Source: a bacterium
Lineage (GTDB): Bacteria > Patescibacteriota > Minisyncoccia > Phycocordibacterales > Phycocordibacteraceae
Direction: 5' to 3'
Assembly: GCA_021802705.1 (NCBI GenBank)
Contig: JAJZRL010000002.1
Span: 25,913 to 89,912 of the forward strand
Length of the DNA: 64,000 bases
Both the position numbers and the translations under genes were made by a program. Numbering within the stretch: position 1 is the stretch's first letter; each line of letters opens with the position of its first letter. This document shows positions 1-64,000 of this stretch, one piece after another. Below the pieces are notes generated by a model. The model had not been told where the DNA came from and did not search any database. It was given only the letters and a program-made list of their open reading frames with translations.

Positions 1-304
1 CGACGACGATCTTGTCCGGAGAGACCCCGTTGCCGCCGTAATAGATGAAGTAACCGGCCGCGCCGAGAGAGACGAGGAAGAACACGAATGCGGCGATGAA
101 GAATATTCCGGCGATATGGACGTGCCGCTCGCCACGATTCGACGGGTTTGGCACCGGATCGTCTTTCCAGGCATGCGGTAAGACCCGCGCTCCTGCAGCG
201 CCAAGCGGCGTCCGCGCGTCGCGCGAAACGGCGTCGGGCGCATAGAGCCGTTTGCGGGCGCGTTCAAGCGAGCTCGTATCGTCGTTTTGGTCGGGAGACG
301 GCAT
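1..304 (-). CDS. hypothetical membrane protein, N-terminal part (gene runs off window start)
   Basis: Reverse-strand reading from ATG at 304: MPSPDQNDDTSSLERARKRLYAPDA...HVHIAGIFFIAAFVFFLVSLGAAGYFIYYGG. One TM helix; open to position 1. Confidence 0.4.
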   Translation of the reverse strand, partial: MPSPDQNDDTSSLERARKRLYAPDAVSRDARTPLGAAGARVLPHAWKDDPVPNPSNRGERHVHIAGIFFIAAFVFFLVSLGAAGYFIYYGGNGVSPDKIVV

Positions 305-329
305 ATCCGTATAAGTATACAACTTCCAA

Positions 330-893
330 CTAGAGTCCCGAAGCGAGGATACCTCGATTGATACGGGCAACGTACCCGGCACGTTCCCGTGCGATATCGG
401 CAAGGAGCGGACGGGTGAAATCAGAGGTTTTGCCAGGTATGCCTCCCGTATCGAGACCGAGGGTAGCGAGCAACCGGAGCACCGCGAGCACCTCAGCGGC
501 ATCATGGTCTTCTTCCGGCAATACCGCGAGCGCTTCGAAAAATCCTGCGAGTACCGGGAAAAGCTCGGGATCCTGAGCTTCGCCTGCAAACCGCAAAAAG
601 AGGCCGGACACGCGACCGGCCCGTTCGCGCGCCACGGGAGTGCGCATCCGCACGAACCAATTCTCAAAAGGAATCGCGCCCGCGAGCCTCCACCCCCCCT
701 TCCCGCGTACGAGAACGAATCCGCTTTCGACGAAAGTCGAAAGCGCGCCCGCGAGTTTCGCGCCAGAGAGGCGCGCGCCCTGCGCGCTCGCACGCACGAG
801 ACCGAGATCTTGTGTCATGAGCGTCATCAAGACGTTCGCTTCTCCGAAGAACGAACGCGCGAGCACGATCCCCCGCGTTTCGTACCTATGCCA
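330..893 (-). CDS. recO: DNA repair protein RecO (short form)
   Basis: C-terminal 187 aa of ORF 330..1112: MWHRYETRGIVLARSFFGEANVLMTLMTQDLGLVRASAQGARLSGAK... matches RecO N-terminal OB-fold pattern. Start chosen at the internal Met that avoids overlap with ileS. Confidence 0.55.
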   Translation of the reverse strand, partial: WHRYETRGIVLARSFFGEANVLMTLMTQDLGLVRASAQGARLSGAKLAGALSTFVESGFVLVRGKGGWRLAGAIPFENWFVRMRTPVARERAGRVSGLFLRFAGEAQDPELFPVLAGFFEALAVLPEEDHDAAEVLAVLRLLATLGLDTGGIPGKTSDFTRPLLADIARERAGYVARINRGILASGL

Positions 894-3800
894 CATCGCG
901 GACAAGATCGAAGCGGACGCGTCCTGTCGACAGCTCGACTTCATACGCGCCTTCGGTACGGATCTCGACGCGCACCGTATCCCTCGGCAGATAAGATTCG
1001 CTCTTGCGGGCTTCCGCAACGGCCCGTGCCATTTCGCGCTCGTCGCCTTCCTTGACGAGCTCGGGCGTGAGGTCGGTGTCGAGCTCGATAGATGCATGGC
1101 CGGTCGAAACATGTTTGACGTTCACTTCTTCCGCGAGAATCTGCGCGAGCTCCTTCTCGAGAAGGTCCGGTACGAGAAGCTTTGCAAGCGGTTGCCGCAC
1201 CCTGATGCCCGCTTTCTGGCGCAGCTGGAGCACATCGGAAGCGAGCGCCCGAACGCGCTCCATGCCGGAGAGGAGCGCGGCATCAGGCCACGCACGGATA
1301 AAGCGTCTCGTTTTCCCCGCAAAGGAATCGGACGGCCAATGGGCGAGGTGCACGCTTATCGTATCGTCCTCGTAGCGAACGCGATTGAAAACCTCTTCGG
1401 CGAGAAACGGCATGACCGGCGCGATAATCACCGAGAATTCGCGAAGCACGTGTCGGAGCGTCGCGAGCGCCCGCTCCTTATCCTTCTCATCGGAACCCTT
1501 GATCCTCTCGCGCGAACGACGGACATACCACGTCGAGAGATCTTCTATGAAGTCCCGCATGGGGCGCGTCCCGCGCGGGATATCGTACCGATCAAACGCG
1601 CTCGTTACGTCACGCACGAGCATGGAGAGGCGGAGCAGTATCCAACGGTCGAGCGGGTGTTCGCTCTCGATGGAAGGCGCGGCCGGCGGCCCCTCCTTCG
1701 CGAAAAGCGTGTAGAAAGAGAGGACGTTCCGCAGCATGTTCACCACCCGCGCATGCGCCTCGCGCACGTCTTCGTCGCGAAACACGAGATCTTCGGCCTG
1801 CATGATGACCGAAGACATGAGGTAGTAGCGGAACGCATCCGCTCCGTAGCGATCGAAGAGATAGAGAGGATCCGTATAATTCCCCTTGCTTTTGGAGATC
1901 TTCGCGCCATCGACAGCAAGCACGTTTCCGGTCGTCACGACATGACGGAAAGCGAGCCGGTCAAAAAGCTCGACGCTCATGGCATGGAGATAGTAAAACC
2001 ACGCCCGTGTCTGGCCGATATACTCCGCGACGAAATCGCCCGGCGAACGCTTCTCGAACTCACCCCGATTTTCAAAGGGATAATGGTATTCGGCAAAAGG
2101 CATCGCGCCGGATTCGACCCAGCAGTCGACGACTTCCGGAATACGTTTCAGCGCTTTCCCGTGTTCGTCCCTAAGCTCGAGCCGGTCAATGTATGGAAGA
2201 TGATAGTCGAGCTCGTAGTCGGCATTATGCGGCAAAGGAACGAAATCGAGCGCGAGCGTTTCTCCGGTCTTGAAATCTGATGTATGCACGATGTCCGCGA
2301 ACCCTTGCGTGTCGGCTCCGCGCGCGACGGCAAGGAGCGATTCGAGGCCTATCCCGTGCGTCACGATAAGCACGCGTTTCCCGCTCTCTGCCGCCTCGAT
2401 CTCATAGAGGAAGTCGCCGAACCGCCGTTTCGCTTCCTTGTAGCTTTCGCCGCCCGGCATAGCGTCAGTGAACGGCGACTCCTGAGCATCGCGATACGCG
2501 ACGAAATCCGCGAGCGGCTTCCCGGAGAGCGCCCCGAAATCAAGCTCTCGCAGCCGCTCGTCGAAGCGCAGGGCGGAATGCGGGATGCCGAGTATGGAAG
2601 CGACGACTTCGGCAGTCTCTTTCGTCCTCATGAACGGCGAAACGTAGATGATATCGATGCCCGTGTGCGAGAGCGTATGGGCGGCCTGGCGCACCTCCGC
2701 TTTCCCGCGCTCGGTGAGGTTATTGCTCAAGGGATCAGAGCTTACGATATTCTTGAGATTCTTTTCGCTCTCCCCGTGCCGCATCACGAAATACGTGTTT
2801 CCGCTTCTCTTCGTATGCGCTTTGAGCTCTTCGAGGGAGCCGATAATCGTCACGTTCCCTTCCTGGTCCTTCCATATGGGAAGCGGGCTCGCCCAGAAAC
2901 GATTGCGAGAAATCGTCCAATCCGGCGCGCTCTCGATAATATGCCGGAAACGGCCTTCTTTCAGGTGCTTCGGTATCCAGTCGATCTTTTCGTTTTCAGC
3001 AAGCATGCGCTTTTTAACCGACTGGATATCGATAAACCAGCTTGCGACGGCGTTATAGATGAGCGGCGTGCCGCAACGATAACAGTGCGGGTACGAGTGC
3101 GTGTGCGGCGCCTTGGCGAAAAACAGTCCGCGATCCTCAAGATCCTCTATGATCTTCGCGTTCGCCTTCCTGAGATATTCCCCGCGCAAAAACTCTGGAA
3201 CGTCGTCAGTGTAGGTACCGTTCGGATTCAAGAGCTGCACCATCGGCAGACCGTGCTTTTTGCCGAGATTAAAGTCGTCCTCGCCATACATCGGCGCGAT
3301 GTGCACGATGCCGGTGCCGTCTTCCGTCGTAACGAAATCGCCGGAACAGACGCTCCAGGTCCTATCATTTCTTTGCGCGATAATCGCGTCTATCCGATAC
3401 GGGGGTTCGTACTGCACGAATCCTCCTTTCGCATCCGTATGCGCCAACTCGCTTCCTTCGAAGGTCCGCTGCGGATCTTTCAATCCATAATCCGCCGCTC
3501 TCGCCTCGGCGAGGATGAGCGTCTCGCCGTCGTGCGCGTATGCGCCATAGCGGACTTCCGGATTGACCGCGAGCGCGACGTTACCCGGCAGCGTCCACGG
3601 CGTCGTCGTCCATGCGAGGAAATAAACGTCTCCCGCAAGCCCGAGGTTTCCGGGATCCGCCATCCTGAACTTGACCGTTACCGCCTCCTCGTCGATGTTT
3701 TTATACGTATTATCCATCGCGATCTCGGCCTTCGCCAAGGGCGTCTCGCAATGCGGGCAGTACATGAGCACCTTCCGTCCTTCATAGAGCCGGCCTTTCT

Positions 3801-4305
3801 TGTGGATCTCCTTCAGAGCCCACCACACGCTCTCGATGAAAGAGTTGTCCATCGTCTTGTACGAATTGTCGAAATCGACCCAGCGCCCGATACGTTCGAT
3901 ATACCGTTTCCAATCACGCACGTATGCGAGAACCATCTCCCGCGCGGTCTCGTTGAACTTTTCAATGCCAAGCGCAAGGATGTCCTTCTTGTTTTTGAGC
4001 CCGAGCGTTTTCTCGACTATCGACTCGATAGGAAGCCCGTGCGTATCCCACCCCCACCGACGACGGACGCGATACCCGCGCATCGTCTTATACCGCGGAA
4101 TGACATCCTTCGATATGGAAGAGAGCAGCGAGCCGGTATGCGGCAATCCGGTGGCGAACGGCGGGCCGTCGTAAAAGACGAATTCGCCTTTCGGTGCCTT
4201 CTTTTGGAGCGATTTTTCGAAAATATCGTTCTTTTTCCAAAAAAGGAGCGTTTCCTCCTCCTTCATTGCGACCTCCGACTTCGGTTCAGGACCATCCTTG
4301 CTCAT
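886..4305 (-). CDS. ileS: isoleucyl-tRNA synthetase with an inserted histidine-phosphatase-like domain
   Basis: 1139 aa with class I aaRS motifs: PFATGLPHTGS (HIGH-like), WTISRNRFWASPLPIW, KISKSKGN (KMSKS). Strong IleRS-like N-terminus (LLFWKKNDIFEKS). Residues ~500-700 carry an RHG phosphatase signature. Confidence 0.9.
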   Translation of the reverse strand: MSKDGPEPKSEVAMKEEETLLFWKKNDIFEKSLQKKAPKGEFVFYDGPPFATGLPHTGSLLSSISKDVIPRYKTMRGYRVRRRWGWDTHGLPIESIVEKTLGLKNKKDILALGIEKFNETAREMVLAYVRDWKRYIERIGRWVDFDNSYKTMDNSFIESVWWALKEIHKKGRLYEGRKVLMYCPHCETPLAKAEIAMDNTYKNIDEEAVTVKFRMADPGNLGLAGDVYFLAWTTTPWTLPGNVALAVNPEVRYGAYAHDGETLILAEARAADYGLKDPQRTFEGSELAHTDAKGGFVQYEPPYRIDAIIAQRNDRTWSVCSGDFVTTEDGTGIVHIAPMYGEDDFNLGKKHGLPMVQLLNPNGTYTDDVPEFLRGEYLRKANAKIIEDLEDRGLFFAKAPHTHSYPHCYRCGTPLIYNAVASWFIDIQSVKKRMLAENEKIDWIPKHLKEGRFRHIIESAPDWTISRNRFWASPLPIWKDQEGNVTIIGSLEELKAHTKRSGNTYFVMRHGESEKNLKNIVSSDPLSNNLTERGKAEVRQAAHTLSHTGIDIIYVSPFMRTKETAEVVASILGIPHSALRFDERLRELDFGALSGKPLADFVAYRDAQESPFTDAMPGGESYKEAKRRFGDFLYEIEAAESGKRVLIVTHGIGLESLLAVARGADTQGFADIVHTSDFKTGETLALDFVPLPHNADYELDYHLPYIDRLELRDEHGKALKRIPEVVDCWVESGAMPFAEYHYPFENRGEFEKRSPGDFVAEYIGQTRAWFYYLHAMSVELFDRLAFRHVVTTGNVLAVDGAKISKSKGNYTDPLYLFDRYGADAFRYYLMSSVIMQAEDLVFRDEDVREAHARVVNMLRNVLSFYTLFAKEGPPAAPSIESEHPLDRWILLRLSMLVRDVTSAFDRYDIPRGTRPMRDFIEDLSTWYVRRSRERIKGSDEKDKERALATLRHVLREFSVIIAPVMPFLAEEVFNRVRYEDDTISVHLAHWPSDSFAGKTRRFIRAWPDAALLSGMERVRALASDVLQLRQKAGIRVRQPLAKLLVPDLLEKELAQILAEEVNVKHVSTGHASIELDTDLTPELVKEGDEREMARAVAEARKSESYLPRDTVRVEIRTEGAYEVELSTGRVRFDLVRDVA

Positions 4306-4335
4306 CTTCGACAGTGTACCGCTTTCTCACATCTA

Positions 4336-4377
4336 AATAAAGAAAAACGGCTACAGGAATGTAATGTCCTGTAGCCG
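4336..4377 (-). terminator. rho-independent terminator for the 4391..4777 gene
   Basis: Perfect 11-bp stem cggctacagga/tcctgtagccg with a 7-nt loop (4348..4377). It is followed on the minus strand by a T-run (plus-strand aaataaagaaaaa). Confidence 0.5.
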
Positions 4378-4390
4378 TGTGTTCATTTGA

Positions 4391-4777
4391 TCACGCCCTC
4401 ATCGCCAAAGACGGTCGTAAGGGTCGGGCGTATTTCTTCTCGTGCTCCTTGCGAGAACGAGGGGCGCCGGATGTCATGACTCCTTCAGCGTACGCGATGA
4501 CATAACGAGGGATGCGATATCTCGGGTCGGCAACAACGCCTTGCATCTTGAAAAGGAGGAACCTTTTCACGTCGGCCTTGATGGCTTCCATGAACGCTTC
4601 CGCATCATCTCCGAAGAGCAGTTTTGCGTTTCGCGCCCTTCGCTTCTCGTTCTCTGCCAGCGCCGCGTATGCGAAAAACCTCTCGATCGAGCAGCCGCAC
4701 TTCCTCGCCGCCTCGCTCACGCAACGAACGGAACTGCATCCGTTCGATTTTTTCTTTGAAGACATAACGCCCTCCAA
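4391..4777 (-). CDS. hypothetical small protein with an N-terminal 4-Cys cluster
   Basis: 128 aa ORF MEGVMSSKKKSNGCSSVRCVSEAARKCGCSIE... with C-x4-C-x9-C-x-C; it has its own terminator. No recognisable family. Confidence 0.4.
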   Translation of the reverse strand: MEGVMSSKKKSNGCSSVRCVSEAARKCGCSIERFFAYAALAENEKRRARNAKLLFGDDAEAFMEAIKADVKRFLLFKMQGVVADPRYRIPRYVIAYAEGVMTSGAPRSRKEHEKKYARPLRPSLAMRA

Positions 4778-4842
4778 ACGGTCGTGCTGCGCGGGATTGC
4801 GCAGCTACGCGCGAATATAACGCATCGGAAGCGGAAGCGCAA

Positions 4843-6501
4843 TCACATCGTTTTCGGGGTGGGGATACCGAGAAGCGCGAGACCGTTTGTCATCGTGTTG
4901 GCGAATGCGCGGACAAGCATGAGCTTATGCGCCTCATGGTCGCCGCCCACGATACGCTCTTTCGCATAAAAAGCGTTCCACTCCCCCGCCGCTTCGATGA
5001 TGTAGTTCGCAAGCAGGTTCGGTGCAAACTCGCGCGCGGCCCGCGCGGCGACTTCCGGAAAATGCAGAAGGACGCGTTCAAGGAGATACGGTTCACGCGA
5101 AGGATCGGCCGGTATCGCGCTTTTCGCGCTTTCCGGCGCGCGTGCGAGCACCGAACGGGCGCGCACGAGCGCATATTGCAGGTAAGGTCCGGAATCGCCC
5201 TCGAGCGAAAGCGACCTTTCCGGATCGAAAACGATATCTTGTCCGGGCGCTTGCCGCAGGATCATGTACTTTATGGCGCCGATGGCTACTTGCTCGGCAA
5301 CGAGCGGATCGGGGTTCTTTTCGCCCGCTCTCGCGATAACGCTGCGGATGAAGTCTTCGGCGGCGATGATATTGCCTTCGCGCGAACTCATCTTGCCGGA
5401 CGTAAGCTTCAGGAATCCGTTTGCGACATGCTTCGTCTTCGCGGCGACAAGCGGGGCGCTGTCGCGAAGCGCCGCGAGCACCGTCTTAAACCGGCCTGTC
5501 TGCTCGCTGCCGGAGACGATGATGCTCGCGTCTGAAGCCCACCGCTCTTCTTTGAGGAACGCGAGGCCGATGTCTTTCGCTTCGTAGGTAGGCGTCCCAT
5601 GCGAGGTGATGAATACCATCGTGTCTACGCCTTTCGCTTCGCCATCATAGATGACGGCGCCATCGCTCTCTTTGAACACACCCTTCGCGAGGCCGTCGCG
5701 TACGACACGCATGCCGATCTCGACCGTATCGCTGTCAAAGAATTCGAAATCGAAGCGGGTACCGAGCACGCGCCAGATGCGCCGGAACTCTTCGGTCGAC
5801 ACATCGCGCCCGCGGCGCCAAAGCTCCGCAAGAGCGCCATCTGAACCGGCATAGAGGGCTTGATTGAGTGAGTCTATCTCTTCTTTCGCGCGCGGATCGC
5901 TCTCGTATGCGGTTGAACCTTCGATATAAGCAGTACCGATTTGCTGTGCCGAAACCGGCTCCGCAATACCCTTCTTACGGAGTCCCCAGAGCGCTTTCGC
6001 GACGTTAGGGCCGATATCGCCTCCGAAAGTCGCGCGCGCAACGGTCGCGCCACAATTTTCGATAAGCCGCGACAGCGCTTCGCCGATGATCGTCCCGACG
6101 AGGTGTCCGATATGCATTTCCTTGAAGGCGTTCGGATTCGAATACTCTATGAAAACGCGCTTGCCTTTTTCGGCAGTATTCCTCCCCCACGTTTCGCCCT
6201 GTGCATCCGCTTCGGCGACAGCGAGCGTCACGGCATTGCGGGAAAGCGTGATATTCACGAAACCGGGACCTGCCGCTTCGATCTTCGCGGCCGCAGCGCC
6301 GAGCGCGCTCGCAAGGGAGCGCGCGAGCTCGTCCGCGAGCTCGCGCGGACTCCTGCCGATCTGCTTTGCCGAGACGAGCGCCGCGTTGGTCGCATAGTCG
6401 CCGTACGCGGCGTCGCCCGGCCGCTCGACGGTAAACGCGACGCCTTCTGCGCCGAGCTTCGCAAGCGCGCTTCCTACCGCTTCTCGTATGTTGCCTTCCA
6501 T
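4843..6501 (-). CDS. argS: arginyl-tRNA synthetase
   Basis: NPNAFKEMHIGHLVGT (HIGH), KMSSR (KMSK variant), and overall ArgRS architecture. Start set at MEGNIREAV (ORF extends to 6594). Confidence 0.9.
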   Translation of the reverse strand: MEGNIREAVGSALAKLGAEGVAFTVERPGDAAYGDYATNAALVSAKQIGRSPRELADELARSLASALGAAAAKIEAAGPGFVNITLSRNAVTLAVAEADAQGETWGRNTAEKGKRVFIEYSNPNAFKEMHIGHLVGTIIGEALSRLIENCGATVARATFGGDIGPNVAKALWGLRKKGIAEPVSAQQIGTAYIEGSTAYESDPRAKEEIDSLNQALYAGSDGALAELWRRGRDVSTEEFRRIWRVLGTRFDFEFFDSDTVEIGMRVVRDGLAKGVFKESDGAVIYDGEAKGVDTMVFITSHGTPTYEAKDIGLAFLKEERWASDASIIVSGSEQTGRFKTVLAALRDSAPLVAAKTKHVANGFLKLTSGKMSSREGNIIAAEDFIRSVIARAGEKNPDPLVAEQVAIGAIKYMILRQAPGQDIVFDPERSLSLEGDSGPYLQYALVRARSVLARAPESAKSAIPADPSREPYLLERVLLHFPEVAARAAREFAPNLLANYIIEAAGEWNAFYAKERIVGGDHEAHKLMLVRAFANTMTNGLALLGIPTPKTM

Positions 6502-6565
6502 ACCGACGAGTGTAGCAGAAATAAGAAAAAGCCGGCGCGCAAAAGCGCGCCGGACTATGGCACCG

Positions 6566-6901
6566 TCATCTCGAATGCGCAGCGTGATGCACACTTGCTT
6601 CGCATCGAGGAGACGGGGCTGGAACGTCGTTGTGTATCGGGCATTCGTTGCTTATGAGCGCGACTCCGTTTTCTGGTTCCGGACACTGGCAGTCGCACGT
6701 TCGCGTACAGGTGCATTCGTCGGATTTCTCCTTGTTGTCGATCGCTTCGAGAACGACACATGGATACATCCTTCCGTCCGCCCCTTCGTCGTAAGTAACT
6801 CTTGCATTTATCTCAATAGCGAGACGGCCGTTTTCGTATATCAATGCCTTCGCGGGTTTGCTAGACGTTGCCGCTTCTTGCTGAATCTTGACTTCCAGCA
6901 T
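6566..6901 (-). CDS. hypothetical Cys-rich small protein
   Basis: Internal Met of ORF 6566..7075: MLEVKIQQEAATSSKPAKALIYENGRLAIEINARVTYDEGADGRMYPCVVLEAIDNKEKSDECTCTRTCDCQCPEPENG...ECPIHNDVP. No known family recognised. Confidence 0.4.
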   Translation of the reverse strand: MLEVKIQQEAATSSKPAKALIYENGRLAIEINARVTYDEGADGRMYPCVVLEAIDNKEKSDECTCTRTCDCQCPEPENGVALISNECPIHNDVPAPSPRCEASVHHAAHSR

Positions 6902-7004
6902 GACTGGACTCCTTTTGAAGTTGATCCGAGGCCATCCTACACCAAACCGAACGAATAAAGAAGCAGCCCCGCAGCGGCATAGCCGCTGCGGGGCTGAAGA
7001 TGAG

Positions 7005-8093
7005 TTAGGTTTTCTTGAAGTGCTTCGAAAGCCGTGCGGCGCGCTGGTCGGTGTAGTTCGACGCAGCCATATCATACAGGGTCTCGGGCACCTCTTTCAT
7101 ATACTCATACCGGATACGCGCGATTGCTTGGCCATCTCGTACGAGCATGTCCTCCTGCGGGATGACCTCGAGCGTAATGGGCCGCCCGCACGCTTTTCCG
7201 TCTGAACCGTATCCCCAACCCGGATCGATATATCCGGCGGCATGCGAGCGATACTCGCCAAGCCGCGGATCTATGGCGCGTAGTTCCGCCGAAAGATTCG
7301 GCGGAACCATGATGTGCTCCGGCGTCGTGAGTATGTAGAAGCTGCCTTTCCGCAAGATATGCTTCCTGTCGGAAATCCGTATCGGCTTGAAGAAGTCCTC
7401 CAGATCGTAGAAGTTGCACTTATCCAGATCAAGCACCTTGCGCGTTCCGCGACATTCCCACCCCATCATCTCGCCCACGCGGAGCGTAAGCAGAAACGAA
7501 TCGGCATGCCGTCTCATCTCGCCGAAAGAGAGTTTCCTCCCCTTCTCGTCGAAGATGAGACCGTGTCGCCCTATCGCAAGTTCGGTGTGCAAGTCGTCAA
7601 GGAATGATTTTCCGTCGAAGAGCCGCATCTGCGACACGGCGAGGCCGGGATGGACGAGGACCGGGAAATAATCCGGCCGCGCGAGCACCCACATCTCTCC
7701 CGACCATCCCGGACCTATCAGAGCATCATACATATCAACATCGTCCGCGACCGTACGGCAGAAGAAACCGTTCCTGCCGGTCGAAGACTTCGGATTCGCA
7801 TAGCCGTAGATCATACTCGGGAGCCTCCATTCCCCCGCGATACGGATGAGATACGGCACCCCGACTTCAAGCGGATTGCTAAAGTTGTGCGGCGTTGCGC
7901 CGACAAGCGGCAAGAGATCGCGTACCTTCTCACCGCGAAGCGGCAGGAAGATGCTTTCGAGCCGGTAGGCTTCATCCGCAAGCGGCAGGTCGATCGACGC
8001 CGGGTTAAGGTAGCGCTCGTCGACGCCGATAATGCAGCCTGTTGCGCACAGTTCCCGAAGCATCTGCTTCGGCAAAACGCCTGTTCTCGACAT
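7005..8093 (-). CDS. 2'-deoxycytidine 5'-triphosphate deaminase, long (DCD/PF06559-like) form
   Basis: 362 aa. MSRTGVLPKQMLRELCATGCIIGVDERYLNPASIDLPLADEAYRL resembles the dCTP-deaminase N-terminus; IDPGWGYGSDG is a deaminase-like glycine-rich motif. Confidence 0.65.
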   Translation of the reverse strand: MSRTGVLPKQMLRELCATGCIIGVDERYLNPASIDLPLADEAYRLESIFLPLRGEKVRDLLPLVGATPHNFSNPLEVGVPYLIRIAGEWRLPSMIYGYANPKSSTGRNGFFCRTVADDVDMYDALIGPGWSGEMWVLARPDYFPVLVHPGLAVSQMRLFDGKSFLDDLHTELAIGRHGLIFDEKGRKLSFGEMRRHADSFLLTLRVGEMMGWECRGTRKVLDLDKCNFYDLEDFFKPIRISDRKHILRKGSFYILTTPEHIMVPPNLSAELRAIDPRLGEYRSHAAGYIDPGWGYGSDGKACGRPITLEVIPQEDMLVRDGQAIARIRYEYMKEVPETLYDMAASNYTDQRAARLSKHFKKT

Positions 8094-8164
8094 GGTGCTT
8101 CTCCTTCTGTTGGTTGGTACAATCTGCCGGAACTCTACGCGCGCCGAGGATGAAAAGCAAATCA

Positions 8165-8198
8165 GGGAAAAAAGAAAGCGGCAGCCGAAGCTTCCGCT
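8165..8198 (-). terminator. putative rho-independent terminator downstream of thyX
   Basis: Imperfect hairpin agcggcagc-cgaa-gcttccgct preceded on plus by gggaaaaaagaaa (a T-run on the minus strand). Confidence 0.4.
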
Positions 8199-8217
8199 AA
8201 AGTACTCTGCTGGAAAG

Positions 8218-9045
8218 TCAGACTTTCCAGTATTCCGGAACGAATGCTCCGTCCACTTCCTTGAAGTCCCCGAAGAGCTCGGGTACTTCAGCCAGCATGA
8301 TTTTCCCGATCTTTTTAAAAACGTGAATGATTTCTTCTTCGGCTCCCGTATCGGTGCGAAGCGCTATCACGTGCCGAAGCGCCCGCAGATTGAGCGACCA
8401 GACACCGCCGGTGGCTATGCCCATGCCGATACCACGCCGGAATGCCGATGTAAGCACTTTCTTCGCGTGGAACGTGCTTCCCGGTGACAGCTCGTCTTTC
8501 CAGATCGAAGCGAAAGCTACCATCATGGTCTCCTGGCTCTCGAATTGTGCCAGGAGTACTTCGCGGCTGTCCCGTTTCTTTTTGGCTATTTCAGGCGTGT
8601 CAGTGTCGTCCTCACGAAAACATTCCGGCATCCAGAACTTGATATCGGTATAGCGGATGTACCGCATACTCCGTTCCGAGATGCCGACACCCGCACGATG
8701 ACGATTCATCTCGCCCGTGAAGACGCGTGAGCATCCGTTTATGCCGAAGGTGAAGACCGCGTGCTCCATGACCGAGCCGTGCCGTTGCTTGAGGACGTTG
8801 TCGAGGTACTCGACCATATCCTTACGGACCTTGTTGACGTTCGGATTGAGGCCCGGCTGGAATGCCATATAACACTGCTTCGCTGCAAGCGCGACAAGCA
8901 GAGCAGGATCAGAAACCGACTCTTTCGAGGGGATCTCGAACTCGTCAGCACCCATTTCGTCGAGCCATTCGCGAACTGCCCCGCGGTCGACTTGTGTACG
9001 TGCAAGAACACGCACGGTGATTTCGTTGAAGGACTCCGCCATGAT
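8218..9045 (-). CDS. thyX: flavin-dependent thymidylate synthase ThyX
   Basis: ThyX signature NRHRAGVGISERSMRY (RHR...SxRY). Start at MAESFNEITV within ORF 8218..9123. Confidence 0.85.
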   Translation of the reverse strand: MMAESFNEITVRVLARTQVDRGAVREWLDEMGADEFEIPSKESVSDPALLVALAAKQCYMAFQPGLNPNVNKVRKDMVEYLDNVLKQRHGSVMEHAVFTFGINGCSRVFTGEMNRHRAGVGISERSMRYIRYTDIKFWMPECFREDDTDTPEIAKKKRDSREVLLAQFESQETMMVAFASIWKDELSPGSTFHAKKVLTSAFRRGIGMGIATGGVWSLNLRALRHVIALRTDTGAEEEIIHVFKKIGKIMLAEVPELFGDFKEVDGAFVPEYWKV

Positions 9046-9123
9046 GGCTCTCCTGTGAAAGTTGAAAGGTTTGGACGAACAACAATCCGTTCGGACTATA
9101 TGCGCGGAAAAGGTAAAAAGCAA

Positions 9124-9160
9124 CCGCCGCGGAAGCGAAGCTTCCGCGGCGGTCCAAAAT
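9124..9160 (-). terminator. rho-independent terminator after rplK
   Basis: Perfect 13-bp stem ccgccgcggaagc-gaa-gcttccgcggcgg; minus strand then reads ttgcttttta. Confidence 0.6.
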
Positions 9161-9172
9161 CAAACAAGCGCC

Positions 9173-9592
9173 TTACTTAACCTCCACCCCCATGCTTCTG
9201 GCGGTTCCTTCGATAAGCCGCGCTGCCGCTTCGGGACTGTTCGCGTTCAGGTCCGGCATCTTCTCTGCGACGATCTGAGCAACCTGCTCCTTCGTAAGCG
9301 TTCCTGCTTTTTGTCGCGGCGCCTTGCTTGAGCCCTTCTCAATACCGAGCGCTTTGAGGATAAGCCGCGCCGCCGGAGGGTTCTTCATGATGAACGTGAA
9401 CGAACGATCATCGTATACCGAGAGCTCGACCGGAATGATGGTTCCCTTCTTGTCCTTCGTGGCGTCGTTGAACTGCGTCACGAACTGGCCGATGTTCACG
9501 CCCGCAGGGCCGAGCACCGTACCGACCGGAGGAGCCGGTGTCGCAGCGCCGCCCGGAATCTGAAGCTTTATCTTTTTTACTACGGTAGCCAT
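9173..9592 (-). CDS. rplK: ribosomal protein L11
   Basis: [60 protein letters not shown]... is a canonical L11 sequence. Confidence 0.95.
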
Positions 9593-9610
9593 GATAAGAA
9601 CGACTTTACG

Positions 9611-10252
9611 CTAGAGTTTGCGAACCTGCAAGAAGTCGAGCTCGACAGGCGTCTCGCGTCCGAACATCGAGACCATGACTTTCACCTTCCCGCGCTCTTC
9701 GTCGATATCGCCCACCTTGCCCTCGAGGTCTTTGAAGGGGCCGTCGGCGATGACGACCGGATCGTCTTTCACGAGATCGATACGGTGCTTCGGCGCTTCT
9801 GCGGCCATACGCCTCATGAGCGAGGCGACCTCGGATTCTTCCATCGGGACAGGCGTATTGCCCGAACCGACGAAACCGGTAACGCGGGGGGTATTCCGCA
9901 CCACGAACCACGAATCATCATCGACGATCATGCGGACAAGGATGTAGCCAGGATAGATCTTCTCCTCCTCGACGACGCGCTTGCCGCCCTTCACGCGGAT
10001 CTTCTTCTCGGTCGGAACGACGACGTCGAATATCTTACCCTCCATGCCGAGCGACTCGATGCGCTGCTTGAGGTTGCGTTCGACGGCATTCTCGTATCCG
10101 GCGTAGGTGTGGATGGTATACCAGCGCGCCTCCTCTTTTTTCGAGGCGGATTCGTCGCGGATCTCCTTACGAAGCGCGGGCGCGATATCAGCCATCCCGA
10201 TCTCTTCCGGCAATTCTGTCTCTCCGCTGTGCGGGCGTCCTGTTTCGTCCAT
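9611..10252 (-). CDS. nusG: transcription termination/antitermination factor NusG
   Basis: WYTIHTYAGYENAVERNL NGN domain and C-terminal KOW (GPFKDLEGKVGDIDEERGKVKV). About 40 aa N-terminal extension; an alternative start is MADIAP near 10195. Confidence 0.9.
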   Translation of the reverse strand: MDETGRPHSGETELPEEIGMADIAPALRKEIRDESASKKEEARWYTIHTYAGYENAVERNLKQRIESLGMEGKIFDVVVPTEKKIRVKGGKRVVEEEKIYPGYILVRMIVDDDSWFVVRNTPRVTGFVGSGNTPVPMEESEVASLMRRMAAEAPKHRIDLVKDDPVVIADGPFKDLEGKVGDIDEERGKVKVMVSMFGRETPVELDFLQVRKL

Positions 10253-10264
10253 ACGTCAAGAAGA

Positions 10265-10450
10265 TTATCCGCCGGCGATACGGCTCACGATGGAACCGAA
10301 CGCGTAGTCAAAGACGCCGATCAGGAGCGCCATGACGACAGCGATGATGATAACGACGAACGTATGCGCGATCGCGGTCCGAGTGCTCGGCCAGACGATA
10401 TGCGCGAATTCATCGCGTACGTGTTTGAGGTAGGTTACGGGAGTGAGCAT
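10265..10450 (-). CDS. secE: preprotein translocase subunit SecE
   Basis: 61 aa with one TM helix, VRDEFAHIVWPS motif, positioned immediately upstream of nusG. Confidence 0.8.
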   Translation of the reverse strand: MLTPVTYLKHVRDEFAHIVWPSTRTAIAHTFVVIIIAVVMALLIGVFDYAFGSIVSRIAGG

Positions 10451-10472
10451 AGGAAAGCGCGGTTTGGTAAAT

Positions 10473-10492
10473 AAAAAAGCCCTGCGGGCTTT
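10473..10492 (-). terminator. rho-independent terminator after the 10545..12461 gene
   Basis: Hairpin aagccc-tgc-gggctt with aaaaaa on plus (T-run on minus). Confidence 0.5.
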
Positions 10493-10544
10493 TGACGTAG
10501 GCTATGGTAGCACACCAGCACGACGCGTCAAGAAAGACGAGCTC

Positions 10545-12461
10545 CTAGAACTCATTGAACTTCGGCGTCACGTTCACGATGACCGAGTCGGAGACGGGGT
10601 TCCCGGCGGTGGTGCAGCTGATGGTATAGGTTGACTGCGAAGTGATGGTAACGGTCTTGTTGCCTTTTATCTGCGTGCTTGAAAGGCCCGGGCCTGAGAC
10701 GGTGCAGCTGCTTGTGAGCGTGGAGTCCCAGCTGATGGTGGAAGAGCCGGGAGGGTTCACGCGGTCAGGGCTTGCGCTGATGGAGACGGCGGGCTGGTTG
10801 ACCGTTATGTTCACGTTCGCGGTGCTCGGAGCGTTGTTCGGCCCGATGCACGTGAGGCTGTATGAGGTCGGGTTGACCGTGAGCGGGCCGGTCGAGACGG
10901 GCGAGCCGCCTGTGGTCGAGAAGCCGGGAGAGGTGCAGGAGGTGCCGGGCGTCGAGGTCCAGAAGAGGTTCGTCGGCTGGCCGCTATTCACGGTGCACGA
11001 GGAGGCGGAGGTGGCGAGGTTCTTGCCGCAGGTGAAGGAGATGACCGTGGGGGGCTTCTGCTCGGAGCAGGAAGCGGTGGCACCGCCGTTTAGGCCTGCG
11101 CACTGCCAGGACCAAGAGGAAGCTCCGCTCACGGCGTTTGCGCTCGTGCCGGCGGTGCAGGCGTAGTGGGAGGGGGCGCAGGAGCCGTTCGTCGGGCCGC
11201 TTGTAACCGGTACCGTGCAGCTTGTCCAGGGAGAGTCCGTACCGCTCGAGTTCTCGGTGAGCGCCTTCACCGTATAGGTGCCGGGGGCAGCGAAGGTGTA
11301 GCTTGCGGTCTCGGAGGAGCCGGAGGGGACGTATCCGGAAGACGGGAGCCATCCGTTCACCGAGCCGCTGTTAAGCCAGTCGATGCCGTAGCGGATCGGG
11401 AGGCCCGAGGGGTCGGTGCCGTTGCTCAGGATGAAGGAAGAGGGCTGACCGACCGTGGCGGAGGAGGGGCAGGAGAGGGTGGGGGTGGAGGGAGGCGGGG
11501 TGGAGGGAGCAATCGCAAGAGGATATGCGATTGATTGGGCGGGGATAGGAAGCTGGTAAGGAGCGCCGCCGGCAGTAGCACTCATGGGAATTGATGTAGT
11601 CAAGCAGAAGGCACCCGAGAGGCGATTGGTTTGGAAATAGAACTGACCATAGGTGCTACTGAAGTTGAACGTCGGGGTTATCGTGGTACCGCCTGCGGCA
11701 TTGTTGACCTTACAGGCCATTGAAGCACCGCCGTTGGCTGTGTTTACGAGCTGTCCGCAGGTTAAGCCAGCGGGAACCGTTATGGTCTCTGCAGGGGGGT
11801 TGACGACGAAGGGGATGTAAAAATTATAGCCACTCCATGACCATGTGTAGTTATTGTTGCTTGCCGTGCAAGAACTTGGTGCTGCGGCATTAGCAGCCCA
11901 TTCGCCATATGGCGTATCCTGACTAGTGTGTATAAAGGAGAAAGCATGGGGGACGCTGTATCCAGCGGTAAACCATGACACATCTGTCGAGGCATGCGGC
12001 ATAAAGGAAAAGACGAGCGTATCTCCGACATTCACCGAACTTCCTTGAGGAAGCGGGTTTCCATTTTTCGATACCGCCACGGCATAACCGACTTGAGCTT
12101 TTATGGTGTACAGAGCTGGGAACCATGCGGGACCGCTAAACGTTGAGGAAGTATGCGAAGAGCATCCGCCCTTCATACATCCGCTTGGATGTGTAATCGT
12201 GTGAGTGATTGTGTAAGGATAACTGCCGTATGCATAAAGCGTCCCATTAAATGAAGACGACGGGGTGAACGAAACTGGAACAGAAACAGCAGGAGCGTAT
12301 ATCGACGTAATGCTGCTATTAATGCTATTAATGCAGCCAGATTTATTACATTGAACCACCGCTACCGCCCTGCCCGAAGGAAAAATCATCAGGAGCACGA
12401 ATGCTGCCACAAGCACGGAAGCCGTTTTGAATGAGACAGGAAGGACTTCTTTTGTTTTCAT
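10545..12461 (-). CDS. secreted Ser/Thr-rich surface protein with tandem Ig-like repeats
   Basis: 638 aa. N-terminal TM/signal (VLVAAFVLLMIFPSG), Pro-rich linker, repeated ...SCTVSGPG...TYTLTC... modules. Its 3' third has locally low GC. Confidence 0.7.
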   Translation of the reverse strand: MKTKEVLPVSFKTASVLVAAFVLLMIFPSGRAVAVVQCNKSGCINSINSSITSIYAPAVSVPVSFTPSSSFNGTLYAYGSYPYTITHTITHPSGCMKGGCSSHTSSTFSGPAWFPALYTIKAQVGYAVAVSKNGNPLPQGSSVNVGDTLVFSFMPHASTDVSWFTAGYSVPHAFSFIHTSQDTPYGEWAANAAAPSSCTASNNNYTWSWSGYNFYIPFVVNPPAETITVPAGLTCGQLVNTANGGASMACKVNNAAGGTTITPTFNFSSTYGQFYFQTNRLSGAFCLTTSIPMSATAGGAPYQLPIPAQSIAYPLAIAPSTPPPSTPTLSCPSSATVGQPSSFILSNGTDPSGLPIRYGIDWLNSGSVNGWLPSSGYVPSGSSETASYTFAAPGTYTVKALTENSSGTDSPWTSCTVPVTSGPTNGSCAPSHYACTAGTSANAVSGASSWSWQCAGLNGGATASCSEQKPPTVISFTCGKNLATSASSCTVNSGQPTNLFWTSTPGTSCTSPGFSTTGGSPVSTGPLTVNPTSYSLTCIGPNNAPSTANVNITVNQPAVSISASPDRVNPPGSSTISWDSTLTSSCTVSGPGLSSTQIKGNKTVTITSQSTYTISCTTAGNPVSDSVIVNVTPKFNEF

Positions 12462-13819
12462 AGGTTTTTACTATCGGCTTTCCTTCGTATCCGCAAGACC
12501 AGGAGTGCTCCGAAGACGATGACAGCAATCGTGGAGAGAGCGGCTAACGCTCTCAAGAATAACGTCGAATCCGATGCGCCGCAAGGCACGCCAAGCTCGG
12601 TGCAGGTATACGGAAGCGAGACGGTATCGACGAGATTCCCGTTCTGGTAGAGCGAAGCGGTGAGCGTAAAGGAGTCTGCAGAGCCGGTGAAGGGAGCGGC
12701 GAGCGCGAAAATCGATTGCGGGATATCTCCCTTCCATACGGCGTGAGCGATGACGCGAGAGAGGAACGGAAATGCCTCATCGGTCGTTGCAGTAATATCG
12801 ATCTCGCTATTCTCGGCAGGCCCCACACCCGGCGTATGGATGCACGCGAACGCAACCCCCTTCCCTGCTTCGGCCGGATACGCGGAGATGCCGACGAAAT
12901 TGAAACGCGGATCATTCGCATTGCTCGCGACATACCGGACACCGATGACAGACTTGCCGCCATGCTCGTCGGTGAGCGTCCCGAGGAGATAGTACACGGC
13001 GTGAGCGGTGTCTCTCACGGTATACGAGACGGTCGTTTGATCGTGCGGAGCAAGCGTCACCGGCTCGGTTGATTCGCCAATGAGATGGGAGGATTGCTGC
13101 GCGTCCCAATAGAAGAGCTGCCAATGCACGGAGGCGGTAACGGTCGAAGAGGTTGTGTTCTTGACCACGGCGGTGACCGGTACGGCCGTCGTTGTCGATG
13201 CCATGACTGGCGGGAATGTGACGGCGTGGAACGGCTGGCCATCGAGCGTTATTGACGATTTGTCAAAACGAACGGCTCCCTGATCGGTACCGACCACCTT
13301 GAAGGGAACCGTGCTTCCGGTAACATCATCGGTGAAGGTGAGGCCATAGAGCTCGAAACGATGGGAAGAAGCGACATAGAGCGCAAGCTTGTACGAACCC
13401 GGCTGCGCATCGAAGGGTATCGGCCAGGTGATACTGACATGTTTCGACTCCCCCGCCTTCAAATCAATGTGGTCTTCGGCGACGAACTGGTCGACGACAT
13501 CGGGGCCGTCTATCGCCGCCTCTTTTGCGCTGTCCCGAAAAACTTTCACGTAGATTGCCGCGTCGTCAATCGGATAGGGGTTCTGATTCGTGATCGTTCC
13601 TTCAAACCCGGCGGTTGTGCCTTGAGCGAACGCGAAGAGCGTCGGGGTGACGACGGCGGGAACGGAGCCGAAACGATAGTAATCGAAACAGGAGGTAAGA
13701 CCGGCGGGCGGGGTCGAGGAAGGAAATGAGGACTGATCGGGAGATGTCGTCTGGGCGAAAACAGGGACGCCCGCGAAGAGCGCCGTTATCACGACCGCGT
13801 ATCGAAGCTTGTGCGCCAT
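12458..13819 (-). CDS. secreted hypothetical protein with C-terminal TM anchor
   Basis: 453 aa with signal peptide MAHKLRYAVVITALFAGVPVFAQ and C-terminal LSTIAVIVFGALLVLRIRRK. Overlaps the upstream gene by 4 nt (operon). Confidence 0.65.
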   Translation of the reverse strand: MAHKLRYAVVITALFAGVPVFAQTTSPDQSSFPSSTPPAGLTSCFDYYRFGSVPAVVTPTLFAFAQGTTAGFEGTITNQNPYPIDDAAIYVKVFRDSAKEAAIDGPDVVDQFVAEDHIDLKAGESKHVSITWPIPFDAQPGSYKLALYVASSHRFELYGLTFTDDVTGSTVPFKVVGTDQGAVRFDKSSITLDGQPFHAVTFPPVMASTTTAVPVTAVVKNTTSSTVTASVHWQLFYWDAQQSSHLIGESTEPVTLAPHDQTTVSYTVRDTAHAVYYLLGTLTDEHGGKSVIGVRYVASNANDPRFNFVGISAYPAEAGKGVAFACIHTPGVGPAENSEIDITATTDEAFPFLSRVIAHAVWKGDIPQSIFALAAPFTGSADSFTLTASLYQNGNLVDTVSLPYTCTELGVPCGASDSTLFLRALAALSTIAVIVFGALLVLRIRRKADSKNL

Positions 13820-13868
13820 ACACGCAATATAGCACTCAAAAATACACGAAAAGAGCCGCTATTAGAAA

Positions 13869-14660
13869 CTAGTGGATTTCGTAGGTGATCGAGACGGACG
13901 CGGTGTAGGTGTTCTGTCCGGCTGGTATCTCCGGTGTTGCCGCCTGTGCCGCTCCGGCTGCGCGCATCATCATCGGATAAGGAGAGCCGGAAGATTCGCT
14001 GAAATTCACGATCTTCCCGAGCGAGACGCCGAGCTCGCTTGCAAGAAGCGCCGCCTGCCCCTTCGCTTTCTCGATCGCGTCGGCGCGGGCCGCGTCGTAG
14101 CCGCTCGTCGCGTCATTGAGCCCGAAAGCGGGGCCGGAAATGTTCTGCACTTCAAGCTTCCCCAAGCCGTCGAGAAGCGCGCCTGTCTGAGAGAGGTCAT
14201 GCACCTTTACCTGGAGCGTCTCGGAAACCTGGTAGCCCGTAACCGTCGGCGAACTGTTGCCTCGGGGACAAAAAACTCCTGGCGGACAAGGGTTTGGATA
14301 TGAGTACTGCGGCGTGACGGCGTATGAAAGCGTCTTTATGTCCGCGTCCAGGATACCCTGTCCTTTCACGAAACGGATGGCGGCATTCGCCTGCTTGGTG
14401 GTCGCGGCCTGTGCGGCGCTCACGCTTGCCGCCGTGTTTTCAACGGTAAAAGAAATGCGAGCGATGTCCGGCGGGAGCGTCGCCTGGCCCGTACCGGACA
14501 CGGTGATAGTGTCCGTCGCCGGATGCGCCGGACGTCCGAGGTTTTCCGCGGAGCTTATGGTGTTCACGAGGAGAAAAAGAGAAAGGATGGATAGCACCCC
14601 GATAAGCGCGATGCGCACGCCGGTATTATCGAACGCTTCCTGAAGAGGGTTGTTGTTCAT
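13869..14660 (-). CDS. SIMPL-domain (DUF541/BP26-like) secreted protein
   Basis: TITVSGTGQATLPPDIARISFTVEN...AIEKAKGQAALLASELG pattern typical of the SIMPL family. Start at MNNNPLQ. Confidence 0.55.
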   Translation of the reverse strand: MNNNPLQEAFDNTGVRIALIGVLSILSLFLLVNTISSAENLGRPAHPATDTITVSGTGQATLPPDIARISFTVENTAASVSAAQAATTKQANAAIRFVKGQGILDADIKTLSYAVTPQYSYPNPCPPGVFCPRGNSSPTVTGYQVSETLQVKVHDLSQTGALLDGLGKLEVQNISGPAFGLNDATSGYDAARADAIEKAKGQAALLASELGVSLGKIVNFSESSGSPYPMMMRAAGAAQAATPEIPAGQNTYTASVSITYEIH

Positions 14661-14714
14661 AGGGAGAGAGTTAGATGCGAGCCGCCCTTCTATCACACGC
14701 CATAAGCATAGCAC

Positions 14715-15377
14715 TTATTCCCCCTGGAGCGTCGAGAGGAGTTTCAAGAGCGCGGCGTGGGCCGGAAGGCTCCGCGAATCGAGGGCCGGATCGTTCCAAT
14801 TCACGACGCCCTTATCGACGGCGTCAAAACGCAAGACGTCGGCGCCGCGCGTGAGGTAGTACGCCGTATCGACGACGCCTCCGACGCGCCCGAGCGAAAC
14901 GACGGTGAACCGATGCATGCCGATAACCGTCGAGGAAAACGACGTGACGGGCGCCGGTGCGTTCGTCACGATACTGATCGCCGTCTGTTGTATGACGGCA
15001 AGCGCGGTCGAAGAAGCGTCGATGGAATACCGGCGGATAATGATGTCGGCGGTGCTCGTGGTTGCGGTGCTCGTGGTGGCCGTCATCTCGTACGCGGCGA
15101 TGCTCGAGGGGTCCGGAAGCGATGCCGCAGCGAAACCGTCGGGGATGGCAAAGGCGATACCGATATCCTGAAGCGTCACGTTCGGCGGCGGACAGGCCGG
15201 GAAGGTGCACGAGGAGCCGGTGCGGGAGACCGAGGTTCCGTCCGGACAGACTTCGGCGTCGAGCGGGCACGTTATCGGCTGCAGCGGGTGTTCGATGGCG
15301 TTACGGTATAAAAGGCCTCCGACGCCTATGAGGATGATGAGCAATACGCCGAGCAGAAGTGTCTTCATTGCCGCCAT
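14715..15377 (-). CDS. hypothetical membrane-anchored secreted protein
   Basis: 220 aa with N-terminal TM MAAMKTLLLGVLLIILIGVGGLLY followed by a Cys-rich and Thr-rich ectodomain. Abuts the downstream gene in the same frame. Confidence 0.5.
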   Translation of the reverse strand: MAAMKTLLLGVLLIILIGVGGLLYRNAIEHPLQPITCPLDAEVCPDGTSVSRTGSSCTFPACPPPNVTLQDIGIAFAIPDGFAAASLPDPSSIAAYEMTATTSTATTSTADIIIRRYSIDASSTALAVIQQTAISIVTNAPAPVTSFSSTVIGMHRFTVVSLGRVGGVVDTAYYLTRGADVLRFDAVDKGVVNWNDPALDSRSLPAHAALLKLLSTLQGE

Positions 15378-15406
15378 GATACTACAAGAATCGCGCTGCC
15401 GCTTCG

Positions 15407-17521
15407 TTACCGCACCGTGATGATGTAGAGTTCGCCGTCCGTGAAGAACGGCTCATTAGCGAAATTCGCACCGAGGACAGGGCTCACGAATTGTACTTTT
15501 TCGACGCTGTCGATGACGCCTGCGGACATGAGAGATTTCTCCACGAACTCCCTTTCGGAATCTATGTCCGGATTGATGGCGTGCGTAATGAACCATTTAT
15601 AGCCTTGGTCGAGACTCGCGGTGCCCACGTATACGGCATAGCCGTCCTGCACGAGGTTCGTCTTCCATAGCCGGATATGGTGACGGTCCTTGATCGTGTG
15701 CGAAGCGGTCGCCTGTTCGAAGGCGAAATCATTCACGGACGAATTCCAAAACGTCGGGGTTATGGGAGCGTTCGGATATTCGCTGTTGGTTATGGCGGCC
15801 GCGGCTGCATGCAGCACGGACACGACGCCAATCTGGTCGGCGGGGAGCCACGAAGCTTCCTCGAAGGCGTGCGTGAGCGCGGTATCGTCTTTTGCCAAGA
15901 AAATGAAGTCGAGCGGTTCCTGCGGATTGCCGAGTACCGTCTCCGAATATTTCGGGATCGCGTGTTCGGTGAAATACGCGGCGATATCGCCGGACACGTT
16001 TTGCGTCGGCGCTTGCGTCGGGAGCGCAAGCTGCGGCTGATACGCCGATGCGAAAGCGACGTACCAAAGAATCGTCGCGAACAGGAGTGCGACCGTCACG
16101 GGCTTTGCCGCGGGCGATATCGGCTCCGGTTCTTCCGTCCCGGAATCCCCTTGTTTGCTCGAACGCCATTCATAGATGGAAATCCCCGTGCCAAGGATAA
16201 GCAGCCCGAGGAGGTATCCGGCCCACACGTCGCTTGCGTAGTGGACCCCGAGATACATGCGGCTGAATCCGATCGCCAGGATAACGGCGAGAGCGGTAAA
16301 GAATATATTCACTTTCCGCTTCCAGCCCTTATGCCGTATCGCGACGTACGCGAGAAACCCGTACAGAACGACGGAAACCGTCGCGTGTCCGCTCGGGAAA
16401 GAAAACGAGGGCTCGAGATAGACGGCGTTCTCGGGCCGCGCGCGATGCACGACGATCTTGCCGAAGAAGCTCAGCGACGCGGCTGCGGCGAGCATGAGCC
16501 AGAGATATGCGCTATAGATGCCTTTCCTCCGGAGGAAAAGAATCGCCGTTGCGACGGCCGCGATGGAAACGACCATCTGCCACGTGCCCAAGACCGTGAT
16601 CCAGAGGAACAGCTGAATGAGCTCGCTGCTGCGAAAGGCGATGAGGAGGCTATTGATCCGCATATCGACCGCGACGACCGGACCTGACGTTACGACAGCA
16701 AAAATAACGCCGAAAAGCGCGGCCGCCACATACAGGAAACCGATGCCGATAAGCGTGAGCGGAAGGCCTTCGAACGAAGACCGTTCAAAACGCCTCCCAA
16801 GAAAGGCGAAGGACCGGGGATATCGCCGCACGAGAGCCTGCACGTCCGGGTTCGAGACGAATGCGGTCCGCACGGATGAAAAAATGGAACGGGTAAAGAG
16901 CGCGATCTGATGCCCGTGCCGCACGACGAATACCTTGAGGGCATAGAGCACGATGAGGAACAGCACGAGAACGCCGATACTATAGCCGACACGCGTTACC
17001 CATGTCTCGATGACGGTAAAAGCGCTCCCGAAGAAGTAACCGAGCAGCAGGTGCGACACTGACCAGAAGATGGCGCTTAACACATTCCAAAATAAGAATC
17101 GTTTCAGATCCATCTTGGAAAGCCCCGCGATAAACGGAACGAGCGGCCGCAGGAACCCCAAGAACCTTCCGAGGAAAATGCTCTTCTCTCCGTGCTTCTC
17201 AAAAAAAAGCTCGCCGCGTTCTATGTGAGCGGCTTTCAGAAACTTGTTCTCATCACGGAAAAAATTGGTACCCTTGGTGCCGAGGTAGTAGCTCAAGCCG
17301 TCGCCAAGAATCGCTCCTATCGCGGCAAACCACATGAGATCCCCGATATCCCATACACCCTGCGCGGCCAAGAACCCGGCGAAAATGATGAGTGTCGACC
17401 CGGGTATCACCTCGCCGATAAGCACGACCGACTCGGCAAAAGCGATGAGCAGCACGATCCAGTACCCCCATACCCCAAGATGGGAGAGTATCGGTAATAA
17501 GAAGTGAGTGATGAAATCCAT
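15407..17521 (-). CDS. DedA/VTT - PAP2 phosphatase - LssY_C-like three-domain membrane protein
   Basis: 704 aa. N-terminal DedA-like (AESVVLIGEVIPGSTLIIFAGFLAAQG), PAP2 motifs (PSGH, SRMYLGVHYASDV), and a C-terminal soluble domain resembling LssY C-terminus (IRLWKTN...GYAVYVGTASLD). Confidence 0.8.
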   Translation of the reverse strand: MDFITHFLLPILSHLGVWGYWIVLLIAFAESVVLIGEVIPGSTLIIFAGFLAAQGVWDIGDLMWFAAIGAILGDGLSYYLGTKGTNFFRDENKFLKAAHIERGELFFEKHGEKSIFLGRFLGFLRPLVPFIAGLSKMDLKRFLFWNVLSAIFWSVSHLLLGYFFGSAFTVIETWVTRVGYSIGVLVLFLIVLYALKVFVVRHGHQIALFTRSIFSSVRTAFVSNPDVQALVRRYPRSFAFLGRRFERSSFEGLPLTLIGIGFLYVAAALFGVIFAVVTSGPVVAVDMRINSLLIAFRSSELIQLFLWITVLGTWQMVVSIAAVATAILFLRRKGIYSAYLWLMLAAAASLSFFGKIVVHRARPENAVYLEPSFSFPSGHATVSVVLYGFLAYVAIRHKGWKRKVNIFFTALAVILAIGFSRMYLGVHYASDVWAGYLLGLLILGTGISIYEWRSSKQGDSGTEEPEPISPAAKPVTVALLFATILWYVAFASAYQPQLALPTQAPTQNVSGDIAAYFTEHAIPKYSETVLGNPQEPLDFIFLAKDDTALTHAFEEASWLPADQIGVVSVLHAAAAAITNSEYPNAPITPTFWNSSVNDFAFEQATASHTIKDRHHIRLWKTNLVQDGYAVYVGTASLDQGYKWFITHAINPDIDSEREFVEKSLMSAGVIDSVEKVQFVSPVLGANFANEPFFTDGELYIITVR

Positions 17522-17853
17522 GAAGTTTTTGAAAAGGCGAACCGATGCGGGTGTTCGAGTTGTCTTATTATCCCCATGGTATCAGATTCCGAACACGCGA
17601 GTACCCGGAGCGGGCGAAGGAGACGCCCGCCTCGCTGTCCTCTATGAGTCGGGCAGCTCCGGCTTTCGATTCCCTGCCGCGAGACGCGCAGGCGCCTCGC
17701 TTACTCGCCCCTCGTCGGGGACTTCTCAGGGCCGAGGGAGTGCAGCTAATCGAACCGTCGATTACCTGGGGATTTTATCAGATCCGGAATACATGGCGGG
17801 GGTGAAGGAGAAATTACAACTCATAACGTCGCTTACTCAGGTATAATTGCTCT

Positions 17854-18156
17854 ATGGTTGGTTTTTACACTAAGTTCACTACGAACGCAGAGGACAGAGA
17901 GAAACTCGTAGCCCTGCTTTCCAAAGCCTCAACGTCCATGAAAGAGGTCGCGAGTTGCAAGCTCTATGAGGTTGCATTAGATGCAATCGATCCGACAGTG
18001 ACTGTGGCGACCGAAATATGGACGGACGAGGCAACGCATGACGCATCACTACAAGGCAATACGGCAAAAGCACTCATCGTGCAGGCGATGCCACTAATGG
18101 CTGCGCCCCCGAAGCAAATCAAACTCGGCCCAGTAGTTACGAGCTGGTTCGATTAG
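17854..18156 (+). CDS. antibiotic-biosynthesis-monooxygenase (ABM) family protein
   Basis: 100 aa MVGFYTKFTTNAEDREKLVALL...CKLYEVALDAIDPTVTVATEIWTDEATHDASLQ with ABM fold pattern; local GC is lower than surroundings. Confidence 0.55.
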   Translation: MVGFYTKFTTNAEDREKLVALLSKASTSMKEVASCKLYEVALDAIDPTVTVATEIWTDEATHDASLQGNTAKALIVQAMPLMAAPPKQIKLGPVVTSWFD

Positions 18157-18165
18157 CTAAACATT

Positions 18166-18240
18166 TGGGCGACTACAGGGAATCGAACCCTGATCGAGAG
18201 CTCCACAAGCTCCAGTGTTAACCATTACACCATAGTCGCC
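18166..18240 (-). tRNA. tRNA-His (GTG)
   Basis: Reverse complement GGCGACTATGGTGTAATGGTTAACACTGGAGCTTGTGGAGCTCTCGATCAGGGTTCGATTCCCTGTAGTCGCCCA. Extra 5' G, anticodon loop TTGTGGA, cloverleaf pairs check. Confidence 0.85.
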
Positions 18241-18319
18241 ATACCGGACGCCCAATACGGCCTGAACCTTATTGAGGACCCACGTTTTATAACACACATG
18301 CTACAATGTTCCCAACCGC

Positions 18320-19018
18320 ATGGACGACGAATACGCCGGATCCGAGAGACTCGTCGAGAGCCTGAATGACGCTGCCGTACGCGAGGCGTATAAAACGCCT
18401 CTCGACGGATACCGGACGGGAATACTCCCCCGTTTCCTTGGAGAGATTCTCATCTGGTGCGGCAATACCGTCTATGGCCGATCGCCCTCCTATCTTAAGT
18501 TTCGTGCGGTCGAAGTCATCGCCCGCGTCCCGTACCATTCCTGGGCTTCGGCGGCCTTCACGCTCCTTACGCTCTTCTATACCGACGAGGCGCGTGCTCT
18601 TAAGCTCTCGACGGTGTCGCGCTTCTCCCGTTTCGCTTCCGACAATGAGACGATGCACGTTGTCGTGATTTCCGCCCTTGCGCGGAAAGAGCGCCCTGCC
18701 GGCATCGTACGCTACACGCTTATCCCGATGTTCTTCGCGTTCTTCTATTTCTGGGTGTCGTATTTCCTCTATCTCCTCAATCCGCGCTGGTCGCTTGAAA
18801 CCAACTATCTTTTCGAACAGCACGCCTTCGATCAGTACTCCCTTTTCCTCAAGGAGAACGAAGAGGTTCTCAAAACGAAAGTGATCGTGAGCGATTTTCT
18901 CGCATGGTACGGCCGGCATCCGAGAAGCCAGTATGAGTTCTTCGAATCGGTCCGAAATGACGAGCTCGTGCATCGCAACCGTTCGATACGCGAAATCGAG
19001 ACGCTGCAGACACCCTGA
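18320..19018 (+). CDS. alternative oxidase (AOX/PTOX-type di-iron quinol oxidase)
   Basis: All four di-iron motif regions present: VEVIARVP, NETMH, LETNYLFEQHAFDQYSLFLKE, RNDELVHRN. The larger antisense ORF 18287..19054 is judged spurious. Confidence 0.8.
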   Translation: MDDEYAGSERLVESLNDAAVREAYKTPLDGYRTGILPRFLGEILIWCGNTVYGRSPSYLKFRAVEVIARVPYHSWASAAFTLLTLFYTDEARALKLSTVSRFSRFASDNETMHVVVISALARKERPAGIVRYTLIPMFFAFFYFWVSYFLYLLNPRWSLETNYLFEQHAFDQYSLFLKENEEVLKTKVIVSDFLAWYGRHPRSQYEFFESVRNDELVHRNRSIREIETLQTP

Positions 19019-19054
19019 CCTTGCACAGACCGGTCCGGAGGAACGCGCGAGCAT

Positions 19055-19588
19055 TCAATACCGCGGGTTTTCCTCAGGAACACCCGAGAGATGGTTTGCG
19101 AGCCGGGCAAGCGCGAAAAGGAGCGACGAGAGGCGGTTCATGTAGGTTTTCGTTTCTTGGGTGATTTCGCGGACCTGCGCATCGCTTACGGCGATGATCC
19201 GACGTTCCGCTCGCCGCGCGAGCGTTCGCGCGACATCAAGGAGCGCGGAGAGCTCGGTCCCGCCGGCAATGGAAAATCCCTTGAGAGGAGGGATTTCCTT
19301 CTCGATGGCATTGATGACCGCTTCTACGGATTCGGTCCGCTCTTTCCCTATACGCTTATCCGCGCCCGCGATCTCGGCCTGGACGATAAAGAGCGTCTCC
19401 TGCGTTTCTTGCAACACCGCTTTGATGCGCGGTTCATCCTGCGCCCGTACTTTTACGAACCCGAGGAACGCGTTCAGCTCGTCGAGCGAACCGAGCGCTT
19501 CCGGAAGTTCCGAAGATTTCGAGATCCGTTGCTGGTCACAGCCAAACACTTTCGTCGTCCCTCCGTCCCCTTTGCCGGTATAAAGCAT
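19055..19588 (-). CDS. ATP:cob(I)alamin adenosyltransferase, PduO type
   Basis: MLYTGKGDGGTTKVFGCDQQRISKSSELPEALGSLDELNAFLGF matches the PduO/MMAB N-terminus. Start chosen downstream of the tRNA. Confidence 0.75.
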   Translation of the reverse strand: MLYTGKGDGGTTKVFGCDQQRISKSSELPEALGSLDELNAFLGFVKVRAQDEPRIKAVLQETQETLFIVQAEIAGADKRIGKERTESVEAVINAIEKEIPPLKGFSIAGGTELSALLDVARTLARRAERRIIAVSDAQVREITQETKTYMNRLSSLLFALARLANHLSGVPEENPRY

Positions 19589-19594
19589 AACGTG

Positions 19595-19678
19595 TGCGCA
19601 GGAGAGGACTCGAACCTCCAATCCCTTGCGGGAGCTACCACCTCAAGGTAGTGCGTCTACCAATTTCGCCACCTGCGC
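19595..19678 (-). tRNA. tRNA-Leu (GAG)
   Basis: Reverse complement GCGCAGGTGGCGAAATTGGTAGACGCACTACCTTGAGGTGGTAG...TCCTGCGCA. Long variable arm, anticodon loop TTGAGGT. Confidence 0.85.
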
Positions 19679-19768
19679 AGTAAAAACACTATAAACGAAA
19701 ACGCGGCGGACGCAATGAGTACATCCTCCCGCCCGCAAACACTCCGATGTCTTGTGCGGAAGGAAAGC

Positions 19769-20293
19769 TTAAGCGACAACCTCTTCTTCTTTTTTCGGTT
19801 CTTCCTCCGGCGCAGCCGGAACGGCGACAGCGCCTTCTTCAACCTCCCCCTCGGCGGGAGTTTCGGCTTCCGCAGGAGCGATCGTCTCGTCGCTCTTGAG
19901 GTGGAGCATACGCGCGTTGCGCAGCTGACGACGCACTTCTTTCGCCGCCTTTTCACGGATGAAATAGAGCTTCGAACGCCGGACGGGCGAGCGTTTTACG
20001 ATCTCGATCGAGTCGATCAAAGGAGAGTACAGCGGGAACGTCTTTTCAACCCCGACGCCTGAAAGCGTCGCCCGGACAGTGAACGATGCGCCGGCTTCGG
20101 TTCCGTGCTTGACCGAAAGGACGAGGCCCTCGAAAACCTGCTTGCGTGTGTTCTTGATCGTCTTCTCTTTCTTGTCGGTACCGCGGCCCTTTTTGAGTTC
20201 GACGATGTTCTGCACCACGCGCACGGTATCGCCCGAACGGATACCGAGCTTGGCGCGTCCTTCTGCATTAACCGGCGTTATGACGTCGTGCAT
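19769..20293 (-). CDS. rplS: ribosomal protein L19 with acidic E/P/A-rich C-terminal extension
   Basis: MHDVITPVNAEG...QVFEGLVLSVKHGTEAGASFTVRATLSGVGVEKTFPLYSPLIDSIEIVKRSPVRRSKLYFIREK. Tail ...PAEAETPAEGEVEEGAVAVPAAPEEEPKKEEEVVA. Confidence 0.85.
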   Translation of the reverse strand: MHDVITPVNAEGRAKLGIRSGDTVRVVQNIVELKKGRGTDKKEKTIKNTRKQVFEGLVLSVKHGTEAGASFTVRATLSGVGVEKTFPLYSPLIDSIEIVKRSPVRRSKLYFIREKAAKEVRRQLRNARMLHLKSDETIAPAEAETPAEGEVEEGAVAVPAAPEEEPKKEEEVVA

Positions 20294-20306
20294 ATTGCCG
20301 CGCACT

Positions 20307-21035
20307 TTAGCATGCGTTTTCAAAGAGAGCAAATTTCTGGGCGGCATGCGGAAAGCGTTTGAATGCGGGAGCGAGGTCCGGCGGTATCGGCGCGACGATA
20401 TGCGCGCTGCCGCCCTTCGGAAGCGGCAATTCAAGCTCATAAGCGTGCAGGGCGAGGCGCGTAGTGCCGAGCGCCGGCGAATGCTTCGGTGCATAAAGGA
20501 CGTCCCCGACGACCGGATGGTGGATAGCCTTGAGGTGGACACGGATCTGATGCGTCCTCCCTGTTTCCGGACTCACCATAAGCAGGGCGCACCCGTCCGC
20601 CTCGCCGAGCACTTCGTAGCGCGTGAGCGCTTCCCGCAAACGCCCTTTCGCCTTAGGTTGAGCGCTCCGGAGCCGGAAATCCTTTCTCGAGCGTCCGATA
20701 TCGAAATCGATGATGCCTTTCTTTTCCTTCGGCGCGCCGTGCGTGATTGCAAGATACGTCTTCCGCACGGCGCGATCGCGGAATGCCTTGCGTAGGAACT
20801 CGTAGGCCGTCTCATTCTTCGCAAAGACGAGGACGCCGGAGGTGTCACGGTCGAGCCGGTGCACATACCCTGCGCCGGCCGGATACTTTCCCTTAAACCA
20901 GTCCTCTGCTGTTTCTGTCTTCTGGCCGGTATGGGGAGTATCTACGGATCCGATACTAGGACGATGCGTCAAAACTCCCGCCGGCTTCAGGACGGCGACG
21001 AGATCGGCATCTTCATAGAGGACAGCGAGGTCCAT
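20307..21035 (-). CDS. RluA-family pseudouridine synthase
   Basis: HRLDRDTSGVLVFAKN catalytic motif; 242 aa. Confidence 0.85.
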   Translation of the reverse strand: MDLAVLYEDADLVAVLKPAGVLTHRPSIGSVDTPHTGQKTETAEDWFKGKYPAGAGYVHRLDRDTSGVLVFAKNETAYEFLRKAFRDRAVRKTYLAITHGAPKEKKGIIDFDIGRSRKDFRLRSAQPKAKGRLREALTRYEVLGEADGCALLMVSPETGRTHQIRVHLKAIHHPVVGDVLYAPKHSPALGTTRLALHAYELELPLPKGGSAHIVAPIPPDLAPAFKRFPHAAQKFALFENAC

Positions 21036-21104
21036 CGCGCTACTCTACCATTGCTTTTTGGAAAGGGTCGCGCCGCCTTCTCGACCCTGCTCTTATTTTC
21101 CGGG

Positions 21105-21177
21105 TGCACCCTGAGGGACTTGAACCCCCGACCTTCGCAGTGTAAATGCGCTGCTCTACCAACTGAGCTAAGGGTGC
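21105..21177 (-). tRNA. tRNA-Val (TAC)
   Basis: Reverse complement GCACCCTTAGCTCAGTTGGTAGAGCAGCGCATTTACACTGCGAAGGTCGGGGGTTCAAGTCCCTCAGGGTGCA. Anticodon loop TTTACAC. Confidence 0.85.
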
Positions 21178-21210
21178 CTGTCGTACATTCTATGCCATGG
21201 CTGACCGCTT

Positions 21211-21295
21211 TGGTGGGCATGGGGAGACTCGAACTCCCAAGTCTTGCGACATACGCTTCTGAGACGTACGCGTATACCAATTCCGCCACATGCCC
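21211..21295 (-). tRNA. tRNA-Leu (CAG)
   Basis: Reverse complement GGGCATGTGGCGGAATTGGTATACGCGTACGTCTCAGAAGCGTATGTCGCAAGACTTGGGAGTTCGAGTCTCCCCATGCCCACCA. Anticodon loop CTCAGAA, long variable arm, CCA encoded. Confidence 0.85.
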
Positions 21296-21403
21296 TTCCC
21301 TTCCCGGATATGCGCCTCTCTTTACGGTATCGCAGACTCTCGATTGAGACAACGAGCGGCCCCAAAGAGACGTCCGCAATCGCTTTTCTGGAATGATTGC
21401 GGA

Positions 21404-21943
21404 CTATTTCTCAAACCGCTGCTCTCTCGTTTTCTTCAGGACGGCTATTTTATAATGAGGTTTCAGCTTTGTCGTCGGATATAAGGCGACTATCTCGAAT
21501 TCGCCATTCTTTTTCGTGAGAAGCCGTTGTTCGACATATTCTCTGCTAAAGAGAACCGTGCCGAGATGGAACATGGGGTCGACATCGATGCTCCGCGCGG
21601 AAAGAACGAGCGCGAAAGAAAGACCTTCGCTTATGCTTGCCGGATAATATCCCGCTTCGCATACCTCACGATAAAACTCCCGAATATCGGTTTCCATATC
21701 GAGCGAGACGAGAGCGAACGTCCGTTCGTACGCCCTTTCGCCTTCATACTCTTTCCAAAGCGGCCCATAGAGAACGCTGGAAAGATCGAGCCTCTCCTCA
21801 AGAGACTTGCGCGAAAACAGCTTGCTCAGGAACAAGTAGGGATGAGCGCCTGAAAAACGACCGTTGAGATACGAGGTCAGCGTTTCTGCAATGGTGTTTT
21901 TACGAACGACCCTGACACCGGTAACTTCGTGTTCAATCTTCAT
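21404..21943 (-). CDS. hypothetical protein
   Basis: About 180 aa ORF (MKIEHEVTGVRVVRKNTIAE...). No family recognised, codon usage consistent with coding. Confidence 0.4.
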   Translation of the reverse strand: MKIEHEVTGVRVVRKNTIAETLTSYLNGRFSGAHPYLFLSKLFSRKSLEERLDLSSVLYGPLWKEYEGERAYERTFALVSLDMETDIREFYREVCEAGYYPASISEGLSFALVLSARSIDVDPMFHLGTVLFSREYVEQRLLTKKNGEFEIVALYPTTKLKPHYKIAVLKKTREQRFEK

Positions 21944-22041
21944 CGAAACCTCCGAAAAGTACGTCCTCTGGCATTTTATCACGTACGAATTGCTATGGGG
22001 ACTTGGCTCGTGCGCCTGTTCCGCCCCGGGCGCGTTTCGTT

Positions 22042-23118
22042 TTATCGCGCCTTGCGCACAATGCAGAACGGCGTCATCTCATCCGACTGGCCCATCGGGT
22101 TGTCGCGGAAAACCTTGCCGATGAAGTCTTCCGTGATCGCGCGCGTAGACTTCCCGAGCGAGAATGCGCCGCGGTAGTTGGAGTCAAGGATGACGACCTC
22201 GCAGCCGAGACGGGCTTTGACACGTTTTGCGAAATCGTCGGGATCATCCGGTGCGAGTTTTGCCGAATGTGCGTACTCGAGAATGAGGAACGACATCGGG
22301 AGATCGACGGATTTGGCGCGCTTGCCACCCAACGTATAGAAGAGTCCGCGGATGCCGAACGGTCGCGTAATCGCAGAAACCGCCGCGGCAAAGAGCGCTC
22401 GCGGATAGCCGGCTTCTTGAATGAAGAGCTGCATCGCGAGCGGCGTGCCGTGGCCGAAGCCGCGAAACTCGGGGGTGCCGTAGTAATTGGCGACATTGCG
22501 CGCGAAAACATAGGCGAGCCATCCGGGCTTTATCTCGCTCATGTCGATAATCTTCTGTTGCGCGATGCTCAATGCTTTTTCGCTCACAAAGACCATGTCC
22601 TCTGCTTGCACATGAGGTCCGGCATACTCGACGATGATCGGGAGCAAGTCCTTGTCGGCCATCGTGATGAGACGCGATTTCACGAGGAGGCGGTCGTACC
22701 TTGTGCCGTCAACGTCGATCGGACTACTGAGTGGCGCGGCGCCGGCTGTTGCAAGGCGAGGAACGCTCACGGCCTCGACCCGCTCGCTCGGCACCTTCTC
22801 GCCGCGGAACATCGAGAAAAGCACTTCTTCGGCCTGCCGGATCTGATCGTGCGACTGCTTGATCTTCGCACGGGAGCGGAGAAGTTCCGTCGATTCCATA
22901 TATAAGATGTGCGCCTCGTCGATACGCTTTTGTGAAAACGATGCAGTAATGTCAGGTTCGTCATTGGCACTCGCTTTCAAATCGACCGAGCCATCGTCGC
23001 GCGGCGTATAAAACACCGTGAATCCGGTCTGCCCTTTCATCTCAGCATAGACGAGCGCGCTTTCTCCCGACCTCGTTTTCGGACCCGCTCCCGTCGAAAC
23101 TGCTACCGCTGCTGACAT
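22042..23118 (-). CDS. F420-0:gamma-glutamyl ligase (CofE)-like domain protein with extra N-terminal domain
   Basis: Segment DMVFVSEKALSIAQQKIIDMSEIKPGWLAYVFARNV...GFGHGTPLAMQ...VILDSNYRGAFSLGKS resembles the CofE/PF01996 core. The N-terminal ~150 aa are unassigned. Confidence 0.35.
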   Translation of the reverse strand: MSAAVAVSTGAGPKTRSGESALVYAEMKGQTGFTVFYTPRDDGSVDLKASANDEPDITASFSQKRIDEAHILYMESTELLRSRAKIKQSHDQIRQAEEVLFSMFRGEKVPSERVEAVSVPRLATAGAAPLSSPIDVDGTRYDRLLVKSRLITMADKDLLPIIVEYAGPHVQAEDMVFVSEKALSIAQQKIIDMSEIKPGWLAYVFARNVANYYGTPEFRGFGHGTPLAMQLFIQEAGYPRALFAAAVSAITRPFGIRGLFYTLGGKRAKSVDLPMSFLILEYAHSAKLAPDDPDDFAKRVKARLGCEVVILDSNYRGAFSLGKSTRAITEDFIGKVFRDNPMGQSDEMTPFCIVRKAR

Positions 23119-23257
23119 ATTTTTGCGCGCATAATTTTTATATTCCGTATAGCATATCACGGAAGCAAATGCTGCAGAGATGCTGGAGCAAGTGGATGTT
23201 TCCGCGCCCGAGAAAGCGGAGGGCGGTATGGATCAGACATCACATCTACGCTCGCGC

Positions 23258-23332
23258 TGGTGCCCCCAGAAGGAATCGAACCTCCATCAAGAGCTTAGAA
23301 GTCTCCTGCTCTATCCATTGAGCTATGGGGGC
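23258..23332 (-). tRNA. tRNA-Arg (TCT)
   Basis: Reverse complement GCCCCCATAGCTCAATGGATAGAGCAGGAGACTTCTAAGCTCTTGATGGAGGTTCGATTCCTTCTGGGGGCACCA. Anticodon loop CTTCTAA. Confidence 0.8.
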
Positions 23333-23362
23333 CAAACATCCCTACCCTACCGCACCAAGGCG

Positions 23363-23668
23363 TTATTGCGAAGGATCCGGGTATTGGTACGCTCCCGTCT
23401 CATACTTCGACTCTTCTGCGGCACGATTTGCAAAAATAGTGCGGACAGTGTCGAGCGACGACTGGTTGAAAACCGGCTCGGTCGTACTGCTTACAGAAGA
23501 ACCTATGATGCCGCCGCGCGCAACGGTATCGAAGACCGATATGCTCCACATGACGTTGCCGGCAAGGACCGCGATTGAAAGCACGAGCAGCATGAGCCAG
23601 TCTCGGGATGGATCAGGACGGATCCCGGTGCGCAGACGTCTGACGAGTAGTTCGATCGAGGAGCGCAT
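23363..23668 (-). CDS. hypothetical membrane protein, last gene of pilMNO operon
   Basis: 101 aa with N-terminal TM LMLLVLSIAVLAGNVMW, directly downstream of the PilO-like gene on the same strand. Confidence 0.4.
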   Translation of the reverse strand: MRSSIELLVRRLRTGIRPDPSRDWLMLLVLSIAVLAGNVMWSISVFDTVARGGIIGSSVSSTTEPVFNQSSLDTVRTIFANRAAEESKYETGAYQYPDPSQ

Positions 23669-23675
23669 AGCGTAA

Positions 23676-24281
23676 TCAACGTAATTGCGGAACCTTCGGA
23701 CGTGCGGTAGTCGAGTTCATCAGAGAAGCGGGCGTATCCGAGGCATTTGAATACATGCCTGTCGTGGAAGGAGAGGAGGAGGCTGAACCGACAAGCATAG
23801 TAAGGTTAGCATGCCAGCTGTTCTTATCGACCTGTTCGAGCGAGAGCCCCGATATGGTGAGATCGTACGGAGCGTATTCGATGAGACCGATCGTGCGCAT
23901 CGTCGCATCAAACGGTCCTTCTATGGCAAGCGCAAGCGTAAAGACCGAGTGCGTCCCGACACTCCCTGAAGAGACGGAAAGGATATTCACGTGTGTCTTC
24001 TGGGATTTGCCGTACGCGCCGAGACTATCGATGAAAGGGACGATGCCGTCTTCGGGGACGAAATAGCTTTGCACGGAAGCTTCGCTGTCAGCGATTTCCG
24101 CGAGAGCCGCTTGGACGGAAGCAACGCGGCTAGCGGTGGCGGTCTTTGCATCGATCTGGTCTTGGATCTTCGCAACCGAAGCGCTCATGTCCACTATGGA
24201 CATATACCATGCATAGAAACCGGCAAAGACGATAACGCAGAAGACGAGCGAGCCGACGAGATGTGTGAGAGGCGGTTTCAT
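23676..24281 (-). CDS. pilO: type IV pilus assembly protein PilO-like
   Basis: 201 aa with N-terminal TM and a coiled-coil region. Position after PilM/PilN-like genes. Confidence 0.5.
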   Translation of the reverse strand: MKPPLTHLVGSLVFCVIVFAGFYAWYMSIVDMSASVAKIQDQIDAKTATASRVASVQAALAEIADSEASVQSYFVPEDGIVPFIDSLGAYGKSQKTHVNILSVSSGSVGTHSVFTLALAIEGPFDATMRTIGLIEYAPYDLTISGLSLEQVDKNSWHANLTMLVGSASSSPSTTGMYSNASDTPASLMNSTTARPKVPQLR

Positions 24282-24832
24282 GGCGCAAGCGTGACGACGA
24301 TAGTAAAGGGGATGTCCGATCCTTTCGCGTATGCGGAGACCGGCAGATCGGCGCTCGAAACAAACGAAGCGTTTTGCAGCGCGAGCTGGTAAACACGGAG
24401 GTTGTCGCGCGATGCCGCGGTGCCGGAGATCGCTACCTTTCCCGGGCTCCCCCCGCTTGCAGGGGTGTATGAGAATCCGGAAAGGCTGACGCCGGTATGT
24501 GGGATCGCAAGTATGGAACGCATGACCGAACTTGCCGCCGGCACCGTCTCAAGAGCGGTCAAGGTTGCTACGTCGTTTGAGAGCGCGGAGAGTTTTGCGG
24601 AAAGCGACGATTCGTCCGTCGAGGAGAGCGTGGATTCTACGCTCGCGAGACGCGCTTCTTTGGTCTGATAGCTTTTTCCCAAAAGAACGTATGTCGGCAA
24701 AAGCAATATCGCGGCGGCAAGAGCAAGAGCGGACGCGAGCAAAAGGAAGATGACGCCGAGCCGCACGAAGTAATTCCGGCGCAGCAGGCGCTGACGTTCA
24801 AAAGGGAGAAGGTTGGTGAGTTCGTTATGCAT
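24278..24832 (-). CDS. pilN: type IV pilus assembly protein PilN-like
   Basis: LLPFERQRLLRRNYFVRLGVIFLLLASALALAAAILL is the typical PilN N-terminus. Overlaps flanking genes by a few nt. Confidence 0.55.
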   Translation of the reverse strand: MHNELTNLLPFERQRLLRRNYFVRLGVIFLLLASALALAAAILLLPTYVLLGKSYQTKEARLASVESTLSSTDESSLSAKLSALSNDVATLTALETVPAASSVMRSILAIPHTGVSLSGFSYTPASGGSPGKVAISGTAASRDNLRVYQLALQNASFVSSADLPVSAYAKGSDIPFTIVVTLAP

Positions 24833-25913
24833 AGGATCCGACACAATCGCGCAACGCAAGACCTATCGCCGTCGCATAGGCGAGCGATTCGGTATAGTCA
24901 AGCGAGGGGATCCACACGTTGCGCGATGCGAGATTGGTGAAAACGTCGCCTGTCGTGACGGGGATTTTCAACGATCCTTCGAGATACTCAGGAAGTCCGC
25001 GGACCGATGCGTTACCGCCGGCGAGAATGGCGTGCGACACCCGCTCATGAGACCCCTGAAAAGCCGCCTTTCCTTGCCAATAATCGAGCCGCGTCAATAT
25101 CTCGTCGCGGATCGCCGAAACGGTCGAGAGCATGGCGGCAAGATAATCATCATTACCGGGAGCATGGACGATGCCGCGTTCGGCCTTTACCTTGCGCGCC
25201 TCGGATTCCGTAACGCCAAAATGTTTCTGCACGGCAAGGGTGAGTGCGTGGCCGCCGATGCTGATCGTCGTCGCAAAACGCGGTATGCGGCGCGCGACGA
25301 TAGCCATCTTCGTGGTCGTCTTGCCGACATCGATGATGAGCGCCGTTGACTCGTCTCCGTGCGGGAGAAGCGCGCGCGCCATCGCGAACGTCTCTCCCTC
25401 AAGAGCCCTGACCTCGACACCAGCCGCATCGAAGGCGTCGAGCGTCGAAGCGACGATGCGGCGCGCGAATCCGATACCCGCAACGAGCGTATTGCCGGCG
25501 CCGTCCTGCCCGGTGCCGACGACATCAAAAGACGTTTCTTGCGGGGGCAGCGGTATGAGCTCGTCGATACGTTGCTCGATAGCAGTCCGCCACTCCTGCT
25601 TCTTCATGCCCGGTACCGCCGTTTCAAACAGGTACGACTTCGATTCCGGTAACGCGGCATTGCCTGAGGAAATGCCCGCCTCTTTCGCGGCCGCGGCAAG
25701 GGCAGCGGCGACGGCGTTTCGGTCCATGATTTCGCCGTCCGTAAACGCTCCGACCGGCAAGCGCGCCTCGGCATACTTTGCCAAGACAAAGCCATGGGCG
25801 TTTTCGGCAAGACGCACCGCTTTCACGCCGCTCGTCGAGAGATCGATGCCGGAAAGCGGAGCGGCGAGATATCGCGGAGGAGCGAACGCGGCGCGCAATC
25901 CTCTGGAAACGGA
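24825..25913 (-). CDS. pilM: type IV pilus assembly protein PilM (actin-like ATPase fold)
   Basis: GIDLSTSGVKAVRL...LIIDVGKTTTKMAIV...ILAGGNASVRGLPEYLEGSLKIPV pattern of PilM/FtsA-like proteins. Confidence 0.7.
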   Translation of the reverse strand, partial: SVSRGLRAAFAPPRYLAAPLSGIDLSTSGVKAVRLAENAHGFVLAKYAEARLPVGAFTDGEIMDRNAVAAALAAAAKEAGISSGNAALPESKSYLFETAVPGMKKQEWRTAIEQRIDELIPLPPQETSFDVVGTGQDGAGNTLVAGIGFARRIVASTLDAFDAAGVEVRALEGETFAMARALLPHGDESTALIIDVGKTTTKMAIVARRIPRFATTISIGGHALTLAVQKHFGVTESEARKVKAERGIVHAPGNDDYLAAMLSTVSAIRDEILTRLDYWQGKAAFQGSHERVSHAILAGGNASVRGLPEYLEGSLKIPVTTGDVFTNLASRNVWIPSLDYTESLAYATAIGLALRDCVGSYA

Positions 25914-25968
25914 AAGCATACGCGTACAGTATACCGCGACCAACCCAGGAACACCGGCTATTTTGATG

Positions 25969-26310
25969 TTAATGCGCGCTTGTTCCCGGCGGTACCGTGC
26001 GGTCGCTCGTAAGGAACGCGAACGACTCGTCCGAACCGACAGCGAAAAGCATGCCGTCGCTTTCAAGCCCGCGTATCGTGCGCGGCTCGAGATTCGTAAC
26101 GAAAGCAAGCTGACGACCGCAAAGCTCCTCTGGCTCGGGCACGTACGCGGCTATGCCGGAAACGATCTGGCGCGGCCCGCCTTCCTCGCCGAAATCGACC
26201 GTGAGCCGTAAAAGCTTGTCGGTTTCGGGTACGCGTTCGGCAGTACGGACCGTGCCTATCTTCACCTCTATTTTGCTGAACTCATCGATCGATATGCGCG
26301 GTTTATCCAT
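25969..26310 (-). CDS. tRNA-binding protein (CsaA/Myf-domain)
   Basis: MDKPRISIDEFSKIEVKIGTVRTAERVPETDKLLRLTVDFGEEGGPRQIVSGIAAYV is a Myf/EMAP-like tRNA-binding domain. Confidence 0.7.
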   Translation of the reverse strand: MDKPRISIDEFSKIEVKIGTVRTAERVPETDKLLRLTVDFGEEGGPRQIVSGIAAYVPEPEELCGRQLAFVTNLEPRTIRGLESDGMLFAVGSDESFAFLTSDRTVPPGTSAH

Positions 26311-26716
26311 GCTGTATGCGTGAAAGAAAGCTGGTAAGAATGAGCGCGGCGGCGGCATCGTCAATCGGTTTCCTTGATTTTGGCGAACGAGGATTTTTCC
26401 CGCGCACCTGCATCCGGCGCGCTTCGGTACTGGTAAATACTTCGGATTCGAAGAATATCGGGATACCCGACCTCTTAGCAACACCGTCTCCAAGGGCACG
26501 GGCATCTTTGGCAATCGGATTTTCATCTCCCGCAAGGTTCCTTGACTCTCCGATGACGACCGCGCCGATATTTTCTTTTTCTATAACGGAACACAGGTCT
26601 TCGATAAGACTCGGCGTATTGGGAACGATGCGGTACGGAAATCCCATGGTGCCGGCCTCGTCCGAGAGCGCGAGACCGACTTTCTTCGAACCGTAATCGA
26701 CACCTAAGTACCGCAT
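26303..26716 (-). CDS. ruvX: Holliday junction resolvase-like protein RuvX/YqgF
   Basis: MRYLGVDYGSKKVGLALSDEAGTMGFPYRIV... is a canonical YqgF sequence. Confidence 0.8.
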   Translation of the reverse strand: MRYLGVDYGSKKVGLALSDEAGTMGFPYRIVPNTPSLIEDLCSVIEKENIGAVVIGESRNLAGDENPIAKDARALGDGVAKRSGIPIFFESEVFTSTEARRMQVRGKNPRSPKSRKPIDDAAAALILTSFLSRIQHG

Positions 26717-26779
26717 ACAAGAAAGTGTATGGTATGATTGCTTTATATGCACGGATTTTCGCCTATTTATTCCCCTTAT

Positions 26780-27022
26780 ATGTTCGGATATATGGATATA
26801 TTCCTTCCCCTTCTTCTTCTCGCGGTGCTCTGGACAATAGTTTTGAAAGGTTTCGCTCTCTGGTATGCTGCTCGCGGCGGTCAAAAGTGGTGGTTTGTCG
26901 CAATGCTCATCATAAACACGCTCGGAATCCTCGAGATCATATACCTCATTTGGTTCCGCCCGAAAAATGATACGCCCGCACCGATAGAAACGCAGGTACG
27001 TTCTCCGTCGGCTATAGAGTAG
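26780..27022 (+). CDS. hypothetical small membrane protein
   Basis: MFGYMDIFLPLLLLAVLWTIVLKGFALWYAARGGQKWWFVAMLIINTLGILEIIYLIWF has two TM helices and lower local GC. Confidence 0.4.
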   Translation: MFGYMDIFLPLLLLAVLWTIVLKGFALWYAARGGQKWWFVAMLIINTLGILEIIYLIWFRPKNDTPAPIETQVRSPSAIE

Positions 27023-27029
27023 TCCCCCC

Positions 27030-27117
27030 GGATGGTTGGCTGAGAGGTCTAAAGCAGCGGACTTGAAATCCGCCGTACCGCAAGGTACCGCAGGTTCGAA
27101 TCCTGCACCATCCGCCA
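27030..27117 (+). tRNA. tRNA-Ser (TGA)
   Basis: GGATGGTTGGCTGAGAGGTCTAAAGCAGCGGACTTGAAATCCGCCGTACCGCAAGGTACCGCAGGTTCGAATCCTGCACCATCCGCCA. Long variable arm, CCA encoded. Confidence 0.85.
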
Positions 27118-27182
27118 GTTAGGGAATTGCTGGTTTGTGCGTTTCGTCGCCCGAACAGAGATTTCGGCGTTATAGTGAACCC

Positions 27183-27557
27183 ATGCCATTCCCCCGCTCC
27201 GATTCCGAACGGTTCTCTCTACAAGATGCGGCACAACGCGCAGTCGAGAGCCATGACAAGCCGACGGAAATGCTTGATCCGGAAACGCGAAAGATGCGAG
27301 AGGAGGAACATAGCGGAATCGAGCTTACGGGAGCGGAGCTCGCTTATCTCAAGGAGATCGTTCTTGAGAAGATGGAAGAAGTCGAAGACCGTATCCGCAT
27401 GCTTGAGCGCTCCACGAAAGAACGGACTGCGTCTAATTCCTACAAAACCGAAAACGATAAGGACGCGCTTGAAAAAGAGCTTGTCTTCTTGCGGCATAAT
27501 CTTGCCGAGAAACTTCTTGGCGATACGAACGCGGAAGGGAACGGACCGAATCGCTAA
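27183..27557 (+). CDS. hypothetical coiled-coil protein
   Basis: About 124 aa, charged/coiled (ELTGAELAYLKEIVLEKMEEVEDRIRMLERSTKER). No family recognised; start uncertain. Confidence 0.3.
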   Translation: MPFPRSDSERFSLQDAAQRAVESHDKPTEMLDPETRKMREEEHSGIELTGAELAYLKEIVLEKMEEVEDRIRMLERSTKERTASNSYKTENDKDALEKELVFLRHNLAEKLLGDTNAEGNGPNR

Positions 27558-30007
27558 GGAATGTTCTCGGGCGTTAGGGTGAAGGTGTCGCCGTCCTTGA
27601 TGGCTCCGGCAAGAAGCTTCTGCGCGACAAGGTTCTCTACCTTGTCCTGGATGATGCGGCGCAACGGGCGCATGCCGAACTCTTCGTCAAAGCCGCGCTC
27701 GACGAGCCTTGCAAGCGTCGGTTCGTCTGCCGCGACGGTAATGCCCTTCCCTTTAAGCCGTTCGTTGAGGTCGGCGATGAGGAGTGTCGCGACCTGCATC
27801 GTCTCTGCTTGCGTGAGCGGCTTGAACATGGCGATGGCATCGAAACGGTTTAGGAATTCCGGACGGAATATGCCTTGTTTTTGCAACGTTTCAAGCACCC
27901 GCTCCTGAAATCCGGGGTCGTGCGCGGTACCCGCAACGAGCGATTCGCGGATGAGCTCGGCACCGGCGTTGGACGTGGCGATGATGATCGTATTCGTGAA
28001 ATCGATCGTGCGCCCGAGCGCGTCCGTCAAACGGCCGTCATCAAGCACCTGTAAAAAGAGGTTAAGGATGTCCGGATGAGCCTTTTCGACTTCATCGAGC
28101 AAGATGAGCGAGAACGGGCTGTCCATGATTGCTGTTGTGAGCGTTCCGCCCTCGTGGTCATACCCGATGAGCCGGTGCACGGAATCGGGCTGTTGGTACT
28201 CGGACATATCGAAGCGCACCATGCGTTTTTCCGAACCGAAATAGGTTGCGGCAAGCACTTTCGCGGTTTCGGTTTTACCGACCCCGGTCGGTCCGAAGAA
28301 TAAGAACGATCCTATCGGCTTTTTCGCGGATGCGATACCGGCGCGGGCGCGGCGCAATGCGTTTGCGATCGCGGATATGGCCTCGTCCTGGCCGACGACG
28401 CGCCTGTGGAGCGCCTGTTCGAGCGTGAGGAGTACGGTACGCTCCTCGTCCGATATCCTACCGATCGGTATCTGCGTCCTTTGGCGCACGACGGTTTCGA
28501 CGTGTTCCGCGGTCACGACGCCGCTCTGCTTCGTTGCGGCAAGCACAGCCGCCTCTTGTAAGAGGTCGATGGCCTTTTCCGGAAAGGGAGCATTCTTAAT
28601 GAAGCGGTCAGAGAGTTCCACCGCGGCTTTTATCGCCTGGTAGAGGATCCACACGTTATCGTGCCGCTCGATGTGCGGGATAACATCACGCAAGATGGCA
28701 TAGACATGCTCTTTGGCCGGCGCGCGCATCTCCACCTTCTCGAAGAGGCGCATGAGATCGGGGTGCGCCGCGATGCTTTCGTGATACCCCTCGTATGTCG
28801 TGAGGCCGATGATCTGTAAACGCTCGGAAGCCAGATATGGCAGGAGCACCTGTGTCGCGTCAACCGTACCCGCCGCGTGCGAGACATCGAATAAATCCTG
28901 TATATTCTCGATAAGGAGAATGATATTGCCAGCACGTATCGCTTCGTTCAGTACGGATTGCAGGCGCGCCTCTACCTCGCTCTCATTCGCAAGGTTCGCG
29001 ACAAGCACGCCGACATTGAGCTGAAGCACGCGCTTATGCGAAAGCGCGGTCAACGCTTTCCCGAGCGCGATACGCTCCGCGAGCGCCGACACGGTAAGGA
29101 GCTTCCCGATGCCCGGCTCTCCGACAAGAATGACGTTGTTCTTCCCGTCGCGCGCCAGAATACGCTCGATTGACTCCGTTTCCTCCTGACGGCCATAGAG
29201 ATGAGGAGAAAATCCTTTTCCTGCGAATTTGTTTATCTCGACAGCGTACTCCTCAAGGCGCGGCGTATAGCCCGAAGCCCAACCTCGACCGATGCTGCGC
29301 GTACGCATGAGATTGTAGGTGCTCCAAAAACGGCGCTGCTGCTTGCGGCGCGCTTCGTTTTCGGCCTGCCAATCAAGGAGAGTGCGCAAATCCGCCGCTT
29401 CGAGCTTTGCGTCGAGGAGAAATTGTTTCAGGAAAGGAGACGCTGTCGCAAGACCGGAAAAAAGATCGCGCCAGCCAAGCATCAGAGGGAGATCGCGTTC
29501 ACGGCGGTCTTCAAGACACGCTCGAAGAAACGACGGAAGTTCGTTTTCGGCGGATGTCTGTGGAAGACGCTGCAGATAGCCCTTAACGGCCTGGCGGAAG
29601 TTCTGGGGCGTCGTACCCATACGGGCAAGAACGAAATCGATCCCCGAAACCGCGAGCAAAGGAAGGAGAAGCGCGGAGATATCGCCGCGGAAAGCGCTCA
29701 CGACAACGAGCGCTTCATAATCGAGGTATTCGGCCAGATTCTCCTCCCCCGGTTCAGGCGGCGAGAACATTTCGAGATACGATTCGGAAAAGAGCGTGTA
29801 CACGAAAAGCGCATATGCGGCAACCGCAGCAAACAACGCAAGATGCCAGTTCTCCGCAGCATGCACACCGAAAAACCAGAAGCCGAAAAAGATGGCGGCC
29901 GCCAGCGTCGCGATCCCGGCTACGAAACGCGAAACCTTCGGCGGCACGACGACGCCGAGACGGACAGCGCGATAGAGACGAGTGCGTTTCGGCTTAACGT
30001 ACTCCAT
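27554..30007 (-). CDS. membrane-anchored ClpB/ClpC-like AAA+ chaperone with degenerate first nucleotide-binding domain
   Basis: The N-terminus has two TM helices. NBD1 has Walker A GEPGIGKL (Thr replaced by Leu) and Walker B LIENIQ (DE replaced by EN). NBD2 is intact: FFGPTGVGKTETAK and LILLDEVEKAH. Confidence 0.85.
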   Translation of the reverse strand: MEYVKPKRTRLYRAVRLGVVVPPKVSRFVAGIATLAAAIFFGFWFFGVHAAENWHLALFAAVAAYALFVYTLFSESYLEMFSPPEPGEENLAEYLDYEALVVVSAFRGDISALLLPLLAVSGIDFVLARMGTTPQNFRQAVKGYLQRLPQTSAENELPSFLRACLEDRRERDLPLMLGWRDLFSGLATASPFLKQFLLDAKLEAADLRTLLDWQAENEARRKQQRRFWSTYNLMRTRSIGRGWASGYTPRLEEYAVEINKFAGKGFSPHLYGRQEETESIERILARDGKNNVILVGEPGIGKLLTVSALAERIALGKALTALSHKRVLQLNVGVLVANLANESEVEARLQSVLNEAIRAGNIILLIENIQDLFDVSHAAGTVDATQVLLPYLASERLQIIGLTTYEGYHESIAAHPDLMRLFEKVEMRAPAKEHVYAILRDVIPHIERHDNVWILYQAIKAAVELSDRFIKNAPFPEKAIDLLQEAAVLAATKQSGVVTAEHVETVVRQRTQIPIGRISDEERTVLLTLEQALHRRVVGQDEAISAIANALRRARAGIASAKKPIGSFLFFGPTGVGKTETAKVLAATYFGSEKRMVRFDMSEYQQPDSVHRLIGYDHEGGTLTTAIMDSPFSLILLDEVEKAHPDILNLFLQVLDDGRLTDALGRTIDFTNTIIIATSNAGAELIRESLVAGTAHDPGFQERVLETLQKQGIFRPEFLNRFDAIAMFKPLTQAETMQVATLLIADLNERLKGKGITVAADEPTLARLVERGFDEEFGMRPLRRIIQDKVENLVAQKLLAGAIKDGDTFTLTPENIP

Positions 30008-30494
30008 GGTTGAAAAAGTCCAGAAACGAAGGAGATGTCGTCGGGATCGAGAAGTGCGGCATCGCCAAGGAAGGCGGAGCGGCAGGAGTTGTGAGGCCAA
30101 ACAAGAGAAGGAAAGGGGCCGTGAACCATAGCGCGAGGCAAACCGGCCCGAGCATAACGATGCCAAACTCAACGACGAGTCCGATCGCGATCGTGACGCA
30201 TCGTATCAACAGACCGACGATACGCGAAACGCTATTAACGATAGCGGTGCGCAGATAAAGCGTAAGGTCGAATCCGCCATAGATTTCGGTATCGCGATGC
30301 CAGGGCGCAAAGAGCGTGCGCAGGAGGAACCCGATAGAAAAGTAATTGAGGTTTGCAGCAAGGTAGTTACGCCAGATGCTGACAATATTCTTCGGCGCGA
30401 TAACGATATACCAGTATAGAAACGCGGTCGCGACGCTTCCCCCGACAGGCATCGTCGGCGAAGTACCCCTGTCTGCCTCGAGAGCGTCGTCCAT
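29994..30494 (-). CDS. hypothetical polytopic membrane protein
   Basis: About 167 aa from MDDALEADRG. Hydrophobic segments ATAFLYWYIVIAP, IGLVVEFGIVMLGPVCLALWF. Confidence 0.4.
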   Translation of the reverse strand: MDDALEADRGTSPTMPVGGSVATAFLYWYIVIAPKNIVSIWRNYLAANLNYFSIGFLLRTLFAPWHRDTEIYGGFDLTLYLRTAIVNSVSRIVGLLIRCVTIAIGLVVEFGIVMLGPVCLALWFTAPFLLLFGLTTPAAPPSLAMPHFSIPTTSPSFLDFFNHGVR

Positions 30495-30648
30495 AGATGA
30501 GCGGTTGTCTTTAAAGTATACCAACCCGTTCTCCAGGGGAGAATACGGTACCCACCACCTGCTAAAGACGCACGGATGCCAAAAGGAACTACACAGCCGG
30601 TGCATAAATCGCATATGCCCGCACACTATTTGTTGGTATCATCAAAGC

Positions 30649-31122
30649 ATGCCGCAAGTTTCCGTCTTTGAGTGGGAAGGGCGTGAATACGAACACAATC
30701 CGAAGAGCGCGGATTGGTATTGGGCTCTTGGTATCGTCGCGGTCGCAGGAACCGTGGCGCTCGTGCTCTTCGGCAATTATCTGCTCGCCGTGCTCGTCGT
30801 CGTCGCGACTGTCGCGATCGCGCTCCACGCGGCAAAGACTCCTCCCCTTCATCGCTTCCAGCTTACCGAGCACGGCCTCTTTATAGGAGAAGAGCTGCAC
30901 CCTTTCGAACGAATGCTCTCTTTTACGGTTCTTGAAGATATCGAAGGGAAACTTCCACCGATCCTTTCCATCAAGAATGAGAGCTGGCTGTCGCCTCACC
31001 TTATCGTTCCGCTTGCAGAAATCGATGTCGACGCCGTGTACGCGCTTCTTCTCAAGCATGTGGATGAGCAGGAACATCGGCATACCTTTACCGACGTAGT
31101 GGCGGCGTGGCTCGGATTCTGA
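30649..31122 (+). CDS. hypothetical membrane protein
   Basis: MPQVSVFEWEGREYEHNPKSADWYWALGIVAVAGTVALVLFGNYLLAVLVVVATVAIALHAAK has two TM helices followed by a soluble domain. Confidence 0.45.
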   Translation: MPQVSVFEWEGREYEHNPKSADWYWALGIVAVAGTVALVLFGNYLLAVLVVVATVAIALHAAKTPPLHRFQLTEHGLFIGEELHPFERMLSFTVLEDIEGKLPPILSIKNESWLSPHLIVPLAEIDVDAVYALLLKHVDEQEHRHTFTDVVAAWLGF

Positions 31123-31210
31123 TATACATCGGAACAGCTCTCTCGTGAGAGGGGCGTGCGCGTATGCGTCTCGTGCACTATACTGAAAACGTTTGCCGTG
31201 CTCTCGTAGC

Positions 31211-31282
31211 GCTCTCGTCGTTCAACGGATAGGACACCGGCTTGCGGAGCCGGCAATAGAGGTTCGATTCCTCTCGAGAGCA
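31211..31282 (+). tRNA. tRNA-Arg (GCG)
   Basis: GCTCTCGTCGTTCAACGGATAGGACACCGGCTTGCGGAGCCGGCAATAGAGGTTCGATTCCTCTCGAGAGCA. Anticodon stem CCGGC/GCCGG, loop TTGCGGA. Confidence 0.8.
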
Positions 31283-31288
31283 CCCACT

Positions 31289-31639
31289 ATGTCCCGCGTA
31301 GCCGAGTACCTTTTCGCCTTTCTTGCCGGAGGAGCATTTACTCTCATGGTAACGGCATTCGAGCTTTCGGGATTCCCGACGATTTCCCGTATCGCCGCTC
31401 TTTTTCCGGTCGTTACGTGGGTCTCGTATCTTTTCATCGGACACCTTGATGGCGCGGCAGCGGTTTCCCGGCATGCCCTCTTCGTCATGTTCGGTACGCT
31501 CGTGGCATGGATGCCTTACATGTTCATCATCTACTACTTCGCTCCCCGCATCGGCGTGACATGGTCGATAGTATCAGGCATATTCGTATTCCTGCTTCTC
31601 GCTTTCATCTTTGCACTCGTGTATAACAATGTAGCGTAG
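31289..31639 (+). CDS. hypothetical 4-TM membrane protein between two tRNA-Arg genes
   Basis: MSRVAEYLFAFLAGGAFTLMVTAFELSGFPTISRIAALFPVVTWVSYLFIGHLD... ORF 31193 starts inside the tRNA, so the internal Met is used. Confidence 0.45.
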   Translation: MSRVAEYLFAFLAGGAFTLMVTAFELSGFPTISRIAALFPVVTWVSYLFIGHLDGAAAVSRHALFVMFGTLVAWMPYMFIIYYFAPRIGVTWSIVSGIFVFLLLAFIFALVYNNVA

Positions 31640-31654
31640 CTGTTACGTCCCTTA

Positions 31655-31726
31655 CCTCTCATCGTTCAACGGATAGGACACCTCCCTCCGAAGGAGGAAA
31701 TGCAGGTTCGATTCCTGCTGAGAGGA
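31655..31726 (+). tRNA. tRNA-Arg (CCG)
   Basis: CCTCTCATCGTTCAACGGATAGGACACCTCCCTCCGAAGGAGGAAATGCAGGTTCGATTCCTGCTGAGAGGA. Anticodon loop CTCCGAA. Confidence 0.8.
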
Positions 31727-31741
31727 CCGAGAACCTCCATA

Positions 31742-31767
31742 CAAAAACCGCCGTCTGAAGACGGCGG
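31742..31767 (-). terminator. hairpin terminator downstream of the 31789..31977 gene
   Basis: Stem accgccgtc-tgaa-gacggcggt with caaaa on plus (short T-run on minus). Confidence 0.4.
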
Positions 31768-31788
31768 TTAAGAATGTGTCGCGCTTCG

Positions 31789-31977
31789 TTATTGTGCAGC
31801 AGCATCAGATTCCGATAAGCAGCTTGTCAGTTCGGTATCGCGCTGTCTAAGCTTATTCTCCTTCTCGTAGATATCATTGCAGGTACGTGAACAGACGACC
31901 CCTTCCTCATACACCGCGAACGTATAGGTGTACGACCGAGTCCCGCACCCAAGACATGGTATGCGTTCAGTCTCCAT
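31789..31977 (-). CDS. hypothetical small zinc-ribbon-like protein
   Basis: 62 aa METERIPCLGCGTRSYTYTFAVYEEGVVCSRTCNDIYEKEN with CxxC...CxxxC. Confidence 0.4.
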   Translation of the reverse strand: METERIPCLGCGTRSYTYTFAVYEEGVVCSRTCNDIYEKENKLRQRDTELTSCLSESDAAAQ

Positions 31978-32065
31978 AGGAATCTCCTTCCGAAAAGACA
32001 GGAAAAGCTCCTGATAACAGGATACCGCAGAACGTCTGCTTTAGAGAATTATGAACAGGGGTTCT

Positions 32066-32329
32066 TTAAGCCGCACGACGAATGAGTGTCGCGAGACGCG
32101 ATTTTTTACGATCAGCGGTATTGTCCTTTATGACTCCGCGCTTGCGAGCCTTATCGATAGCCGCATACGCCGCGGGAAGCAGCTTCTCAGCCCCTGAAAC
32201 ATCCTTTGCGGCAATCTTCTTTGATACCGCCTTCGTCGCGCTTCGTAGCGCGTCCTTGCGGCGCAGGTTGAAAATACGCTTCTTCTCCGAAGAGCGCGCG
32301 GCCTTTTTTGCCGAACTCGTAATTGCCAT
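32066..32329 (-). CDS. rpsT: ribosomal protein S20
   Basis: MAITSSAKKAARSSEKKRIFNLRRKDALRSATKAV...KDNTADRKKSRLATL is a typical S20. Confidence 0.85.
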   Translation of the reverse strand: MAITSSAKKAARSSEKKRIFNLRRKDALRSATKAVSKKIAAKDVSGAEKLLPAAYAAIDKARKRGVIKDNTADRKKSRLATLIRRAA

Positions 32330-32425
32330 ATGAAACTAATCTACCGCCAAGCAAGAGAAACCGCAAGCGAGACGGCGGCGGCGCTTCTTTGCCTCATAAG
32401 CGTCAAGGAATGCTAGGATAGCCTT

Positions 32426-32971
32426 ATGATCCGGCGCATCCGCGGACAAGTGATCGACACGACAGCGACAAGCGCCCTCATCGAGGTTGCCGGATTCGGC
32501 ATCGAAGTGCGTATGAATGATCCGGAAACGCTTCTCGTGGGAAGCGAGGCGCGCCTTTCGACCCACCTGGCGATCAAACAGGATGGCATGGAGCTTTACG
32601 GCTTTACGGAGACGGCTGACCGTGATTTTTTCGAGCTCATACTCTCGGTCTCCGGCATAGGCCCCAAAACGGCATTGTCTGTGCTGCGCCGCGCGCGCCG
32701 CGAAGCGCTTGAAGGCGCCATCGGCGCGCGCGATCTCGGCTACCTTACCGCCATCGTCGGGCTCGGCAAAAAAAGCGCGGAAAAAATGATCGTCGAGCTT
32801 GCCGACAAGATCGGGGCGCACGCACACGACGGCGAGGACGGCGAGGTTTTTGAAACGCTCATCGCGCTCGGATTCACCGAACGGGAAGCGCGCAAGGCGC
32901 TCCAGACGGTCCCTGACACGACGACCGGCAAGGAGGCGCGTCTCAAGGCCGCGCTCTCCGCACGAGCATGA
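32426..32971 (+). CDS. ruvA: Holliday junction DNA helicase subunit RuvA
   Basis: MIRRIRGQVIDTTATSALIEVAGFGIEV...LILSVSGIGPKTALSVL has RuvA OB and HhH domains. Confidence 0.85.
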   Translation: MIRRIRGQVIDTTATSALIEVAGFGIEVRMNDPETLLVGSEARLSTHLAIKQDGMELYGFTETADRDFFELILSVSGIGPKTALSVLRRARREALEGAIGARDLGYLTAIVGLGKKSAEKMIVELADKIGAHAHDGEDGEVFETLIALGFTEREARKALQTVPDTTTGKEARLKAALSARA

Positions 32972-34200
32972 ACCGCCGTTTGCGACGGCTCGTGCTTGCT
33001 CCCTATCACTATGCATGGGCATGGTTCGCGGCATTCCGGCATGGATTCCCCGCGAGCAACCTGGCCGTCATCGGCGTTACCGGCACCAAAGGGAAATCGT
33101 CGGTCGCCGAGATGCTTTACGCGATACTTGAGACGAGCGGGCGCAAGACGGCTCTTGCCGGAACGATCCGCTTCGCGATCGGGGACGAATCGCGGCCGAA
33201 CCTCTTCAAGATGACCCTGCCTGGCCGCGGATTCATACAGGAGTTCCTCGCCACCGCGCAAAAGAAAGGATGCACGCATGCCGTCGTCGAGATAACCAGC
33301 GAAGGAGCGCTCCAATACCGGCACCTCGGTCTCGAACTCGACGCTCTCATTTTCACCAATCTCCAGAAAGAACATATAGAGTCGCACGGTTCGATGGAGC
33401 ACTATGCCCGCGCGAAATTCAAAATCGGCGAGTCGCTCGCGAAATCGCGGAAACGCCCGCGGGCGATCATCGCGAACGCCGAATCCTCGTATGCGGCTCC
33501 GTATCTTGCGCTTCCGGTTGAGGCGCACATCCCCTTCTCTTTTGCTGATGTCGAAGAAACCTCTATTTCGGAGAACGGCATATCGTTTACGTATAAACAC
33601 GTTCTGTTCTCAATCCCTCAACCGGGCCGTTTTTCCGTGGAGAACGCTCTCGCGGCAATCAAAGCCGCGGAGTGGCTTGGCGTACCGCTTGCGACATGCG
33701 CCCAGGCGCTTGCGGCGCTTACGCACATTCCCGGACGCGCGGAACGTATCGACGTGGGCCAGGGTTTCCTGGCAATCGTCGATTACGCACATACGCCGGA
33801 TTCGTTGCGAGCGCTCTACGGCGCATTTCGGAACCGTCGAAAAATATGCGTCCTTGGCAACACCGGCGGCGGCCGCGACACGTGGAAGCGTCCAGAAATG
33901 GGGAAAATAGCCGAAGAATCATGCGACATGGTCATCCTTACGAACGAAGATCCTTATGATGAAGATCCCCGCACGATCGTAGACGCGATGGCAAGCGGCA
34001 TGCAGCGCGCGCCGGACATTATTCTGGATAGGCGCGAGGCAATACGCGCCGCGCTTCGCGCGGCGCGCACGGGCGACGCCGTGCTCGTATCCGGAAAAGG
34101 CACCGATCCGTTCATCATGGGCGCGAGCGGCTCGAAAACGCCCTGGAGCGATGCTCGGGTCGTCCGCGAAGAGCTTGAACGGCTTCTTACGCGAAACTAG
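32968..34200 (+). CDS. Mur ligase family protein, MurE-like, lacking the N-terminal domain
   Basis: VIGVTGTKGKSS P-loop about 30 aa from the start; DYAHTPDSLRAL matches the MurE-type motif. 410 aa. ATGA overlap with ruvA. Confidence 0.6.
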   Translation: MNRRLRRLVLAPYHYAWAWFAAFRHGFPASNLAVIGVTGTKGKSSVAEMLYAILETSGRKTALAGTIRFAIGDESRPNLFKMTLPGRGFIQEFLATAQKKGCTHAVVEITSEGALQYRHLGLELDALIFTNLQKEHIESHGSMEHYARAKFKIGESLAKSRKRPRAIIANAESSYAAPYLALPVEAHIPFSFADVEETSISENGISFTYKHVLFSIPQPGRFSVENALAAIKAAEWLGVPLATCAQALAALTHIPGRAERIDVGQGFLAIVDYAHTPDSLRALYGAFRNRRKICVLGNTGGGRDTWKRPEMGKIAEESCDMVILTNEDPYDEDPRTIVDAMASGMQRAPDIILDRREAIRAALRAARTGDAVLVSGKGTDPFIMGASGSKTPWSDARVVREELERLLTRN

Positions 34201-34223
34201 AGAACTCCTGGTATTATGGTCGC

Positions 34224-35201
34224 ATGCCGCAACGCGACGCCTGGATTTTCGTAGGGATATTCGTTTTCATATTCGCTGTCTGGTTCGCTCTCGGCGGCCC
34301 GACGCGTCCGCTCGATATCACGTTCCCCGCTCTCGAAAAATCAGGCGGCTCTTTCGGATTCGGACAGATGTTCGCAAGCAGCACGAACCGTTTCTCGCTC
34401 CCGCGCGCGCCTCTTGGCATCGGCAATTCGTATATATCTCTCCCCGGCTCCTCTCATGGGGCGGCTGGATTCTCAGGCAGCACGGGGATACTGCTGCCGC
34501 CCATCGTCGGCGGAACCCGTTCCGCTTCCCCGTATCAAGGGGTCGTGTCGATGAACCACTATATTTCGGGCGCCGGCTCGCAAGATCCGTCAAACGAGTA
34601 CGTCGAGATAACCGTGGCACAAAACGCGCCCGGACCCGTCGATATCACCGGATGGAGGCTTGAGAGCGATGCGACCGGAGCGGCGGCTGTCATCCCGAAG
34701 GGCACGAAAGTCCCTTTGTCCGGAATCGTTAACGCCGCGGAAGATATCGTGCTTTCTCCGGGCGAACACGCGTTTATCATTTCGGGTCAGTCTCCCATCG
34801 GAGCATCGTTCCAAGAAAATAAATGCATCGGTTATTTCAGCGATTTCCAGCAATTCCAGCCGTCCTTGCCGCAAAATTGTCCGACACCGTCGAGCGAATT
34901 GCGTTCCTTCTACGGTGCAACGTACATTCGTGACGCAGCGTGCATCGATTACGTCAATACGCTTCATCGCTGTCAGGTCATGCTTACTCCGCCGACCACC
35001 GTTTCGGGAACATGCCAGAATTTCCTCGTCACCTATCTCAATTACAACGGATGCGTCGATGCCCACAGGAACGATGCCGATTTTATGGGCGATACGTGGC
35101 ATGTTTATCTCGGTCGCACGAATTCGATGTGGCGCACCCGCTATGAAATCGTGAAGCTCGTCGATGCGCAAGGGAAACTCGTCGATGCGTTCAGCTACTA
35201 G
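34224..35201 (+). CDS. membrane-anchored lamin-tail-domain (LTD) protein
   Basis: N-terminal TM IFVGIFVFIFAVWFALGG. LTD signature NEYVEITVAQNAPGPVDITGWRLES followed by a Cys-rich C-terminal region. Confidence 0.7.
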   Translation: MPQRDAWIFVGIFVFIFAVWFALGGPTRPLDITFPALEKSGGSFGFGQMFASSTNRFSLPRAPLGIGNSYISLPGSSHGAAGFSGSTGILLPPIVGGTRSASPYQGVVSMNHYISGAGSQDPSNEYVEITVAQNAPGPVDITGWRLESDATGAAAVIPKGTKVPLSGIVNAAEDIVLSPGEHAFIISGQSPIGASFQENKCIGYFSDFQQFQPSLPQNCPTPSSELRSFYGATYIRDAACIDYVNTLHRCQVMLTPPTTVSGTCQNFLVTYLNYNGCVDAHRNDADFMGDTWHVYLGRTNSMWRTRYEIVKLVDAQGKLVDAFSY

Positions 35202-35278
35202 CAAGCATTCGACTGGAAAAATAAAACGAAAAGAGTACAGTACGAATACGCTCAGGCGGCTTGCCCGGACATTTTGAA

Positions 35279-35354
35279 GCGCCCATAGCTCAGTCGGTAG
35301 AGCAGCTCCCTTTTAAGGAGACGGTCCCAGGTTCGAGCCCTGGTGGGCGCACCA
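35279..35354 (+). tRNA. tRNA-Lys (TTT)
   Basis: GCGCCCATAGCTCAGTCGGTAGAGCAGCTCCCTTTTAAGGAGACGGTCCCAGGTTCGAGCCCTGGTGGGCGCACCA. CCA encoded. Confidence 0.9.
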
Positions 35355-35822
35355 AAACGGGCTTATTATAAGCCCACCTGTTTGTACGATTTCTTGATGG
35401 TCTGGTTCTTTCTGGTTGCGGTAATATGCAGCTTCGAGAGCCAAAAGTGCTTCGAAAATCGGAGCTGGAACGGATTTTAATAACCCCCGTCCGGTCACTC
35501 AAAATGGTCACAGAAGAATATCGTGTAGTGCCGTTTGAGGTCGGATGAGGATTTCCTGCGCAATATCCACGCTCAGCTACCGCTGGTCTTCAAGACGAAG
35601 TAACAGGACTTTTGAATGGCGCTCGAAAGGAGTAAGATACAGGGGTGCGATATGGCCTAAACCTGGCTTCGGCTGGGCATGGCTACAAAACCAATCACGG
35701 TAGAAAGCTCCTCGTCAGGAGCAACCGTGATTGGTCATGTCGGGAAACTGGCATGGGTAGCGAAAGCTATCGCCTGGCGGGGAGCTTTTTGCATTGCTCC
35801 TTGTCGTTTCTTTCAAGACGAA

Positions 35823-36383
35823 ATGACAATTTCCTCAGAACAAAAAGATTTTATAGAAAAAGAGATTCTAAGTCGCACTTTGCAGGGCGCATTTCAACGT
35901 GTGCAGATATATGACAAAAGTGCGACGAACGAAGACCGTGAACAATTTCGTGAGATAGCAAGAAATCTTTTGCGCAAAAGTTCTGTGCCGTATCGTATAC
36001 GGAAGATATCATCGCAAGAACATATAAATAACATCGACACTCTTAAAAGTGAACTGAAGATCGTAAAATTCGGCGTGGCACAAAAGCTTCTTAATCTCTA
36101 TTTGAAATGGCTGTGGTGCGCCGGGTATCTGTATGATGCTCCGCCGCACTGTCCAATCGATTCGATTATCCTTGCAAAGATTAAGACACAAGAACCCCGC
36201 TGGCCTCTTTTGAGTAAAGAACTCTACGAAGAACGAGTTAGAAAGATTAGCGAAATTGCTCAACAAGAAGGTCTCGAAATAGCTTCATGGGAATTGCGTT
36301 TCTTTAATCACTGGAATCCTGCTTATGGAGCTGGGGATAAACCCGGTAGGAAGAAATCCGAGAAGGTTTTAAAACAAAAATAA
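35823..36383 (+). CDS. hypothetical protein, first gene of the low-GC island
   Basis: MTISSEQKDFIEKEILSRTLQGAFQRVQIYDKSATNEDREQFREIARNLL... About 187 aa with AT-rich codon usage unlike flanking genes. No family recognised. Confidence 0.45.
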   Translation: MTISSEQKDFIEKEILSRTLQGAFQRVQIYDKSATNEDREQFREIARNLLRKSSVPYRIRKISSQEHINNIDTLKSELKIVKFGVAQKLLNLYLKWLWCAGYLYDAPPHCPIDSIILAKIKTQEPRWPLLSKELYEERVRKISEIAQQEGLEIASWELRFFNHWNPAYGAGDKPGRKKSEKVLKQK

Positions 36384-36385
36384 CT

Positions 36386-36622
36386 ATGGGATGGGCAATT
36401 TTATGGGGAATGATAATTGGAGGAACGAGTAATAATAGCGGGGTCGGTTTTCTTGCCTTCATCATTATTTGGCTTTTCGTCGATGATAGGAATGCAACAA
36501 TTCATAATGCAACTGTAGTAATCAACAAACTGCAACAAAGGATAATTGAGCTTGAATCAGAACTTAGTATTGCAAGAAGTGCCAAACCAAAGAAACGGGA
36601 GAAAGAATGGAACGTCTTATGA
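36386..36622 (+). CDS. hypothetical small membrane/coiled-coil protein (island gene 2)
   Basis: 78 aa MGWAILWGMIIGGTSNNSGVGFLAFIIIWLFV...KLQQRIIELESELSIARS. Starts 3 nt after the preceding stop. Confidence 0.4.
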   Translation: MGWAILWGMIIGGTSNNSGVGFLAFIIIWLFVDDRNATIHNATVVINKLQQRIIELESELSIARSAKPKKREKEWNVL

Positions 36623-37296
36623 AGCAAATATGCCTCGGCATCATTTACGGTCTTGTTATCGCCATCGCCATAATACTCACCATCTCTTGGTATCAGAGTC
36701 AGCGCAAGGAAGTAAGCATGGCTTCTGCCGTAGTTGCTACCTCAACCGAGCCCTCTCAAATGAGCGAAGAGGATCAACAGTATGCCAAGATAAATCCGAA
36801 CTGCGCTTTGTATTACGAAAACTTAGGGGTGGGAACAGACTCTTTCTCTGTTGAGCTTTCTGACTTCACGAATCTACACCCGCTCGCTGACTTCCTCTGT
36901 GGCAAGTATTCAGATGTCATGAAAATGACTCTCTCTGATGGCAAGACCCTATACTTCATCGCTCCTATCTCCTCGTTAGGCTGTGGCAGTGGTGGCTGCA
37001 CCTACTATCCTATGCTTGAAGTCAGGCCGGGTGTAGTTCGTCATTTGCGAGGATTCGACGCCTATTCTGATGCAGGTTCGACAACTACAGCCACAGTGCA
37101 AAAAGATACTGATGGTTCGGTGTTCGGCTTCCTGTCTTTCGGCTCTCAAAGACACTCCGTGGATGTCTATTGGCACGAAAGTGCGCAATGCGGAACGACA
37201 AATACCTATGCCTTCAACAGTAAAGACGAACCTGTGTTAATCTCCGCGTCTGATAGTTGTTTACCTGGGAAGGGCATCTTATATCCGACGAAGTGA
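36619..37296 (+). CDS. hypothetical membrane-anchored Cys-rich ectodomain protein (island gene 3)
   Basis: MKQICLGIIYGLVIAIAIILTISWYQ TM then ...SSLGCGSGGCTYYP...CGTTNTYAF...SDSCLPGKG. Overlaps the upstream gene by 4 nt. Confidence 0.5.
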   Translation: MKQICLGIIYGLVIAIAIILTISWYQSQRKEVSMASAVVATSTEPSQMSEEDQQYAKINPNCALYYENLGVGTDSFSVELSDFTNLHPLADFLCGKYSDVMKMTLSDGKTLYFIAPISSLGCGSGGCTYYPMLEVRPGVVRHLRGFDAYSDAGSTTTATVQKDTDGSVFGFLSFGSQRHSVDVYWHESAQCGTTNTYAFNSKDEPVLISASDSCLPGKGILYPTK

Positions 37297-37411
37297 GGAC
37301 TCCTCGCTGCAGCATTTTGATAAACAGCAGTTGTTGCGCCATTTTATCCATATAATTTCGGTCTTGAAGTAGGTTTTTAGTTGCCTCATACTCGGGACAC
37401 CAAACAAGCGT

Positions 37412-38104
37412 TCAGATCGAGAGCGCGAATCTTTCAAGCGCGTCGCCAAAGTTGACACCCGTACGACGGGCGTGTCGCGTAAGTTCGATAAGCGCGACGG
37501 AAAGGGCGCGCGCTTCTTCCGGCTTCCAGGTGCGACTACCATTCTCCATAAGGTCGCGCGCCTTCCAATGAAGAAGCCCGTGGATCATTTCCGGAGCGTC
37601 ACCCGCGCGGAGCGCTCGCACCACCTCAAGCCATAGCCTCTTGCTATCCCGCGCGGCAAGCGCATTTACGAGCGCGCTATTGAAACCGCGGCTGTAAGGA
37701 AGCGCGGAAACGTTAAACACGTAGGTTTTCGCGGCCCGTGTTTCGATCTTCCTCGCTTTTGCGGCGGGAAGCTCAGGCGCAAGTATGATAATCGCGTTAT
37801 CGGATTCGGCGAGCAGGTCAAGGTGTTCTTCGAGGATGTTTTCTGAGCCTCCTTCCTCCCCTTCTTCGCGGGGCTTCTCGTTCCTTTTTTGAAGAGATGA
37901 GAACGGATCATCGATAAGTATGAGAAGCCGCCTCACGAACAGGCCGCCGGAATACGCGATGTCCTCAAGGACCGGCGTGGAAAGCTCGTCGCGCAAAAGA
38001 TGCCGATACGCGAGTCCGGGTTCCTTTTCCCGCGCTTTTGCGATCCATTCAAACGCTTTCGCCCGTACCTTGTCGCCGTCGGTGCCGTGGAAAAGGTACA
38101 TCAT
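37412..38104 (-). CDS. holA: DNA polymerase III delta subunit-like
   Basis: MMYLFHGTDGDKVRAKAFEWIAKAREKEPGLAYRHL N-terminal pattern resembles HolA. Compact, about 230 aa. Abuts polA stop. Confidence 0.5.
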   Translation of the reverse strand: MMYLFHGTDGDKVRAKAFEWIAKAREKEPGLAYRHLLRDELSTPVLEDIAYSGGLFVRRLLILIDDPFSSLQKRNEKPREEGEEGGSENILEEHLDLLAESDNAIIILAPELPAAKARKIETRAAKTYVFNVSALPYSRGFNSALVNALAARDSKRLWLEVVRALRAGDAPEMIHGLLHWKARDLMENGSRTWKPEEARALSVALIELTRHARRTGVNFGDALERFALSI

Positions 38105-40476
38105 ATCGGATGCATGTCGCCCCAATCGGAGCCGGCCTTCATCGAAGCGAGGACGGGGACGCCGTGCGTTTCTTTTCCGGACAAGACCGACTCCATGATC
38201 GCTCGTATCCGGGGTCCGAGGGTGCGGATGTGGCGGTCGCGTATCTCGTACACGAGCTCGTCATGCACCTGTAACAGCAGATGGGCGTCCCCGCGGAAGC
38301 CGTCCCGTTCAAGCATCGTATCGACATGAACCATGGCGAGCTTAATGATATCCGCTTGCGTGCCCTGTAAGGGCGCATTCACCGCCGTTCGTTCCGCCTG
38401 CGCCCGCACGTATGGCAAGGATGACTTCATCTCAGGAAACTGCCGCCGCCGCCCGAAGAGCGTTTCGGTGTAGCCGTACGTTCTCGCGAAACCTTTCGTT
38501 TTTTCAAGATATTCGGAAAGCGTCTTGAATTGGCCGAAATATTCGTCATAAAAAGAGTGGGCTTCGGCGGTTGTCGTGCCGAGTTGCGCCCGAAGGGCGT
38601 TCACCCCCATGCCGTACAGTATGCCGAAATTGATGACTTTCGCCCGCCGGCGCATTTCCTGGTCAACATCCCCGGGATCGACATGGAATACCCGCGCAGC
38701 GACTTCCTGATGCACGTCGCGGCCGGTCCTGAAGATTTCGCACAACCGCTCATCGCCCGAAAGGATGGCTGCGAGCCGCAGCTCTATCTGCGAATAATCA
38801 AGCGCGACGAGGGTGAACTGTGGTGAGGCAATGAACGCGTGGCGGATGGCCTGGCCGCGCTTGGAGTGGAGCGGGACATTCTGAAGATTCGGATTCTGAC
38901 TCGCCATACGTCCGGTCGTCGTGCCGGTTTGAAGGAACTCGGCATGCAACCGATGCCCAGCATCGAGCATGGGCGGGAGATTCTCGATATAGGTCGAAAG
39001 AAGTTTTTTCAGCTCTCGGTATTCGAGAATATCCCCGACGATCGGGTGCCGGTCGCGTATCTTCTCAAGCTCGCTCTCGCGCGTCGAGCGTGCGCCGCCC
39101 GCTGTCTTTTTCTGCCGTCCGGAAACAAGCGCGAGCTCATCAAACAATACTTCGCCGAGCTGTTTGGGAGAACTTATATTGAATGTCCGTCCGGCGGCGG
39201 CATGGATGCGCTTCTCAAGCTGAGAAAGCTCCGCGCGATACGTTACGGCAAGATCGGTAAGAACATCAGTGTCAACGAGAATACCCCGCTCTTCCATCGC
39301 GCGAACGATGGGAATGAGCGGCCGTTCTATCTGTTCGTAAACATCGTGCACCCTTCCGAGAGCCTTGAGCTGGCGCTCGAGCGTATCGTAGGCCGCCGCA
39401 AAAGAACGCTCTTTCGTAAACGCAAGGATGTCATCGAGCGAAGGGTTCGTGAATTCGGAAGAAATAAGCCACAGCATGACGGCCGCCTCGGCAAGCTGTG
39501 CGGAAGGTACGGCCTCAAGCGGTTCGTTCTCGCGCGCCGGAGGATCTGCCCGCTCCCCCAGGACCGTTCGAGCCCGTTCGCGCAGAGATCGGAATCCAAG
39601 CTCGTCAAAAAGCCGGAAGACGTCCGCACTGTCGACCCCCTCCTTCCATGAAGTTTTTGGCAGAGCGAAAGCGATCGGAGCGTCAAGCCGTATGGTTGCG
39701 AGCGCCTTGGAGAAACGCGCCTCTTCCTCATGCTCCTTAAGGAGTGTGCGAGCGCGCGGTTTAACGCCCTTTACATCGAAAACGGCTTCATCCTTTGCAA
39801 GGAGAGCGTAGATATCATCGATCGAGCCGAAGTTCGCCACAAGCGCGGTCGCGGTCTTCTCTCCGATACCGGGAACGCCCTTTATGTTGTCGGAAGGGTC
39901 GCCTCGAAGCCCTTTCCAATCGGGAATGAGCGCGGGAGAAAATCCGAAACGGGCACGCACCGCGGATTCATCGTAAAGAATGGTGTCGTTAATGCCTTTT
40001 TTCAGAGTGTAGACACGAACACGTTTTCCGTCGACAAGCTGAAGCGTGTCCATGTCGCCTGAAGCGATGATAACCTCTACTCCGGATTCATTTCGCAATT
40101 CATGAGCGATAGTGCCGAGGAGGTCGTCGGCTTCAAAACCCTCCCGTTCGTAGATCGGGATCCCGAACGCCTTAAAGATATCGCGCGATCCCTGCAGCTG
40201 CACGGCAAGGGCGTCATCGGTCTTCGCGCGCGTCGCCTTGTAGCCGCTGTACGCTTCGTGACGGATGGTCGGCTTCGGCAGGTCATAGCAAGCGACGATA
40301 TAGTCGGGAGAAAGGTCTGAGATTATCTTAAGCAGCATGGAAACAAGCCCGTAGAGAGCCCCGGTAGGCGCCCCGGAGGGGCTGGTGAACTCCGGCAGCG
40401 CATGGTATGCGCGATGGATGATCGCGTGCGCGTCAAGGAGGACGATTCGTTTTTTTTGCCGGCTTGATTCAGGCAT
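38101..40476 (-). CDS. polA: DNA polymerase I
   Basis: 5'-3' exo N-terminus (IVLLDAHAIIHRAYHA). Polymerase motifs DYSQIELR, RRRAKVINFGILYGMG, QVHDELVYEI. Confidence 0.9.
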   Translation of the reverse strand: MPESSRQKKRIVLLDAHAIIHRAYHALPEFTSPSGAPTGALYGLVSMLLKIISDLSPDYIVACYDLPKPTIRHEAYSGYKATRAKTDDALAVQLQGSRDIFKAFGIPIYEREGFEADDLLGTIAHELRNESGVEVIIASGDMDTLQLVDGKRVRVYTLKKGINDTILYDESAVRARFGFSPALIPDWKGLRGDPSDNIKGVPGIGEKTATALVANFGSIDDIYALLAKDEAVFDVKGVKPRARTLLKEHEEEARFSKALATIRLDAPIAFALPKTSWKEGVDSADVFRLFDELGFRSLRERARTVLGERADPPARENEPLEAVPSAQLAEAAVMLWLISSEFTNPSLDDILAFTKERSFAAAYDTLERQLKALGRVHDVYEQIERPLIPIVRAMEERGILVDTDVLTDLAVTYRAELSQLEKRIHAAAGRTFNISSPKQLGEVLFDELALVSGRQKKTAGGARSTRESELEKIRDRHPIVGDILEYRELKKLLSTYIENLPPMLDAGHRLHAEFLQTGTTTGRMASQNPNLQNVPLHSKRGQAIRHAFIASPQFTLVALDYSQIELRLAAILSGDERLCEIFRTGRDVHQEVAARVFHVDPGDVDQEMRRRAKVINFGILYGMGVNALRAQLGTTTAEAHSFYDEYFGQFKTLSEYLEKTKGFARTYGYTETLFGRRRQFPEMKSSLPYVRAQAERTAVNAPLQGTQADIIKLAMVHVDTMLERDGFRGDAHLLLQVHDELVYEIRDRHIRTLGPRIRAIMESVLSGKETHGVPVLASMKAGSDWGDMHPI

Positions 40477-40923
40477 ACGATAGTTCGCGAGAACCGTCGG
40501 TGCACGCTTTGAGAGAGATGCGGACAGCCTCACGGGGGAGTGCCGCCGAGACTTTCTCCGGCCACTCGAACAAGACGAGGTTGCGTTCGTCTTTCATAAT
40601 CTCGTCAAAACCGATCGGGCCAAGCTCATCGGCGCCCTCGAGCCGGTAAGCGTCTATATGGACGAGGCGCCTGAACGGACAGGTCGACGGGAGCGCGTAT
40701 ATTTTCTCGAGGACGAACGTCGGGCTGTTCACCACGTCTTTGACGCCAAGCGCTCCCGCAACGGCCTTTGTAAAGGCGGTCTTTCCGGCACCGAGCTCTC
40801 CTGAAAGGAGCACGAGCGTCGCGGTACCATCCGTGTGCGGACGCAGATTGTGCGCGAATTCTTCGGCTTCGCGCTCAAGCTCTTTCAGGTTCGCGATTTT
40901 CTTATCCACGAGGTAATTGTACA
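40469..40923 (-). CDS. tsaE: tRNA t6A biosynthesis protein TsaE (YjeE)
   Basis: LLSGELGAGKTAFTKAVAGALGV...VNSPTFVLEKIYALP...LVHIDAYRLEGADE. The 5' end is uncertain: the ORF extends to 41080 but would overlap the lipoprotein gene. A TTG near 40923 is proposed; coordinate approximate. Confidence 0.55.
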
Positions 40924-40968
40924 ACCGAATGGAAAATGCGCCCGCTTTTACAAAGCGGGCGCATGAAA

Positions 40969-41202
40969 CTAGCGGTGCCAATAAAAGAACGACCACGACT
41001 GCGGATAGAAAGGGCTCTGGCGAAAGAGAATTGGGGGTTGCGCATAAACGGGCGGCGCATAGACCGATCGACAGAACCATCCGCTTTCATCACAAACCTT
41101 CGCAGAGGATGCCGGTATCCCGGTATACGGCTGCTCGTAGGTCGGATACTCGGCACAACCCGCAAGGGGAAACAACAAAAGGGCAAAAACGATCTTTCTC
41201 AC
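40969..41202 (-). CDS. small putative lipoprotein
   Basis: 77 aa MRKIVFALLLFPLAGCAEYPTYEQPYTG..., signal peptide with LAGC lipobox. Confidence 0.5.
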   Translation of the reverse strand: MRKIVFALLLFPLAGCAEYPTYEQPYTGIPASSAKVCDESGWFCRSVYAPPVYAQPPILFRQSPFYPQSWSFFYWHR

Positions 41203-41301
41203 GATGAACCTCCTTTTGGCTGGCGGATATTTCTCTTTACATTATAGCATAAATATTATAAAATAGTCAAGTCTCTCCGCCGCCCTGCGCGAGCTGATGG
41301 T

Positions 41302-42981
41302 ATGATGTTTCGCATGGATTTGCCTTTCGATACCGAACACGAGACCGCAAAGCTCGCCGAAATACGCGAACGGGAGGAAGAGGATCTTACGCGCATCCTC
41401 TCCCAAAAATACGGGCTGCCTTACAACGACCTTTCTCTCAACAAAATCGACGCCGACGCGCTCCGCACGATCCCTGAAGAGAAGGCGCGAACGGCCGAGG
41501 CGGCGGCATTCGACCGTGTTGCGAAGACGATCTCGCTTGCCATCCATAATCCGAGCAACGCGGCGCTCGCGGAACTTCGCCATGATATGGCCCAACGCGG
41601 CTTTAAGGTGCAAGAATTCTTGGTTTCGAAGAAAAGCCTTGATAAGGCGTTTTCTTATTATCGCGATCTTTCTTTTGCAACCGAATCGAAGGTGGGGATG
41701 TTCGTCGTTACGAAAGCCGCGCTCGACGAATTTTTAAAAGAAGAGAATCCGCGGCCGCTTTTTACCAAAAAACTCGATGCCGATGTCGTCTCAAAATCCC
41801 TGGAGCACATCTCTCACCTTTTCGAGACGATCCTTGTCGGGTCGTTCGCCCTCCGCGCTTCCGATATCCATCTCGAACCGGAAGAGTCGGGCACCCGTTT
41901 GCGTCTTCGGATCGACGGGCTCCTCACCGAGATCCATTCGTTCGACCTCAAGACGTACCAACAGCTCAATTCGCGCATCAAACTTCTCTCGGGCGTGAAA
42001 CTCAACGTCGAGAATCGCGCGCAAGACGGACGTTTTAGCGTTTCGCGTGAAGGGAGCGAGATCGAGATACGCGCATCTTTCATTCCCGGAAACTATGGCG
42101 AATCCATCGTCTTGCGTATCCTTGATCCTGAAACGACGATGACTTCTTATAAAGAGCTCGGTATAGGCCAGAAGCTTCTTGCGCGCCTCGAAAAGGAGAT
42201 CAGGCGGCCAAACGGCATGCTCCTCACCACCGGACCGACCGGAAGCGGGAAAACGACGACGCTCTACTCGTTTCTTCGCGAGATCTATACGCCAGAAATA
42301 AAAATCATCACGATCGAGGATCCGATCGAGTATCACTTGAGCGGCATCGTACAAACGCAGGTCGAGGAAAAGAAGTTCACGTTTGCCGAGGGGCTTCGTT
42401 CCATCGTCCGACAGGACCCGGACGTCATCATGGTCGGCGAGATCCGCGACGGCGACACCGCCGGTATCGCTATCCAAGCGGCGCTCACCGGCCACCTCGT
42501 GCTCTCAACGCTCCACACGAATGATGCCGCCGGAACATTCCCGCGCCTCGTTGATCTCGGCATCGACCCGAAATCCTTCGGGTCGGCGGTCACGGTCGCG
42601 ATGGCTCAGCGTCTCGTCCGTCGCCTCGATCCCGAAAAGAAAAAGGAACGCCCGCTCACCGACGAGGAGAAGGCGATGATCGCGCGGACATTCGCATCGC
42701 TCGCCGACCAGACGCTCGCTCCGCAAAAAATAGAGACCGTATGGGAACCCGTTCCGGCCCACGAAGGCGAGACGGGATACAAGGGCCGCATCGGCTTATA
42801 TGAAGCCATCTTCATGGACGACGATCTCGCGCTTTTCTTGCGAGACAACCCGCCCGCAAATGAGATAGTGAAGCACGCCGCGCGACAGGGATATCTCACC
42901 ATGGCGCAAGACGGCCTTCTCAAGGCGCTCGCCGGTATCACATCCCTTTCCGAAGTTGCGGCTACCGTCAATCTCGCATAG
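41302..42981 (+). CDS. pilB: type IV pilus assembly ATPase PilB (GspE family)
   Basis: GPTGSGKTTTLYS Walker A, GspE N-terminal domain, VGEIRD box, TLHTNDAAG His box. Confidence 0.85.
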   Translation: MMFRMDLPFDTEHETAKLAEIREREEEDLTRILSQKYGLPYNDLSLNKIDADALRTIPEEKARTAEAAAFDRVAKTISLAIHNPSNAALAELRHDMAQRGFKVQEFLVSKKSLDKAFSYYRDLSFATESKVGMFVVTKAALDEFLKEENPRPLFTKKLDADVVSKSLEHISHLFETILVGSFALRASDIHLEPEESGTRLRLRIDGLLTEIHSFDLKTYQQLNSRIKLLSGVKLNVENRAQDGRFSVSREGSEIEIRASFIPGNYGESIVLRILDPETTMTSYKELGIGQKLLARLEKEIRRPNGMLLTTGPTGSGKTTTLYSFLREIYTPEIKIITIEDPIEYHLSGIVQTQVEEKKFTFAEGLRSIVRQDPDVIMVGEIRDGDTAGIAIQAALTGHLVLSTLHTNDAAGTFPRLVDLGIDPKSFGSAVTVAMAQRLVRRLDPEKKKERPLTDEEKAMIARTFASLADQTLAPQKIETVWEPVPAHEGETGYKGRIGLYEAIFMDDDLALFLRDNPPANEIVKHAARQGYLTMAQDGLLKALAGITSLSEVAATVNLA

Positions 42982-43198
42982 CAAAACCGCGGGGTCTGAC
43001 CCCGCGGTTTTGCATACGCCCGTTCCCATGCATGCTCCTCTAGGCAGAACCCGCGATAAAGCGGGGTGGACAAAACACCTGAGGAGATTCCCAGCCCGTC
43101 ATGCAAGATGACGAACCAGAAAGTCCTTGGGGAGTCGCCTCAAAGCCGTCAAGCCTTGCCCAGAGGAGTATGAACAGGAACCGGGAACGTGTGGTAAC

Positions 43199-44200
43199 AT
43201 GTTAGCATACGCTAAACCTATGTCAACCCCCCCACCAAAACCAGAGGCGGTTCCAGCAGCGCTTGATGCGGCACTACGCCCTGTCACATGGGAGGACTAT
43301 ACCGGACAAAAGCAGGTGAAAGCGAGCGTCCGCATCGCGATCGATGCCGCAAAGATGCGGGGAGGGATGCCCGAGCATATCCTTTTTTACGGTCCGCCGG
43401 GCGTCGGAAAAACGACTCTCGCTCACCTGATCGCCCATACGCTCGAATCTCCGCTTAAGAACACTTCCGGCGTTGCCATCGAGCGCGCCGGGGATCTTGC
43501 GGCGATACTCACCAACCTCGAGCCGAACACGGTCCTTTTCATCGACGAGATCCATAGGCTTTCAAGGAAGATAGAGGAGCTCTTGTATCCGGCTCTTGAA
43601 TCAGGCCATCTTGATATCGTTCTTGGGAAAGGTCCTTCGGCACGAACGATCGAACTCGCCTTGCCGCCGTTTACGCTCGTGGGAGCGACGACCCGTATCG
43701 CGGAACTCTCCGGCCCCCTGCGCTCGCGTTTTGGAGGAGGTATCTATCAGCTTGATTTCTACAGCGAGCAAGACCTGTGCGACATCATACGGCGCTCGGC
43801 GCTGCTCCTTAACCTCTCGGCGCCGGACGAGGTCATCCTCTGCGTTGCGGCGCGAAGCCGCGCGACGCCGCGCATCGCGAACGCGCTCCTGAAGCGCATC
43901 CGCGATTTCTCCGAAGTACACGGGCGAGCGCTCTCGGCAGACGTCTGCGAAGAAGCCTGCGCGCTTTTCGGGATCGATAAGCTCGGTCTCACGAAGGATG
44001 ATCGACGGTATCTTCTGACTCTCGCAAACGGATTCCATGGGGGACCGGCCGGCGTCCGTTCCCTTGCGGCCGCTCTTCATGAGGAGCCGGACACGATCGA
44101 ATACGTGTATGAGCCGTATCTGCTCCGGCTCGGTTTTGTCGAACGTTCCACCCGCGGCCGCGTGCTTACGCCGAACGGCCGCGCATACCTTCAACAGTAA
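43199..44200 (+). CDS. ruvB: Holliday junction DNA helicase RuvB
   Basis: HILFYGPPGVGKTTLAHLIAHTL, LFIDEIHRL, sensor regions; typical RuvB length from MLAYAKP. Confidence 0.9.
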   Translation: MLAYAKPMSTPPPKPEAVPAALDAALRPVTWEDYTGQKQVKASVRIAIDAAKMRGGMPEHILFYGPPGVGKTTLAHLIAHTLESPLKNTSGVAIERAGDLAAILTNLEPNTVLFIDEIHRLSRKIEELLYPALESGHLDIVLGKGPSARTIELALPPFTLVGATTRIAELSGPLRSRFGGGIYQLDFYSEQDLCDIIRRSALLLNLSAPDEVILCVAARSRATPRIANALLKRIRDFSEVHGRALSADVCEEACALFGIDKLGLTKDDRRYLLTLANGFHGGPAGVRSLAAALHEEPDTIEYVYEPYLLRLGFVERSTRGRVLTPNGRAYLQQ

Positions 44201-44242
44201 GGCTGTTTTGTTCCCTTCCCCTTGTTTTGTTATAGTGCCGTT

Positions 44243-44800
44243 ATGTCAGGACACAGCAAATGGGCGCAAATTAAACGGCAAAAGGCTGTGACCGATGCGG
44301 CAAAAAGCCGTATATTCTCGCGTTATGCGCGGCTTATCGCGGTCGAATCGAAGAAAGCAAACGGGGTGCTCTCGGCACCCGGCCTTTCCGTTGCCATTGC
44401 GCGCGCAAAATCAGAGAACATGCCGAAAGAGAATATCGAGCGTGCTATCGCAAAAGGCCTATCAAAAGATGCTGGCAATCTGGAACAGATCGTGTATGAA
44501 GCGTATGGACCGGGCGGCGCTGCGCTTCTCATCGAGGCGCTGAGCGACAATAAGAATCGCACGACGCAAGAAGTGAAACACCTGCTCACAAAACACGGTG
44601 TCGAGCTGGCCGCTCCGGGGTCCGCGAGTTGGGCTTTTACAAAATCCCCCGATGGGACCTACGTGCCGAACGAGCCTTTGATGGAGGTTTCCGGCCATGA
44701 CGAAGAACATCTCGGCTCTATTCTCGAAGCGCTCGACGAACATGAGGATGTGCAACGGGTATTCAGCAACGCACGCGGTTATGAGAATACTAGCGATTGA
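44243..44800 (+). CDS. yebC: YebC/PmpR-family probable transcriptional regulator
   Basis: MSGHSKWAQIKRQKAVTDAAKSRIFSRYARLI is the canonical YebC N-terminus. Confidence 0.85.
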   Translation: MSGHSKWAQIKRQKAVTDAAKSRIFSRYARLIAVESKKANGVLSAPGLSVAIARAKSENMPKENIERAIAKGLSKDAGNLEQIVYEAYGPGGAALLIEALSDNKNRTTQEVKHLLTKHGVELAAPGSASWAFTKSPDGTYVPNEPLMEVSGHDEEHLGSILEALDEHEDVQRVFSNARGYENTSD

Positions 44801-45245
44801 TCCGGGTTATGACAGGCTCGGTATAGCCGTAGTCGAGGGAGACTCGTCTCATCCGGTTCTTCTCTGGAGCGATTGCGTGATTCCCGAAAAAAAAACGAAA
44901 GAATCTCGGCTCGCCTGTATCGGGGCAGCCGTTTCGGCGGCGATTTCGTCCTACCTGCCCGACGCGCTCGCGATTGAAACGCTTTTTTTTAGCACGAACA
45001 AGAAAACCGCGCTCGGTGTCGCCGAGGCGCGCGGTGCGATACTTGCCGCTGCCGGAGCGACATCTCTCCCTGTCAAAGAATTTTCTCCGCAGGAAGTGAA
45101 GCTTGCCGTAACCGGCTATGGCAGTGCGACAAAATCCGCCATCGCGACCATGCTCCCCAGGCTTATCAAAATCGAAAAGAAGAAACGTCTTGACGACGAG
45201 CTCGATGCGATTGCAATCGGCATCACGGCGCTCGTAACCAAGTGA
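44784..45245 (+). CDS. ruvC: crossover junction endodeoxyribonuclease RuvC
   Basis: MRILAIDPGYDRLGIAVVEG...LAIETLFF...LDDELDAIAIGI has the RuvC catalytic acidic residues. Overlaps yebC end. Confidence 0.85.
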   Translation, partial: RILAIDPGYDRLGIAVVEGDSSHPVLLWSDCVIPEKKTKESRLACIGAAVSAAISSYLPDALAIETLFFSTNKKTALGVAEARGAILAAAGATSLPVKEFSPQEVKLAVTGYGSATKSAIATMLPRLIKIEKKKRLDDELDAIAIGITALVTK

Positions 45246-45278
45246 GGGGCATAATCAACAGCGCAGAACAAAAGACGC

Positions 45279-45311
45279 TTGCATAGAATTATTTTTTTGT
45301 TCAAATATACC
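45279..45311 (+). promoter_or_regulatory. putative sigma70-like promoter upstream of the PBP gene
   Basis: TTGCAT followed about 17-19 nt later by CAAATATAC (-10-like) in an AT-rich intergenic stretch; weak inference only. Confidence 0.2.
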
Positions 45312-45500
45312 AGCCCCCTGAGGGTTAATTCTTTAATTCACGTGTATGGATGATGAACGGTACGAGGAGCGTGATCTCGAACAGGATGACGATCTCGACA
45401 CTTTTGAAAACGCGGAAGACGAGGAATCGTTTTAGATAAGCGTCTGTTTGCGGTGTTCATCCATACGCGGTTCCGCATTCGCGGAACCGCGTATGGTAGC

Positions 45501-47687
45501 ATGTATGCAATGATTCTCGGGCGGCATCGCCGATTGCGGCATATTCTTTTCGTATCCGTTCTCGTGTTTTTCGGGTTCTTTTTTCTTATAGCCGGAGGCA
45601 TGCTTATTGCGGTTGCCGTTACGCCGGTGCCCGATATAAGCTCTTTCGCCGCGCGACAAGTCGATCAGTCGACGAAGATTTACGATCGTACCGGGCAGGT
45701 CTTGCTTTACGACTATAACCGTGACGCAAAACGCAACGTCGTTCCCCTCTCGGAAATATCCCCAAATGCTATAAATGCGACGATCGCTATCGAGGATTCG
45801 AGTTTCTACGAGCACGGCGGAATCCGTATAACCTCGATCATCCGCGCGATGCTCGCCGATATTTTCAGCGGATCGCTCTCGCAGGGAGGATCGACCATTA
45901 CGCAACAGGTGGTGAAAAACACGCTCCTTACGGACGAGAAAAGCATCTCCAGGAAAATACACGAGCTGGTGCTCGCGATAAAACTTGAACAGGTATATTC
46001 AAAAGACCAGATCCTCGAGGCGTATCTGAACGATATCCCGTACGGCGGGACGCTCTATGGGATCGAAGCCGCTTCCGAGGCTTATTTCGGGGTTCCGGCA
46101 AAAGACCTGACGGTTGCCGAATCCGCCTACCTCGCGGCCATGATCCAGGCCCCGACCTACTACTCGCCGTACGGTAAGCATCGCGCCGAGCTTGACGCGC
46201 GTAAAAACCTCGTCCTCGACCGTATGCATACCCTCGGGTTCATAGACGATACTACGTATGCTTCGGCAAAAAATGAAACGGTAACCTTCGCACCGGAGGG
46301 AGGACAAAACTCCATCATCGCGCCGCACTTCGTTTTCTATATCCTCAACGAGCTCAAACAGACGTATGGGCAGGGGGCGCTCGTTTCCGGTCTTAAGGTG
46401 ACCACGACGCTTGATGCTGATCTTGAGGTGAAGGCGGAATCGCTTGTCCAGCAGTATGCGCGAGAGAACGAGAAAAAATTCAAAGCCTCGAATGCCGCAT
46501 TGGTCGCGATCGATCCCCCGACCGGGCAAATCCTTGCTATGGTCGGATCGAGAAACTTCTTTGATTCCGCTATTGATGGCCAATATAATGCCGCGCTCGC
46601 GTTACGGCAGCCGGGATCGACCATGAAGCCGTTTATCTATTCTCTTGCGCTTATGCGCGGCTATACGCGCGATACGGTCGTCTTCGACGTTCCGACGCAA
46701 TTCTCAACCGCGTGCAGCCCTTCCGACGTCACCAACAGCACGCCTCCTTGTTATGCTCCCGTTGATTTCGATAACAGGTTCCGGGGTCCTATGACATTTG
46801 AAACCGCGCTTGCTCAATCGATAAACGTTCCGGCTATTAAAGTGCTTTACCTGGTCGGGATAGAAAACGCGATAAACCTCGCAAAATCGTTCGGGCTCAC
46901 GTCTCTTGGCGATCCGAGCCAGTACGGTCTTACGCTGGTGCTTGGCGGCGGCGAAGTGCGGCTCCTCGACCTTGTCGGGGCATACGCCGCATTCGCTGAT
47001 GATGGCGTTAAGAATACCCCGACCGGAATACTCGAGGTCGACGACGCTCAAGGGAATGTCCTTCAGAAATACACGCCGAACCCCATACGGGTCATTCCGG
47101 CAAACATAGCGAGGGATATGTCCGCCATGCTCTCCGACGCCCCGGCACGCTTGCCGGAATATCCTCTCAACTCCCCTCTTTCTTTCCCCGGATACGATGT
47201 TGCGGTAAAAACAGGGACGACAAACGATACGCGCGATGCGTGGGTCGTCGGATACACTCCGTCTATAGCGATCGGGGTGTGGGCAGGCAATAACGACAAC
47301 ACGCCGATGGTGAAATCGATCGCGGGTTACATCGCCGCGCCTATGTGGCATGCGGTCATGGCTTATGCTCTCTCGAAATATCCGAAAGAGTATTTCGGGG
47401 AACCCGATCCGATCCTCCCGTCGGTTCCGCCGATGCTTCAAGGAAACTGGCGCATCCCCGATACGAATGGAAACATCGTGCCGCACAGCCTATTATATTG
47501 GGTCGATAAAAATAATCCTTTAGGGCCTCCGCCTTCGGATCCGTCGAGTGATCCTCAATTTATATACTGGGAGTACGGCATTTCCGCGTGGTACGCTTCT
47601 CATCCTGATCTCTTTTCAGGGGGTGCTCTATTACCGGTTCCGCTCTCATCCGCGGCAACAACTTCCGCTACAACGACGTCTCAGTAG
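45501..47687 (+). CDS. class A penicillin-binding protein (PBP1A-type transglycosylase/transpeptidase)
   Basis: GT51 motif EDSSFYEHGGI. Transpeptidase motifs GSTMKPF (SxxK), SIN, KTGTT. N-terminal TM. Confidence 0.85.
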   Translation: MYAMILGRHRRLRHILFVSVLVFFGFFFLIAGGMLIAVAVTPVPDISSFAARQVDQSTKIYDRTGQVLLYDYNRDAKRNVVPLSEISPNAINATIAIEDSSFYEHGGIRITSIIRAMLADIFSGSLSQGGSTITQQVVKNTLLTDEKSISRKIHELVLAIKLEQVYSKDQILEAYLNDIPYGGTLYGIEAASEAYFGVPAKDLTVAESAYLAAMIQAPTYYSPYGKHRAELDARKNLVLDRMHTLGFIDDTTYASAKNETVTFAPEGGQNSIIAPHFVFYILNELKQTYGQGALVSGLKVTTTLDADLEVKAESLVQQYARENEKKFKASNAALVAIDPPTGQILAMVGSRNFFDSAIDGQYNAALALRQPGSTMKPFIYSLALMRGYTRDTVVFDVPTQFSTACSPSDVTNSTPPCYAPVDFDNRFRGPMTFETALAQSINVPAIKVLYLVGIENAINLAKSFGLTSLGDPSQYGLTLVLGGGEVRLLDLVGAYAAFADDGVKNTPTGILEVDDAQGNVLQKYTPNPIRVIPANIARDMSAMLSDAPARLPEYPLNSPLSFPGYDVAVKTGTTNDTRDAWVVGYTPSIAIGVWAGNNDNTPMVKSIAGYIAAPMWHAVMAYALSKYPKEYFGEPDPILPSVPPMLQGNWRIPDTNGNIVPHSLLYWVDKNNPLGPPPSDPSSDPQFIYWEYGISAWYASHPDLFSGGALLPVPLSSAATTSATTTSQ

Positions 47688-47692
47688 AAGGG

Positions 47693-48793
47693 TTACTGGT
47701 TCATCGGAGAAACCAGATAAAGAAGAGAAGCGTCCCCTACCCCGCGTATGATAAGCGGGCGGCCAGGACCGGCTGCTGAAAGCGAAATGCTTTCTGATTG
47801 AGAGAGAGCGAGTGCGGCGGAAAGATACCGATAATTGAAAGAGAGATCGAGCATGCTTCCGTTTACATGAGCAGGGATCGTTTCCGATGATTCCCCAAGA
47901 TCGGTATTGTGAGCGAAAAAAGAAATATGATTCTTTTTCGGATCGAACCGTATATTCACTTTTTGGAAGATGTCTGAAAAAATCGCTGTTTGTTTGAGGC
48001 TGATTTCGAAATCCTTCCGTAAAACTACGGCTTCGGCGAGCGATTCTTTCGGTATGATCTGACGATAATCCGGATAGGTCGCATTCGTAAGCCTTGAAAC
48101 GATCGTTCCCATCGAACCGATAAAGGCGCAATGGTGGTCGTCAAACGAAACGGCTATATCTTCATCGGGGAGCGCTTGGGCTATTTCAACCGCGTTCTTT
48201 GCAGGTATGAGGAGCTTGCCTTGAGTCCCCTTGTTCGTGAGCGGTATCTTCTTTTCCGCGAGCCTGAACGAATCGGTCGCCACAGCCGTCAACACCCCTC
48301 CTTCGATAGAAAGATAGATGCTTGCGAGCTCGGGTCGGACCGTTGAATTCGAGGTGCAAGACGTAAGCGAAGAAAGAAGCGTCCGCAGGAGAGCTCCGGG
48401 GAGCGTAATCGAGTTTTTCGGATTTTCGGGAAACGGGATCGAGGGAAAATCTTCGTAGGGGACGGTCTTGATCGAGCTTCTGCCCATACCGCTTGAGAGT
48501 GAGACTATGTCTCCTGAGTGTTCGAGCGTTACCGTACCGTCGAGCGTAAGCGAAGCGGCGATCTGCTGGAGGAGCGTCGCTGGGATTGCAACGACACCGT
48601 CAGACACGCGAGTTCCCTCAACGGTAAGATCGATCCCTGTTTCAAGATTGGTCGCGCGCATCTTTATCCCTTCATCGCTGACGATGATGAGGATCGAAGA
48701 GAGCGCCGGGAGCGTCGCGCTTTTACGTTCCGCGAATCTTGCAACCTTATACACAGCATCTATAAATTTCTTCTTTTCTATTGAGATATTCAT
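47693..48793 (-). CDS. dnaN: DNA polymerase III beta sliding clamp
   Basis: MNISIEKKKFIDAVYKVARFAERKSATLPALSSILI... with three-domain clamp pattern, 366 aa. Confidence 0.85.
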   Translation of the reverse strand: MNISIEKKKFIDAVYKVARFAERKSATLPALSSILIIVSDEGIKMRATNLETGIDLTVEGTRVSDGVVAIPATLLQQIAASLTLDGTVTLEHSGDIVSLSSGMGRSSIKTVPYEDFPSIPFPENPKNSITLPGALLRTLLSSLTSCTSNSTVRPELASIYLSIEGGVLTAVATDSFRLAEKKIPLTNKGTQGKLLIPAKNAVEIAQALPDEDIAVSFDDHHCAFIGSMGTIVSRLTNATYPDYRQIIPKESLAEAVVLRKDFEISLKQTAIFSDIFQKVNIRFDPKKNHISFFAHNTDLGESSETIPAHVNGSMLDLSFNYRYLSAALALSQSESISLSAAGPGRPLIIRGVGDASLLYLVSPMNQ

Positions 48794-48905
48794 ACAAGTC
48801 TTTTATTAGAGCTGTTGATAACGGGATAACGATAAGGGTGGCTTAAAATAATGGTTTTTCCTGTTGAGGCATCAACACATTGTGTTGATAAGTGTCGCCG
48901 CACAT
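48794..48905. promoter_or_regulatory. candidate oriC / DnaA-box cluster between dnaN and dnaA
   Basis: AT-rich spacer with TGTTGATAA (one mismatch to TGTGGATAA) at 48813..48821 and 48883..48891. Perfect inverted repeat ATCAACACA-T-TGTGTTGAT at 48871..48889. Confidence 0.4.
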
Positions 48906-50258
48906 TCATACAAGGAGCGTCCGGATATTTTGAATTTCTTTTGCGAGCTCGGTATCCACAACAACTTCACGCTTTATCTTCTCACAGGAGTGGATAACCG
49001 TCGTATGATCGCGTCCGCCGAGCTTCGTGCCGATTGTCGGGTACGAGATATTAAAATCCTCCCGCAAGAGATACATGATGACCTGTCTCGGCCGTACCAC
49101 TTCCCTTCTGCGCGTTTTTTCATAAATACTCTCTTCATCGATCCCGTAGAATTCCGCAACCTTATCGACTACATTCTTAACCGAGACGTTTTTTTGCGGA
49201 CGCATGAACGAGCGTAGCGATTGCCGTATTTCAGCTATATCCGGCGGAGACCCCTTCACCTGAGCATGGCAGATGATGGTATTTACCATACCCTCCAATT
49301 CCCGTATCGATCCGGTTATGGAACATGCAACATACTCAACAACTTCATCGGAAAGCATGATCCCATGAGCAGCGGCCTTTTTCTTGATAATAGCCATACG
49401 CGACTCCGTATCGGGCTCCCCGATATCGACAGCCATACCGCTCGCTAACCGCCCCTTAAGGCGTTCTGTGATATCAGGGATAGCGACAGGTGGCCGGTCG
49501 GACGAAAAGACGATCTGCTTATTCGTATCGTACAGGGCGTTAAAGAGATGGAAAAGCTCTTCCTGGGTCTTTTCTTTCTTTGAAAGAAATTGCACATCAT
49601 CCATGATAAGGAGGTCATATTGACGGTACTTATCCTTAAACCGGTTTGCCGTGCCGGCTTGCACGGAGTCGGTATAATCGACGGCGAATTTTTCGGACGT
49701 AAGATAAAACGCTTTCCGACCCGGATACTGTTTTTTAAATTGATTACCGATAGCTTGTATGAGGTGTGTTTTCCCTCTTCCGGTCGCGCCATAGATAAAG
49801 AGCGGATTATAGGAGATACCCGGGCGCTGCAGGGTTGCTTGCGCGGCCGTATGCGCGAGCGCATTGAACGAACCGACGATGAACGTATCGAAAGTGTAAC
49901 GGGGGTTCAGATTATCGCTTTTATTGATATAGAACTCATGCAGAGGAAGCTCGATAACACCCCGGACCGGCTTCGATTCCTTTACGACCTTACGCCGATC
50001 ATCTTTTACGATGAGGTACTCTATATTGCGGAACTCGTATGATATACCCCGAACTATCTTTAGTAGAAGCGCGTGAAATTTCTTAAGGTACCAGTCTTTG
50101 AAAAACTGGCTCGGAACCCCGATATATACCACCCCCTCGTCATCTATCTTTACTATGAAGCTATTACGGAACCATGTATTGAAATTCGCCGGAGATATGG
50201 AAAGTTCGACCTGGGTGAGCACGTATTCCCATAACTCCCGAGGATTCTTCCTATCCAT
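48906..50258 (-). CDS. dnaA: chromosomal replication initiator DnaA
   Basis: GATGRGKTHLIQAIGN Walker A, FLSKKEKTQEE, and a C-terminal DNA-binding helix (IGTKLGGRDHTTVIHSCEKI). Confidence 0.9.
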   Translation of the reverse strand: MDRKNPRELWEYVLTQVELSISPANFNTWFRNSFIVKIDDEGVVYIGVPSQFFKDWYLKKFHALLLKIVRGISYEFRNIEYLIVKDDRRKVVKESKPVRGVIELPLHEFYINKSDNLNPRYTFDTFIVGSFNALAHTAAQATLQRPGISYNPLFIYGATGRGKTHLIQAIGNQFKKQYPGRKAFYLTSEKFAVDYTDSVQAGTANRFKDKYRQYDLLIMDDVQFLSKKEKTQEELFHLFNALYDTNKQIVFSSDRPPVAIPDITERLKGRLASGMAVDIGEPDTESRMAIIKKKAAAHGIMLSDEVVEYVACSITGSIRELEGMVNTIICHAQVKGSPPDIAEIRQSLRSFMRPQKNVSVKNVVDKVAEFYGIDEESIYEKTRRREVVRPRQVIMYLLREDFNISYPTIGTKLGGRDHTTVIHSCEKIKREVVVDTELAKEIQNIRTLLV

Positions 50259-50355
50259 ATTGTCATGGATTATACGCTTCCTGGAAAAAACATCACCTAC
50301 TGGTGTTTCGTGGAGAACCTGTTAGTATCATGTGTACAATCTAACGATTCCCAGC

Positions 50356-50493
50356 ATGTCAAAACAGACCTATCAGCCGAAGAAACGGAAACGCGCAAAA
50401 ACACATGGTTTCCTCACAAGGACGAAATCAGCTTCCGGTCGCAAGATATTGCGCGGCCGCCGCCGCGTCGGGAGAGCCTCTCTCGCGGTCTGA
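50356..50493 (+). CDS. rpmH: ribosomal protein L34
   Basis: [45 protein letters not shown]; 45 aa, below the ORF-track length cutoff. Confidence 0.85.
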
Positions 50494-50507
50494 TTCGATA
50501 ATTTCCC

Positions 50508-50819
50508 GTGTTTCCGCGCCGAAAACGGCTTTCTCGAGAAAATTTCCCCATCGTCCTTAAGGGCGGCCGAAGGCTCTCTTCGGCGCATTTTAATGCGGTT
50601 TTCTCGGAAGCGACGGAAGGATACGCTGTCGTTCTTTCAAAAAAGACAGCCCCTCTTTCGGTTACGAGACATCTCGTGCGGCGGAGGGTGCTTTCCGCGC
50701 TTCGGACGCTTTCTCTCCCCCCTTCCCTCGTCATTTTCCCGAAACAGTCCGTAACGACGCTTAAACAACAGGATATTCGCGACGAACTTTCCGAACTTCT
50801 TTCTAAAATAAATCGATAG
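50508..50819 (+). CDS. rnpA: RNase P protein component
   Basis: MFPRRKRLSRENFPIVLKGGRRLSS...AVVLSKKTAPLSVTRHLVRRRV has the RnpA basic motif; follows rpmH. Confidence 0.8.
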   Translation: MFPRRKRLSRENFPIVLKGGRRLSSAHFNAVFSEATEGYAVVLSKKTAPLSVTRHLVRRRVLSALRTLSLPPSLVIFPKQSVTTLKQQDIRDELSELLSKINR

Positions 50820-50834
50820 CGTACAATAAGAATC

Positions 50835-51581
50835 GTGATATCAGCCTTCTTCCACACGGCGTTCTATAACCCGATTTACAACGCGCTCGTCGCGCTCGTC
50901 GCTTTTATACCGGGCGGGGACGTCGGGATAGCCGTTATCGTGCTCACAATCATCATAAGGGTCGTTCTCCTCCCTTTTTCGCTCTCCACGGCCCGCACGC
51001 AGCGGGCGATGAAGTTTCTAGAACCGCGGATAAAAGAGCTTAAGGAGAAACATAAGAACAATAAGGAGCAGGAAGCGCTTGAAACGCTCGCTCTTTATCG
51101 CGAAGCGAGGGTTAACCCGTTTGCCGGCATCCTTACGGTTTTCATACAGATACCGGTCCTTCTTGCACTTTACTGGGTTTTTCTCTACGAGCCATTCTCG
51201 ACGCTTGATACGGCACGGCTCTATTTTTTTACCCCAATCCCCCACACCGTTTCCCTCGAATTTCTCGGGATCATTTCCGTCGCCTCAAAAAGCATCTTTC
51301 TCGCGGTGCTCGCCGGGTTTACGCAGTTTCTCCAGGCGCGTCTCGCCCTTTCAGGAATGACGCAACCGGCCGCAAACGAAAAGAGCATGCAGGGCGATTT
51401 CCAAAAAGTGATGAATATGCAGCTCAAATACGTATTCCCATTCATCATCGGCACGATTTCTTATACGACGTCCAGCGCCATAGCTTTATATTTCATCACG
51501 ACGAATATCGCCGGCGCGCTTCAGGAATGGCACGTGCGACACCGCGTACACGCGGAATTCGGACAAGTGTCCGGATCCTGA
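50835..51581 (+). CDS. yidC: membrane protein insertase YidC (short form)
   Basis: IIRVVLLPFSLSTARTQRAMKFLEPRIKELKEKHKNNKEQEA...VFIQIPVLLALYWVF, conserved YidC/Oxa1 core. Confidence 0.85.
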   Translation: MISAFFHTAFYNPIYNALVALVAFIPGGDVGIAVIVLTIIIRVVLLPFSLSTARTQRAMKFLEPRIKELKEKHKNNKEQEALETLALYREARVNPFAGILTVFIQIPVLLALYWVFLYEPFSTLDTARLYFFTPIPHTVSLEFLGIISVASKSIFLAVLAGFTQFLQARLALSGMTQPAANEKSMQGDFQKVMNMQLKYVFPFIIGTISYTTSSAIALYFITTNIAGALQEWHVRHRVHAEFGQVSGS

Positions 51582-51582
51582 T

Positions 51583-52794
51583 TCAAAGCTTATACGCCCA
51601 GAGCGACCCGTCGTTCTTATTGAAGAAAGCGAGAACGCTGTTTGCCGGATCTATCGAGAGCGCCTCGGCATCAAGAGGCGTATTCGTTTCCTTTGAAAAA
51701 TCGAGCACGAGCTGCGCATAGCGGCCGGAAACGTTTATCTTCCAGATACGGTCGGAGAAATGGACGGCCCCCTGATACCAGTCATCCGGATACGCATAGG
51801 TTTCAGGCGGGCTCATCGGCACGCCGCAGTAAATCATCGAGCTGTCCGTTGTCCATGTGCACTTATCAGCGATTGTCGCTATAGGAAGCTGGATCGTCTC
51901 GCCGGTCGTCGCGTTTACAAGCTCCGTCTGCATCCCTTTCGGGAGCGTATAGCTCACGAGCACCCATTCTCCCGACGGGCTTGCAAGCGCGACAAGGCCG
52001 TTTAAGGGCCCCGCAATCCTCGAAAAATGCCCCGCGCCGTCAACGATAAACGCGTCCCCTGGAAGCGTTGCCGACGGTTTCGTAAACGCCAGATAATGCC
52101 CTTTCCCGGCAAAGGAAACGCGAAGCGCTGCGAGCGGGGTCGTGAATACCACCGAGGATCCGGTGCCGTCGGTATGCATGAGAGAAGCCGATGATCCGTT
52201 TACGCCGGAAGCAAGCGCGAGCACACTTGTCGAAGAAACCGAGACATCCGCGAGGTCTTGGGGCAGAAAGAAACCGCTTGAACCGTCTGAGGGCAGCCCA
52301 TAGGTGTTTACCGTGGAAAAATCGGATCCGGAGAGGTAGCGGACGAAGGCGAGAGAGGCGTCGGGAAGCCACGATGCTTCTTCAATTCCCGGGATCGTCC
52401 GGTTGCTTATCCGTGTAAGCGTCCCTGCCTGTACGAGGTATGAAAAGACGTTCCCGCTTTGCCGTTCGATATAGGAGACCCCGACGTCGGGAGACGAGCT
52501 TGCATTTTGTGCGGAAATATCGACCACCGCTTCTCCGGGTACGACCGGACCGGCGCTTATTTCTACGAGCCGGGCTGAGATCGGTACCGGCGAAGGAGCC
52601 TGGACGGCCGTTGTGGTGCTCGCCTCTCCGGGGAGCGTTCCTTGTCCGGCAACCGGTAACCCCGCGGTATTGTCTGTGCCTGTCTTCGGGCCGACCGCAA
52701 GCCTTGCGGAAGGAGCGAAGAAGTAGAAGTATGTCGCCGTTCCGATTCCGGCGAGGAGGATTACGATCGCGGTGATGGTAAGTGTGCGGCGCAT
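51583..52794 (-). CDS. secreted/membrane-anchored hypothetical protein, distal gene of T4SS-like cluster
   Basis: 403 aa, N-terminal TM MRRTLTITAIVILLAGIGTATYFYFF, Ser/Thr/Gly-rich. Confidence 0.5.
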   Translation of the reverse strand: MRRTLTITAIVILLAGIGTATYFYFFAPSARLAVGPKTGTDNTAGLPVAGQGTLPGEASTTTAVQAPSPVPISARLVEISAGPVVPGEAVVDISAQNASSSPDVGVSYIERQSGNVFSYLVQAGTLTRISNRTIPGIEEASWLPDASLAFVRYLSGSDFSTVNTYGLPSDGSSGFFLPQDLADVSVSSTSVLALASGVNGSSASLMHTDGTGSSVVFTTPLAALRVSFAGKGHYLAFTKPSATLPGDAFIVDGAGHFSRIAGPLNGLVALASPSGEWVLVSYTLPKGMQTELVNATTGETIQLPIATIADKCTWTTDSSMIYCGVPMSPPETYAYPDDWYQGAVHFSDRIWKINVSGRYAQLVLDFSKETNTPLDAEALSIDPANSVLAFFNKNDGSLWAYKL

Positions 52795-52795
52795 A

Positions 52796-54046
52796 TTAGT
52801 TTAAAGGTTGCAACGTAAATTGGAGGTTTGGTTGACAAATATAATTATTACTCGAATTGGTGAAATTTGAGAAGGATGTGAATTTGCTAATGATAGAATT
52901 CGCCTGGTTCGCATCAGCAGAATCGAAGCAATAGTATGTTTGATCAAAACATTTTTTACTAGCGCTTCCTGATACTGGTGTTGAGTATGAGGGACAGCTA
53001 GTTTGTGAAAAAAGAGCGGTAGTTTGATTGGTACATACATAGCCGCCATCTGCATTACAGCCGTTTATAAACTGCGATAGAGACGCGCTCGTCTGAGCGT
53101 CAAAGGGCTCCAAGTTTGCGGTTGTCATTGACTGTGCTCCGATATCCATGAGCAAATAAGACTGAGGCGATGCCCCCTCGCAGCTAACAGTCGCTTGAAG
53201 ACAGCCGCTAGAATTAGAAGACGTGCAAGTTACCGAAGAACTATTAGCTCCAAAAAGGCCGAAAAAAGAAGTGCTGCAATTATTTGAAAGCCACTGCTTT
53301 GCAATATTGTCAGCGCTAAGCCCGCCCTTAGCCGCGCAACTCGCGGTTTTTAAATAACTAGTACCAGTAACAGTGCAACCGGTAGCGCTATCGACTGTCG
53401 TAGGGATAGAGTTGTTACCACCTCCCGCAAAAGATGCCGTTTTTAGATTAAGTGGCGGGATATTGAGTGAGAGGTTCAGGATACTCGGATTGATGATGCT
53501 AAAGACGAGGACCGGCGAGAGGACGAGAACGAGACCGAGAAGAGCCTGCGTGATGCGCTTCTTGCCGTCGCTTTGCTTGCTTACGCTGTCTTTCGTCGAT
53601 ATCTCGAGACCACCCCATATGATCATGATAACCGCAAGGATAGCCGCAACGCCGATGAGATATTTATAGAGGTTGTTGAGGAAATTGGAGAGCCCGCTCG
53701 AATTTGCCACGGTTCCTTGCGTAAGGCCGGGAATTCCGGCAAGAGGGACGAATCCGCTGGTGTTTGAGCCTTGCGACGAGACTGTCGTGTTTGAAGGATT
53801 ATTGCTTGCATTTGTTGTCGGATTTGTCGTTTGTCCGGTAGCGCTTGTTCCTGCCGAGGAGCTGGAACCCGATGCTTGGCACGTCATGCTCGCGCCATCA
53901 TATGAAACCTGACACGTGCCGTTCGCACCCGATGACGTGCTGCACGGGACCCCGACGTTTTGGTTCGTACAATCAGTGATCAGCGCCGCATGTGCCACGC
54001 CGACCGTGCCGAGCATTACAAGCGTGAGGAAAGCGAGTTTTTTCAT
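52796..54046 (-). CDS. secreted S/T/N-rich protein with VirB2/TrbC-pilin-like hydrophobic segment
   Basis: Signal peptide, then FVPLAGIPGLTQG...LSNFLNNLYKYLIGVAAILAVIMIIWGGLEI resembling VirB2/TrbC pilin cores. Long Cys-rich C-terminal domain with markedly low GC. Confidence 0.45.
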   Translation of the reverse strand: MKKLAFLTLVMLGTVGVAHAALITDCTNQNVGVPCSTSSGANGTCQVSYDGASMTCQASGSSSSAGTSATGQTTNPTTNASNNPSNTTVSSQGSNTSGFVPLAGIPGLTQGTVANSSGLSNFLNNLYKYLIGVAAILAVIMIIWGGLEISTKDSVSKQSDGKKRITQALLGLVLVLSPVLVFSIINPSILNLSLNIPPLNLKTASFAGGGNNSIPTTVDSATGCTVTGTSYLKTASCAAKGGLSADNIAKQWLSNNCSTSFFGLFGANSSSVTCTSSNSSGCLQATVSCEGASPQSYLLMDIGAQSMTTANLEPFDAQTSASLSQFINGCNADGGYVCTNQTTALFSQTSCPSYSTPVSGSASKKCFDQTYYCFDSADANQANSIISKFTSFSNFTNSSNNYICQPNLQFTLQPLN

Positions 54047-55047
54047 AAGCCGAATAGGTTACCGCTCCCCTGCGTTTCGAAAGAAAGCGGCAGAACCGTC
54101 GTCGCCTTTATGAAATCTCCCGAAGAACCGACGAGCGAAAGCGATGCGCTGCCCTTCCCCGATCCGGTTGGCCGGAGCGTTATCAGGTTGCCGGTTTGTG
54201 AAAGCGCGTTATTCAAAAACCATTGAAGCGCCGGCGCGCCGGTTCCGGTCGGGAAGGAGAAAGGAGCCGCATAGAGAGATGTTTCTGTTCCGGTGATAGT
54301 GTATCCTCCCGAAAGCGTATGGTCATAGAGAATGCCGAGGAGCGGATCGTTTATATAGATACGCACGGTCGGTTCCTGAGCCGTAAGCGAAACGGATGCT
54401 CCGCCCACAAAGACTCCATTCTGGCTCTCGACGACAACCGAGACATTCCTACTACGGTACTGGAGCGGCGAGGCGACAATGATGGCTTCTTTTCCGATAC
54501 CCGAAACGCTCGATATGCTCGCCCCGTCCACCGTCCACGCGTACGAAAGCGTGGCGGGATCGAGAGGCTTCCCCGCGGCGTTCCTAATGTCTGCCATCGC
54601 AACGACGCGTACGGTCCCCTCAAGCGGTACGAGCGGGTTCCCCGGATAGAGCGCCGGCGCCGAAGAGATCGGCTCGGCGATAAGCACGACATCCTGCGGC
54701 CGTACGGAGACGCTGCGGCTGTACGTTGTTCCTCCCGATGAGATGACCGCTTTGATTGTCGTAAGGCTCCCCGCTTCCCCGAGAGGAATGCTGACCGGCT
54801 GCACATTTCCTGAATAGGTTTCCTTGCCGTTGACGAAAACCGTCATCGTCGCGTTTGCCAGGTTGAGCGATGTCGAAAGCGCGGTAAGGGTTACCGAGCT
54901 CGAAGGAGAAGGGTTTTGCGGGCTTATCGAAAGAGAGAAAGGATCAACGCTGTTGACATTGAACGATTGTGCGCCGGCTAGAACGGGCAAGAAAAAAGCA
55001 AGCCCGAGGAAGGTGATGCGAAGTGGCCGGAATGAGAACCCTTTCAT
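54043..55047 (-). CDS. secreted hypothetical protein with Ig-like repeats
   Basis: 334 aa with signal peptide MKGFSFRPLRITFLGLAFFLPVLAGAQS. 4-nt overlap with the upstream gene. Confidence 0.5.
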   Translation of the reverse strand: MKGFSFRPLRITFLGLAFFLPVLAGAQSFNVNSVDPFSLSISPQNPSPSSSVTLTALSTSLNLANATMTVFVNGKETYSGNVQPVSIPLGEAGSLTTIKAVISSGGTTYSRSVSVRPQDVVLIAEPISSAPALYPGNPLVPLEGTVRVVAMADIRNAAGKPLDPATLSYAWTVDGASISSVSGIGKEAIIVASPLQYRSRNVSVVVESQNGVFVGGASVSLTAQEPTVRIYINDPLLGILYDHTLSGGYTITGTETSLYAAPFSFPTGTGAPALQWFLNNALSQTGNLITLRPTGSGKGSASLSLVGSSGDFIKATTVLPLSFETQGSGNLFGL

Positions 55048-55077
55048 TGCTCTTAGTATATCGCGTGCGCAAGAACT

Positions 55078-55707
55078 TTATGCGGCTTTGCGCACATCGT
55101 CGGGGATTTCATCCATACTCTCATCATTTGCCGCTTCGGCCGCTTTTATTTGTGTGATTTGCGCGGCTATCTGAGCCTGTTCTTGCCTTCCGGATTCGGC
55201 TTGCTCGCTCTCGTATCGTGCCAACGCCTCCCGATCCCGCTTTATTTGAGAGTGATACATCTTGAACGTAGTGCCGGTGAGTCCCGGCAATGAGCCGATA
55301 AAGGGCGTCTCGCTTATGAGAAGGCCAAACATAAACCAAAGCATATTGCCCGATGATTCCTTGAAGATACGCGCATTGGTGAGCATGATCATCAACCCAA
55401 CCGTAAGCCATCCGAAGAAACCAACCGCCACCGCCAAGATGATTCCGAGAACCTCAAGAGCAGGCCCGATGACGAATCCGGAGACACCTCCGCCCGCGGT
55501 GCCGAGAATACTGCTGATCCAAGTACCGAACAAACCGCTTGTTGCGGCAGTCGTACCGACGCCGATAAGGACCGGCCCGAAAAACCAAAACTGTTCGAAG
55601 AGGAACCGGACCGCATCAAAGACGAGCGCGGTTGTCATGACCGGCATCGCCCGCGTCCAGGTCATAACGCGCGGAGGCTCTTTACTGCTGTTTCTGCGTG
55701 AGATCAT
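55078..55707 (-). CDS. polytopic membrane protein (possible VirB6/TrbL-like channel component)
   Basis: 209 aa with at least 4 TM helices and a C-terminal coiled/charged tail. Its 5' end overlaps the VirB4 gene 3' end. Confidence 0.4.
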   Translation of the reverse strand: MISRRNSSKEPPRVMTWTRAMPVMTTALVFDAVRFLFEQFWFFGPVLIGVGTTAATSGLFGTWISSILGTAGGGVSGFVIGPALEVLGIILAVAVGFFGWLTVGLMIMLTNARIFKESSGNMLWFMFGLLISETPFIGSLPGLTGTTFKMYHSQIKRDREALARYESEQAESGRQEQAQIAAQITQIKAAEAANDESMDEIPDDVRKAA

Positions 55708-57505
55708 GTCGTTCTTTTTCCCCTTTTATCGCGAGAAGCTGCGAAGGGTCTGACGTGATGATCTGGTCTTCGGTATAGCTTGCGACGATCTTTATCGCGA
55801 CATGCTTCAGTCCCGCAAAGAAGAGCCCTTCCCCGACGCCTGCTTCAAGGAGCAGATATTTCTCTTCATCGGTCAGACTGAAGGTTTCTTGCAAGACCTT
55901 GATGCTTGTCGGAGATTGTTTCAGCAGGAGCTGCAACGAGGAGTTCGCAAGGATCGGCCGCCCATACGGGCTCCTGATGAAATCTTCGACATCCTGCGTT
56001 ATGGTGCAGACGCCGAGGTAGTACTTGCGGCCGCGTTTCGCGACGGAATACAAGAACGAAGCCGTATCTTCGCTTTTCATCATCCACCACGCCTCGTCGA
56101 TGACAAGCAGGCGCTTTTTCAACTCGTGACGTATCGCGTTCCATATGTAATGCGTCACGATATACATCGCCACCGGCTTGAGCTCGTCTTCCATATCGCG
56201 TATCGAGAAAACGGCGAATTGGTGCCGGAAATCGACATTCGTCGGCTGATTGAGGAATCCGGACCACGTGCCGCGGGTATATTTGGAAAGCCTCTCGACG
56301 AGAGACTCGCTCCCTTCCATGCCGGAGAGCACCTGTTCGAAATCGGAAAGCAGCGGGGGCTCGGCGCCGGTGAAATCGGCGTCGCCAGTGATGTCTTTCA
56401 GCGCATAGGTTTCGCTGACCGCGCGATCGATGATGGCATCTTCTTCCGGGGTGAGTCCGCCAAGCATGATGCGGAAGAGCCCGACAAGCGCGATGATATT
56501 GGAGCGCAAGATGTCCCGCGGATCCTCGTCTTCTTTGACCGGCGGCAGGTCGAACGGGTTGATGTGGTGTTCGGAAGAGAGCGAGATGCGGAACGAACGG
56601 CCTCCGGTCGCTTCCGCAAGCTGTCCGTACTCCTGTTCAGGATCGATGACGATAACGTCCGCGCCGAACATGAGCGAACGAAGTATCTCAAGCTTTGCGG
56701 AGTAGCTCTTGCCGCTGCCGGATTTCGCGAAAACGACCGAATTGTAGTTCTCAAGCGAGAAGCGATCGAAGAGGATGAGCGAAGAATTGTGCCGGTTGAT
56801 GCCATAGAGAATGCCGCGGTCGCTCGTAAGGTCGAATGAAACGAAGGGGAATATGGAAGAAAGAGGAGAAGAGTTCAATTTCGAATTGACGAGGAGCTCG
56901 TCGGTCCCGAGCGGCAGGCAGGACCGGAATCCTTGTTCCTGCTGGAAAAGGGCTGGTTTGGTATATACGAGCTTTGAATCAAGGATGCTGCGGATATCAC
57001 CCTCGGTCTTGCTTATCTCTTCTTTTGAATCGCCGTAGAGCGCAAGATAGAGTCCGACATCGAAAAGCTTCTCCTGTGCCTGCTGGAGATCGTTTCGCAG
57101 GTTCTCCAGGTCCTGATATGCAGTATCAAGGAGCGGGTCGCGTACCAGACCCTTTGCCTCACGGTCGTTTATCTGGCTCTGAACCTCGGCGACCTTTTTT
57201 TGGAAGCCGCGAAGCGCTTGTTCGGTTTCGATGGGATGGATGAATATGGAGATATCAAGCACCTTGTCGAGGTTGATGACCGGAGAAAACCAGCTGTCGA
57301 CGAGAAAGCGCGGGTATGAAATGGTATAGAATGCTCGAACGAATTTCTCACCGAGCTCGACTTCCCTCGAGCTTATCTTAAGCGCCGTCGGAGCGATCGT
57401 ATCGATGAGATCGAGAGATCCCTGCTGGTAGATGTCTTTCGGAAGGACCGGCATTATTTCCGGCGTTTCTTCTTTTTTGCGATTGAGAAAATCGAGGAGC
57501 GACAT
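55682..57505 (-). CDS. VirB4/TrbE-family type IV secretion ATPase, ATPase portion
   Basis: Walker A VVFAKSGSGKSYSAK, Walker B LLVIDEAWWMM (DEAW hallmark of VirB4), 607 aa. Confidence 0.8.
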   Translation of the reverse strand: MSLLDFLNRKKEETPEIMPVLPKDIYQQGSLDLIDTIAPTALKISSREVELGEKFVRAFYTISYPRFLVDSWFSPVINLDKVLDISIFIHPIETEQALRGFQKKVAEVQSQINDREAKGLVRDPLLDTAYQDLENLRNDLQQAQEKLFDVGLYLALYGDSKEEISKTEGDIRSILDSKLVYTKPALFQQEQGFRSCLPLGTDELLVNSKLNSSPLSSIFPFVSFDLTSDRGILYGINRHNSSLILFDRFSLENYNSVVFAKSGSGKSYSAKLEILRSLMFGADVIVIDPEQEYGQLAEATGGRSFRISLSSEHHINPFDLPPVKEDEDPRDILRSNIIALVGLFRIMLGGLTPEEDAIIDRAVSETYALKDITGDADFTGAEPPLLSDFEQVLSGMEGSESLVERLSKYTRGTWSGFLNQPTNVDFRHQFAVFSIRDMEDELKPVAMYIVTHYIWNAIRHELKKRLLVIDEAWWMMKSEDTASFLYSVAKRGRKYYLGVCTITQDVEDFIRSPYGRPILANSSLQLLLKQSPTSIKVLQETFSLTDEEKYLLLEAGVGEGLFFAGLKHVAIKIVASYTEDQIITSDPSQLLAIKGEKERHDLTQKQQ

Positions 57506-57519
57506 AGTTTTATAATAGG

Positions 57520-58152
57520 TTAGGCGTCAAGCCGGATCGGGTTCTCGAGCTCTCCGGGATTGAAAGAGCGGTAGAGGAGCTCGATGATCTCTTCGGTCCC
57601 GAGCGGGACCGCACGAATACCCGAACTCCCGAGCCCGCTTGCAACGAGCGCGAGGCGCTGCTCGAGCTGCGCGCGATTCTCTTCGAAAGACAGATCGGCG
57701 GCATTCGCAGCCACCGGATTCCCGCGATGGAGGAATCCGACCGCGTTTACGGGGGAAACCCGCGGCGAATACGGAACAACGACGTAAAACGATTTTGTCA
57801 TGATGTTCGCCTGATCCGTGAACGAACGTATGAACTCTATGTACTCGTGCAGTTGGATTCGCATAAGCTCGGTTTCTTGCCCGGCGGCCTTTTCAGAAAG
57901 CAGCGCGAGGTACGGCCGTAAGTCCATCTTGCGCGAATTCACGACGATCTGAATCGAGAAGTCGAGCACGTTAAGGAAGTTCTGGAACCCGAGGATGATG
58001 GCATGCTGTTCGTCAGCGGATTTCAGGCCGAAATTGACCGAGGAACAGATAAGGACGCCGCGGTAGCTGTCGTCTTTGAGGACGATGATGCCGTTCCGGA
58101 TCTCTTTGACCGGAACGAATTGCTGCGTTGCGCCCACTGTTTTTGCGGCCAT
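57520..58152 (-). CDS. VirB4 N-terminal (CagE_TrbE_VirB-like) domain encoded as a separate ORF
   Basis: 210 aa: EIRNGIIVLKDDSYRGVLICSSVNFGLKSADEQHAIILGFQNFLNVLDFSIQIVVNSRKMDLRPYL resembles VirB4/TrbE N-terminal domains. It ends 14 nt before the ATPase ORF, which is in another frame. Confidence 0.55.
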   Translation of the reverse strand: MAAKTVGATQQFVPVKEIRNGIIVLKDDSYRGVLICSSVNFGLKSADEQHAIILGFQNFLNVLDFSIQIVVNSRKMDLRPYLALLSEKAAGQETELMRIQLHEYIEFIRSFTDQANIMTKSFYVVVPYSPRVSPVNAVGFLHRGNPVAANAADLSFEENRAQLEQRLALVASGLGSSGIRAVPLGTEEIIELLYRSFNPGELENPIRLDA

Positions 58153-58153
58153 A

Positions 58154-58594
58154 TTATAGGTTCGTATTATCGGAGGTATCCTGTGTCGATTTTACATCAA
58201 GCGACCAGGCAAGTTCCGAGAGTTTCCCGCGCGTGAGCTTCGGGGTGCCGCGCGTCGGTTGCTCTTGAGGCATTGCCGCTGTCGCGCCGCCGGCGCCTTC
58301 TTTCTTTGCTTCCCCTTCTTCGTGTTTCCATAGGAAGAGCCTTGCGCGGGTGTAGTAATTGAAACCGGCTTCGAGTATTTCGACGAAAGGCTTCCCGTTC
58401 ATTTTGTAGAACGCGAGCGCTCCCGCGAGTGCCACGACGGGTATGGAGAACAGGAGCGCAAGCACGATTGGAAGGTAGACGAAGAATATCGCGCAAAAAC
58501 CGCCCGCACCGGCGACGTAGATGAACTGCTTCAGGGTTAGAGGCCCGACGATTCTATCCTCGACATCGATGAACTGCGGCACTTGATACTCCAT
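58154..58594 (-). CDS. VirB3-like small membrane protein
   Basis: 146 aa MEYQVPQFIDVEDRIVGPLTLKQFIYVAGAGGFCAIFFVYLPIVLALLFSIPVVALAGALAFY; two TM helices, immediately upstream of the VirB4 ORFs. Confidence 0.45.
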   Translation of the reverse strand: MEYQVPQFIDVEDRIVGPLTLKQFIYVAGAGGFCAIFFVYLPIVLALLFSIPVVALAGALAFYKMNGKPFVEILEAGFNYYTRARLFLWKHEEGEAKKEGAGGATAAMPQEQPTRGTPKLTRGKLSELAWSLDVKSTQDTSDNTNL

Positions 58595-58642
58595 TGTCTG
58601 CAGTATAGCAGCCGTACGCCGCCGAGAAACGTTTTACCGTGT

Positions 58643-59968
58643 TTACGGACACTCCCCGTTCGCAGCGGTCTTTTTGAGAATTTGTTCTGGCGAGGAGCCC
58701 TGTTCGTAATGCAGGAACGCTTCGGGATGTGCATCCCACTCCTTCCGCACGGCGTCGACGATGCGCCACGACTCGAGCACTTCTCCGCTCGACGCGAAAA
58801 GAGTGTGGTCTCCGCGCAAAGCGTCGAGAAGGACGTGTTCATACGCGTCAGGGAGCGCGCCGAAATGGTCGGCATATGCGAATGCGAGAGGGACGCGCTC
58901 GATCGTCCGGTCATACCCCGGACGCTTGGCGAAGAAACAGAGCTCGATACCCTCGTTCGGCTGGATACGGAGCGTCAACCGGTTCGATTGTGATATGTCG
59001 GTACGCCGATACGTGATAACGATTTCCGTTTTCTTCTCCCCGAGCGCCTTTCCGGTCGTGAGGGTTATAGGCACATCGCTCCAGCGAGGATCTGTCGAAG
59101 AAAGCGTGATCGAAGCGAACGTTTCAACCATCGAGTCCGGATTTCCCACTTCATCGCGATACCCCTCGTATTGTCCGCGATAGATGCGGTCGGGAACGAC
59201 CTCAAGCGCGCGTAAAGCCGCTTGTCGCGCCTGCGGCACTTCATGCCACGCGTCTTTTTCGGGAAGGGTCATGAGCGTAAGGGCGGCGAGCTGAAGCAGG
59301 TGGCTTTGGACCAGGTCGCGCAATGCGCCGGTCTGCTCATAAAAGGCGACGCGCCCTTCGATCCCGATGGTTTCGCTCGCGAGGATGTCGATACGCTCGA
59401 TCGCTTCGCTATTCCACGTATGTTCGAAGAGCGGATTGTCGCGCCGAAAAAAAAGTATGTTTTGAACCGTTTCCTTTGCGAGATAGTGATCGATCCGGTA
59501 GACCTGTTCCGACGAAAAAGAACGTTCGATATGCTTCACAAGCTCTTTCGCGCTCTCTTCGTCGACCCCGAAAGGCTTCTCGAGGAGCAGTTTCGTATTC
59601 GGGATGTCGGCAAGCCCCGAGCCCCCGAGCTGTTCGATGATGGGCCGCGCGGTTTTCGGCGGCACGGAGAGATACCACAGGCGTTGCGCCGTGCCGCCCT
59701 GCTCGCGTTCGATATCGCGAAGGTACGAGTCGAGACGGGCAAAATCAGCGGTCTCCGTAAGCGACATCGGGAAAAGCGTCGTGCGGGCGCGGATATACTC
59801 CGCATGAGCGATGCCGGTTAAGAGTGACTCGATGTCGGCGGTTTGCTGCCGCGTGATGCCGACGATACGCAGTTGTGCCGGCAAGACACCCGCCTTAGCC
59901 ATCTCGCCGATAGCCGGCAACAGTTTTCGACGTGAAAGGTTGCCGGTAATACCGACGATGATGAGGAT
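58643..59968 (-). CDS. zwf: glucose-6-phosphate 1-dehydrogenase
   Basis: RIDHYLAKE (G6PD signature DHYLGKE) and an N-terminal NADP-binding GITGNLSRRKL. Start at MGNNAF. Confidence 0.85.
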   Translation of the reverse strand: MLIIVGITGNLSRRKLLPAIGEMAKAGVLPAQLRIVGITRQQTADIESLLTGIAHAEYIRARTTLFPMSLTETADFARLDSYLRDIEREQGGTAQRLWYLSVPPKTARPIIEQLGGSGLADIPNTKLLLEKPFGVDEESAKELVKHIERSFSSEQVYRIDHYLAKETVQNILFFRRDNPLFEHTWNSEAIERIDILASETIGIEGRVAFYEQTGALRDLVQSHLLQLAALTLMTLPEKDAWHEVPQARQAALRALEVVPDRIYRGQYEGYRDEVGNPDSMVETFASITLSSTDPRWSDVPITLTTGKALGEKKTEIVITYRRTDISQSNRLTLRIQPNEGIELCFFAKRPGYDRTIERVPLAFAYADHFGALPDAYEHVLLDALRGDHTLFASSGEVLESWRIVDAVRKEWDAHPEAFLHYEQGSSPEQILKKTAANGECP

Positions 59969-59984
59969 CGCCGATGTGAACGCG

Positions 59985-60245
59985 TTATTTCCCATCACTT
60001 CGGATATCTTTCGGTTGGAGCGGGCTTTCGATTCCGGGCGACCAGGAGGCCTGTATTGACCCGAACTTCTTTTCGTACTCCTCAAGCTGATGCGAGAGGC
60101 TCTGTACGAGACGTTTCATGTGTTGGGGCGTGAGCGCGTAAGCGGTTGCGTTTTCACCGACGCTCATGACCATGACGAAGTTTTCTTCCGAATGCCCCGC
60201 CACGACGCTTTCACAGAACTGTTTAGGGATTTTGTTGAAGTCCAT
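59985..60245 (-). CDS. DUF3467-like small protein
   Basis: 86 aa ...ENFVMVMSVGENATAYALTPQHMKRLVQSLSHQLEEYEKKFGSI pattern reminiscent of DUF3467. Confidence 0.4.
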   Translation of the reverse strand: MDFNKIPKQFCESVVAGHSEENFVMVMSVGENATAYALTPQHMKRLVQSLSHQLEEYEKKFGSIQASWSPGIESPLQPKDIRSDGK

Positions 60246-60255
60246 AGGCTCTCAA

Positions 60256-60900
60256 CTATATACCATTACCGCTGTTGCCGGTAAGCAGACCGAAAAGCCA
60301 GAGGACAAGCGTGAAAAACGGCTGCGCGAAAAGGTAGGAAAAGATGAGGAGGAAAAGGATCAGCGAGAAGACCCCCATGGAACGGATATTCCTCTCGAGA
60401 TGCTCAAGCTTCGAAGAAAGAGACCACGGCAGCGCGCTGCGGAGCGCGGTAAACCCGTCCAAAGGCGGGATCGGTACGAGATTGAACAGCCCGAGAAATA
60501 AGTTTATGAATGAGATAGTCATGGCGAAAGAGAGGGCGGTCGCGCCAAGCCCGAAAGAAGCCCCGAAGCGCACGATAAGCCCAAAGACGCACGCGAGAAG
60601 GATGTTCGTCGCGGATCCGGCGAGCGCGACGAACGTTTCGCCCCAGCGCTGGTTCCTTAGGTTGTAGGGATTGTAGGGTACCGGCTTCGCCCACCCGAAG
60701 AATATGGGCGAACCGGAGAGAACGAGAAGCGCCGGGATGGCGATTGACCCCATGAGATCGATGTGCGGGATCGGATTCAGGGTAAGGCGGCCGGCCAGGC
60801 GCGCGGTCGGATCGCCGAGAGAATCAGCGGCATATCCGTGCGCAACCTCATGCGCGATGATGGAAAGAATGAGGACGCTAAGCCAGAGCGCAGTAATCAT
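60256..60900 (-). CDS. site-2 protease (M50) family zinc metalloprotease
   Basis: HEVAHGY HExxH within a TM helix, polytopic with LDG motif (LVPIPPLDG). Start set at MITALWLS. Confidence 0.7.
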   Translation of the reverse strand: MITALWLSVLILSIIAHEVAHGYAADSLGDPTARLAGRLTLNPIPHIDLMGSIAIPALLVLSGSPIFFGWAKPVPYNPYNLRNQRWGETFVALAGSATNILLACVFGLIVRFGASFGLGATALSFAMTISFINLFLGLFNLVPIPPLDGFTALRSALPWSLSSKLEHLERNIRSMGVFSLILFLLIFSYLFAQPFFTLVLWLFGLLTGNSGNGI

Positions 60901-60939
60901 ATTGCTCGTTTGAAATCTTATGCTACCATGCGGAGGATT

Positions 60940-61182
60940 ATGGCACGAGCCTGCGACATAACCGGTAAAAGCACGCAAGTTGGCGGGCGGTATTCCAACC
61001 GCACCCGCGCGACCCAGTTCAATCCGACGGGCAAAGTTCGTCGCAAGGCGAACCTTCAAAAACGCCGCATTTACGTACACGAGCTCGGTAAAACGGTCAT
61101 TGTTGATGTTTCTATGAAAGGGTTGAAGACCATCAAGAAAAACGGAGCCTACACGACCCTGAAAAAGTCCGGCGTCATCTAG
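60940..61182 (+). CDS. rpmB: ribosomal protein L28
   Basis: MARACDITGKSTQVGGRYSNRTRATQFNPTGKVRRKANLQKRRIYVHELGKTVIVDVSMKGLKTIKKNG matches L28. Confidence 0.8.
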   Translation: MARACDITGKSTQVGGRYSNRTRATQFNPTGKVRRKANLQKRRIYVHELGKTVIVDVSMKGLKTIKKNGAYTTLKKSGVI

Positions 61183-61215
61183 CCGTAACGAACGGAATAA
61201 CCAATTACCGCGGAG

Positions 61216-61950
61216 CTAAGGCGCCGTAATCGTTTTTCCGTTTGAAACGAAAACCTTTGCCGGCGTGCTTGAGGAGATAGTTATTGCAGGAGCTTGCGAG
61301 CACGTACCGAAGTCCGCAAGCCGGGACGCAGCAGCAGAAGAAAGTCCGTTCTCTATGAGAAACGACGTATCGCCGTAAGAAAGACAGAAAGCGAGGGCAT
61401 AGTTCAGCATGGTTTTTGCATTCGGGCGTGCTTGTCTCTGGAGAGGCGGCCAGAGAATCTCAAGAGAGAGGCGCTTCCCTGCGGTAACGCGCATGCCACG
61501 CGAGACGGCGGCATCGCGGAGCCCGTGCTCTGCTTTTACCGCTTCGGCAAGCAGAGCCTCCTGGCTTCTTGAACCAGCCACCGGCGAACGGACGAGGTAT
61601 CCGATGCTGTACCGGCTAAGGACATCCGGTAATCCGCCGGTCGTATCCGCGGTAATACGCGTAAGCACGACTGCGTCTATACGACGCTGCCATTCAGGCA
61701 TCGCCCCTCCCAGTAAGCGGAGTATTTTCGCATCCGGTCCGGTATCGATAAGGATCGTTGCGCCGCGCTTTTCCCGGACGAGGATCGCACGGCTCTCTTT
61801 CCCCGTTTCGAGAACGGTTACGGTGAGCGGTGGCGTGGAGAATAGTTCGCGATAGACGAACATATTTGCTGCAATAAGGACGACGGCGATACCGATGATT
61901 GTCCGGCTGCGCAAAGCTTGCATGAGTACCGTAAGTATAGTATTACTCAA
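61216..61950 (-). CDS. membrane-anchored ComEC-type metallo-beta-lactamase-fold domain, catalytically degenerate
   Basis: N-terminal TM, then LTVTVLETGKESRAILVREKRGATILIDTGPDAK...IDAVVLTRITADTTGG. Same layout as the ComEC C-terminal MBL domain, but THxDxDHxGG is replaced by TRITADTTGG. Confidence 0.5.
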   Translation of the reverse strand: MSNTILTVLMQALRSRTIIGIAVVLIAANMFVYRELFSTPPLTVTVLETGKESRAILVREKRGATILIDTGPDAKILRLLGGAMPEWQRRIDAVVLTRITADTTGGLPDVLSRYSIGYLVRSPVAGSRSQEALLAEAVKAEHGLRDAAVSRGMRVTAGKRLSLEILWPPLQRQARPNAKTMLNYALAFCLSYGDTSFLIENGLSSAAASRLADFGTCSQAPAITISSSTPAKVFVSNGKTITAP

Positions 61951-61977
61951 TCGGATCGATTTTCGGGAGAAGTGTCA

Positions 61978-62151
61978 TGAATCCATCCCCTCACGAAGAG
62001 GTTCTTTTCGAAGAAGAGCTTGAACGCATGCGCCAGATATTCGGCTTCGAGAAGGTCGCGGAACTCATCCGCGACAACGGCGTCCGGCGTACGCTCGAGA
62101 TGCTCCGGCTTACGGAGTGCTTTATCGAAACGGGGTCAACCATGCAGTAAT
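61978..62151 (+). CDS. hypothetical small protein (57 aa)
   Basis: MNPSPHEEVLFEEELERMRQIFGFEKVAELIRDNGVRRTLEMLRLTECFIETGSTMQ; a strong terminator follows directly. Confidence 0.35.
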
Positions 62152-62156
62152 GGAGC

Positions 62157-62190
62157 GCCCGCGATCAGATGATCGCGGGCGTCTTTTTTA
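62157..62190 (+). terminator. rho-independent terminator
   Basis: Perfect stem gcccgcgatc-agat-gatcgcgggc followed by tcttttttac. Confidence 0.6.
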
Positions 62191-62208
62191 CTCTGTAGGC
62201 TACTGAGT

Positions 62209-62529
62209 TTACTGGCCGCGCATCTTATCCTCCCGATAGATCTGCTTCCCTTCTTCTATCGATCGTGCCATCCCGATCACCTCATCCTTGTCGTTTATGA
62301 CCGGCGCTTTCCCTGCGACGTCCCGCACGGTAAGACGCGCATCAAGGGCTTTCTGCACGACGTCTTCGACAGAATCATTTCCGTGTTCCTCGATAAGGGC
62401 TGCTACTTGGCGGATTTCATCAGCGGAGAACTGCTTTTCGGCATATTCCGGATGTTTCGCTATAAAAGTGGTTACCATCTGTTCTACGCCGGTTTCGGCA
62501 TGCGGGTATTTTTGCGATTCCATAGTCAT
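62209..62529 (-). CDS. hypothetical protein
   Basis: About 106 aa from MTMESQKYPHAETGVEQMVTTFIAKHPEYAEKQFSADEIRQVAALIEEHG...; the N-terminal part of the longer ORF looks non-coding. Confidence 0.35.
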   Translation of the reverse strand: MTMESQKYPHAETGVEQMVTTFIAKHPEYAEKQFSADEIRQVAALIEEHGNDSVEDVVQKALDARLTVRDVAGKAPVINDKDEVIGMARSIEEGKQIYREDKMRGQ

Positions 62530-62560
62530 ATGAAAGGAATAATAGGGTATGATACGGAAT

Positions 62561-63151
62561 ATGCAATATACCCTACGACAATTCAATCTTCCCGCGCTCA
62601 CCGGGCTTTCTGAGAAACAAATAAAGGTACATCTCGGACTGTACGAAGGATACGTGAAGCACGTGAACCTCATAAGCGACACGCTCGCCGCTGTCCGCAA
62701 CGGGGATCTGAAACTCGATCCGTACGTTGTCGCCGAGCTCCGCCGCAGGTTCCCTTTCGAGTTTAACGGCATGCGCATGCACGAATATTATTTCGAACAA
62801 TTCGAAGGCGAAAAAGGAGGAAGTCCCGATTCCGCGCTTGCCGCGGCCGCAAAAGAAAAGTACGGAAGCGGAGAGAATTTCATCGCGCACATTAAGGAAG
62901 TCGCCGGAAGCCGCGGCATCGGCTGGGTCGTCGTATCCGTTGATCCCGCCACCCGAACCTTACACACCGTTTTTGTGAACGATCATGAGATCGGACAGCT
63001 CGCGGGGCTCCCGATAGTGCTCGCGCTCGACCTCTGGGAACACGCATTCATGGTGGACTATGTTCCCGCGGAGAAGAAAAATTATATCGATGCCTTTTTC
63101 GCAAACCTCAATTGGAGCGTCGTTGAGAAACGTTTCGATGCGGCGAAATAA
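62561..63151 (+). CDS. Fe/Mn superoxide dismutase family protein
   Basis: The C-terminal motif ALDLWEHAFMVDYVPAEKKNYIDAFFANLNWSVV matches the SOD D-x-W-E-H-A-Y-Y region. The N-terminus YTLRQFNLPALTGLSEKQIKVHLGLYEGYV aligns to the SOD N-terminal helix with only one of the paired His retained. Confidence 0.7.
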   Translation: MQYTLRQFNLPALTGLSEKQIKVHLGLYEGYVKHVNLISDTLAAVRNGDLKLDPYVVAELRRRFPFEFNGMRMHEYYFEQFEGEKGGSPDSALAAAAKEKYGSGENFIAHIKEVAGSRGIGWVVVSVDPATRTLHTVFVNDHEIGQLAGLPIVLALDLWEHAFMVDYVPAEKKNYIDAFFANLNWSVVEKRFDAAK

Positions 63152-64000
63152 GTAAGCAGCACATACGCTGCAAGGACGAAAAGAAAAGAGAACGGCGGAA
63201 GCGGGACACTCGCGAACGGAAGCGCCGCGCTTACGCGCGCGATGCCGATAATGACGGCGGTAACGATATAAGCCGGAAATCCGATGAGAATGCCGAGAAG
63301 CGGCGCGAAAGAGCCGAGGACAATTTCTAAGAGGCCGGTAAGGGCCGACAACCCCATCGTTATGGGTATGAGCGGCATCACGAGCAGGTTCGCCGGGATG
63401 GCGACGAGCGAAAGATTGCCGGTCGCGTAGAGCAGGAGCGGCAGCACGGCGATCTGTGCCGCAAGGGTAGTCGCAAGAGCGTTTTTCCAAAAAGCGTTCC
63501 GCATGAAAGAAAGCAATGTTTCGATACGCGGCGCGAGCCATATGAGGCCGCCGGTCGCCGCGACCGAGAGGTCGAAGCCCGGATCAAAGGCGAGCGAGAG
63601 CGGATTCCACATGAGCATGAGAAAGACGACGATGAGCAGCGCGCGGCCGGCTTCGTAGGAACGGCCGCTTGCGCGTGCATAGAGCGCGATGAATGCCATG
63701 AGCATGGCGCGCACCGCCGTTGCCGACGCGCCGGCGACACCGACGAATACGAGAACGGTAGATGCTCCAAGCACCGTGCTCCATCGTCGCGGCACATGAG
63801 CGAACGCAAACGCGCTCATCACCCATTCGGCGACAACCATGACGTTGTAGCCCGAGAGCACCACGATCTGCGCGAGGCCGGAGCGGAAGAATACGTCCCG
63901 CAATTCTTCTCCGAGGCTTGCCTTCCCTCCTATCACGATACCGCCGGCAAGCGCGCTTTCCGGTTCAGGCAGTGCCAAGGCAAGGCCGTCGAGGAACGCG
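63082..64000 (-). CDS. comEC: ComEC/Rec2 competence-domain membrane protein (5' end beyond window)
   Basis: LPEPESALAGGIVIGGKASLGEELRDVFFRSGLAQIVVLSGYNVMVV matches the ComEC competence-domain core. Reading frame is open to position 64000; polytopic. Confidence 0.7.
   Translation of the reverse strand, partial: AFLDGLALALPEPESALAGGIVIGGKASLGEELRDVFFRSGLAQIVVLSGYNVMVVAEWVMSAFAFAHVPRRWSTVLGASTVLVFVGVAGASATAVRAMLMAFIALYARASGRSYEAGRALLIVVFLMLMWNPLSLAFDPGFDLSVAATGGLIWLAPRIETLLSFMRNAFWKNALATTLAAQIAVLPLLLYATGNLSLVAIPANLLVMPLIPITMGLSALTGLLEIVLGSFAPLLGILIGFPAYIVTAVIIGIARVSAALPFASVPLPPFSFLFVLAAYVLLTYFAASKRFSTTLQLRFAKKASI

Follow-up and report, generated by a model that had tools for sequence, protein, structure and literature searches.

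The ileS locus and its synthetase

The window, by which we mean the whole stretch of 64,000 nucleotides that was analysed, belongs to a Parcubacteria-group (Patescibacteria) bacterium and carries an ileS gene flanked by argS upstream and a recO-like gene downstream (Table 1). The true start of the recO-like gene is probably internal, since the start of its listed ORF overlaps the end of ileS. The ileS frame has no internal stops and matches the NCBIfam ileS model TIGR00392 with 789 bits vs. a cut-off of 621.4, identifying the product as an isoleucyl-tRNA synthetase; a Pfam search with the plus-strand ORFs opposite to it (640-2280, 2284-4374 and 2648-3058) returned zero matches.

Among PDB chains, the window IleRS scored 673 bits with T. 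thermophilus IleRS (1ILE), 644 with P. megaterium IleRS2 (8C8U) and 315 with IleRS1 (8C9E), and as judged by these scores it is a type 2 synthetase, nearer to IleRS2 than to IleRS1, with a weak C-terminal match to DUF5915 in Pfam (25.8 vs. a cut-off of 27). It has in common with 1ILE and 8C8U the HUP/Rossmann core, the CP1 editing domain (matched over aa 201-407 by chains 1WK8, 1UDZ and 1UE0) and the type-2 C-terminal domains; the WTTTPWTLPGN motif is found in its translation, and the full-length AF2 model reaches a pLDDT of 91.5 and a pTM of 0.87. In contrast to these two IleRS2 enzymes, which comprise HxGH in the HIGH signature and about 6 residues in a short zinc knuckle, the window enzyme has HTGS (the HxGS form is present in 6/75 relatives) and, at the knuckle, a 200-residue enzyme. 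Its synthetase part otherwise looks as if it would charge tRNA-Ile normally.

Table 1. Features of the ileS locus (window coordinates; aa, residues of the window IleRS)
Feature	Position	Strand	Basis or conservation
argS, arginyl-tRNA synthetase, upstream neighbour	4843..6594	-	Pfam
ileS, type-2 (eukaryote-like) IleRS bearing the insert	886..4305	-	1139 aa ORF, TIGR00392 match
HIGH signature as H-T-G-S, fourth His to Ser, unusual form	4129..4140	-	motif search
N-side flank: WTISRNRFWASPLPIW (aa 463-478, window 2872-2919), first half of cysteine-less zinc-knuckle hairpin, helix EELKAHT	2812..2919	-	motif search, Cys pattern, model
Whole histidine-phosphatase cassette, linker KRSGN to PLPHNADYE, aa ~499-698	2212..2811	-	1ILE gap, relatives' HMM, pLDDT, breakpoint scan
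Pfam His_Phos_1 (PF00300) match, aa 506-672	2290..2790	-	113.5 bits, E 1.3e-32
RHG motif: R509, nucleophile H510, G511; within TYFVMRHGESEKN (aa 504-516, window 2758-2796)	2773..2781	-	75/75 each in full-length relatives
R560, second phosphate-binding Arg, RTKETA motif; within VSPFMRTKETAE (aa 555-566, window 2608-2643)	2626..2628	-	75/75 relatives; 70/71 cluster representatives
E587, presumed general acid, RLRE motif	2545..2547	-	74/75 plus one Asp; 66/71 plus 4 Asp
H650, second catalytic His, THG motif; within RVLIVTHGIGLES (aa 644-656, window 2338-2376)	2356..2358	-	75/75 relatives; 71/71 cluster representatives
C-side flank: DYHLPYID, second half of degenerate knuckle, VVDCWVESGAMPF (aa 725-737, window 2095-2133) re-entering the Rossmann fold	2095..2211	-	motifs, 1ILE alignment, Cys pattern
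KMSKS signature as KISKS	1888..1902	-	motif search
recO-like gene, downstream neighbour	330..1112	-	RecO_N 42 bits

A histidine phosphatase in the zinc knuckle

In the alignment with 1ILE, aa 14-499 correspond to chain positions 12-481 and aa 699-994 to positions 488-790, leaving aa 500-698 unmatched, so that about 200 residues stand in place of about 6. They occupy the tip of a hairpin, the zinc knuckle, with which the connective-peptide region closes, just before re-entry into the Rossmann fold at DxWxESG; on the N-terminal side, the AF2 model places strands at 477-479 and 485-487 and a helix at 491-497. The knuckle cysteines are gone in the window IleRS, as are all four in 48/75 insert-bearing enzymes, while 24/75 keep CxxC...CxC on both sides of the insert; in insert-less relatives, the knuckle measures 51-79 residues. 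Both the retained cysteines and the short knuckles agree with an earlier, sequence-only reading of this DNA, which took a canonical IleRS to have a short zinc-binding element at this position.

The Pfam profile His_Phos_1 scored well above its cut-off of 21.7 bits, cutting the tRNA-synt_1 match into two and placing the insert among the branch-1 histidine phosphatases, and an HMM made from relatives matches aa 495-718. The phosphatase is predicted by AF2 with pLDDT above 90 both in isolation and in the full protein (pTM 0.83 and 0.87), with values of 87-97 along the cassette in the two models. Foldseek returned PspA (TM 0.79 at 2.1 A), Rv2419c (0.77) and PhoE (0.76), with rmsd from 2.1 to 2.7 A, and a PDB profile search gave PhoE with 103 bits, PspA with 96 and CobC with 89. 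PhoE/YhfR of Geobacillus stearothermophilus (1EBB, 1H2E; broad-specificity phosphatase), PspA (4IJ5/4IJ6; phosphoserine phosphatase) and CobC (6NRU; alpha-ribazole phosphatase) belong to the same superfamily branch as the insert and share with it a length of about 200 aa and the catalytic set of RHG, second Arg, Glu and second His; however, these three stand free and have defined roles with small molecules, whereas domains of the window type lie inside or beside an IleRS and have hypervariable cap regions. The NCBIfam equivalog models all scored below their cut-offs with the insert (CobC 73.9 vs. 162.9, PspA 58.2 vs. 350, GpmB 59 vs. 261, SixA 35.4 vs. 74.5). Judging from profiles and predicted fold, the insert is a complete small phosphatase of the PhoE/PspA/CobC type and not a true mutase. 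The central proposal of the sequence-only reading, a complete and potentially active histidine phosphatase set in-frame within IleRS, is thus borne out by the Pfam and NCBIfam profiles, the modelled fold, Foldseek and the invariant catalytic residues; all the motifs it had quoted are present in the translation, and independent folding, which it had proposed to check by structure prediction, is predicted for the domain alone and inside the full-length protein. The span it had given, 2290-2800, is right for the Pfam core and too short for the whole domain, which takes in the conserved PLPHN junction as well as the final strand and occupies 2212-2811.

Fragments of the domain are labelled 'probable phosphoglycerate mutase' in some sources and there is a generic family resemblance, which would suit the insert being the glycolytic cofactor-dependent phosphoglycerate mutase of the cell, fused to IleRS. 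We consider this very improbable and rejected the identity as evidenced by: 1) profile scores below the cut-offs (TIGR01258 38.1 vs. 81.7, dPGM_arch NF038349 76.7 vs. 225, PRK01295 59.2 vs. 316); 2) the partial alignment of the true mutases in the PDB, through the N-terminal half alone (profile positions ~18-127); 3) the size of the domain, ~195 aa, without the mutase-specific insertions and tail. An intein was also considered, since PHN is conserved at the C-terminal junction and the segment behaves as if mobile, and was rejected: Pfam gave no Hint/intein match, PHN is followed in relatives by A, G, R, K, E or D and not by Cys/Ser/Thr, and the segment is predicted to fold as a histidine phosphatase.

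Conservation was scored in full-length relatives drawn from genome loci and a representative library. Besides the counts in Table 1, R509 and H510 are present in 69/69 cluster representatives and in 12/12 stand-alone forms, and R628 and N516 in 75/75 and 74/75 of the full-length relatives, respectively. Mean pairwise identity among the inserts is only 39%, yet practically every one of ~150 sequences retains the nucleophilic His, the two arginines, the acid and the second histidine. Two stretches, aa 592-618 and 653-682, are hypervariable; both border the active-site entrance in this superfamily, and no conserved specificity pocket is therefore legible from the sequences. That the insertion might be degenerate, as had been entertained, proved wrong for the window gene with its intact catalytic set; one rare relative, P0216, is degenerate.

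An assembly or binning mis-join, or a pseudogene, has a negligible chance of having produced this architecture. The window ORF is single and intact, its fold is predicted confidently, and the GC3 of the insert is host-like (0.742 vs. 0.704, z 1.1); the identical in-frame architecture recurs as a single ORF of at least 1000 aa at 75/80 independent loci from many projects, the sole broken copy seen being in a frameshifted draft assembly (L001). The recurrence and the host-like GC3 together dispose of the assembly chimerism that had been raised as a concern.

Distribution and exchange of the cassette

An IleRS with the inserted phosphatase in one ORF occurs in at least 157 species-level Patescibacteria/Parcubacteria genomes, and insert-less relatives keep the short knuckle, in keeping with a lineage-specific insertion as had been supposed. 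Every match that bore a tRNA synthetase, among those whose sequence was read, was an IleRS. A literature search found no description of a phosphatase or Nudix domain within IleRS, which upholds the earlier impression of a previously undescribed architecture.

At the level of the gene, the cassette behaves as a module. Of 79 representatives, 26 have a short site and 53 a long one, a bimodal distribution, and one relative, P0023, has flanks 79% identical to those of the window with the insert absent, the linker in this insert-less type being HMKPGADLPKNARG. The histories of IleRS body and insert are discordant, the window included (bootstrap 299-300/300), and a breakpoint scan delimited the discordant block to aa 513-689, with edges coinciding with the domain; these data argue for lateral exchange of the cassette between IleRS lineages, the exchanging bodies being only ~50% identical. 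The alternative of a mobile-like insertion thus stood insofar as the domain has been exchanged between IleRS lineages. Transposon-like mobility was rejected, as the junctions carry no meaningful direct or inverted repeats, only chance matches of 11-23 nt.

The same knuckle has other occupants. In the P0186 lineage it holds a Nudix hydrolase, and a search for further Nudix-bearing IleRS found none besides P0186; in the P0216 lineage it holds a degenerate, catalytically dead phosphatase. The retention of this dead copy, together with the loss of all four knuckle cysteines in a majority of the insert-bearing enzymes and with the defined placement suggested by the high-confidence linkers and pTM of the full-length model, would fit a non-catalytic role, in which the domain acts as a ligand sensor or a structural prop tuning IleRS, e.g. 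by stabilising the knuckle instead of the lost zinc. We hold such a role to be improbable, recognizing that the catalytic set is kept despite the divergence of the inserts, that zinc ligands and insert coexist in about a third of the relatives (the 24/75 above) and that the domain also occurs as a free protein.

The stand-alone form and a probable partnership with IleRS

Among relatives, the phosphatase is fused to IleRS, encoded by a separate gene just upstream, or absent. Separate adjacent genes were found on at least four independent contigs (L087, L090, L091 and an ENA contig), with an insert-less IleRS in each; in L087, the phosphatase gene lies directly upstream of ileS with a 4-nt overlap, and the downstream IleRS, 948 aa in L090, 1011 in L091 and 1005 in the ENA contig, are all without PF00300. 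The ArgRS...IleRS-RecO synteny of the window recurs in L001, L090, L091 and the ENA contig. The stand-alone proteins, of 204-226 aa, are 35-48% identical to the inserted cassettes vs. 26-28% to generic histidine phosphatases, and the stand-alone gene and the insert-less ileS of this sister lineage are probably co-transcribed. A second phosphatase copy was found neither within 6 kb of the 80 fused loci nor in the window. In more distant insert-less relatives (L084 and L085), a search of up to 10 kb from ileS found no gene for a phosphatase, and the partnership of IleRS and phosphatase is accordingly not universal. A metagenome scan for longer contigs with the stand-alone form gave one distant match only.

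With the two proteins fused in at least 157 genomes and separate elsewhere, they form a Rosetta-stone (fusion/fission) pair. The fused, adjacent and absent states, together with the movement of the module, point to an undescribed working partnership of the two enzymes, and we think it likely that the insert is an active, modular phosphatase partnering with IleRS in a bifunctional enzyme of this Parcubacteria-group bacterium. Since the sister lineage encodes the same subfamily immediately upstream of an insert-less ileS, the phosphatase would be a dedicated partner of IleRS and not a random passenger. Little co-adaptation with the synthetase body would be needed, as the module is predicted to fold alone, exists free, and can be deleted or swapped.

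The same modularity also suits a different account, to which we give a distinctly smaller though real chance: a broad-specificity metabolic phosphatase, functionally unlinked to IleRS, may have come to rest in a surface hairpin that tolerates insertions, in the product of a gene that is essential and constitutively expressed, and be kept only because the cell needs a phosphatase. The module stands by itself and can be lost or exchanged among divergent IleRS bodies, the knuckle tolerates an unrelated Nudix domain, the closest solved relatives work on small molecules, the specificity regions are unconserved, and the domain has a median pI of 5.65 (with a net charge of -8 for the window copy), an acidity that disfavours extensive direct RNA binding. 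Against a mere passenger, the unfused subfamily lies immediately upstream of ileS on each of the independent contigs mentioned, the linkage persists in two genetic arrangements, which is evidence of a functional link under the Rosetta-stone principle, and the synthetase is IleRS in all the synthetase-bearing matches whose sequence was read. Adjacency, on the other hand, could be a historical leftover of fusion/fission rather than being maintained by selection.

Unlike the partnership itself, the coupling mechanism and the substrate are what we infer. By analogy with the superfamily, the domain would remove phosphate from a phosphomonoester via a phospho-His510 intermediate, with the phosphate held by R509, R560, R628 and H650 and with E587 as the acid. 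Our leading guess for the substrate is a phosphomonoester of nucleotide type, either formed at IleRS or brought to it, e.g. a nucleotide by-product or a tRNA with a phosphorylated end. Of the two substrates that had been suggested, a phosphorylated nucleotide and an aminoacyl-adenylate, the latter is no phosphomonoester and is therefore unlikely given the known chemistry of the superfamily.

A somewhat less likely account than that of a passenger is repair in a molecular conflict, where a tethered hydrolase (the phosphatase here, Nudix elsewhere) would undo a modification that contains phosphate, blocks charging and is placed on tRNA-Ile or IleRS by toxins, phages or competitors. Candidate targets would be a toxSAS-type 3'-(pyro)phosphate on the tRNA CCA end or HipA-type phosphorylation of the KMSKS loop of the synthetase: toxSAS toxins pyrophosphorylate the tRNA 3'-CCA and can be tRNA-specific (10.1101/2021.04.30.441581; PMC11559606), and GltX and TrpS are phosphorylated by HipA and HipT (PMC6581861). 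In addition, many of the related IleRS carry a swap to the G/AxHH signature, variants of which have been described for IleRS2 and linked to mupirocin hyper-resistance (PMC10485003). Presence/absence polymorphism among close relatives, lateral exchange of the module, hypervariable surroundings of an invariant catalytic core and the Nudix pyrophosphohydrolase that another lineage has at this site instead would all be in keeping with such an antidote, and if it were true, they would be traces of an arms race on a housekeeping enzyme. However, neither the window nor the surroundings of the loci yielded a toxin, binding of tRNA is disfavoured by the acidic surface, and modularity could explain the exchange neutrally too; moreover, dN/dS was uninformative on positive selection, every pair compared being saturated at synonymous sites (pS 0.6-0.8). 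We also know of no member of the histidine-phosphatase superfamily that acts on tRNA ends, which we count against this account.

Returning to the partnership that we favour, aminoacyl-tRNA synthetases are among the best-studied enzymes, and their accessory domains usually carry real biology (editing, signalling, complex assembly). A bacterial class I synthetase with a phosphoryl-transfer enzyme in its catalytic region would extend the accessory activities of the class by a new one, here with an intact active site conserved across a large part of the Parcubacteria and with a genetic link to ileS when unfused. It is directly testable, as nature provides matched variants in which the domain is fused, adjacent, deleted, catalytically dead or replaced by Nudix. 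Lateral exchange within an essential gene, precise to the domain, is a clean natural case of modular protein evolution in minimal genomes, and it may bear on how these episymbionts keep translation running.

The bifunctional RNase H/acid phosphatase (PRK07238), which we take to be the Rv2228c/SCO2299 type, likewise joins a phosphatase domain of the same subtype to a nucleic-acid enzyme, and of the NCBIfam phosphatase models it gave the insert its highest score (80.7 bits, far below the cut-off of 326); however, its phosphatase is a C-terminal fusion to another partner enzyme, whereas that of the window is an internal insertion in IleRS. CP1 and the other connective-peptide insertions of class Ia follow the same host principle, a Rossmann fold that tolerates whole inserted domains, and a 2026 survey lists synthetases among the preferred hosts of domain insertion (PMC13114784). 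In contrast to CP1, which is universal and ancient and acts on an aminoacyl ester, the phosphatase insert is lineage-specific and exchangeable, with phosphoryl-transfer chemistry. An NCBI-curated precedent for a second enzyme domain embedded in IleRS, a GNAT acetyltransferase, is NF040702 (ileS_w_GNAT); the inserted family is another one, the position is also different judging by profile coordinates, and the window IleRS scored 327 with this model vs. a cut-off of 1999.

Identity and reality of the domain embedded in IleRS

The sequence-only reading had placed a branch-1 histidine-phosphatase domain inside the IleRS of the window, and this was borne out as follows: 1) in Pfam, tRNA-synt_1 (402.6 bits) is broken into two stretches around a significant PF00300 match; 2) the host is an IleRS by the NCBIfam model TIGR00392 (789 bits vs. 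a cut-off of 621); 3) in alignment with T. thermophilus IleRS (1ILE), residues 14-499 correspond to chain 12-481 and residues 699-994 to chain 488-790, so that ~200 residues of the window IleRS stand for ~6. All five motifs quoted in that reading were found in place, and its span of 2290-2800 was correct as to location but slightly short of the full inserted unit (table).

Features of the window in and around ileS, and one RNA elsewhere in it
Feature	Window position	Residues (aa)	Strand	Remarks
ileS ORF	886..4305		minus	1139 aa; internal stops = 0
Complete inserted unit	2212-2811	~499-698	minus
His_Phos_1 (PF00300)		506-672	minus	113.5 bits, E 1.3e-32 (Pfam)
Knuckle flanks of the insert	2812-2871, 2134-2211			all four cysteines gone
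HIGH signature as H-T-G-S	4129-4140	56-59	minus	fourth His to Ser
ORF between argS and ileS	4391-4777		minus	128 aa; no Pfam match
ORF antisense to ileS	640-2280		plus	546 aa
ORF antisense to ileS	2284-4374		plus	696 aa
LOOT RNA (Rfam RF03000)	35654-35771		plus	94 bits, full length; adjoins tRNA-Lys gene

With each species represented by a single genome, full-length relatives of the insert occur in at least 157 genomes, and 75 of the 80 loci kept carry it in a single uninterrupted ORF of at least 1000 aa. This recurrence, together with host-like composition in the window (GC3 of 0.742 for the insert vs. 0.704 for the host gene, z = 1.1), excludes a mis-join of ileS. The insertion was also proposed to be lineage-specific; among the matches listed, all named carriers are indeed Patescibacteria/Parcubacteria (Kaiser-, Nomura-, Zambryski-, Taylor-, Adler- and Wolfebacteria, Paceibacterota). 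In one relative, a syntenic insert-bearing ileS (L001 4242-7787, GCA_037975565.1) lies in three called genes via apparent frameshifts, which looks like a draft-assembly error and not a genuine split gene.

Despite a mean pairwise identity of 39% across 75 species, R509, H510, G511, R560, R628 and H650 of the insert are present in all 75, and N516 and E587 in 74, and 71 cluster representatives, sampled independently, show the same picture; the signature first read as complete and potentially active is that of an intact phosphatase active site on which purifying selection acts. Independent folding is likewise predicted by AlphaFold2, with pLDDT >90 for the domain both as a fragment (pTM 0.83) and within full-length IleRS (mean pLDDT 91.5, pTM 0.87; linkers 87-97). 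The top structural matches were PspA (TM 0.79, 2.1 A), PhoE and Rv2419c, and the top sequence matches PhoE (103 bits), PspA and CobC. A true mutase was rejected, as alignment of true mutases to the insert is confined to their N-terminal half. Since the superfamily is matched but all equivalog-level NCBIfam models fall far under cut-off, we place the insert in the superfamily, outside every characterised enzyme family; judged by residues and model, it looks like a phosphatase-type member that is catalytically alive.

Both domain families are already known, and public databases hold thousands of such sequences, labeled isoleucine-tRNA ligase or, when fragmentary, 'broad specificity phosphatase PhoE'. 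The architecture itself had been surmised to be undescribed, and our literature search found no paper on an IleRS that houses a histidine phosphatase or Nudix domain, on an ileS-adjacent stand-alone phosphatase or on cassette exchange; recent papers on IleRS structure and evolution do not feature the embedded phosphatase. There is a precedent for an IleRS with a built-in enzyme, since NCBI curators recognize, as NF040702, one in which a GNAT domain is embedded.

As for the surroundings, the neighbors of ileS are housekeeping genes (argS, recO, dCTP deaminase). The 128-aa ORF sits where a sister lineage keeps a stand-alone phosphatase gene, and the insert HMM found no similarity in it. Pfam gives no match for the long antisense ORFs, of which GC-rich codon usage is the simplest explanation. 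Nine tRNA genes lie in the window, none of them tRNA-Ile. The HxGS form of the HIGH signature marks one clade (6/75 relatives), with the G/AxHH swap in another 36 and canonical HxGH in about 30; the swap confers mupirocin hyper-resistance (PMC10485003), a paper that makes no mention of HxGS.

The zinc knuckle as host site

The earlier claim that a short zinc-binding element is canonical at this position agrees with the 1ILE sequences flanking the insertion point (VCQACGK... and ...ELACACGG) and with a knuckle of 51-79 residues in insert-less relatives. As the catalytic core resumes with its second half at residues 513-632 in P. megaterium IleRS2 (PMC10485003), the knuckle lies where the connective-peptide region ends on its C-terminal side, and probably corresponds to the element named CP3 in PMC11685878. 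Its four cysteines are intact in the insert-less IleRS of two relatives, L090 and L091; among the 75 insert-bearing enzymes, 24 keep both the CxxC on the N-side and the CxC on the C-side, and 48, including that of the window, have lost all four (relatives L002-L081).

A query limited to the IleRS segment that follows the insert, and hence unbiased with regard to the insert, was run against 1.84 billion representatives and yielded 79 matches with both flanking motifs, comprising 26 short and 53 long sites, 51 of the latter with full phosphatases. One representative, P0216 (L086 3353-6703, GCA_029782575.1), has a degenerate, catalytically dead insert, with LHG in place of RHG, Gln in place of the second catalytic His and a Pfam phosphatase score of 32 bits over the first third alone; at least one lineage can thus retain the insert without catalysis. 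Another, P0186 (L082 8001-11381; L083 5467-8847), is an IleRS of another lineage with a NUDIX domain (PF00293, 72.5 bits, residues 533-648) in the same knuckle, right after the second cysteine pair; it occurs on three contigs, two of them from different, independent sequencing runs, and no further Nudix-bearing IleRS clusters were found. In the insert-less P0023, with 79% identity to the window flanks, the site is only a 14-residue linker. The knuckle is a permissive hot spot that has received two different phosphate/nucleotide hydrolases, and the natural variants around it make an unusually rich set for testing function.

Modularity and lateral exchange of the cassette

When IleRS are compared in pairs, identity in the N-half of the body (IleRS minus insert) correlates strongly with identity in its C-half (Spearman 0.78), and body with insert identity weakly (0.15-0.20). 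Discordance runs both ways: L009 and L072 are 78% identical in the body and 38-41% in the insert, L017 and L043 49-52% in the body and 77-78% in the insert. Further evidence comprises: 1) the window body groups with L065 (300/300 bootstraps) but its insert with L002 (299/300), the body of which groups with L003 (300/300); 2) a maximum-likelihood two-breakpoint scan put the anomalous block at window IleRS residues 513-689 in 7/7 divergent pairs tested (log-likelihood ratio 33-70) and the more-similar block of L017/L043 at 495-710, with nothing comparable in control pairs; 3) dN(insert)/dN(body) varies between 0.38 and 4.2; 4) insert GC3 lies >2 sd off the body in about one third of genes, mostly lower (L017, L043, L019, L047, L010, L033, L050), being 0.29-0.30 in L017 and L043 vs. 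0.47 and 0.53 for their genes, and 0.30 in L019 vs. 0.47 for the rest of ileS, which suggests acquisition from lower-GC donors. As judged from these alignments, the bootstraps, with the window included, are decisive for lateral exchange between IleRS genes. A vertical signal coexists, as the nearest neighbor of an insert belongs to the same body clade in 38/68 cases vs. 13.9 expected; together these describe a mostly vertical history with faster divergence and repeated replacement. The module is structurally autonomous, and swaps between bodies ~50% identical imply little cassette-body co-adaptation.

Stand-alone form, partnership and proposed function

The nearest non-fused relatives form a family of 204-226 aa (mutual identity 54-76%) that starts with ...RGNTYYVLRHGEAEQN and finishes with ...F.F.P..VN.DFE, mirroring SGNTYFVMRHGE and DFVPLPHNADYE of the insert. 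They are 35-48% identical to inserted cassettes (nearest: window, L002) vs. 26-28% to generic histidine phosphatases, and 12/12 carry the full catalytic set. This family proves, at the level of sequence, that the domain can function as a protein in its own right. In L087, L090, L091 and an ENA contig its gene immediately precedes ileS, overlapping it by 4 nt in L087, where the downstream product opens with the IleRS N-terminus; elsewhere the downstream IleRS is complete and free of PF00300 (948 aa in L090, 1011 aa in L091, 1005 aa in the ENA contig). The ArgRS...IleRS-RecO synteny seen in the window recurs in these last three, and the L090/L091 bodies are 65-72% identical to those of insert-bearing L048, L003 and L002. 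Between argS and the phosphatase gene, L090 (4996-6570) and L091 (2052-5217) have a Pif1-family helicase gene, and L091 also genes for a PemK-type toxin and a HAD-family hydrolase, all three being absent from the window.

No second phosphatase copy was found nearby in the 80 fused loci. The same enzyme is therefore either inside IleRS or encoded beside ileS, a genetic partnership that is classical evidence of a functional link, and next to which a passenger with no link to IleRS is unlikely. We consider an active phosphatase partnered with IleRS the probable reading. By the established chemistry of its superfamily, it would hydrolyze phosphomonoesters via phospho-His510. Residues 592-618 and 653-682, bordering the active-site entrance in this fold, are hypervariable. 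An aminoacyl-adenylate, not being a monoester, is an unlikely substrate; our first-ranked candidate is a nucleotide-type or tRNA-end substrate. The acidic character of the domain (median pI 5.65) disfavors extensive RNA binding and is still compatible with entry of a terminal nucleotide. A more specific 'antidote' version of the partnered phosphatase, undoing a toxin-made modification, is rather improbable; it draws on the conflict-like evolutionary pattern of the cassette and on the existence of toxins that add pyrophosphate to tRNA CCA ends (10.1101/2021.04.30.441581; PMC11559606) or phosphorylate synthetases (PMC6581861).

Follow-up and report, generated by a model that had tools for sequence, protein, structure and literature searches.

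Among the closest described systems are di-iron quinol oxidases of two kinds. The plastoquinol terminal oxidases (PTOX) of cyanobacteria, cyanophages and plastids belong to the Pfam superfamily PF01786, with the iron ligands E, ExxH, E and ExxH and a Tyr, a set shared by the protein described here. The alternative oxidases (AOX) of mitochondrial/proteobacterial type are represented in our comparisons by the T. brucei enzyme (TAO, PDB 3vv9). According to an oxygen-reductase survey of December 2025, AOX is confined among prokaryotes to Alpha-, Beta- and Gammaproteobacteria, and PTOX to Cyanobacteria (PMC7618691), MAG-only taxa lying outside the sampling of that survey. Studies of oxygen handling in CPR bacteria (Patescibacteria) have concentrated on SOD, for which Patescibacteria of oxic wells show an enrichment (PMC8672522), and on the cytochrome o oxidases that occasionally turn up; electron-transport chains are generally reported to be absent (PMC8672522). 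Where Parcubacteria encode cytochrome o oxidase but no other chain components, the enzyme has been interpreted as a means of O2 scavenging (PMC5220378, PMC12577380). One AOX match in the CPR was attributed to transfer out of Proteobacteria (PMC9540462); this is the one mention we found in the literature on AOX and PTOX in CPR bacteria, in which we found no study analysing the Paceibacteria family described below.

Here we examine an AOX gene located in a bacterial DNA stretch of 64,000 nt (GCA_021802705.1 JAJZRL010000002.1:25913-89912), referred to as the window. The window encodes aminoacyl-tRNA synthetases, ThyX, dCTP deaminase, a type IV pilus and a T4SS-like cluster, further DnaA/DnaN, PolA, RuvABX, PBP, G6PD, ComEC and SOD, and in this it resembles an ordinary piece of Paceibacteria chromosome. 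If the AOX acts as proposed below, it would follow the same logic as the cytochrome o/bo3 of Parcubacteria and Saccharibacteria, where a CPR genome encodes a terminal quinol oxidase but lacks the remaining chain (PMC5220378, PMC12577380). Cytochrome o/bo3 is a multi-subunit, proton-pumping haem-copper enzyme, whereas the AOX of the window belongs to an unrelated family and is a single small di-iron protein that is predicted not to pump.

A member of the AOX/PTOX superfamily with invariant iron ligands

The sequence-only reading had taken the ORF for an alternative oxidase with four di-iron motifs, and this identification holds. PF01786 matches the protein with 29.4 bits (cutoff 22.7, E 7.9e-7), a match that spans residues 106-220 only, i.e. 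the C-terminal half, and homologues score between 21.6 and 38 bits on the same model. None of the NCBIfam models matched the protein. Positions of the four motifs and of the neighbouring features are listed in Table 1.

Table 1. Features of the AOX locus and further genes of the window (positions counted from the first nucleotide of the window).
Feature	Position	Strand	Basis and remarks
Stand-alone ABM-domain protein, 100 aa	17854..18156	+	PF03992, 30.2 bits (cutoff 23.1)
tRNA-His(gtg)	18167..18239	-	ARAGORN; Rfam RF00005, 63.5 bits; between the ABM and AOX ORFs
AOX gene	18320..19018	+	Compact AOX/PTOX-superfamily di-iron carboxylate protein of 232 aa, Paceibacteria clade
AOX motif 1, KFRAVEVIARVPY (K60-FRAVE65VIARVPY)	18497..18535	+	Translation; E65 as first iron ligand
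AOX motif 2, DNETMHV (E110, H113)	18641..18661	+	Translation, alignment with homologues and TAO
Hydrophobic, aromatic-rich helix, AOX residues 129-153	18704..18778	+	The only strongly hydrophobic helix in AOX
AOX motif 3, ETNYLFEQHAFDQY (E160TNYLFE166QHAFDQY173)	18797..18838	+	Translation, alignment with homologues and TAO
AOX motif 4, RNDELVHRN (E215, H218)	18953..18979	+	Translation, alignment with homologues and TAO
PduO-type cobalamin adenosyltransferase-family gene	19055..19588	-	PF01923, E 6e-44; convergent with AOX
tRNA-Leu	19594..19678		Overlaps the PduO-type ORF start at 19621
Fe/Mn SOD-family gene	62561..63151	+	Sod_Fe_C, E 2e-19; DLWEHAF motif

Across the four motifs the ligand set is E, ExxH, E, ExxH, and each ligand can be paired with one in TAO. 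Motif 1 aligns to LETVAGVPG of TAO, so placed that E65 corresponds to E123 and K60 stands at the position of R118; E110 and H113 of motif 2 are the counterparts of E162 and H165, E166 of motif 3 that of E213, and E215 and H218 of motif 4 those of E266 and H269. Y173, seven residues past the Glu of the third motif as in TAO, aligns with the segment EEEAVITY and falls on Y220. We take the roles of the TAO residues (E123, E162/H165, E213 and E266/H269 as ligands, Y220 as the catalytic Tyr) to be those established from the TAO structure. H168 in motif 3 is PTOX-like, AOX carrying a Glu at that place. All six ligands and Y173 are invariant throughout the 86 sequences compared (the window copy and its homologues from 85 fetched loci), and the same is true of K60, A68, R69 and Y72 in motif 1. 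The ORF thus encodes a genuine member of the AOX/PTOX di-iron superfamily; when checked, it neither fell into another ferritin-like family nor showed unconserved ligands. A number of small 'families' overlapping the gene, among them the ORF 18287..19054 on the minus strand, proved to be opposite-strand shadow ORFs and were discarded.

Predicted fold and hydrophobic helix

The distance of the protein to characterised enzymes is apparent from searches against PDB sequences, in which neither single-sequence phmmer nor a narrow family profile of 16 sequences found an AOX. A profile broadened by adding distant relatives matches TAO with an E-value of 5e-9 and with all four motifs in register, the aligned TAO segments being LETVAGVPG, ENERMHL, LEEEAVITY and IRADEAEH. 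An AlphaFold2 model of the window protein (pLDDT 79, pTM 0.79, with pLDDT 64-72 over residues 70-130), in which we place moderate confidence, was compared with known structures by Foldseek, and the 14 best matches were all TAO, with TM-scores of 0.57-0.63. The predicted fold is therefore the one specific to AOX and not just any ferritin-like bundle. On the fold comparison we also rejected the idea that the protein is an ordinary ferritin or rubrerythrin.

The hydrophobic helix falls between motifs 2 and 3. The Kyte-Doolittle maximum of the protein (19-residue window, 1.76) lies at residues 134-152, and the TAO stretch aligned to these residues likewise holds the hydropathy maximum of TAO (2.26). 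The hydrophobic helix of AOX has a role at the membrane, as is generally known from the TAO structure, and by analogy residues 129-153 presumably form a monotopic membrane anchor.

Position within the superfamily

A phmmer scan of 1.84 billion cluster representatives yielded 312 relatives of the window AOX at E ≤0.001, which fall into a tight group with >40% identity, a group of 230-290 aa proteins with 25-35% identity and a group of longer proteins. The longer proteins show about 30-35% identity to the window AOX over 130-150 residues (phmmer E about 1e-8 to 1e-10) and reach about 100 bits on PF01786. Because one of these proteins is 44-54% identical to cyanophage genes that carry the annotation plastoquinol terminal oxidase (ptoX), we treat this group as PTOX-type, a label based on this one tblastn check. 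A tblastn search with the window protein itself against phage PTOX gave no match. Among the characterised types of enzyme, phmmer places the PTOX type closest to the window AOX.

In an NJ distance tree (230 columns, 100 bootstraps, TAO as the one AOX reference) the Paceibacteria family and its sister clade each received 100% bootstrap support, as did the node that unites them and sets them off from the PTOX-type proteins; TAO branches outside the Paceibacteria family, and its branch is very long. The separation of the clade from PTOX-type proteins is robust, the deep branching order in the NJ tree only tentative.

The comparison of motifs gives a similar picture. With PTOX the Paceibacteria family has in common the patterns E-x-I-A-R-V-P-Y in motif 1 and E-x-H-A-x-x-x-Y in motif 3. 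It differs in its length of about 230 aa versus 270-350 aa for PTOX, in motif 2, which reads NETMHVVV(I/V)S instead of NE(L/M)HHLLIME, and in motif 4, where RNDE..HRN.S is a form of its own; moreover, the host of the window AOX is non-photosynthetic and without a plastoquinone pool. With TAO it shares the placement of the six ligands, the catalytic Tyr and the hydrophobic helix, but identity is about 14%. The AOX signatures LET(V)AGVPG, NERMHL and LEEEA, compared in their TAO forms, are missing from the window protein, as is RADEAHH, which we take to be a further AOX signature. In the Paceibacteria family Lys replaces TAO R118, His replaces E215, and Gln or Ser replaces T219, a residue that contacts the inhibitor in TAO. 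The window AOX is neither of the mitochondrial/proteobacterial type nor a cyanobacterial PTOX and falls within a separate, compact clade.

Distribution and inheritance of the Paceibacteria family

The family comprises >1000 clusters (90% identity level) with 60-84% identity to the window AOX, and at least 158 species-representative genomes carry the gene. Almost all clusters stem from the ultra-small Paceibacteria (CPR/Patescibacteria), in addition to a small nested archaeal offshoot; those with a name were assigned to Kaiser-, Yonath-, Nomura- and Adlerbacteria, Paceibacterota or Minisyncoccota. Many titles of records, for example 'uncultured Candidatus Saccharibacteria bacterium', are no safe guide to taxonomy, as the loci in question are syntenic with Kaiserbacteria-like genomes. 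In the source databases the members are labelled 'alternative oxidase', 'ubiquinol oxidase' or 'hypothetical'. The first two labels were what was already known of these genes; new is that they constitute a distinct, compact and unusually conserved branch centred on the CPR.

The closest genomes keep the gene order of the window, i.e. tRNA-His(-), AOX(+), Cob_adeno_trans(-), L19 and a pseudouridine synthase. The GC3 of the AOX gene is 0.70, within the range of the neighbouring genes (0.65-0.78), and the identity of relatives to the window copy (62-81%) runs parallel to the values for L19, L11 and NusG. PilM and other neighbouring genes lie far below, PilM with 24-76% identity to relatives and a median of 37%; in five relatives (L018-L022) the AOX is 72-73% identical to the window copy and PilM 33-36%. 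The native GC3, the conserved synteny and a divergence that tracks L19, L11 and NusG together indicate that the gene has been inherited vertically under very strong purifying selection, with no recent transfer. The suggestion, made from the sequence alone, that the AOX was horizontally acquired does not agree with these data, nor with the Paceibacteria-wide occurrence of the family. We also considered a recent horizontal transfer and rejected it on the native GC3 and on the divergence in step with ribosomal genes. The published reading of a CPR AOX as a transfer from Proteobacteria (PMC9540462) does not fit the Paceibacteria clade.

A transfer in another direction is suggested for the archaeal offshoot. 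The subclade formed by P0123 and four relatives includes an archaeal contig on which the gene adjoins rpoH-rpoB''-rpoB'-rpoA', and in the NJ tree it nests within the bacterial family, which points to a passage from a bacterium to an archaeon.

Genes and signals around AOX

We clustered the neighbourhoods of 86 loci and found no conserved operon partner of AOX, the adjacent genes being highly variable. The gene is a stand-alone unit that is transcribed divergently from tRNA-His, and a scan of 15 related loci recovered the pair tRNA-His(-)/AOX(+) in 11. On the downstream side, the PduO-type gene is the commonest neighbour (21 loci), an association that reflects synteny and not an operon. The start of this gene is likely M12 at 19588, because the first possible start of the ORF would overlap tRNA-Leu.

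A promoter and terminator scan between 17.4 and 19.7 kb yielded nothing above shuffled expectation. The alignment of the tRNA-His/AOX intergenic region among the nearest relatives revealed a short TTTATA(A/C)CA element and a -10-like box near the ATG and no recognisable regulator site. Rfam matches around the AOX region were restricted to the two tRNAs.

Redox context in relatives and proposed function

Genes with a suggestive redox function occur next to AOX in some relatives, each of them limited to 2-6 of the 86 loci. A cyoABCDE quinol-oxidase operon, an ArsR regulator and DUF488 adjoin AOX in two loci (L002 and L003), and a PQQ-type dehydrogenase is found 21 nt upstream in two others (L004 and L005). 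ArsR is located near AOX in six loci and AhpC in four, while in Paceibacteria lineages DsbD_TM lies directly upstream in three loci and a two-domain copper protein resembling NirK in two. One member of the sister clade resides within an island of Fur-family, rubrerythrin, rubredoxin and MsrAB genes; other sister-clade genes adjoin a two-component system, with an MMPL lipid transporter next in the apparent operon.

The reading that we favour, with a probability of about 0.6, is that of a vertically inherited, stand-alone, monotopic quinol:O2 oxidoreductase of a distinct clade, serving O2 scavenging or redox balancing. The TAO-like ligands, Tyr and helix, together with the oxygen- or quinol-linked neighbours in relatives, speak for it; from homology and this scattered context we infer a quinol donor, reduction of O2 to water and a scavenging role. 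O2 scavenging or detoxification, as already proposed in the sequence-only reading, has turned out to be the most reasonable interpretation. The four-helix bundle would hold two irons through E65, E110/H113, E166 and E215/H218, and the helix of residues 129-153 would dip the protein into one membrane leaflet. A lipid-soluble quinol could then dock near K60, E65, H168 and Y173, and the oxidation of two quinols would be coupled to the reduction of O2 to water, with no protons being pumped. In an organism with little or no respiratory chain such an enzyme would hold down the O2 level inside the cell and re-oxidise any quinol pool, which might be supplied by a few quinone-reducing enzymes or by quinone scavenged along with host lipids.

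Several observations weigh against a quinol oxidase. Within the 64 kb window we found no genes for a respiratory complex, NDH-2, quinone biosynthesis or another quinone reductase, and CPR bacteria reportedly lack electron-transport chains in general (PMC8672522). The absence of a respiratory chain assumed in the sequence-only reading holds for these 64 kb, but some relatives carry cyoABCDE beside the gene. Furthermore, the protein is remote from every characterised enzyme, T219 of TAO is replaced and no operon partner hints at a substrate. The AOX fold could instead have been repurposed for a membrane di-iron oxygenase, hydroxylase, desaturase or peroxide/NO detoxifier acting on a lipid-soluble substrate other than quinol, for instance a lipid or isoprenoid scavenged from the host. 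This would be in keeping with the separate clade, far from AOX and PTOX alike, and with a window in which no quinone pathway is visible. The apparent operons of sister-clade genes with MMPL lipid transporters leave room for a lipid substrate, and the NirK-like genes directly upstream in two Paceibacteria lineages and AhpC near AOX in four loci would also fit a repurposed fold. However, to our knowledge all characterised members of PF01786 are quinol oxidases, the catalytic Tyr and every ligand are positioned exactly as in TAO, and in one lineage it is a quinol-oxidase operon that adjoins the gene. The neighbours suggesting otherwise are as thinly spread as the remaining redox genes (2-6 of 86 loci each). 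We hold a repurposed fold, the main competing reading, to be unlikely, if worth keeping in mind, and retain the quinol:O2 oxidoreductase as the working interpretation.

Relation of AOX to the ABM and SOD genes

The sequence-only reading had combined the AOX and the upstream ABM gene into one oxygen-reactive module, possibly of horizontal origin, and had also pointed to the SOD-family gene. There is some ground for such a grouping, as the ABM and AOX ORFs lie on the same strand with 163 nt between them and as ABM monooxygenases and AOX are both O2-using families. The ABM ORF, which matches PDB 4dn9 (E 8.7e-6), is also low in GC, as had been noted before (GC 0.512 compared to a window mean of 0.555; GC3 0.56). 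However, the tRNA-His gene on the opposite strand separates the two ORFs, and none of the 85 other loci has an ABM homologue within 10 kb of its AOX gene. The closest syntenic relative has the tRNA-His/AOX arrangement without ABM. ABM homologues are scarce altogether, with 8 clusters among 5.8 billion proteins, and on three other contigs they adjoin tRNA-His, in one case (L087) with no AOX following. Each gene thus sits beside tRNA-His independently of the other, which accounts for their adjacency in the window. The tRNA-His gene had been overlooked in the sequence-only reading.

With regard to SOD, a gene of this family is present, with a Sod_Fe_C match in its C-terminal domain, but at a distance of 43 kb from AOX it is unlinked. 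NCBIfam SOD models cover residues 20-194 of this ORF with scores below their cutoffs, and its N-terminal domain has no Pfam match. Taken together with the native GC3 of AOX and its divergence in step with neighbouring ribosomal genes, the intervening tRNA-His, the lack of ABM beside AOX elsewhere and the distance of SOD make a horizontally acquired ABM and AOX module with a functional tie to SOD very improbable. The ABM gene is a mere neighbour and not a conserved partner of AOX, and a joint module is not supported. Given its low GC3, ABM is the likelier newcomer of the two, an unrelated accessory gene that probably arrived later. That the AOX protein is a non-catalytic relic or an iron-storage, ferritin-like protein, a thought invited by the ferritin-like four-helix bundle of its core, is hardly credible.

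Implications for oxygen handling in Paceibacteria

The conservation of the gene, close to that of ribosomal genes, in genomes that have shed nearly all dispensable genes argues for an important role. More tentatively, and with considerable doubt about the picture as a whole, the family might represent a third prokaryotic branch of AOX/PTOX: a gene that belongs to the core of many Paceibacteria, is as conserved as ribosomal proteins and was passed on to archaea, and that could be the main O2 consumer of supposedly purely fermentative symbionts and run on quinones pirated from the host or on a non-classical donor. As the family consists of a single small gene, its function is accessible to heterologous expression. 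The Paceibacteria family stands outside the distribution of AOX and PTOX on which reconstructions of the history of oxygen reductases have been based (PMC7618691). If the electron donor were a host-derived quinone, this would add a new facet to the dependence of CPR bacteria on their hosts.

tRNA genes and other features of the window

The tRNA-His(gtg) gene is located between the ABM monooxygenase ORF and the AOX ORF, and the divergent tRNA-His/AOX pair is kept in 11 of the 15 related loci that were checked. In other contigs tRNA-His is also abutted by ABM homologues. On the far side of AOX, the longest ORF of the Cob_adeno_trans (cobalamin adenosyltransferase-family) gene overlaps tRNA-Leu(gag) on the same strand; the true start of this gene is probably Met12 at 19588.

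Elsewhere in the window, a tract with a GC content of 0.43-0.49 (0.56 for the window) starts immediately past tRNA-Lys, and may represent an element integrated at this tRNA. The Pfam scan covered the two longer of its three listed ORFs and gave no match for either. An unusual domain fusion is found in the 1139-aa class I tRNA synthetase, in which a His_Phos_1 (histidine-phosphatase) domain is inserted at residues 506-672 (E 1e-32). The window carries the flavin-dependent ThyX, whereas the syntenic relative L001 has ThyA and DHFR at the equivalent position. The DnaN-DnaA pair, with locally lower GC, likely marks the origin region; beyond it follows a T4SS-like cluster with a T4SS pilin, a P-loop ATPase of the TraG/VirB4 type and a PrgI-family protein.

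Features in the window and in loci on other contigs (L numbers, local coordinates)
Feature	Location	Strand
Class I (Ile/Val/Leu-type) tRNA synthetase	window 886..4305	-
ThyX	window 8218..9123	-
tRNA-His(gtg)	window 18167..18239	-
Cob_adeno_trans, longest ORF	window 19055..19621	-
tRNA-Leu(gag)	window 19594..19678	-
tRNA-Lys	window 35279..35354	
tRNA-Lys plus low-GC island	window 35279..37300	
Island ORFs, no Pfam match	window 35679..36383; 36607..37296	
Island short ORF	window 36386..36622	
DnaN-DnaA	window 47693..50258	
T4SS-like cluster	window 52796..58594	
ThyA and DHFR	L001 1191..2640	
AOX-like gene/ArsR-type regulator/DUF488/cyo setting	L002 5630..11803; L003 3050..9205	
NirK-like protein	L080 237..1493; L069	
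DsbD_TM/CcdA-like protein	L018-L020 (e.g. L019 994..1701)	
Sister-clade AOX-like genes	L089 3949..4833; L091 3002..3847; L092 3068..3913	
P0123	L090 7001..7696	

AOX neighborhoods and family members on other contigs

In two loci of one Paceibacterota lineage, an ArsR-type regulator and DUF488 flank the AOX-like gene, which is adjoined by a complete cyoABCD and haem O synthase (UbiA-family) operon. The gene that immediately precedes AOX, on the same strand, codes for a NirK-like two-domain multicopper protein in two loci and for a DsbD_TM/CcdA-like membrane protein in three.

Numerous MAGs whose record title is 'uncultured Candidatus Saccharibacteria bacterium' (L009, L016, L023, L026 and others) carry a Paceibacteria-type AOX gene, as do single records titled 'Gammaproteobacteria' or 'Bacillota'. 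In some of these records the gene stands in Kaiserbacteria-like synteny. The titles of such AOX-bearing MAGs are unreliable for taxonomy.

Sister-clade genes were seen in two settings: an oxidative-stress island with a Fur-family gene, 3-4 rubrerythrins, rubredoxin and MsrAB, or a place beside a HisKA_3/GerE two-component system, where the AOX-like gene itself is directly upstream of an MMPL transporter. P0123, a family member 42% identical to the AOX protein of the window, adjoins rpoH-rpoB''-rpoB'-rpoA' on an archaeal contig. Its small clade is enclosed by the Paceibacteria family, implying that the gene moved from bacteria to archaea.

Follow-up and report, generated by a model that had tools for sequence, protein, structure and literature searches.

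Composition and boundaries of the island

The window, which means here the whole analysed stretch of 64,000 nucleotides, carries a low-GC island directly downstream of a core tRNA-Lys(UUU) gene (35279..35354, plus strand; detected by ARAGORN, and with 68.6 bits by the Rfam tRNA model), the integration target. In 300-nt windows the GC content fell from 0.55-0.61 to 0.39-0.48 at about 35700-37400 and then rose again to 0.56-0.60. The preliminary description had reported this drop from a background of about 60%; the drop itself was confirmed, but the background of the window is lower, about 0.555. The coding block at 35823-37296 has a GC content of 0.437, the minimum among all 1.5-kb windows of the 64 kb (mean 0.554, sd 0.032, z = -3.7). 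It consists of three plus-strand genes, ORF1 (35823..36383), ORF2 (36386..36622) and ORF3 (36619..37296), which had been placed correctly from the beginning, and their tight coupling was also read correctly: ORF2 starts 3 nt past the stop of ORF1, and ORF2 and ORF3 overlap in the sequence ATGA. The GC3 values were 0.37, 0.34 and 0.52 for ORF1, ORF2 and ORF3, respectively, versus 0.63-0.67 in the flanking core genes, and the composition of ORF3 deviates less than that of ORF1 and ORF2. The junction with the core genome on the right-hand side (37297..37411) has a GC content of 0.435 and no att-like repeat according to repeat scans and composition. It is followed by core genes on the minus strand, holA-like (DNA polymerase III delta-like) and polA, as had been described.

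The 468 nt between the tRNA and ORF1 hold two features that had not been mentioned before, a recombinase pseudogene fragment and a LOOT RNA. The pseudogene (35313..35603, minus strand) preserves the C-terminal part, ~110 codons, of a gene for a large serine recombinase, and it runs with its 3' end into that of tRNA-Lys. Residues 432-539 of the recombinase from the related locus L010 matched it in tblastn with 32% identity over 111 aa (E 4e-5) and three in-frame stops, and a second recombinase (L030, residues 472-524) matched 35316-35483 at E 0.045. The match is modest for a search space of 64 kb, and it falls partly in the segment that overlaps the tRNA. The C-terminal tail region alone aligns, and the Resolvase, Recombinase and zinc-ribbon domains are deleted in the window, while the homolog in L010 keeps its recombinase domains (Resolvase 2.6e-31, Recombinase 5.7e-12). 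The earlier idea of an old or minimal acquisition is thus right in spirit, but the integrase is not plainly absent as had been thought, since this pseudogene survives. Another recombinase-like tblastn match at 37304-37396 was not significant (E 0.02 among 57 queries). A terminator-like hairpin directly 3' of the tRNA (35359..35375, plus strand), which came from a consensus scan only, has no weight alone because one site was found versus 2.4 expected in shuffled sequences.

No attL/attR pair or duplicated tRNA 3' end was detected in the 64-kb window with up to 3 mismatches allowed; the direct repeat of the tRNA 3' end that had been proposed as a check near 37300-37410 is found neither there nor elsewhere in the window. 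Repeats flanking the island were not significant either. With a serine recombinase, and in a truncated remnant, one would not expect an att repeat at the far boundary. A 17-nt repeat around LOOT (35589 and 35812, 15/17 matching) was rejected as an att site, because about 0.3 such repeats are expected by chance in 3 kb. The window island contains no phage structural or packaging genes.

The same site was compared in relatives, which share the synteny RuvB-T2SSE-TsaE-polA-holA on one side and tRNA-Lys-LTD-Mur ligase-RuvA on the other side, with a slot between them. This slot is empty in L135, has two unrelated small genes in L136 and has other genes, one of them LAGLIDADG, in L137; in all three the same tRNA sits between holA and the LTD gene. 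In L010 the slot holds a complete element, in which the 3' end of the serine recombinase gene overlaps tRNA-Lys and is followed by LOOT and then by a homolog of ORF1, with polA and holA adjoining; no phage structural genes were present in the 12.5 kb read. Because the relatives have nothing, other cargo or an intact element at tRNA-Lys, the island represents an accessory remnant of an integrative phage-like element. This comparison bears out the proposal that foreign DNA was gained 3' of tRNA-Lys.

The low-GC genes could instead be native and lineage-specific, without any island, with a composition that comes from their membrane and low-complexity content. It is matched with the membrane nature of ORF2 and ORF3 and with the homologs of ORF3, which among the loci examined occur in CPR contigs only. 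However, synteny of the island genes across relatives, the outcome that had been named as speaking against an island, was not seen: relatives with conserved flanks lack these genes. The same cassette also sits at other tRNAs elsewhere, the soluble ORF1 has a GC3 nearly as low as that of ORF2, and the recombinase stub is present. The native-gene explanation is already effectively refuted.

The LOOT RNA and its surroundings

A full-length LOOT RNA (Rfam RF03000) was identified by cmscan at 35654..35771 on the plus strand, with 94.2 bits versus a gathering score of 46.4 (E 4e-18, model positions 1-121 of 121). It has every helix of RF03000 and the conserved CCUAAAC, GCAUGG and GAAA elements. The Rfam entry is typed 'Gene; sRNA' with no function assigned. 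Upstream of the RNA, 35633..35653 (plus strand) holds TAAGAT and then ACAGGGGTGCGATAT, a stretch conserved between the window and L004; other LOOT loci have a TATAAT-like box and then ACAAYUNAAUA at the same place. From this we infer a putative promoter and 5' leader of LOOT.

The Rfam model ends short (~20 nt) of a conserved 3' strand, consensus UGGUGGGCUUUUUG, that is predicted to pair with the central loop. In the window this 3' extension, taken from the LOOT alignment, covers 35772..35791 on the plus strand and provides a pseudoknot strand ending in a U-tract: CGGGGAGCUUUUU (35778-35790) would pair with AGAAAGCUCCUCG (35702-35714) in the loop of the central hairpin. In an alignment of 121 LOOT loci the helix was 95.4% paired, with changes on both sides in 11 of 12 pairs. 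None of 500 shuffles reached the observed values, and slid registers were 37-46% paired. Rival local hairpins reached 82-86% with few compensatory changes. The predicted pseudoknot pairing is well supported by covariation. We set aside the idea that LOOT is a bridge-RNA-like guide of the recombinase, because its predicted structure is nearly all base-paired, with tetraloops and no large programmable internal loops.

We surveyed 123 further LOOT loci, each with as much flanking DNA on one side as on the other. Serine recombinase genes lay mostly in one placement, upstream and divergent (46, versus 2, 6 and 4 in the three other placements), and 36 of the 74 loci having at least 3 kb upstream carried an upstream recombinase; at 13 loci a tRNA abuts the recombinase stop. 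A same-strand ORF begins 3-70 nt past LOOT in 113 of 124 loci, at a median distance of 34 nt between U-tract and ATG, and the ORFs directly after LOOT sort into 72 unrelated clusters. Membrane or secreted proteins, along with nucleases, are abundant in the cargo of the surveyed elements. Some loci lie beside phage genes: LOOT adjoins TerL (E 8.5e-75) and TerS in L014, TerS in L013 and a portal/adaptor protein in L035. The RNA occurs in CPR; the source contig belongs to a CPR MAG, and nearly all 120 loci from the pattern scan are from Patescibacteria MAGs. Two candidates, L012 and L049, were discarded as chance DNA-pattern matches, the former by Rfam and the latter by eye only. This placement of LOOT, divergent from a recombinase in phages or prophages and 3-70 nt before a hypervariable gene, is absent from the Rfam annotation line and from the papers searched.

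GOLLD and ROOL RNAs are often found near tRNAs in prophages, and the CI immunity RNA of satellite phage P4 is processed from the leader of the operon under its control. LOOT resembles them as a structured RNA of temperate elements near a tRNA or integrase, and its leader position is like that of the P4 CI RNA. It differs from them in its length of only ~140 nt, it has no detectable relation with them, and no antisense target was identified. We tentatively raise the possibility, about which we keep considerable doubt, that LOOT is a phage-borne cis-acting riboregulator and not a free-standing small RNA. It would have a compact sensor domain, and the pseudoknot between loop and 3' tail would be an unusual conditional terminator that gates the hypervariable first-gene slot adjoining the serine integrase in CPR phages. 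The window cassette, with its HhH glycosylase-like enzyme and the membrane pair of ORF2 and ORF3, would then be one of many lysogen-expressed payloads for defence or surface remodelling.

The three coupled genes

ORF1 encodes a soluble all-helical protein of 186 aa with a predicted HhH-GPD (Ogg2/AGOG)-like fold, a candidate DNA glycosylase. Public gene calls start it at 35679 (234 aa), but this start reads through the LOOT RNA and the family alignments favour 35823. In the AF2 model, helices 64-78 and 83-99 flank the hairpin KFGVA. Among 175 representatives of the family, P107, P108, H109 and P111 are kept in 97-98% and D113 in 100%. Thus the HhH, the Pro-rich loop and the invariant Asp are all present and in the order of glycosylases, and the family also has an invariant Lys. 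This Lys lies four residues past the hairpin Gly, a position which we take to be like that of K249 in hOGG1. ORF1 shares only 15-17% identity and no HMM-level similarity with Ogg2/AGOG proteins (Tm1821, 3n0u; Pa-AGOG, 1xqp), and it has the additional invariant residues N91, K95, W98, H109, Y135 and E157. Its context is a mobile element, whereas Ogg2/AGOG are housekeeping proteins. Comparison with solved structures gave only coiled-coil noise in the PDB HMM search and nothing in Foldseek against PDB.

Nothing usable was obtained for the three proteins and a 61-aa antisense ORF in Pfam, PADLOC, PHROGs and NCBIfam, and PADLOC-DB v2 returned 0 families at E <= 1 for ORF1, ORF2 and ORF3. The databases therefore lend no match to the earlier suggestion of a defence, abortive-infection or toxin-immunity cassette. 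The ORF1 family includes at least 2,267 clusters and is unannotated, and the domains fused to its members had no Pfam match. Homologs in Pedobacter adjoin PDDEXK_4, MazG, an SLFN helicase and SIR2, and the homolog in L009 is near Fic, DndB, a methyltransferase and HNH. Because of the HhH-glycosylase-like fold and the homologs in defence islands, a defence role of ORF1 is reasonable, and it is plausible that the predicted glycosylase is of the defence type.

HhH glycosylases have been described as single-gene defences, Dag1-17 (Getz et al., bioRxiv 10.1101/2025.10.29.685425). As these are described, ORF1 is like them in size (~180-250 aa), in being missed by sequence annotation, in a predicted fold nearest to Ogg/AGOG-type HhH, in its invariant Lys, acidic and Trp residues, and in its occurrence on mobile DNA and in defence islands. 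ORF1 differs in that it precedes two membrane-protein genes, whereas Dags work alone. Brig1 has a UDG fold and not an HhH fold (PMC11078745), so it is a looser parallel than the Dags.

ORF2 (78 aa), as read from its sequence, is a small membrane protein whose N-terminus is hydrophobic and which also has a coiled-coil and a basic tail; homologs of 78-80 aa are found at the same position in L004 and L138. ORF3 (225 aa) has an N-terminal transmembrane anchor, then a disordered linker, then a beta-rich domain in which six cysteines are invariant; its predicted fold was uninformative. Both are CPR-specific membrane proteins. The ORF spacing of the window recurs in the homologous cassettes of L004 and L138, where the order is tRNA, LOOT, a variable first gene, ORF2 and ORF3. 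In L139 a recombinase is followed by LOOT, other cargo and a homolog of ORF3. The first gene of L138 is NOV_C, and a second family of first genes is found in L004, L006, L030 and L088, with sub-threshold similarity to Ogg and MutY. A common fold of the window-type and L004-type first genes gained no support from hhalign (probability 3%). The swappable first gene with ORF2 and ORF3 retained, and the link with CPR phages, had also gone unmentioned in the preliminary description.

From this arrangement one could suppose that ORF1, ORF2 and ORF3 form a new three-component anti-phage system, in which a DNA-sensing or base-excising enzyme works with a membrane effector pair that aborts infection, and LOOT is the dedicated regulator. 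The tight coupling is kept in three genomes, ORF2 and ORF3 persist when other predicted DNA enzymes replace the first gene, and type III and type I restriction-modification systems are found nearby. But the system has no PADLOC match, the fold of ORF3 gives no help, and ORF1-family genes are mostly without ORF2 and ORF3, with other neighbours in Pedobacter and L009; among LOOT loci the window alone has both. The trio is not obligate, since L006 has no ORF2 and L139 has different upstream genes. We regard such a system as unlikely.

Origin and significance of the cassette

We consider it probable that the island goes back to a temperate phage, or a phage-like integrative element, of an uncultivated CPR bacterium (Patescibacteria, Minisyncoccota/Paceibacterota-type), and that it is the integrase-proximal end of this element, which later decayed. 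The label 'phage' rests on the relatives, because no structural gene is left in the window island. The element would have entered at the 3' end of tRNA-Lys(UUU) by its large serine recombinase, and later deletions would have removed all that lay past the first cargo operon, together with about four fifths of the recombinase gene. The remainder would be the recombinase stub, LOOT with its promoter and the translationally coupled ORF1-ORF2-ORF3 operon. Transcription would start ~15-20 nt upstream of LOOT, and the RNA would form a compact fold in which the central-hairpin loop pairs with the 3' strand ending in the U-tract, a pairing that covariation supports well. From its position and the U-tract, the pseudoknot may either close off a stable small RNA at its 3' end or be a conditional terminator. 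In this case the genes, which start 32 nt further on, would be expressed only from read-through transcripts. The most likely task of ORF1 would be to remove a base, probably a modified one, from the DNA of incoming phages in the manner of the Dags. ORF2 and ORF3 may form a membrane-anchored extracytoplasmic module, typical of prophage cargo for lysogenic conversion or superinfection exclusion. A defence role of the cassette is plausible.

As a counter-point to decay, integrase-less modules of tRNA, LOOT, first gene, ORF2 and ORF3 are present at three different tRNAs (window, L004 and L138), and they could mean a non-autonomous cassette. The block would then be a complete satellite or 'mini-element' that serine recombinases from co-resident CPR phages insert in trans beside tRNA genes, and not a decayed prophage. 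The layout is nearly identical at Lys-UUU in the window, at Asn in L004 (LOOT 129 nt off) and at Lys-CUU in L138 (134 nt); LOOT is similarly near a tRNA in L129 (Lys-CUU, 101 nt) and L097 (Ala, 130 nt), and swaps of the first gene leave ORF2 and ORF3 in place. However, the window has a stub with stops between the tRNA and LOOT, which is the prediction of decay of an L010-type element, and no recombinase remnant, att repeat or flanking repeat marking the ends of such a cassette was found. The ORF3 homolog of L139 also sits inside a recombinase-bearing element. A mobile cassette of this kind seems to us quite improbable, and the decayed prophage end is kept as the preferred explanation.

Prophage cargo at the integrase or att end is well known, as in lambda rex/sieB, the hot spots of P2 and P4, and prophage-mediated defence in mycobacteriophages. 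The island is like such moron or defence cassettes in its place beside an integrase and attachment site, its foreign composition and its own putative promoter, and the content of LOOT cargo likewise varies highly between related elements. It is unlike the known cassettes in its CPR host, in the large serine recombinase with tRNA targets, and in that one conserved structured RNA always heads the cassette. Beside the well-studied serine integrases, the use of many different tRNA targets by such enzymes is unusual.

Finding a prophage remnant at a tRNA gene is nothing special in itself. What is gained is a concrete genomic role for LOOT, an orphan RNA of CPR, which in CPR phages and prophages stands at the head of a hypervariable cargo slot adjoining the serine integrase. 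Its extra helix suggests control of termination, and because of this genomic role and the well-supported helix LOOT is directly testable. The ORF1 family, which has a glycosylase-like active-site signature and occurs on mobile DNA and in defence islands, fits with the newly recognised anti-phage glycosylases. LOOT could be used as a beacon for prophage ends and lysogen-expressed cargo in nearly unannotated genomes. If the riboregulator reading is true, it would mark a large unexplored reservoir of CPR prophage cargo, including new defence genes.

Composition and neighbourhood of the island

The GC drop after tRNA-Lys(UUU) (35279-35354, plus strand; ARAGORN and Rfam) that the preliminary description had pointed out was borne out by windowed analysis. 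In 300-nt windows, GC content fell from 0.55-0.61 to 0.39-0.48 at about 35700 to 37400 and recovered after that. The coding block 35823-37296 had a GC content of 0.437, the minimum among all 1.5-kb windows of the 64 kb (mean 0.554, sd 0.032; z -3.7). The three coupled ORFs were also present on the plus strand where they had been placed: ORF1 (35823-36383, 186 aa), ORF2 (36386-36622) after a gap of 2 nt, and ORF3 (36619-37296, 225 aa), which overlaps ORF2 by 4 nt. GC3 was 0.37, 0.34 and 0.52, respectively, and 0.63-0.67 in the adjoining Mur ligase, LTD, holA-like, polA and TsaE genes. The start of ORF1 at the 35823 ATG coincides with the start of 34 homologs; the 234-aa "long" ORF1 of public gene calls reads straight through the LOOT RNA described below. 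Upstream of the tRNA, 34224-35201 is a core gene for a Lamin-tail-domain (LTD) protein (Pfam, E 1.4e-8), with synteny kept in relatives.

For the holA-like protein there are about 1,500 homologs; beyond the source species, identity reaches at most 64%. Three contigs carrying the closest homologs (L135-L137) keep the order RuvB-T2SSE-TsaE-polA-holA ... tRNA-Lys(UUU)-LTD protein-Mur ligase-RuvA, and the content between holA and the tRNA/LTD pair is different at each locus compared. The site is void in L135 (98 nt, tRNA, then an LTD-like gene), L136 has two small unrelated genes 3' of the tRNA, and in L137 a LAGLIDADG gene lies immediately 3' of it, together with an Exo_endo_phos gene and a gene of 193 aa. 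A search of these three contigs detected no LOOT. In a further contig, L010, the site carries a recombinase and two genes, then LOOT and an ORF1 homolog, along with three genes for membrane proteins. Related genomes thus hold nothing or other content at the same tRNA-Lys, which upholds the earlier claim of a foreign island. The tRNA-Lys site is a hot spot, the content found in the window is accessory, and the island is real and foreign. In L137, the LAGLIDADG_3 homing-endonuclease-like gene (9235-10065) begins 1 nt past tRNA-Lys, the same position as the island. Relative to the holA/LTD flanks, the tRNA-Lys(UUU) of L135 (7783-7856), L137 (9161-9234) and L010 (2218-2294) is oriented opposite to that of the window and of L136 (8700-8775), which implies inversion at the hot spot.

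A copy of the tRNA 3' end, proposed as a mark of the far boundary, was sought at the far side and none was found, which is expected for serine recombinases and also for a truncated remnant. The earlier statement that no integrase is present needs correction. L010 encodes a 539-aa large serine recombinase with Resolvase, Recombinase and Zn-ribbon domains; its final 108 residues are matched by minus-strand 35603-35313 (E 4e-5; 32% identity across 111 aa), with three stop codons in frame. The C-terminus of a second recombinase (L030) aligns to 35483-35316. In L010 the intact recombinase gene overlaps the tRNA-Lys(UUU) 3' end exactly as this stub does in the window. Therefore, the integrase is not absent but reduced to a stub. 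At the right-hand junction (37304-37396, minus strand), another recombinase-like C-terminus was matched by tblastn (42% over 31 aa), which is not significant at E 0.02 among 57 queries. A 17-nt direct repeat with 15/17 matches (35589-35605, TTCAAGACGAAGTAACA; 35812-35828, TTCAAGACGAAATGACA) flanks the LOOT unit, one copy lying at the cut end of the stub and the other across the ORF1 start; chance alone would give about 0.3 such pairs in 3 kb.

LOOT RNA and the elements carrying it

The 468-nt interval between tRNA-Lys and ORF1 is occupied: it holds a full-length LOOT RNA (structured RNA family RF03000; 35654-35771, plus strand) that reaches 94.2 bits (gathering score, 46.4), the sole non-tRNA Rfam match in the window. 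A DNA pattern built from three LOOT copies was used to scan IMG/VR and one-genome-per-species GTDB contigs, giving two LOOT-bearing contigs (L013 and L014) and at least 120 loci, respectively. All but one (L049) of the 120 matches listed look like true LOOT; L049 was left out by eye, with no model used. The loci among these matches are nearly all in Patescibacteria MAGs, with two copies in several genomes.

Gene placement was analyzed around 123 LOOT loci outside the window, with about equal DNA on each side. Of the large serine recombinase genes, 46 were upstream of LOOT and divergent from it, versus 2, 6 and 4 in the other three placements; such a divergent recombinase is present in 36 of the 74 loci having at least 3 kb upstream, and ten loci have a start-to-start gap of 120-180 nt. 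At 13 loci the recombinase gene stops right against a tRNA gene (Lys, Ile, Gln, Glu, Asn, Ala, Ser or Trp). Recombinase genes ending at or overlapping a tRNA 3' end were seen in L010, L022, L027, L058, L066, L086, L094, L096, L100, L104, L110, L122 and L127, with at least eight specificities in all. To our knowledge, tRNA genes are not the usual targets of well-studied serine integrases, and this combination may be a peculiarity of phages of the candidate phyla radiation (CPR, Patescibacteria). Phage hallmarks were also identified: TerL (E 8.5e-75), TerS and a reverse transcriptase in L014, TerS in L013, and a portal/adaptor protein after LOOT in L035. Thus, from recombinase placement and phage hallmarks, LOOT is a feature of the integrase end in temperate CPR phages and in integrative elements related to them.

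We consider it likely that the island is the decayed, integrase-proximal end of such a phage or integrative element, which has retained LOOT and one cargo operon. The main rival reading, that the island is a non-autonomous cassette, seems to us rather improbable.

A same-strand ORF begins 3-70 nt past the Rfam 3' end in 113 of 124 LOOT loci. Clustering splits these first genes into 72 unrelated groups. Most of the genes encode secreted or membrane-anchored proteins; others encode SNase nuclease, NucS-like, HSDR_N and DUF4365/Mrr-like PD-(D/E)XK proteins, and one reads on sequence inspection as a putative DNA methyltransferase. In L014 (1685-3731), the first gene encodes a 214-aa membrane protein of the largest first-gene cluster (20 loci), after which come the reverse transcriptase (PHROG 1423, E 9e-111) and a helical protein of 116 aa, Avd-like in look. 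This arrangement suggests a diversity-generating retroelement acting on the cargo of the LOOT slot.

Proposed leader role and pseudoknot of LOOT

Upstream of LOOT there is a TATAAT-like box and then a conserved ACAAYUNAAUA, which are probably the promoter and first transcribed nucleotides. In most loci the latter motif lies some 10-35 nt before LOOT (L013 4960-5000, for example, and 35633-35653 in the window); its version in the window and L004 is diverged (GATACARGGGTGCGATAT).

Past the Rfam boundary, 20 nt that the model leaves uncovered are conserved (consensus ACCCAUGUGGUGGGCUUUUUG). This 3' extension is complementary to the A-rich 5' portion of the central-hairpin loop, with a median duplex z-score of -2.6 against shuffles. 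The helix was examined in a MAFFT alignment of 121 loci with no structure fitted: it was 95.4% paired and both sides had changed at 11 of 12 pairs (one pair, for example, was AU 48, GC 42, CG 19 and UG 11). None of 500 shuffles reached the observed values, and slid registers paired 37-46%. The helix is on par with the accepted helices P3 (central hairpin lower stem, 88%) and P4 (next hairpin, 98%). Rival local hairpins were poorer, pairing at 82-86% with compensatory change nearly nil. Because the P3 lower stem is also conserved, P3 and the new helix together form a pseudoknot. In the window, 35702-35714 (AGAAAGCUCCUCG) pairs with 35778-35790 (CGGGGAGCUUUUU) at 13/13 positions.

The helix terminates in a near-invariant U-tract, a median of 34 nt before the next start codon (32 nt in the window). 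A separate promoter would hardly fit into so short a spacing, and we therefore infer from the position of LOOT that it serves the cargo operon as its 5' leader. The pseudoknot and U-tract would then act as a terminator-like element. In a constitutive version, this terminator would yield a stable RNA of ~140 nt with some read-through; in an alternative version, termination would be conditional.

Cargo genes

The ORF1 family comprises 2,267 clusters (50% identity, E ≤ 1e-3), 645 of them at E ≤ 1e-30, and matches no Pfam model. Members are typically ~175 aa and are also found outside CPR. The Pedobacter member overlaps a PDDEXK_4 gene, and the island that holds the two also contains MazG, SLFN-like helicase, BRCT and SIR2. 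In L009 (5630-7268), a 216-aa member is embedded in a urease operon, flanked by a short ureF and by ureG with stops and starts overlapping, and Fic, DndB, methyltransferase and HNH genes are just downstream. The AF2 model of ORF1 is all-helical and confident (pLDDT 92), and the sequence fits the HhH-GPD signature of helix, hairpin (KFGVA), helix, Pro-rich loop (PPHCP) and Asp. K88, N91, K95, W98, D113, Y135 and E157 are invariant among 175 representatives. Getz et al. (bioRxiv 10.1101/2025.10.29.685425) showed protection against phages having 7-deazaguanine DNA for many small HhH glycosylases, sequence orphans carried on mobile DNA (Dag1-17) and equipped with Lys/Asp/Trp active sites. By analogy, ORF1 is a candidate that plausibly works like the Dag glycosylases, and a defence function is plausible. 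Five longer members (P0183, P0185, P0190, P0228 and P0261; 321-368 aa) have an extra C-terminal domain of about 150 aa, for which a Pfam search gave no match; P0183 and P0190 share the motif FPL.NNV..LG...E..GLG.AI in it.

ORF2 (78 aa) begins with a hydrophobic N-terminal stretch, followed by a coiled-coil and a basic tail; its homologs were observed in sister cassettes only. In ORF3, a transmembrane helix at the N-terminus is followed by a disordered linker and then a beta-rich domain carrying six invariant cysteines, so a location outside the cytoplasm is probable. Fold comparison of ORF3 gave no convincing match; its 16 homologs are on CPR contigs in each case having a source name or locus.

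The cassette varies elsewhere. L004 has tRNA-Asn, LOOT, a different 194-aa first gene, homologs of ORF2 and ORF3, and a type III restriction-modification system; L138 has tRNA-Lys(CUU), LOOT, a NOV_C protein and both homologs. L139 has a serine recombinase, two genes, LOOT, two other genes, an ORF3 homolog and a type I restriction-modification system. L006 has tRNA-Arg, an L004-type first gene and an ORF3 homolog, without ORF2 and with LOOT undetected. The L004-type first gene has sub-threshold matches to Ogg and MutY and no detectable relation to ORF1. These variants make ORF2 and ORF3 a semi-stable module, with predicted DNA enzymes swapped in and out of the slot next to LOOT.

A prophage remnant with a moron cassette is a kind of object already known. 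Less ordinary are the LOOT leader, which is conserved and whose pseudoknot is newly supported, the use of tRNA targets by serine integrases, and the large orphan glycosylase-like family to which ORF1 belongs.
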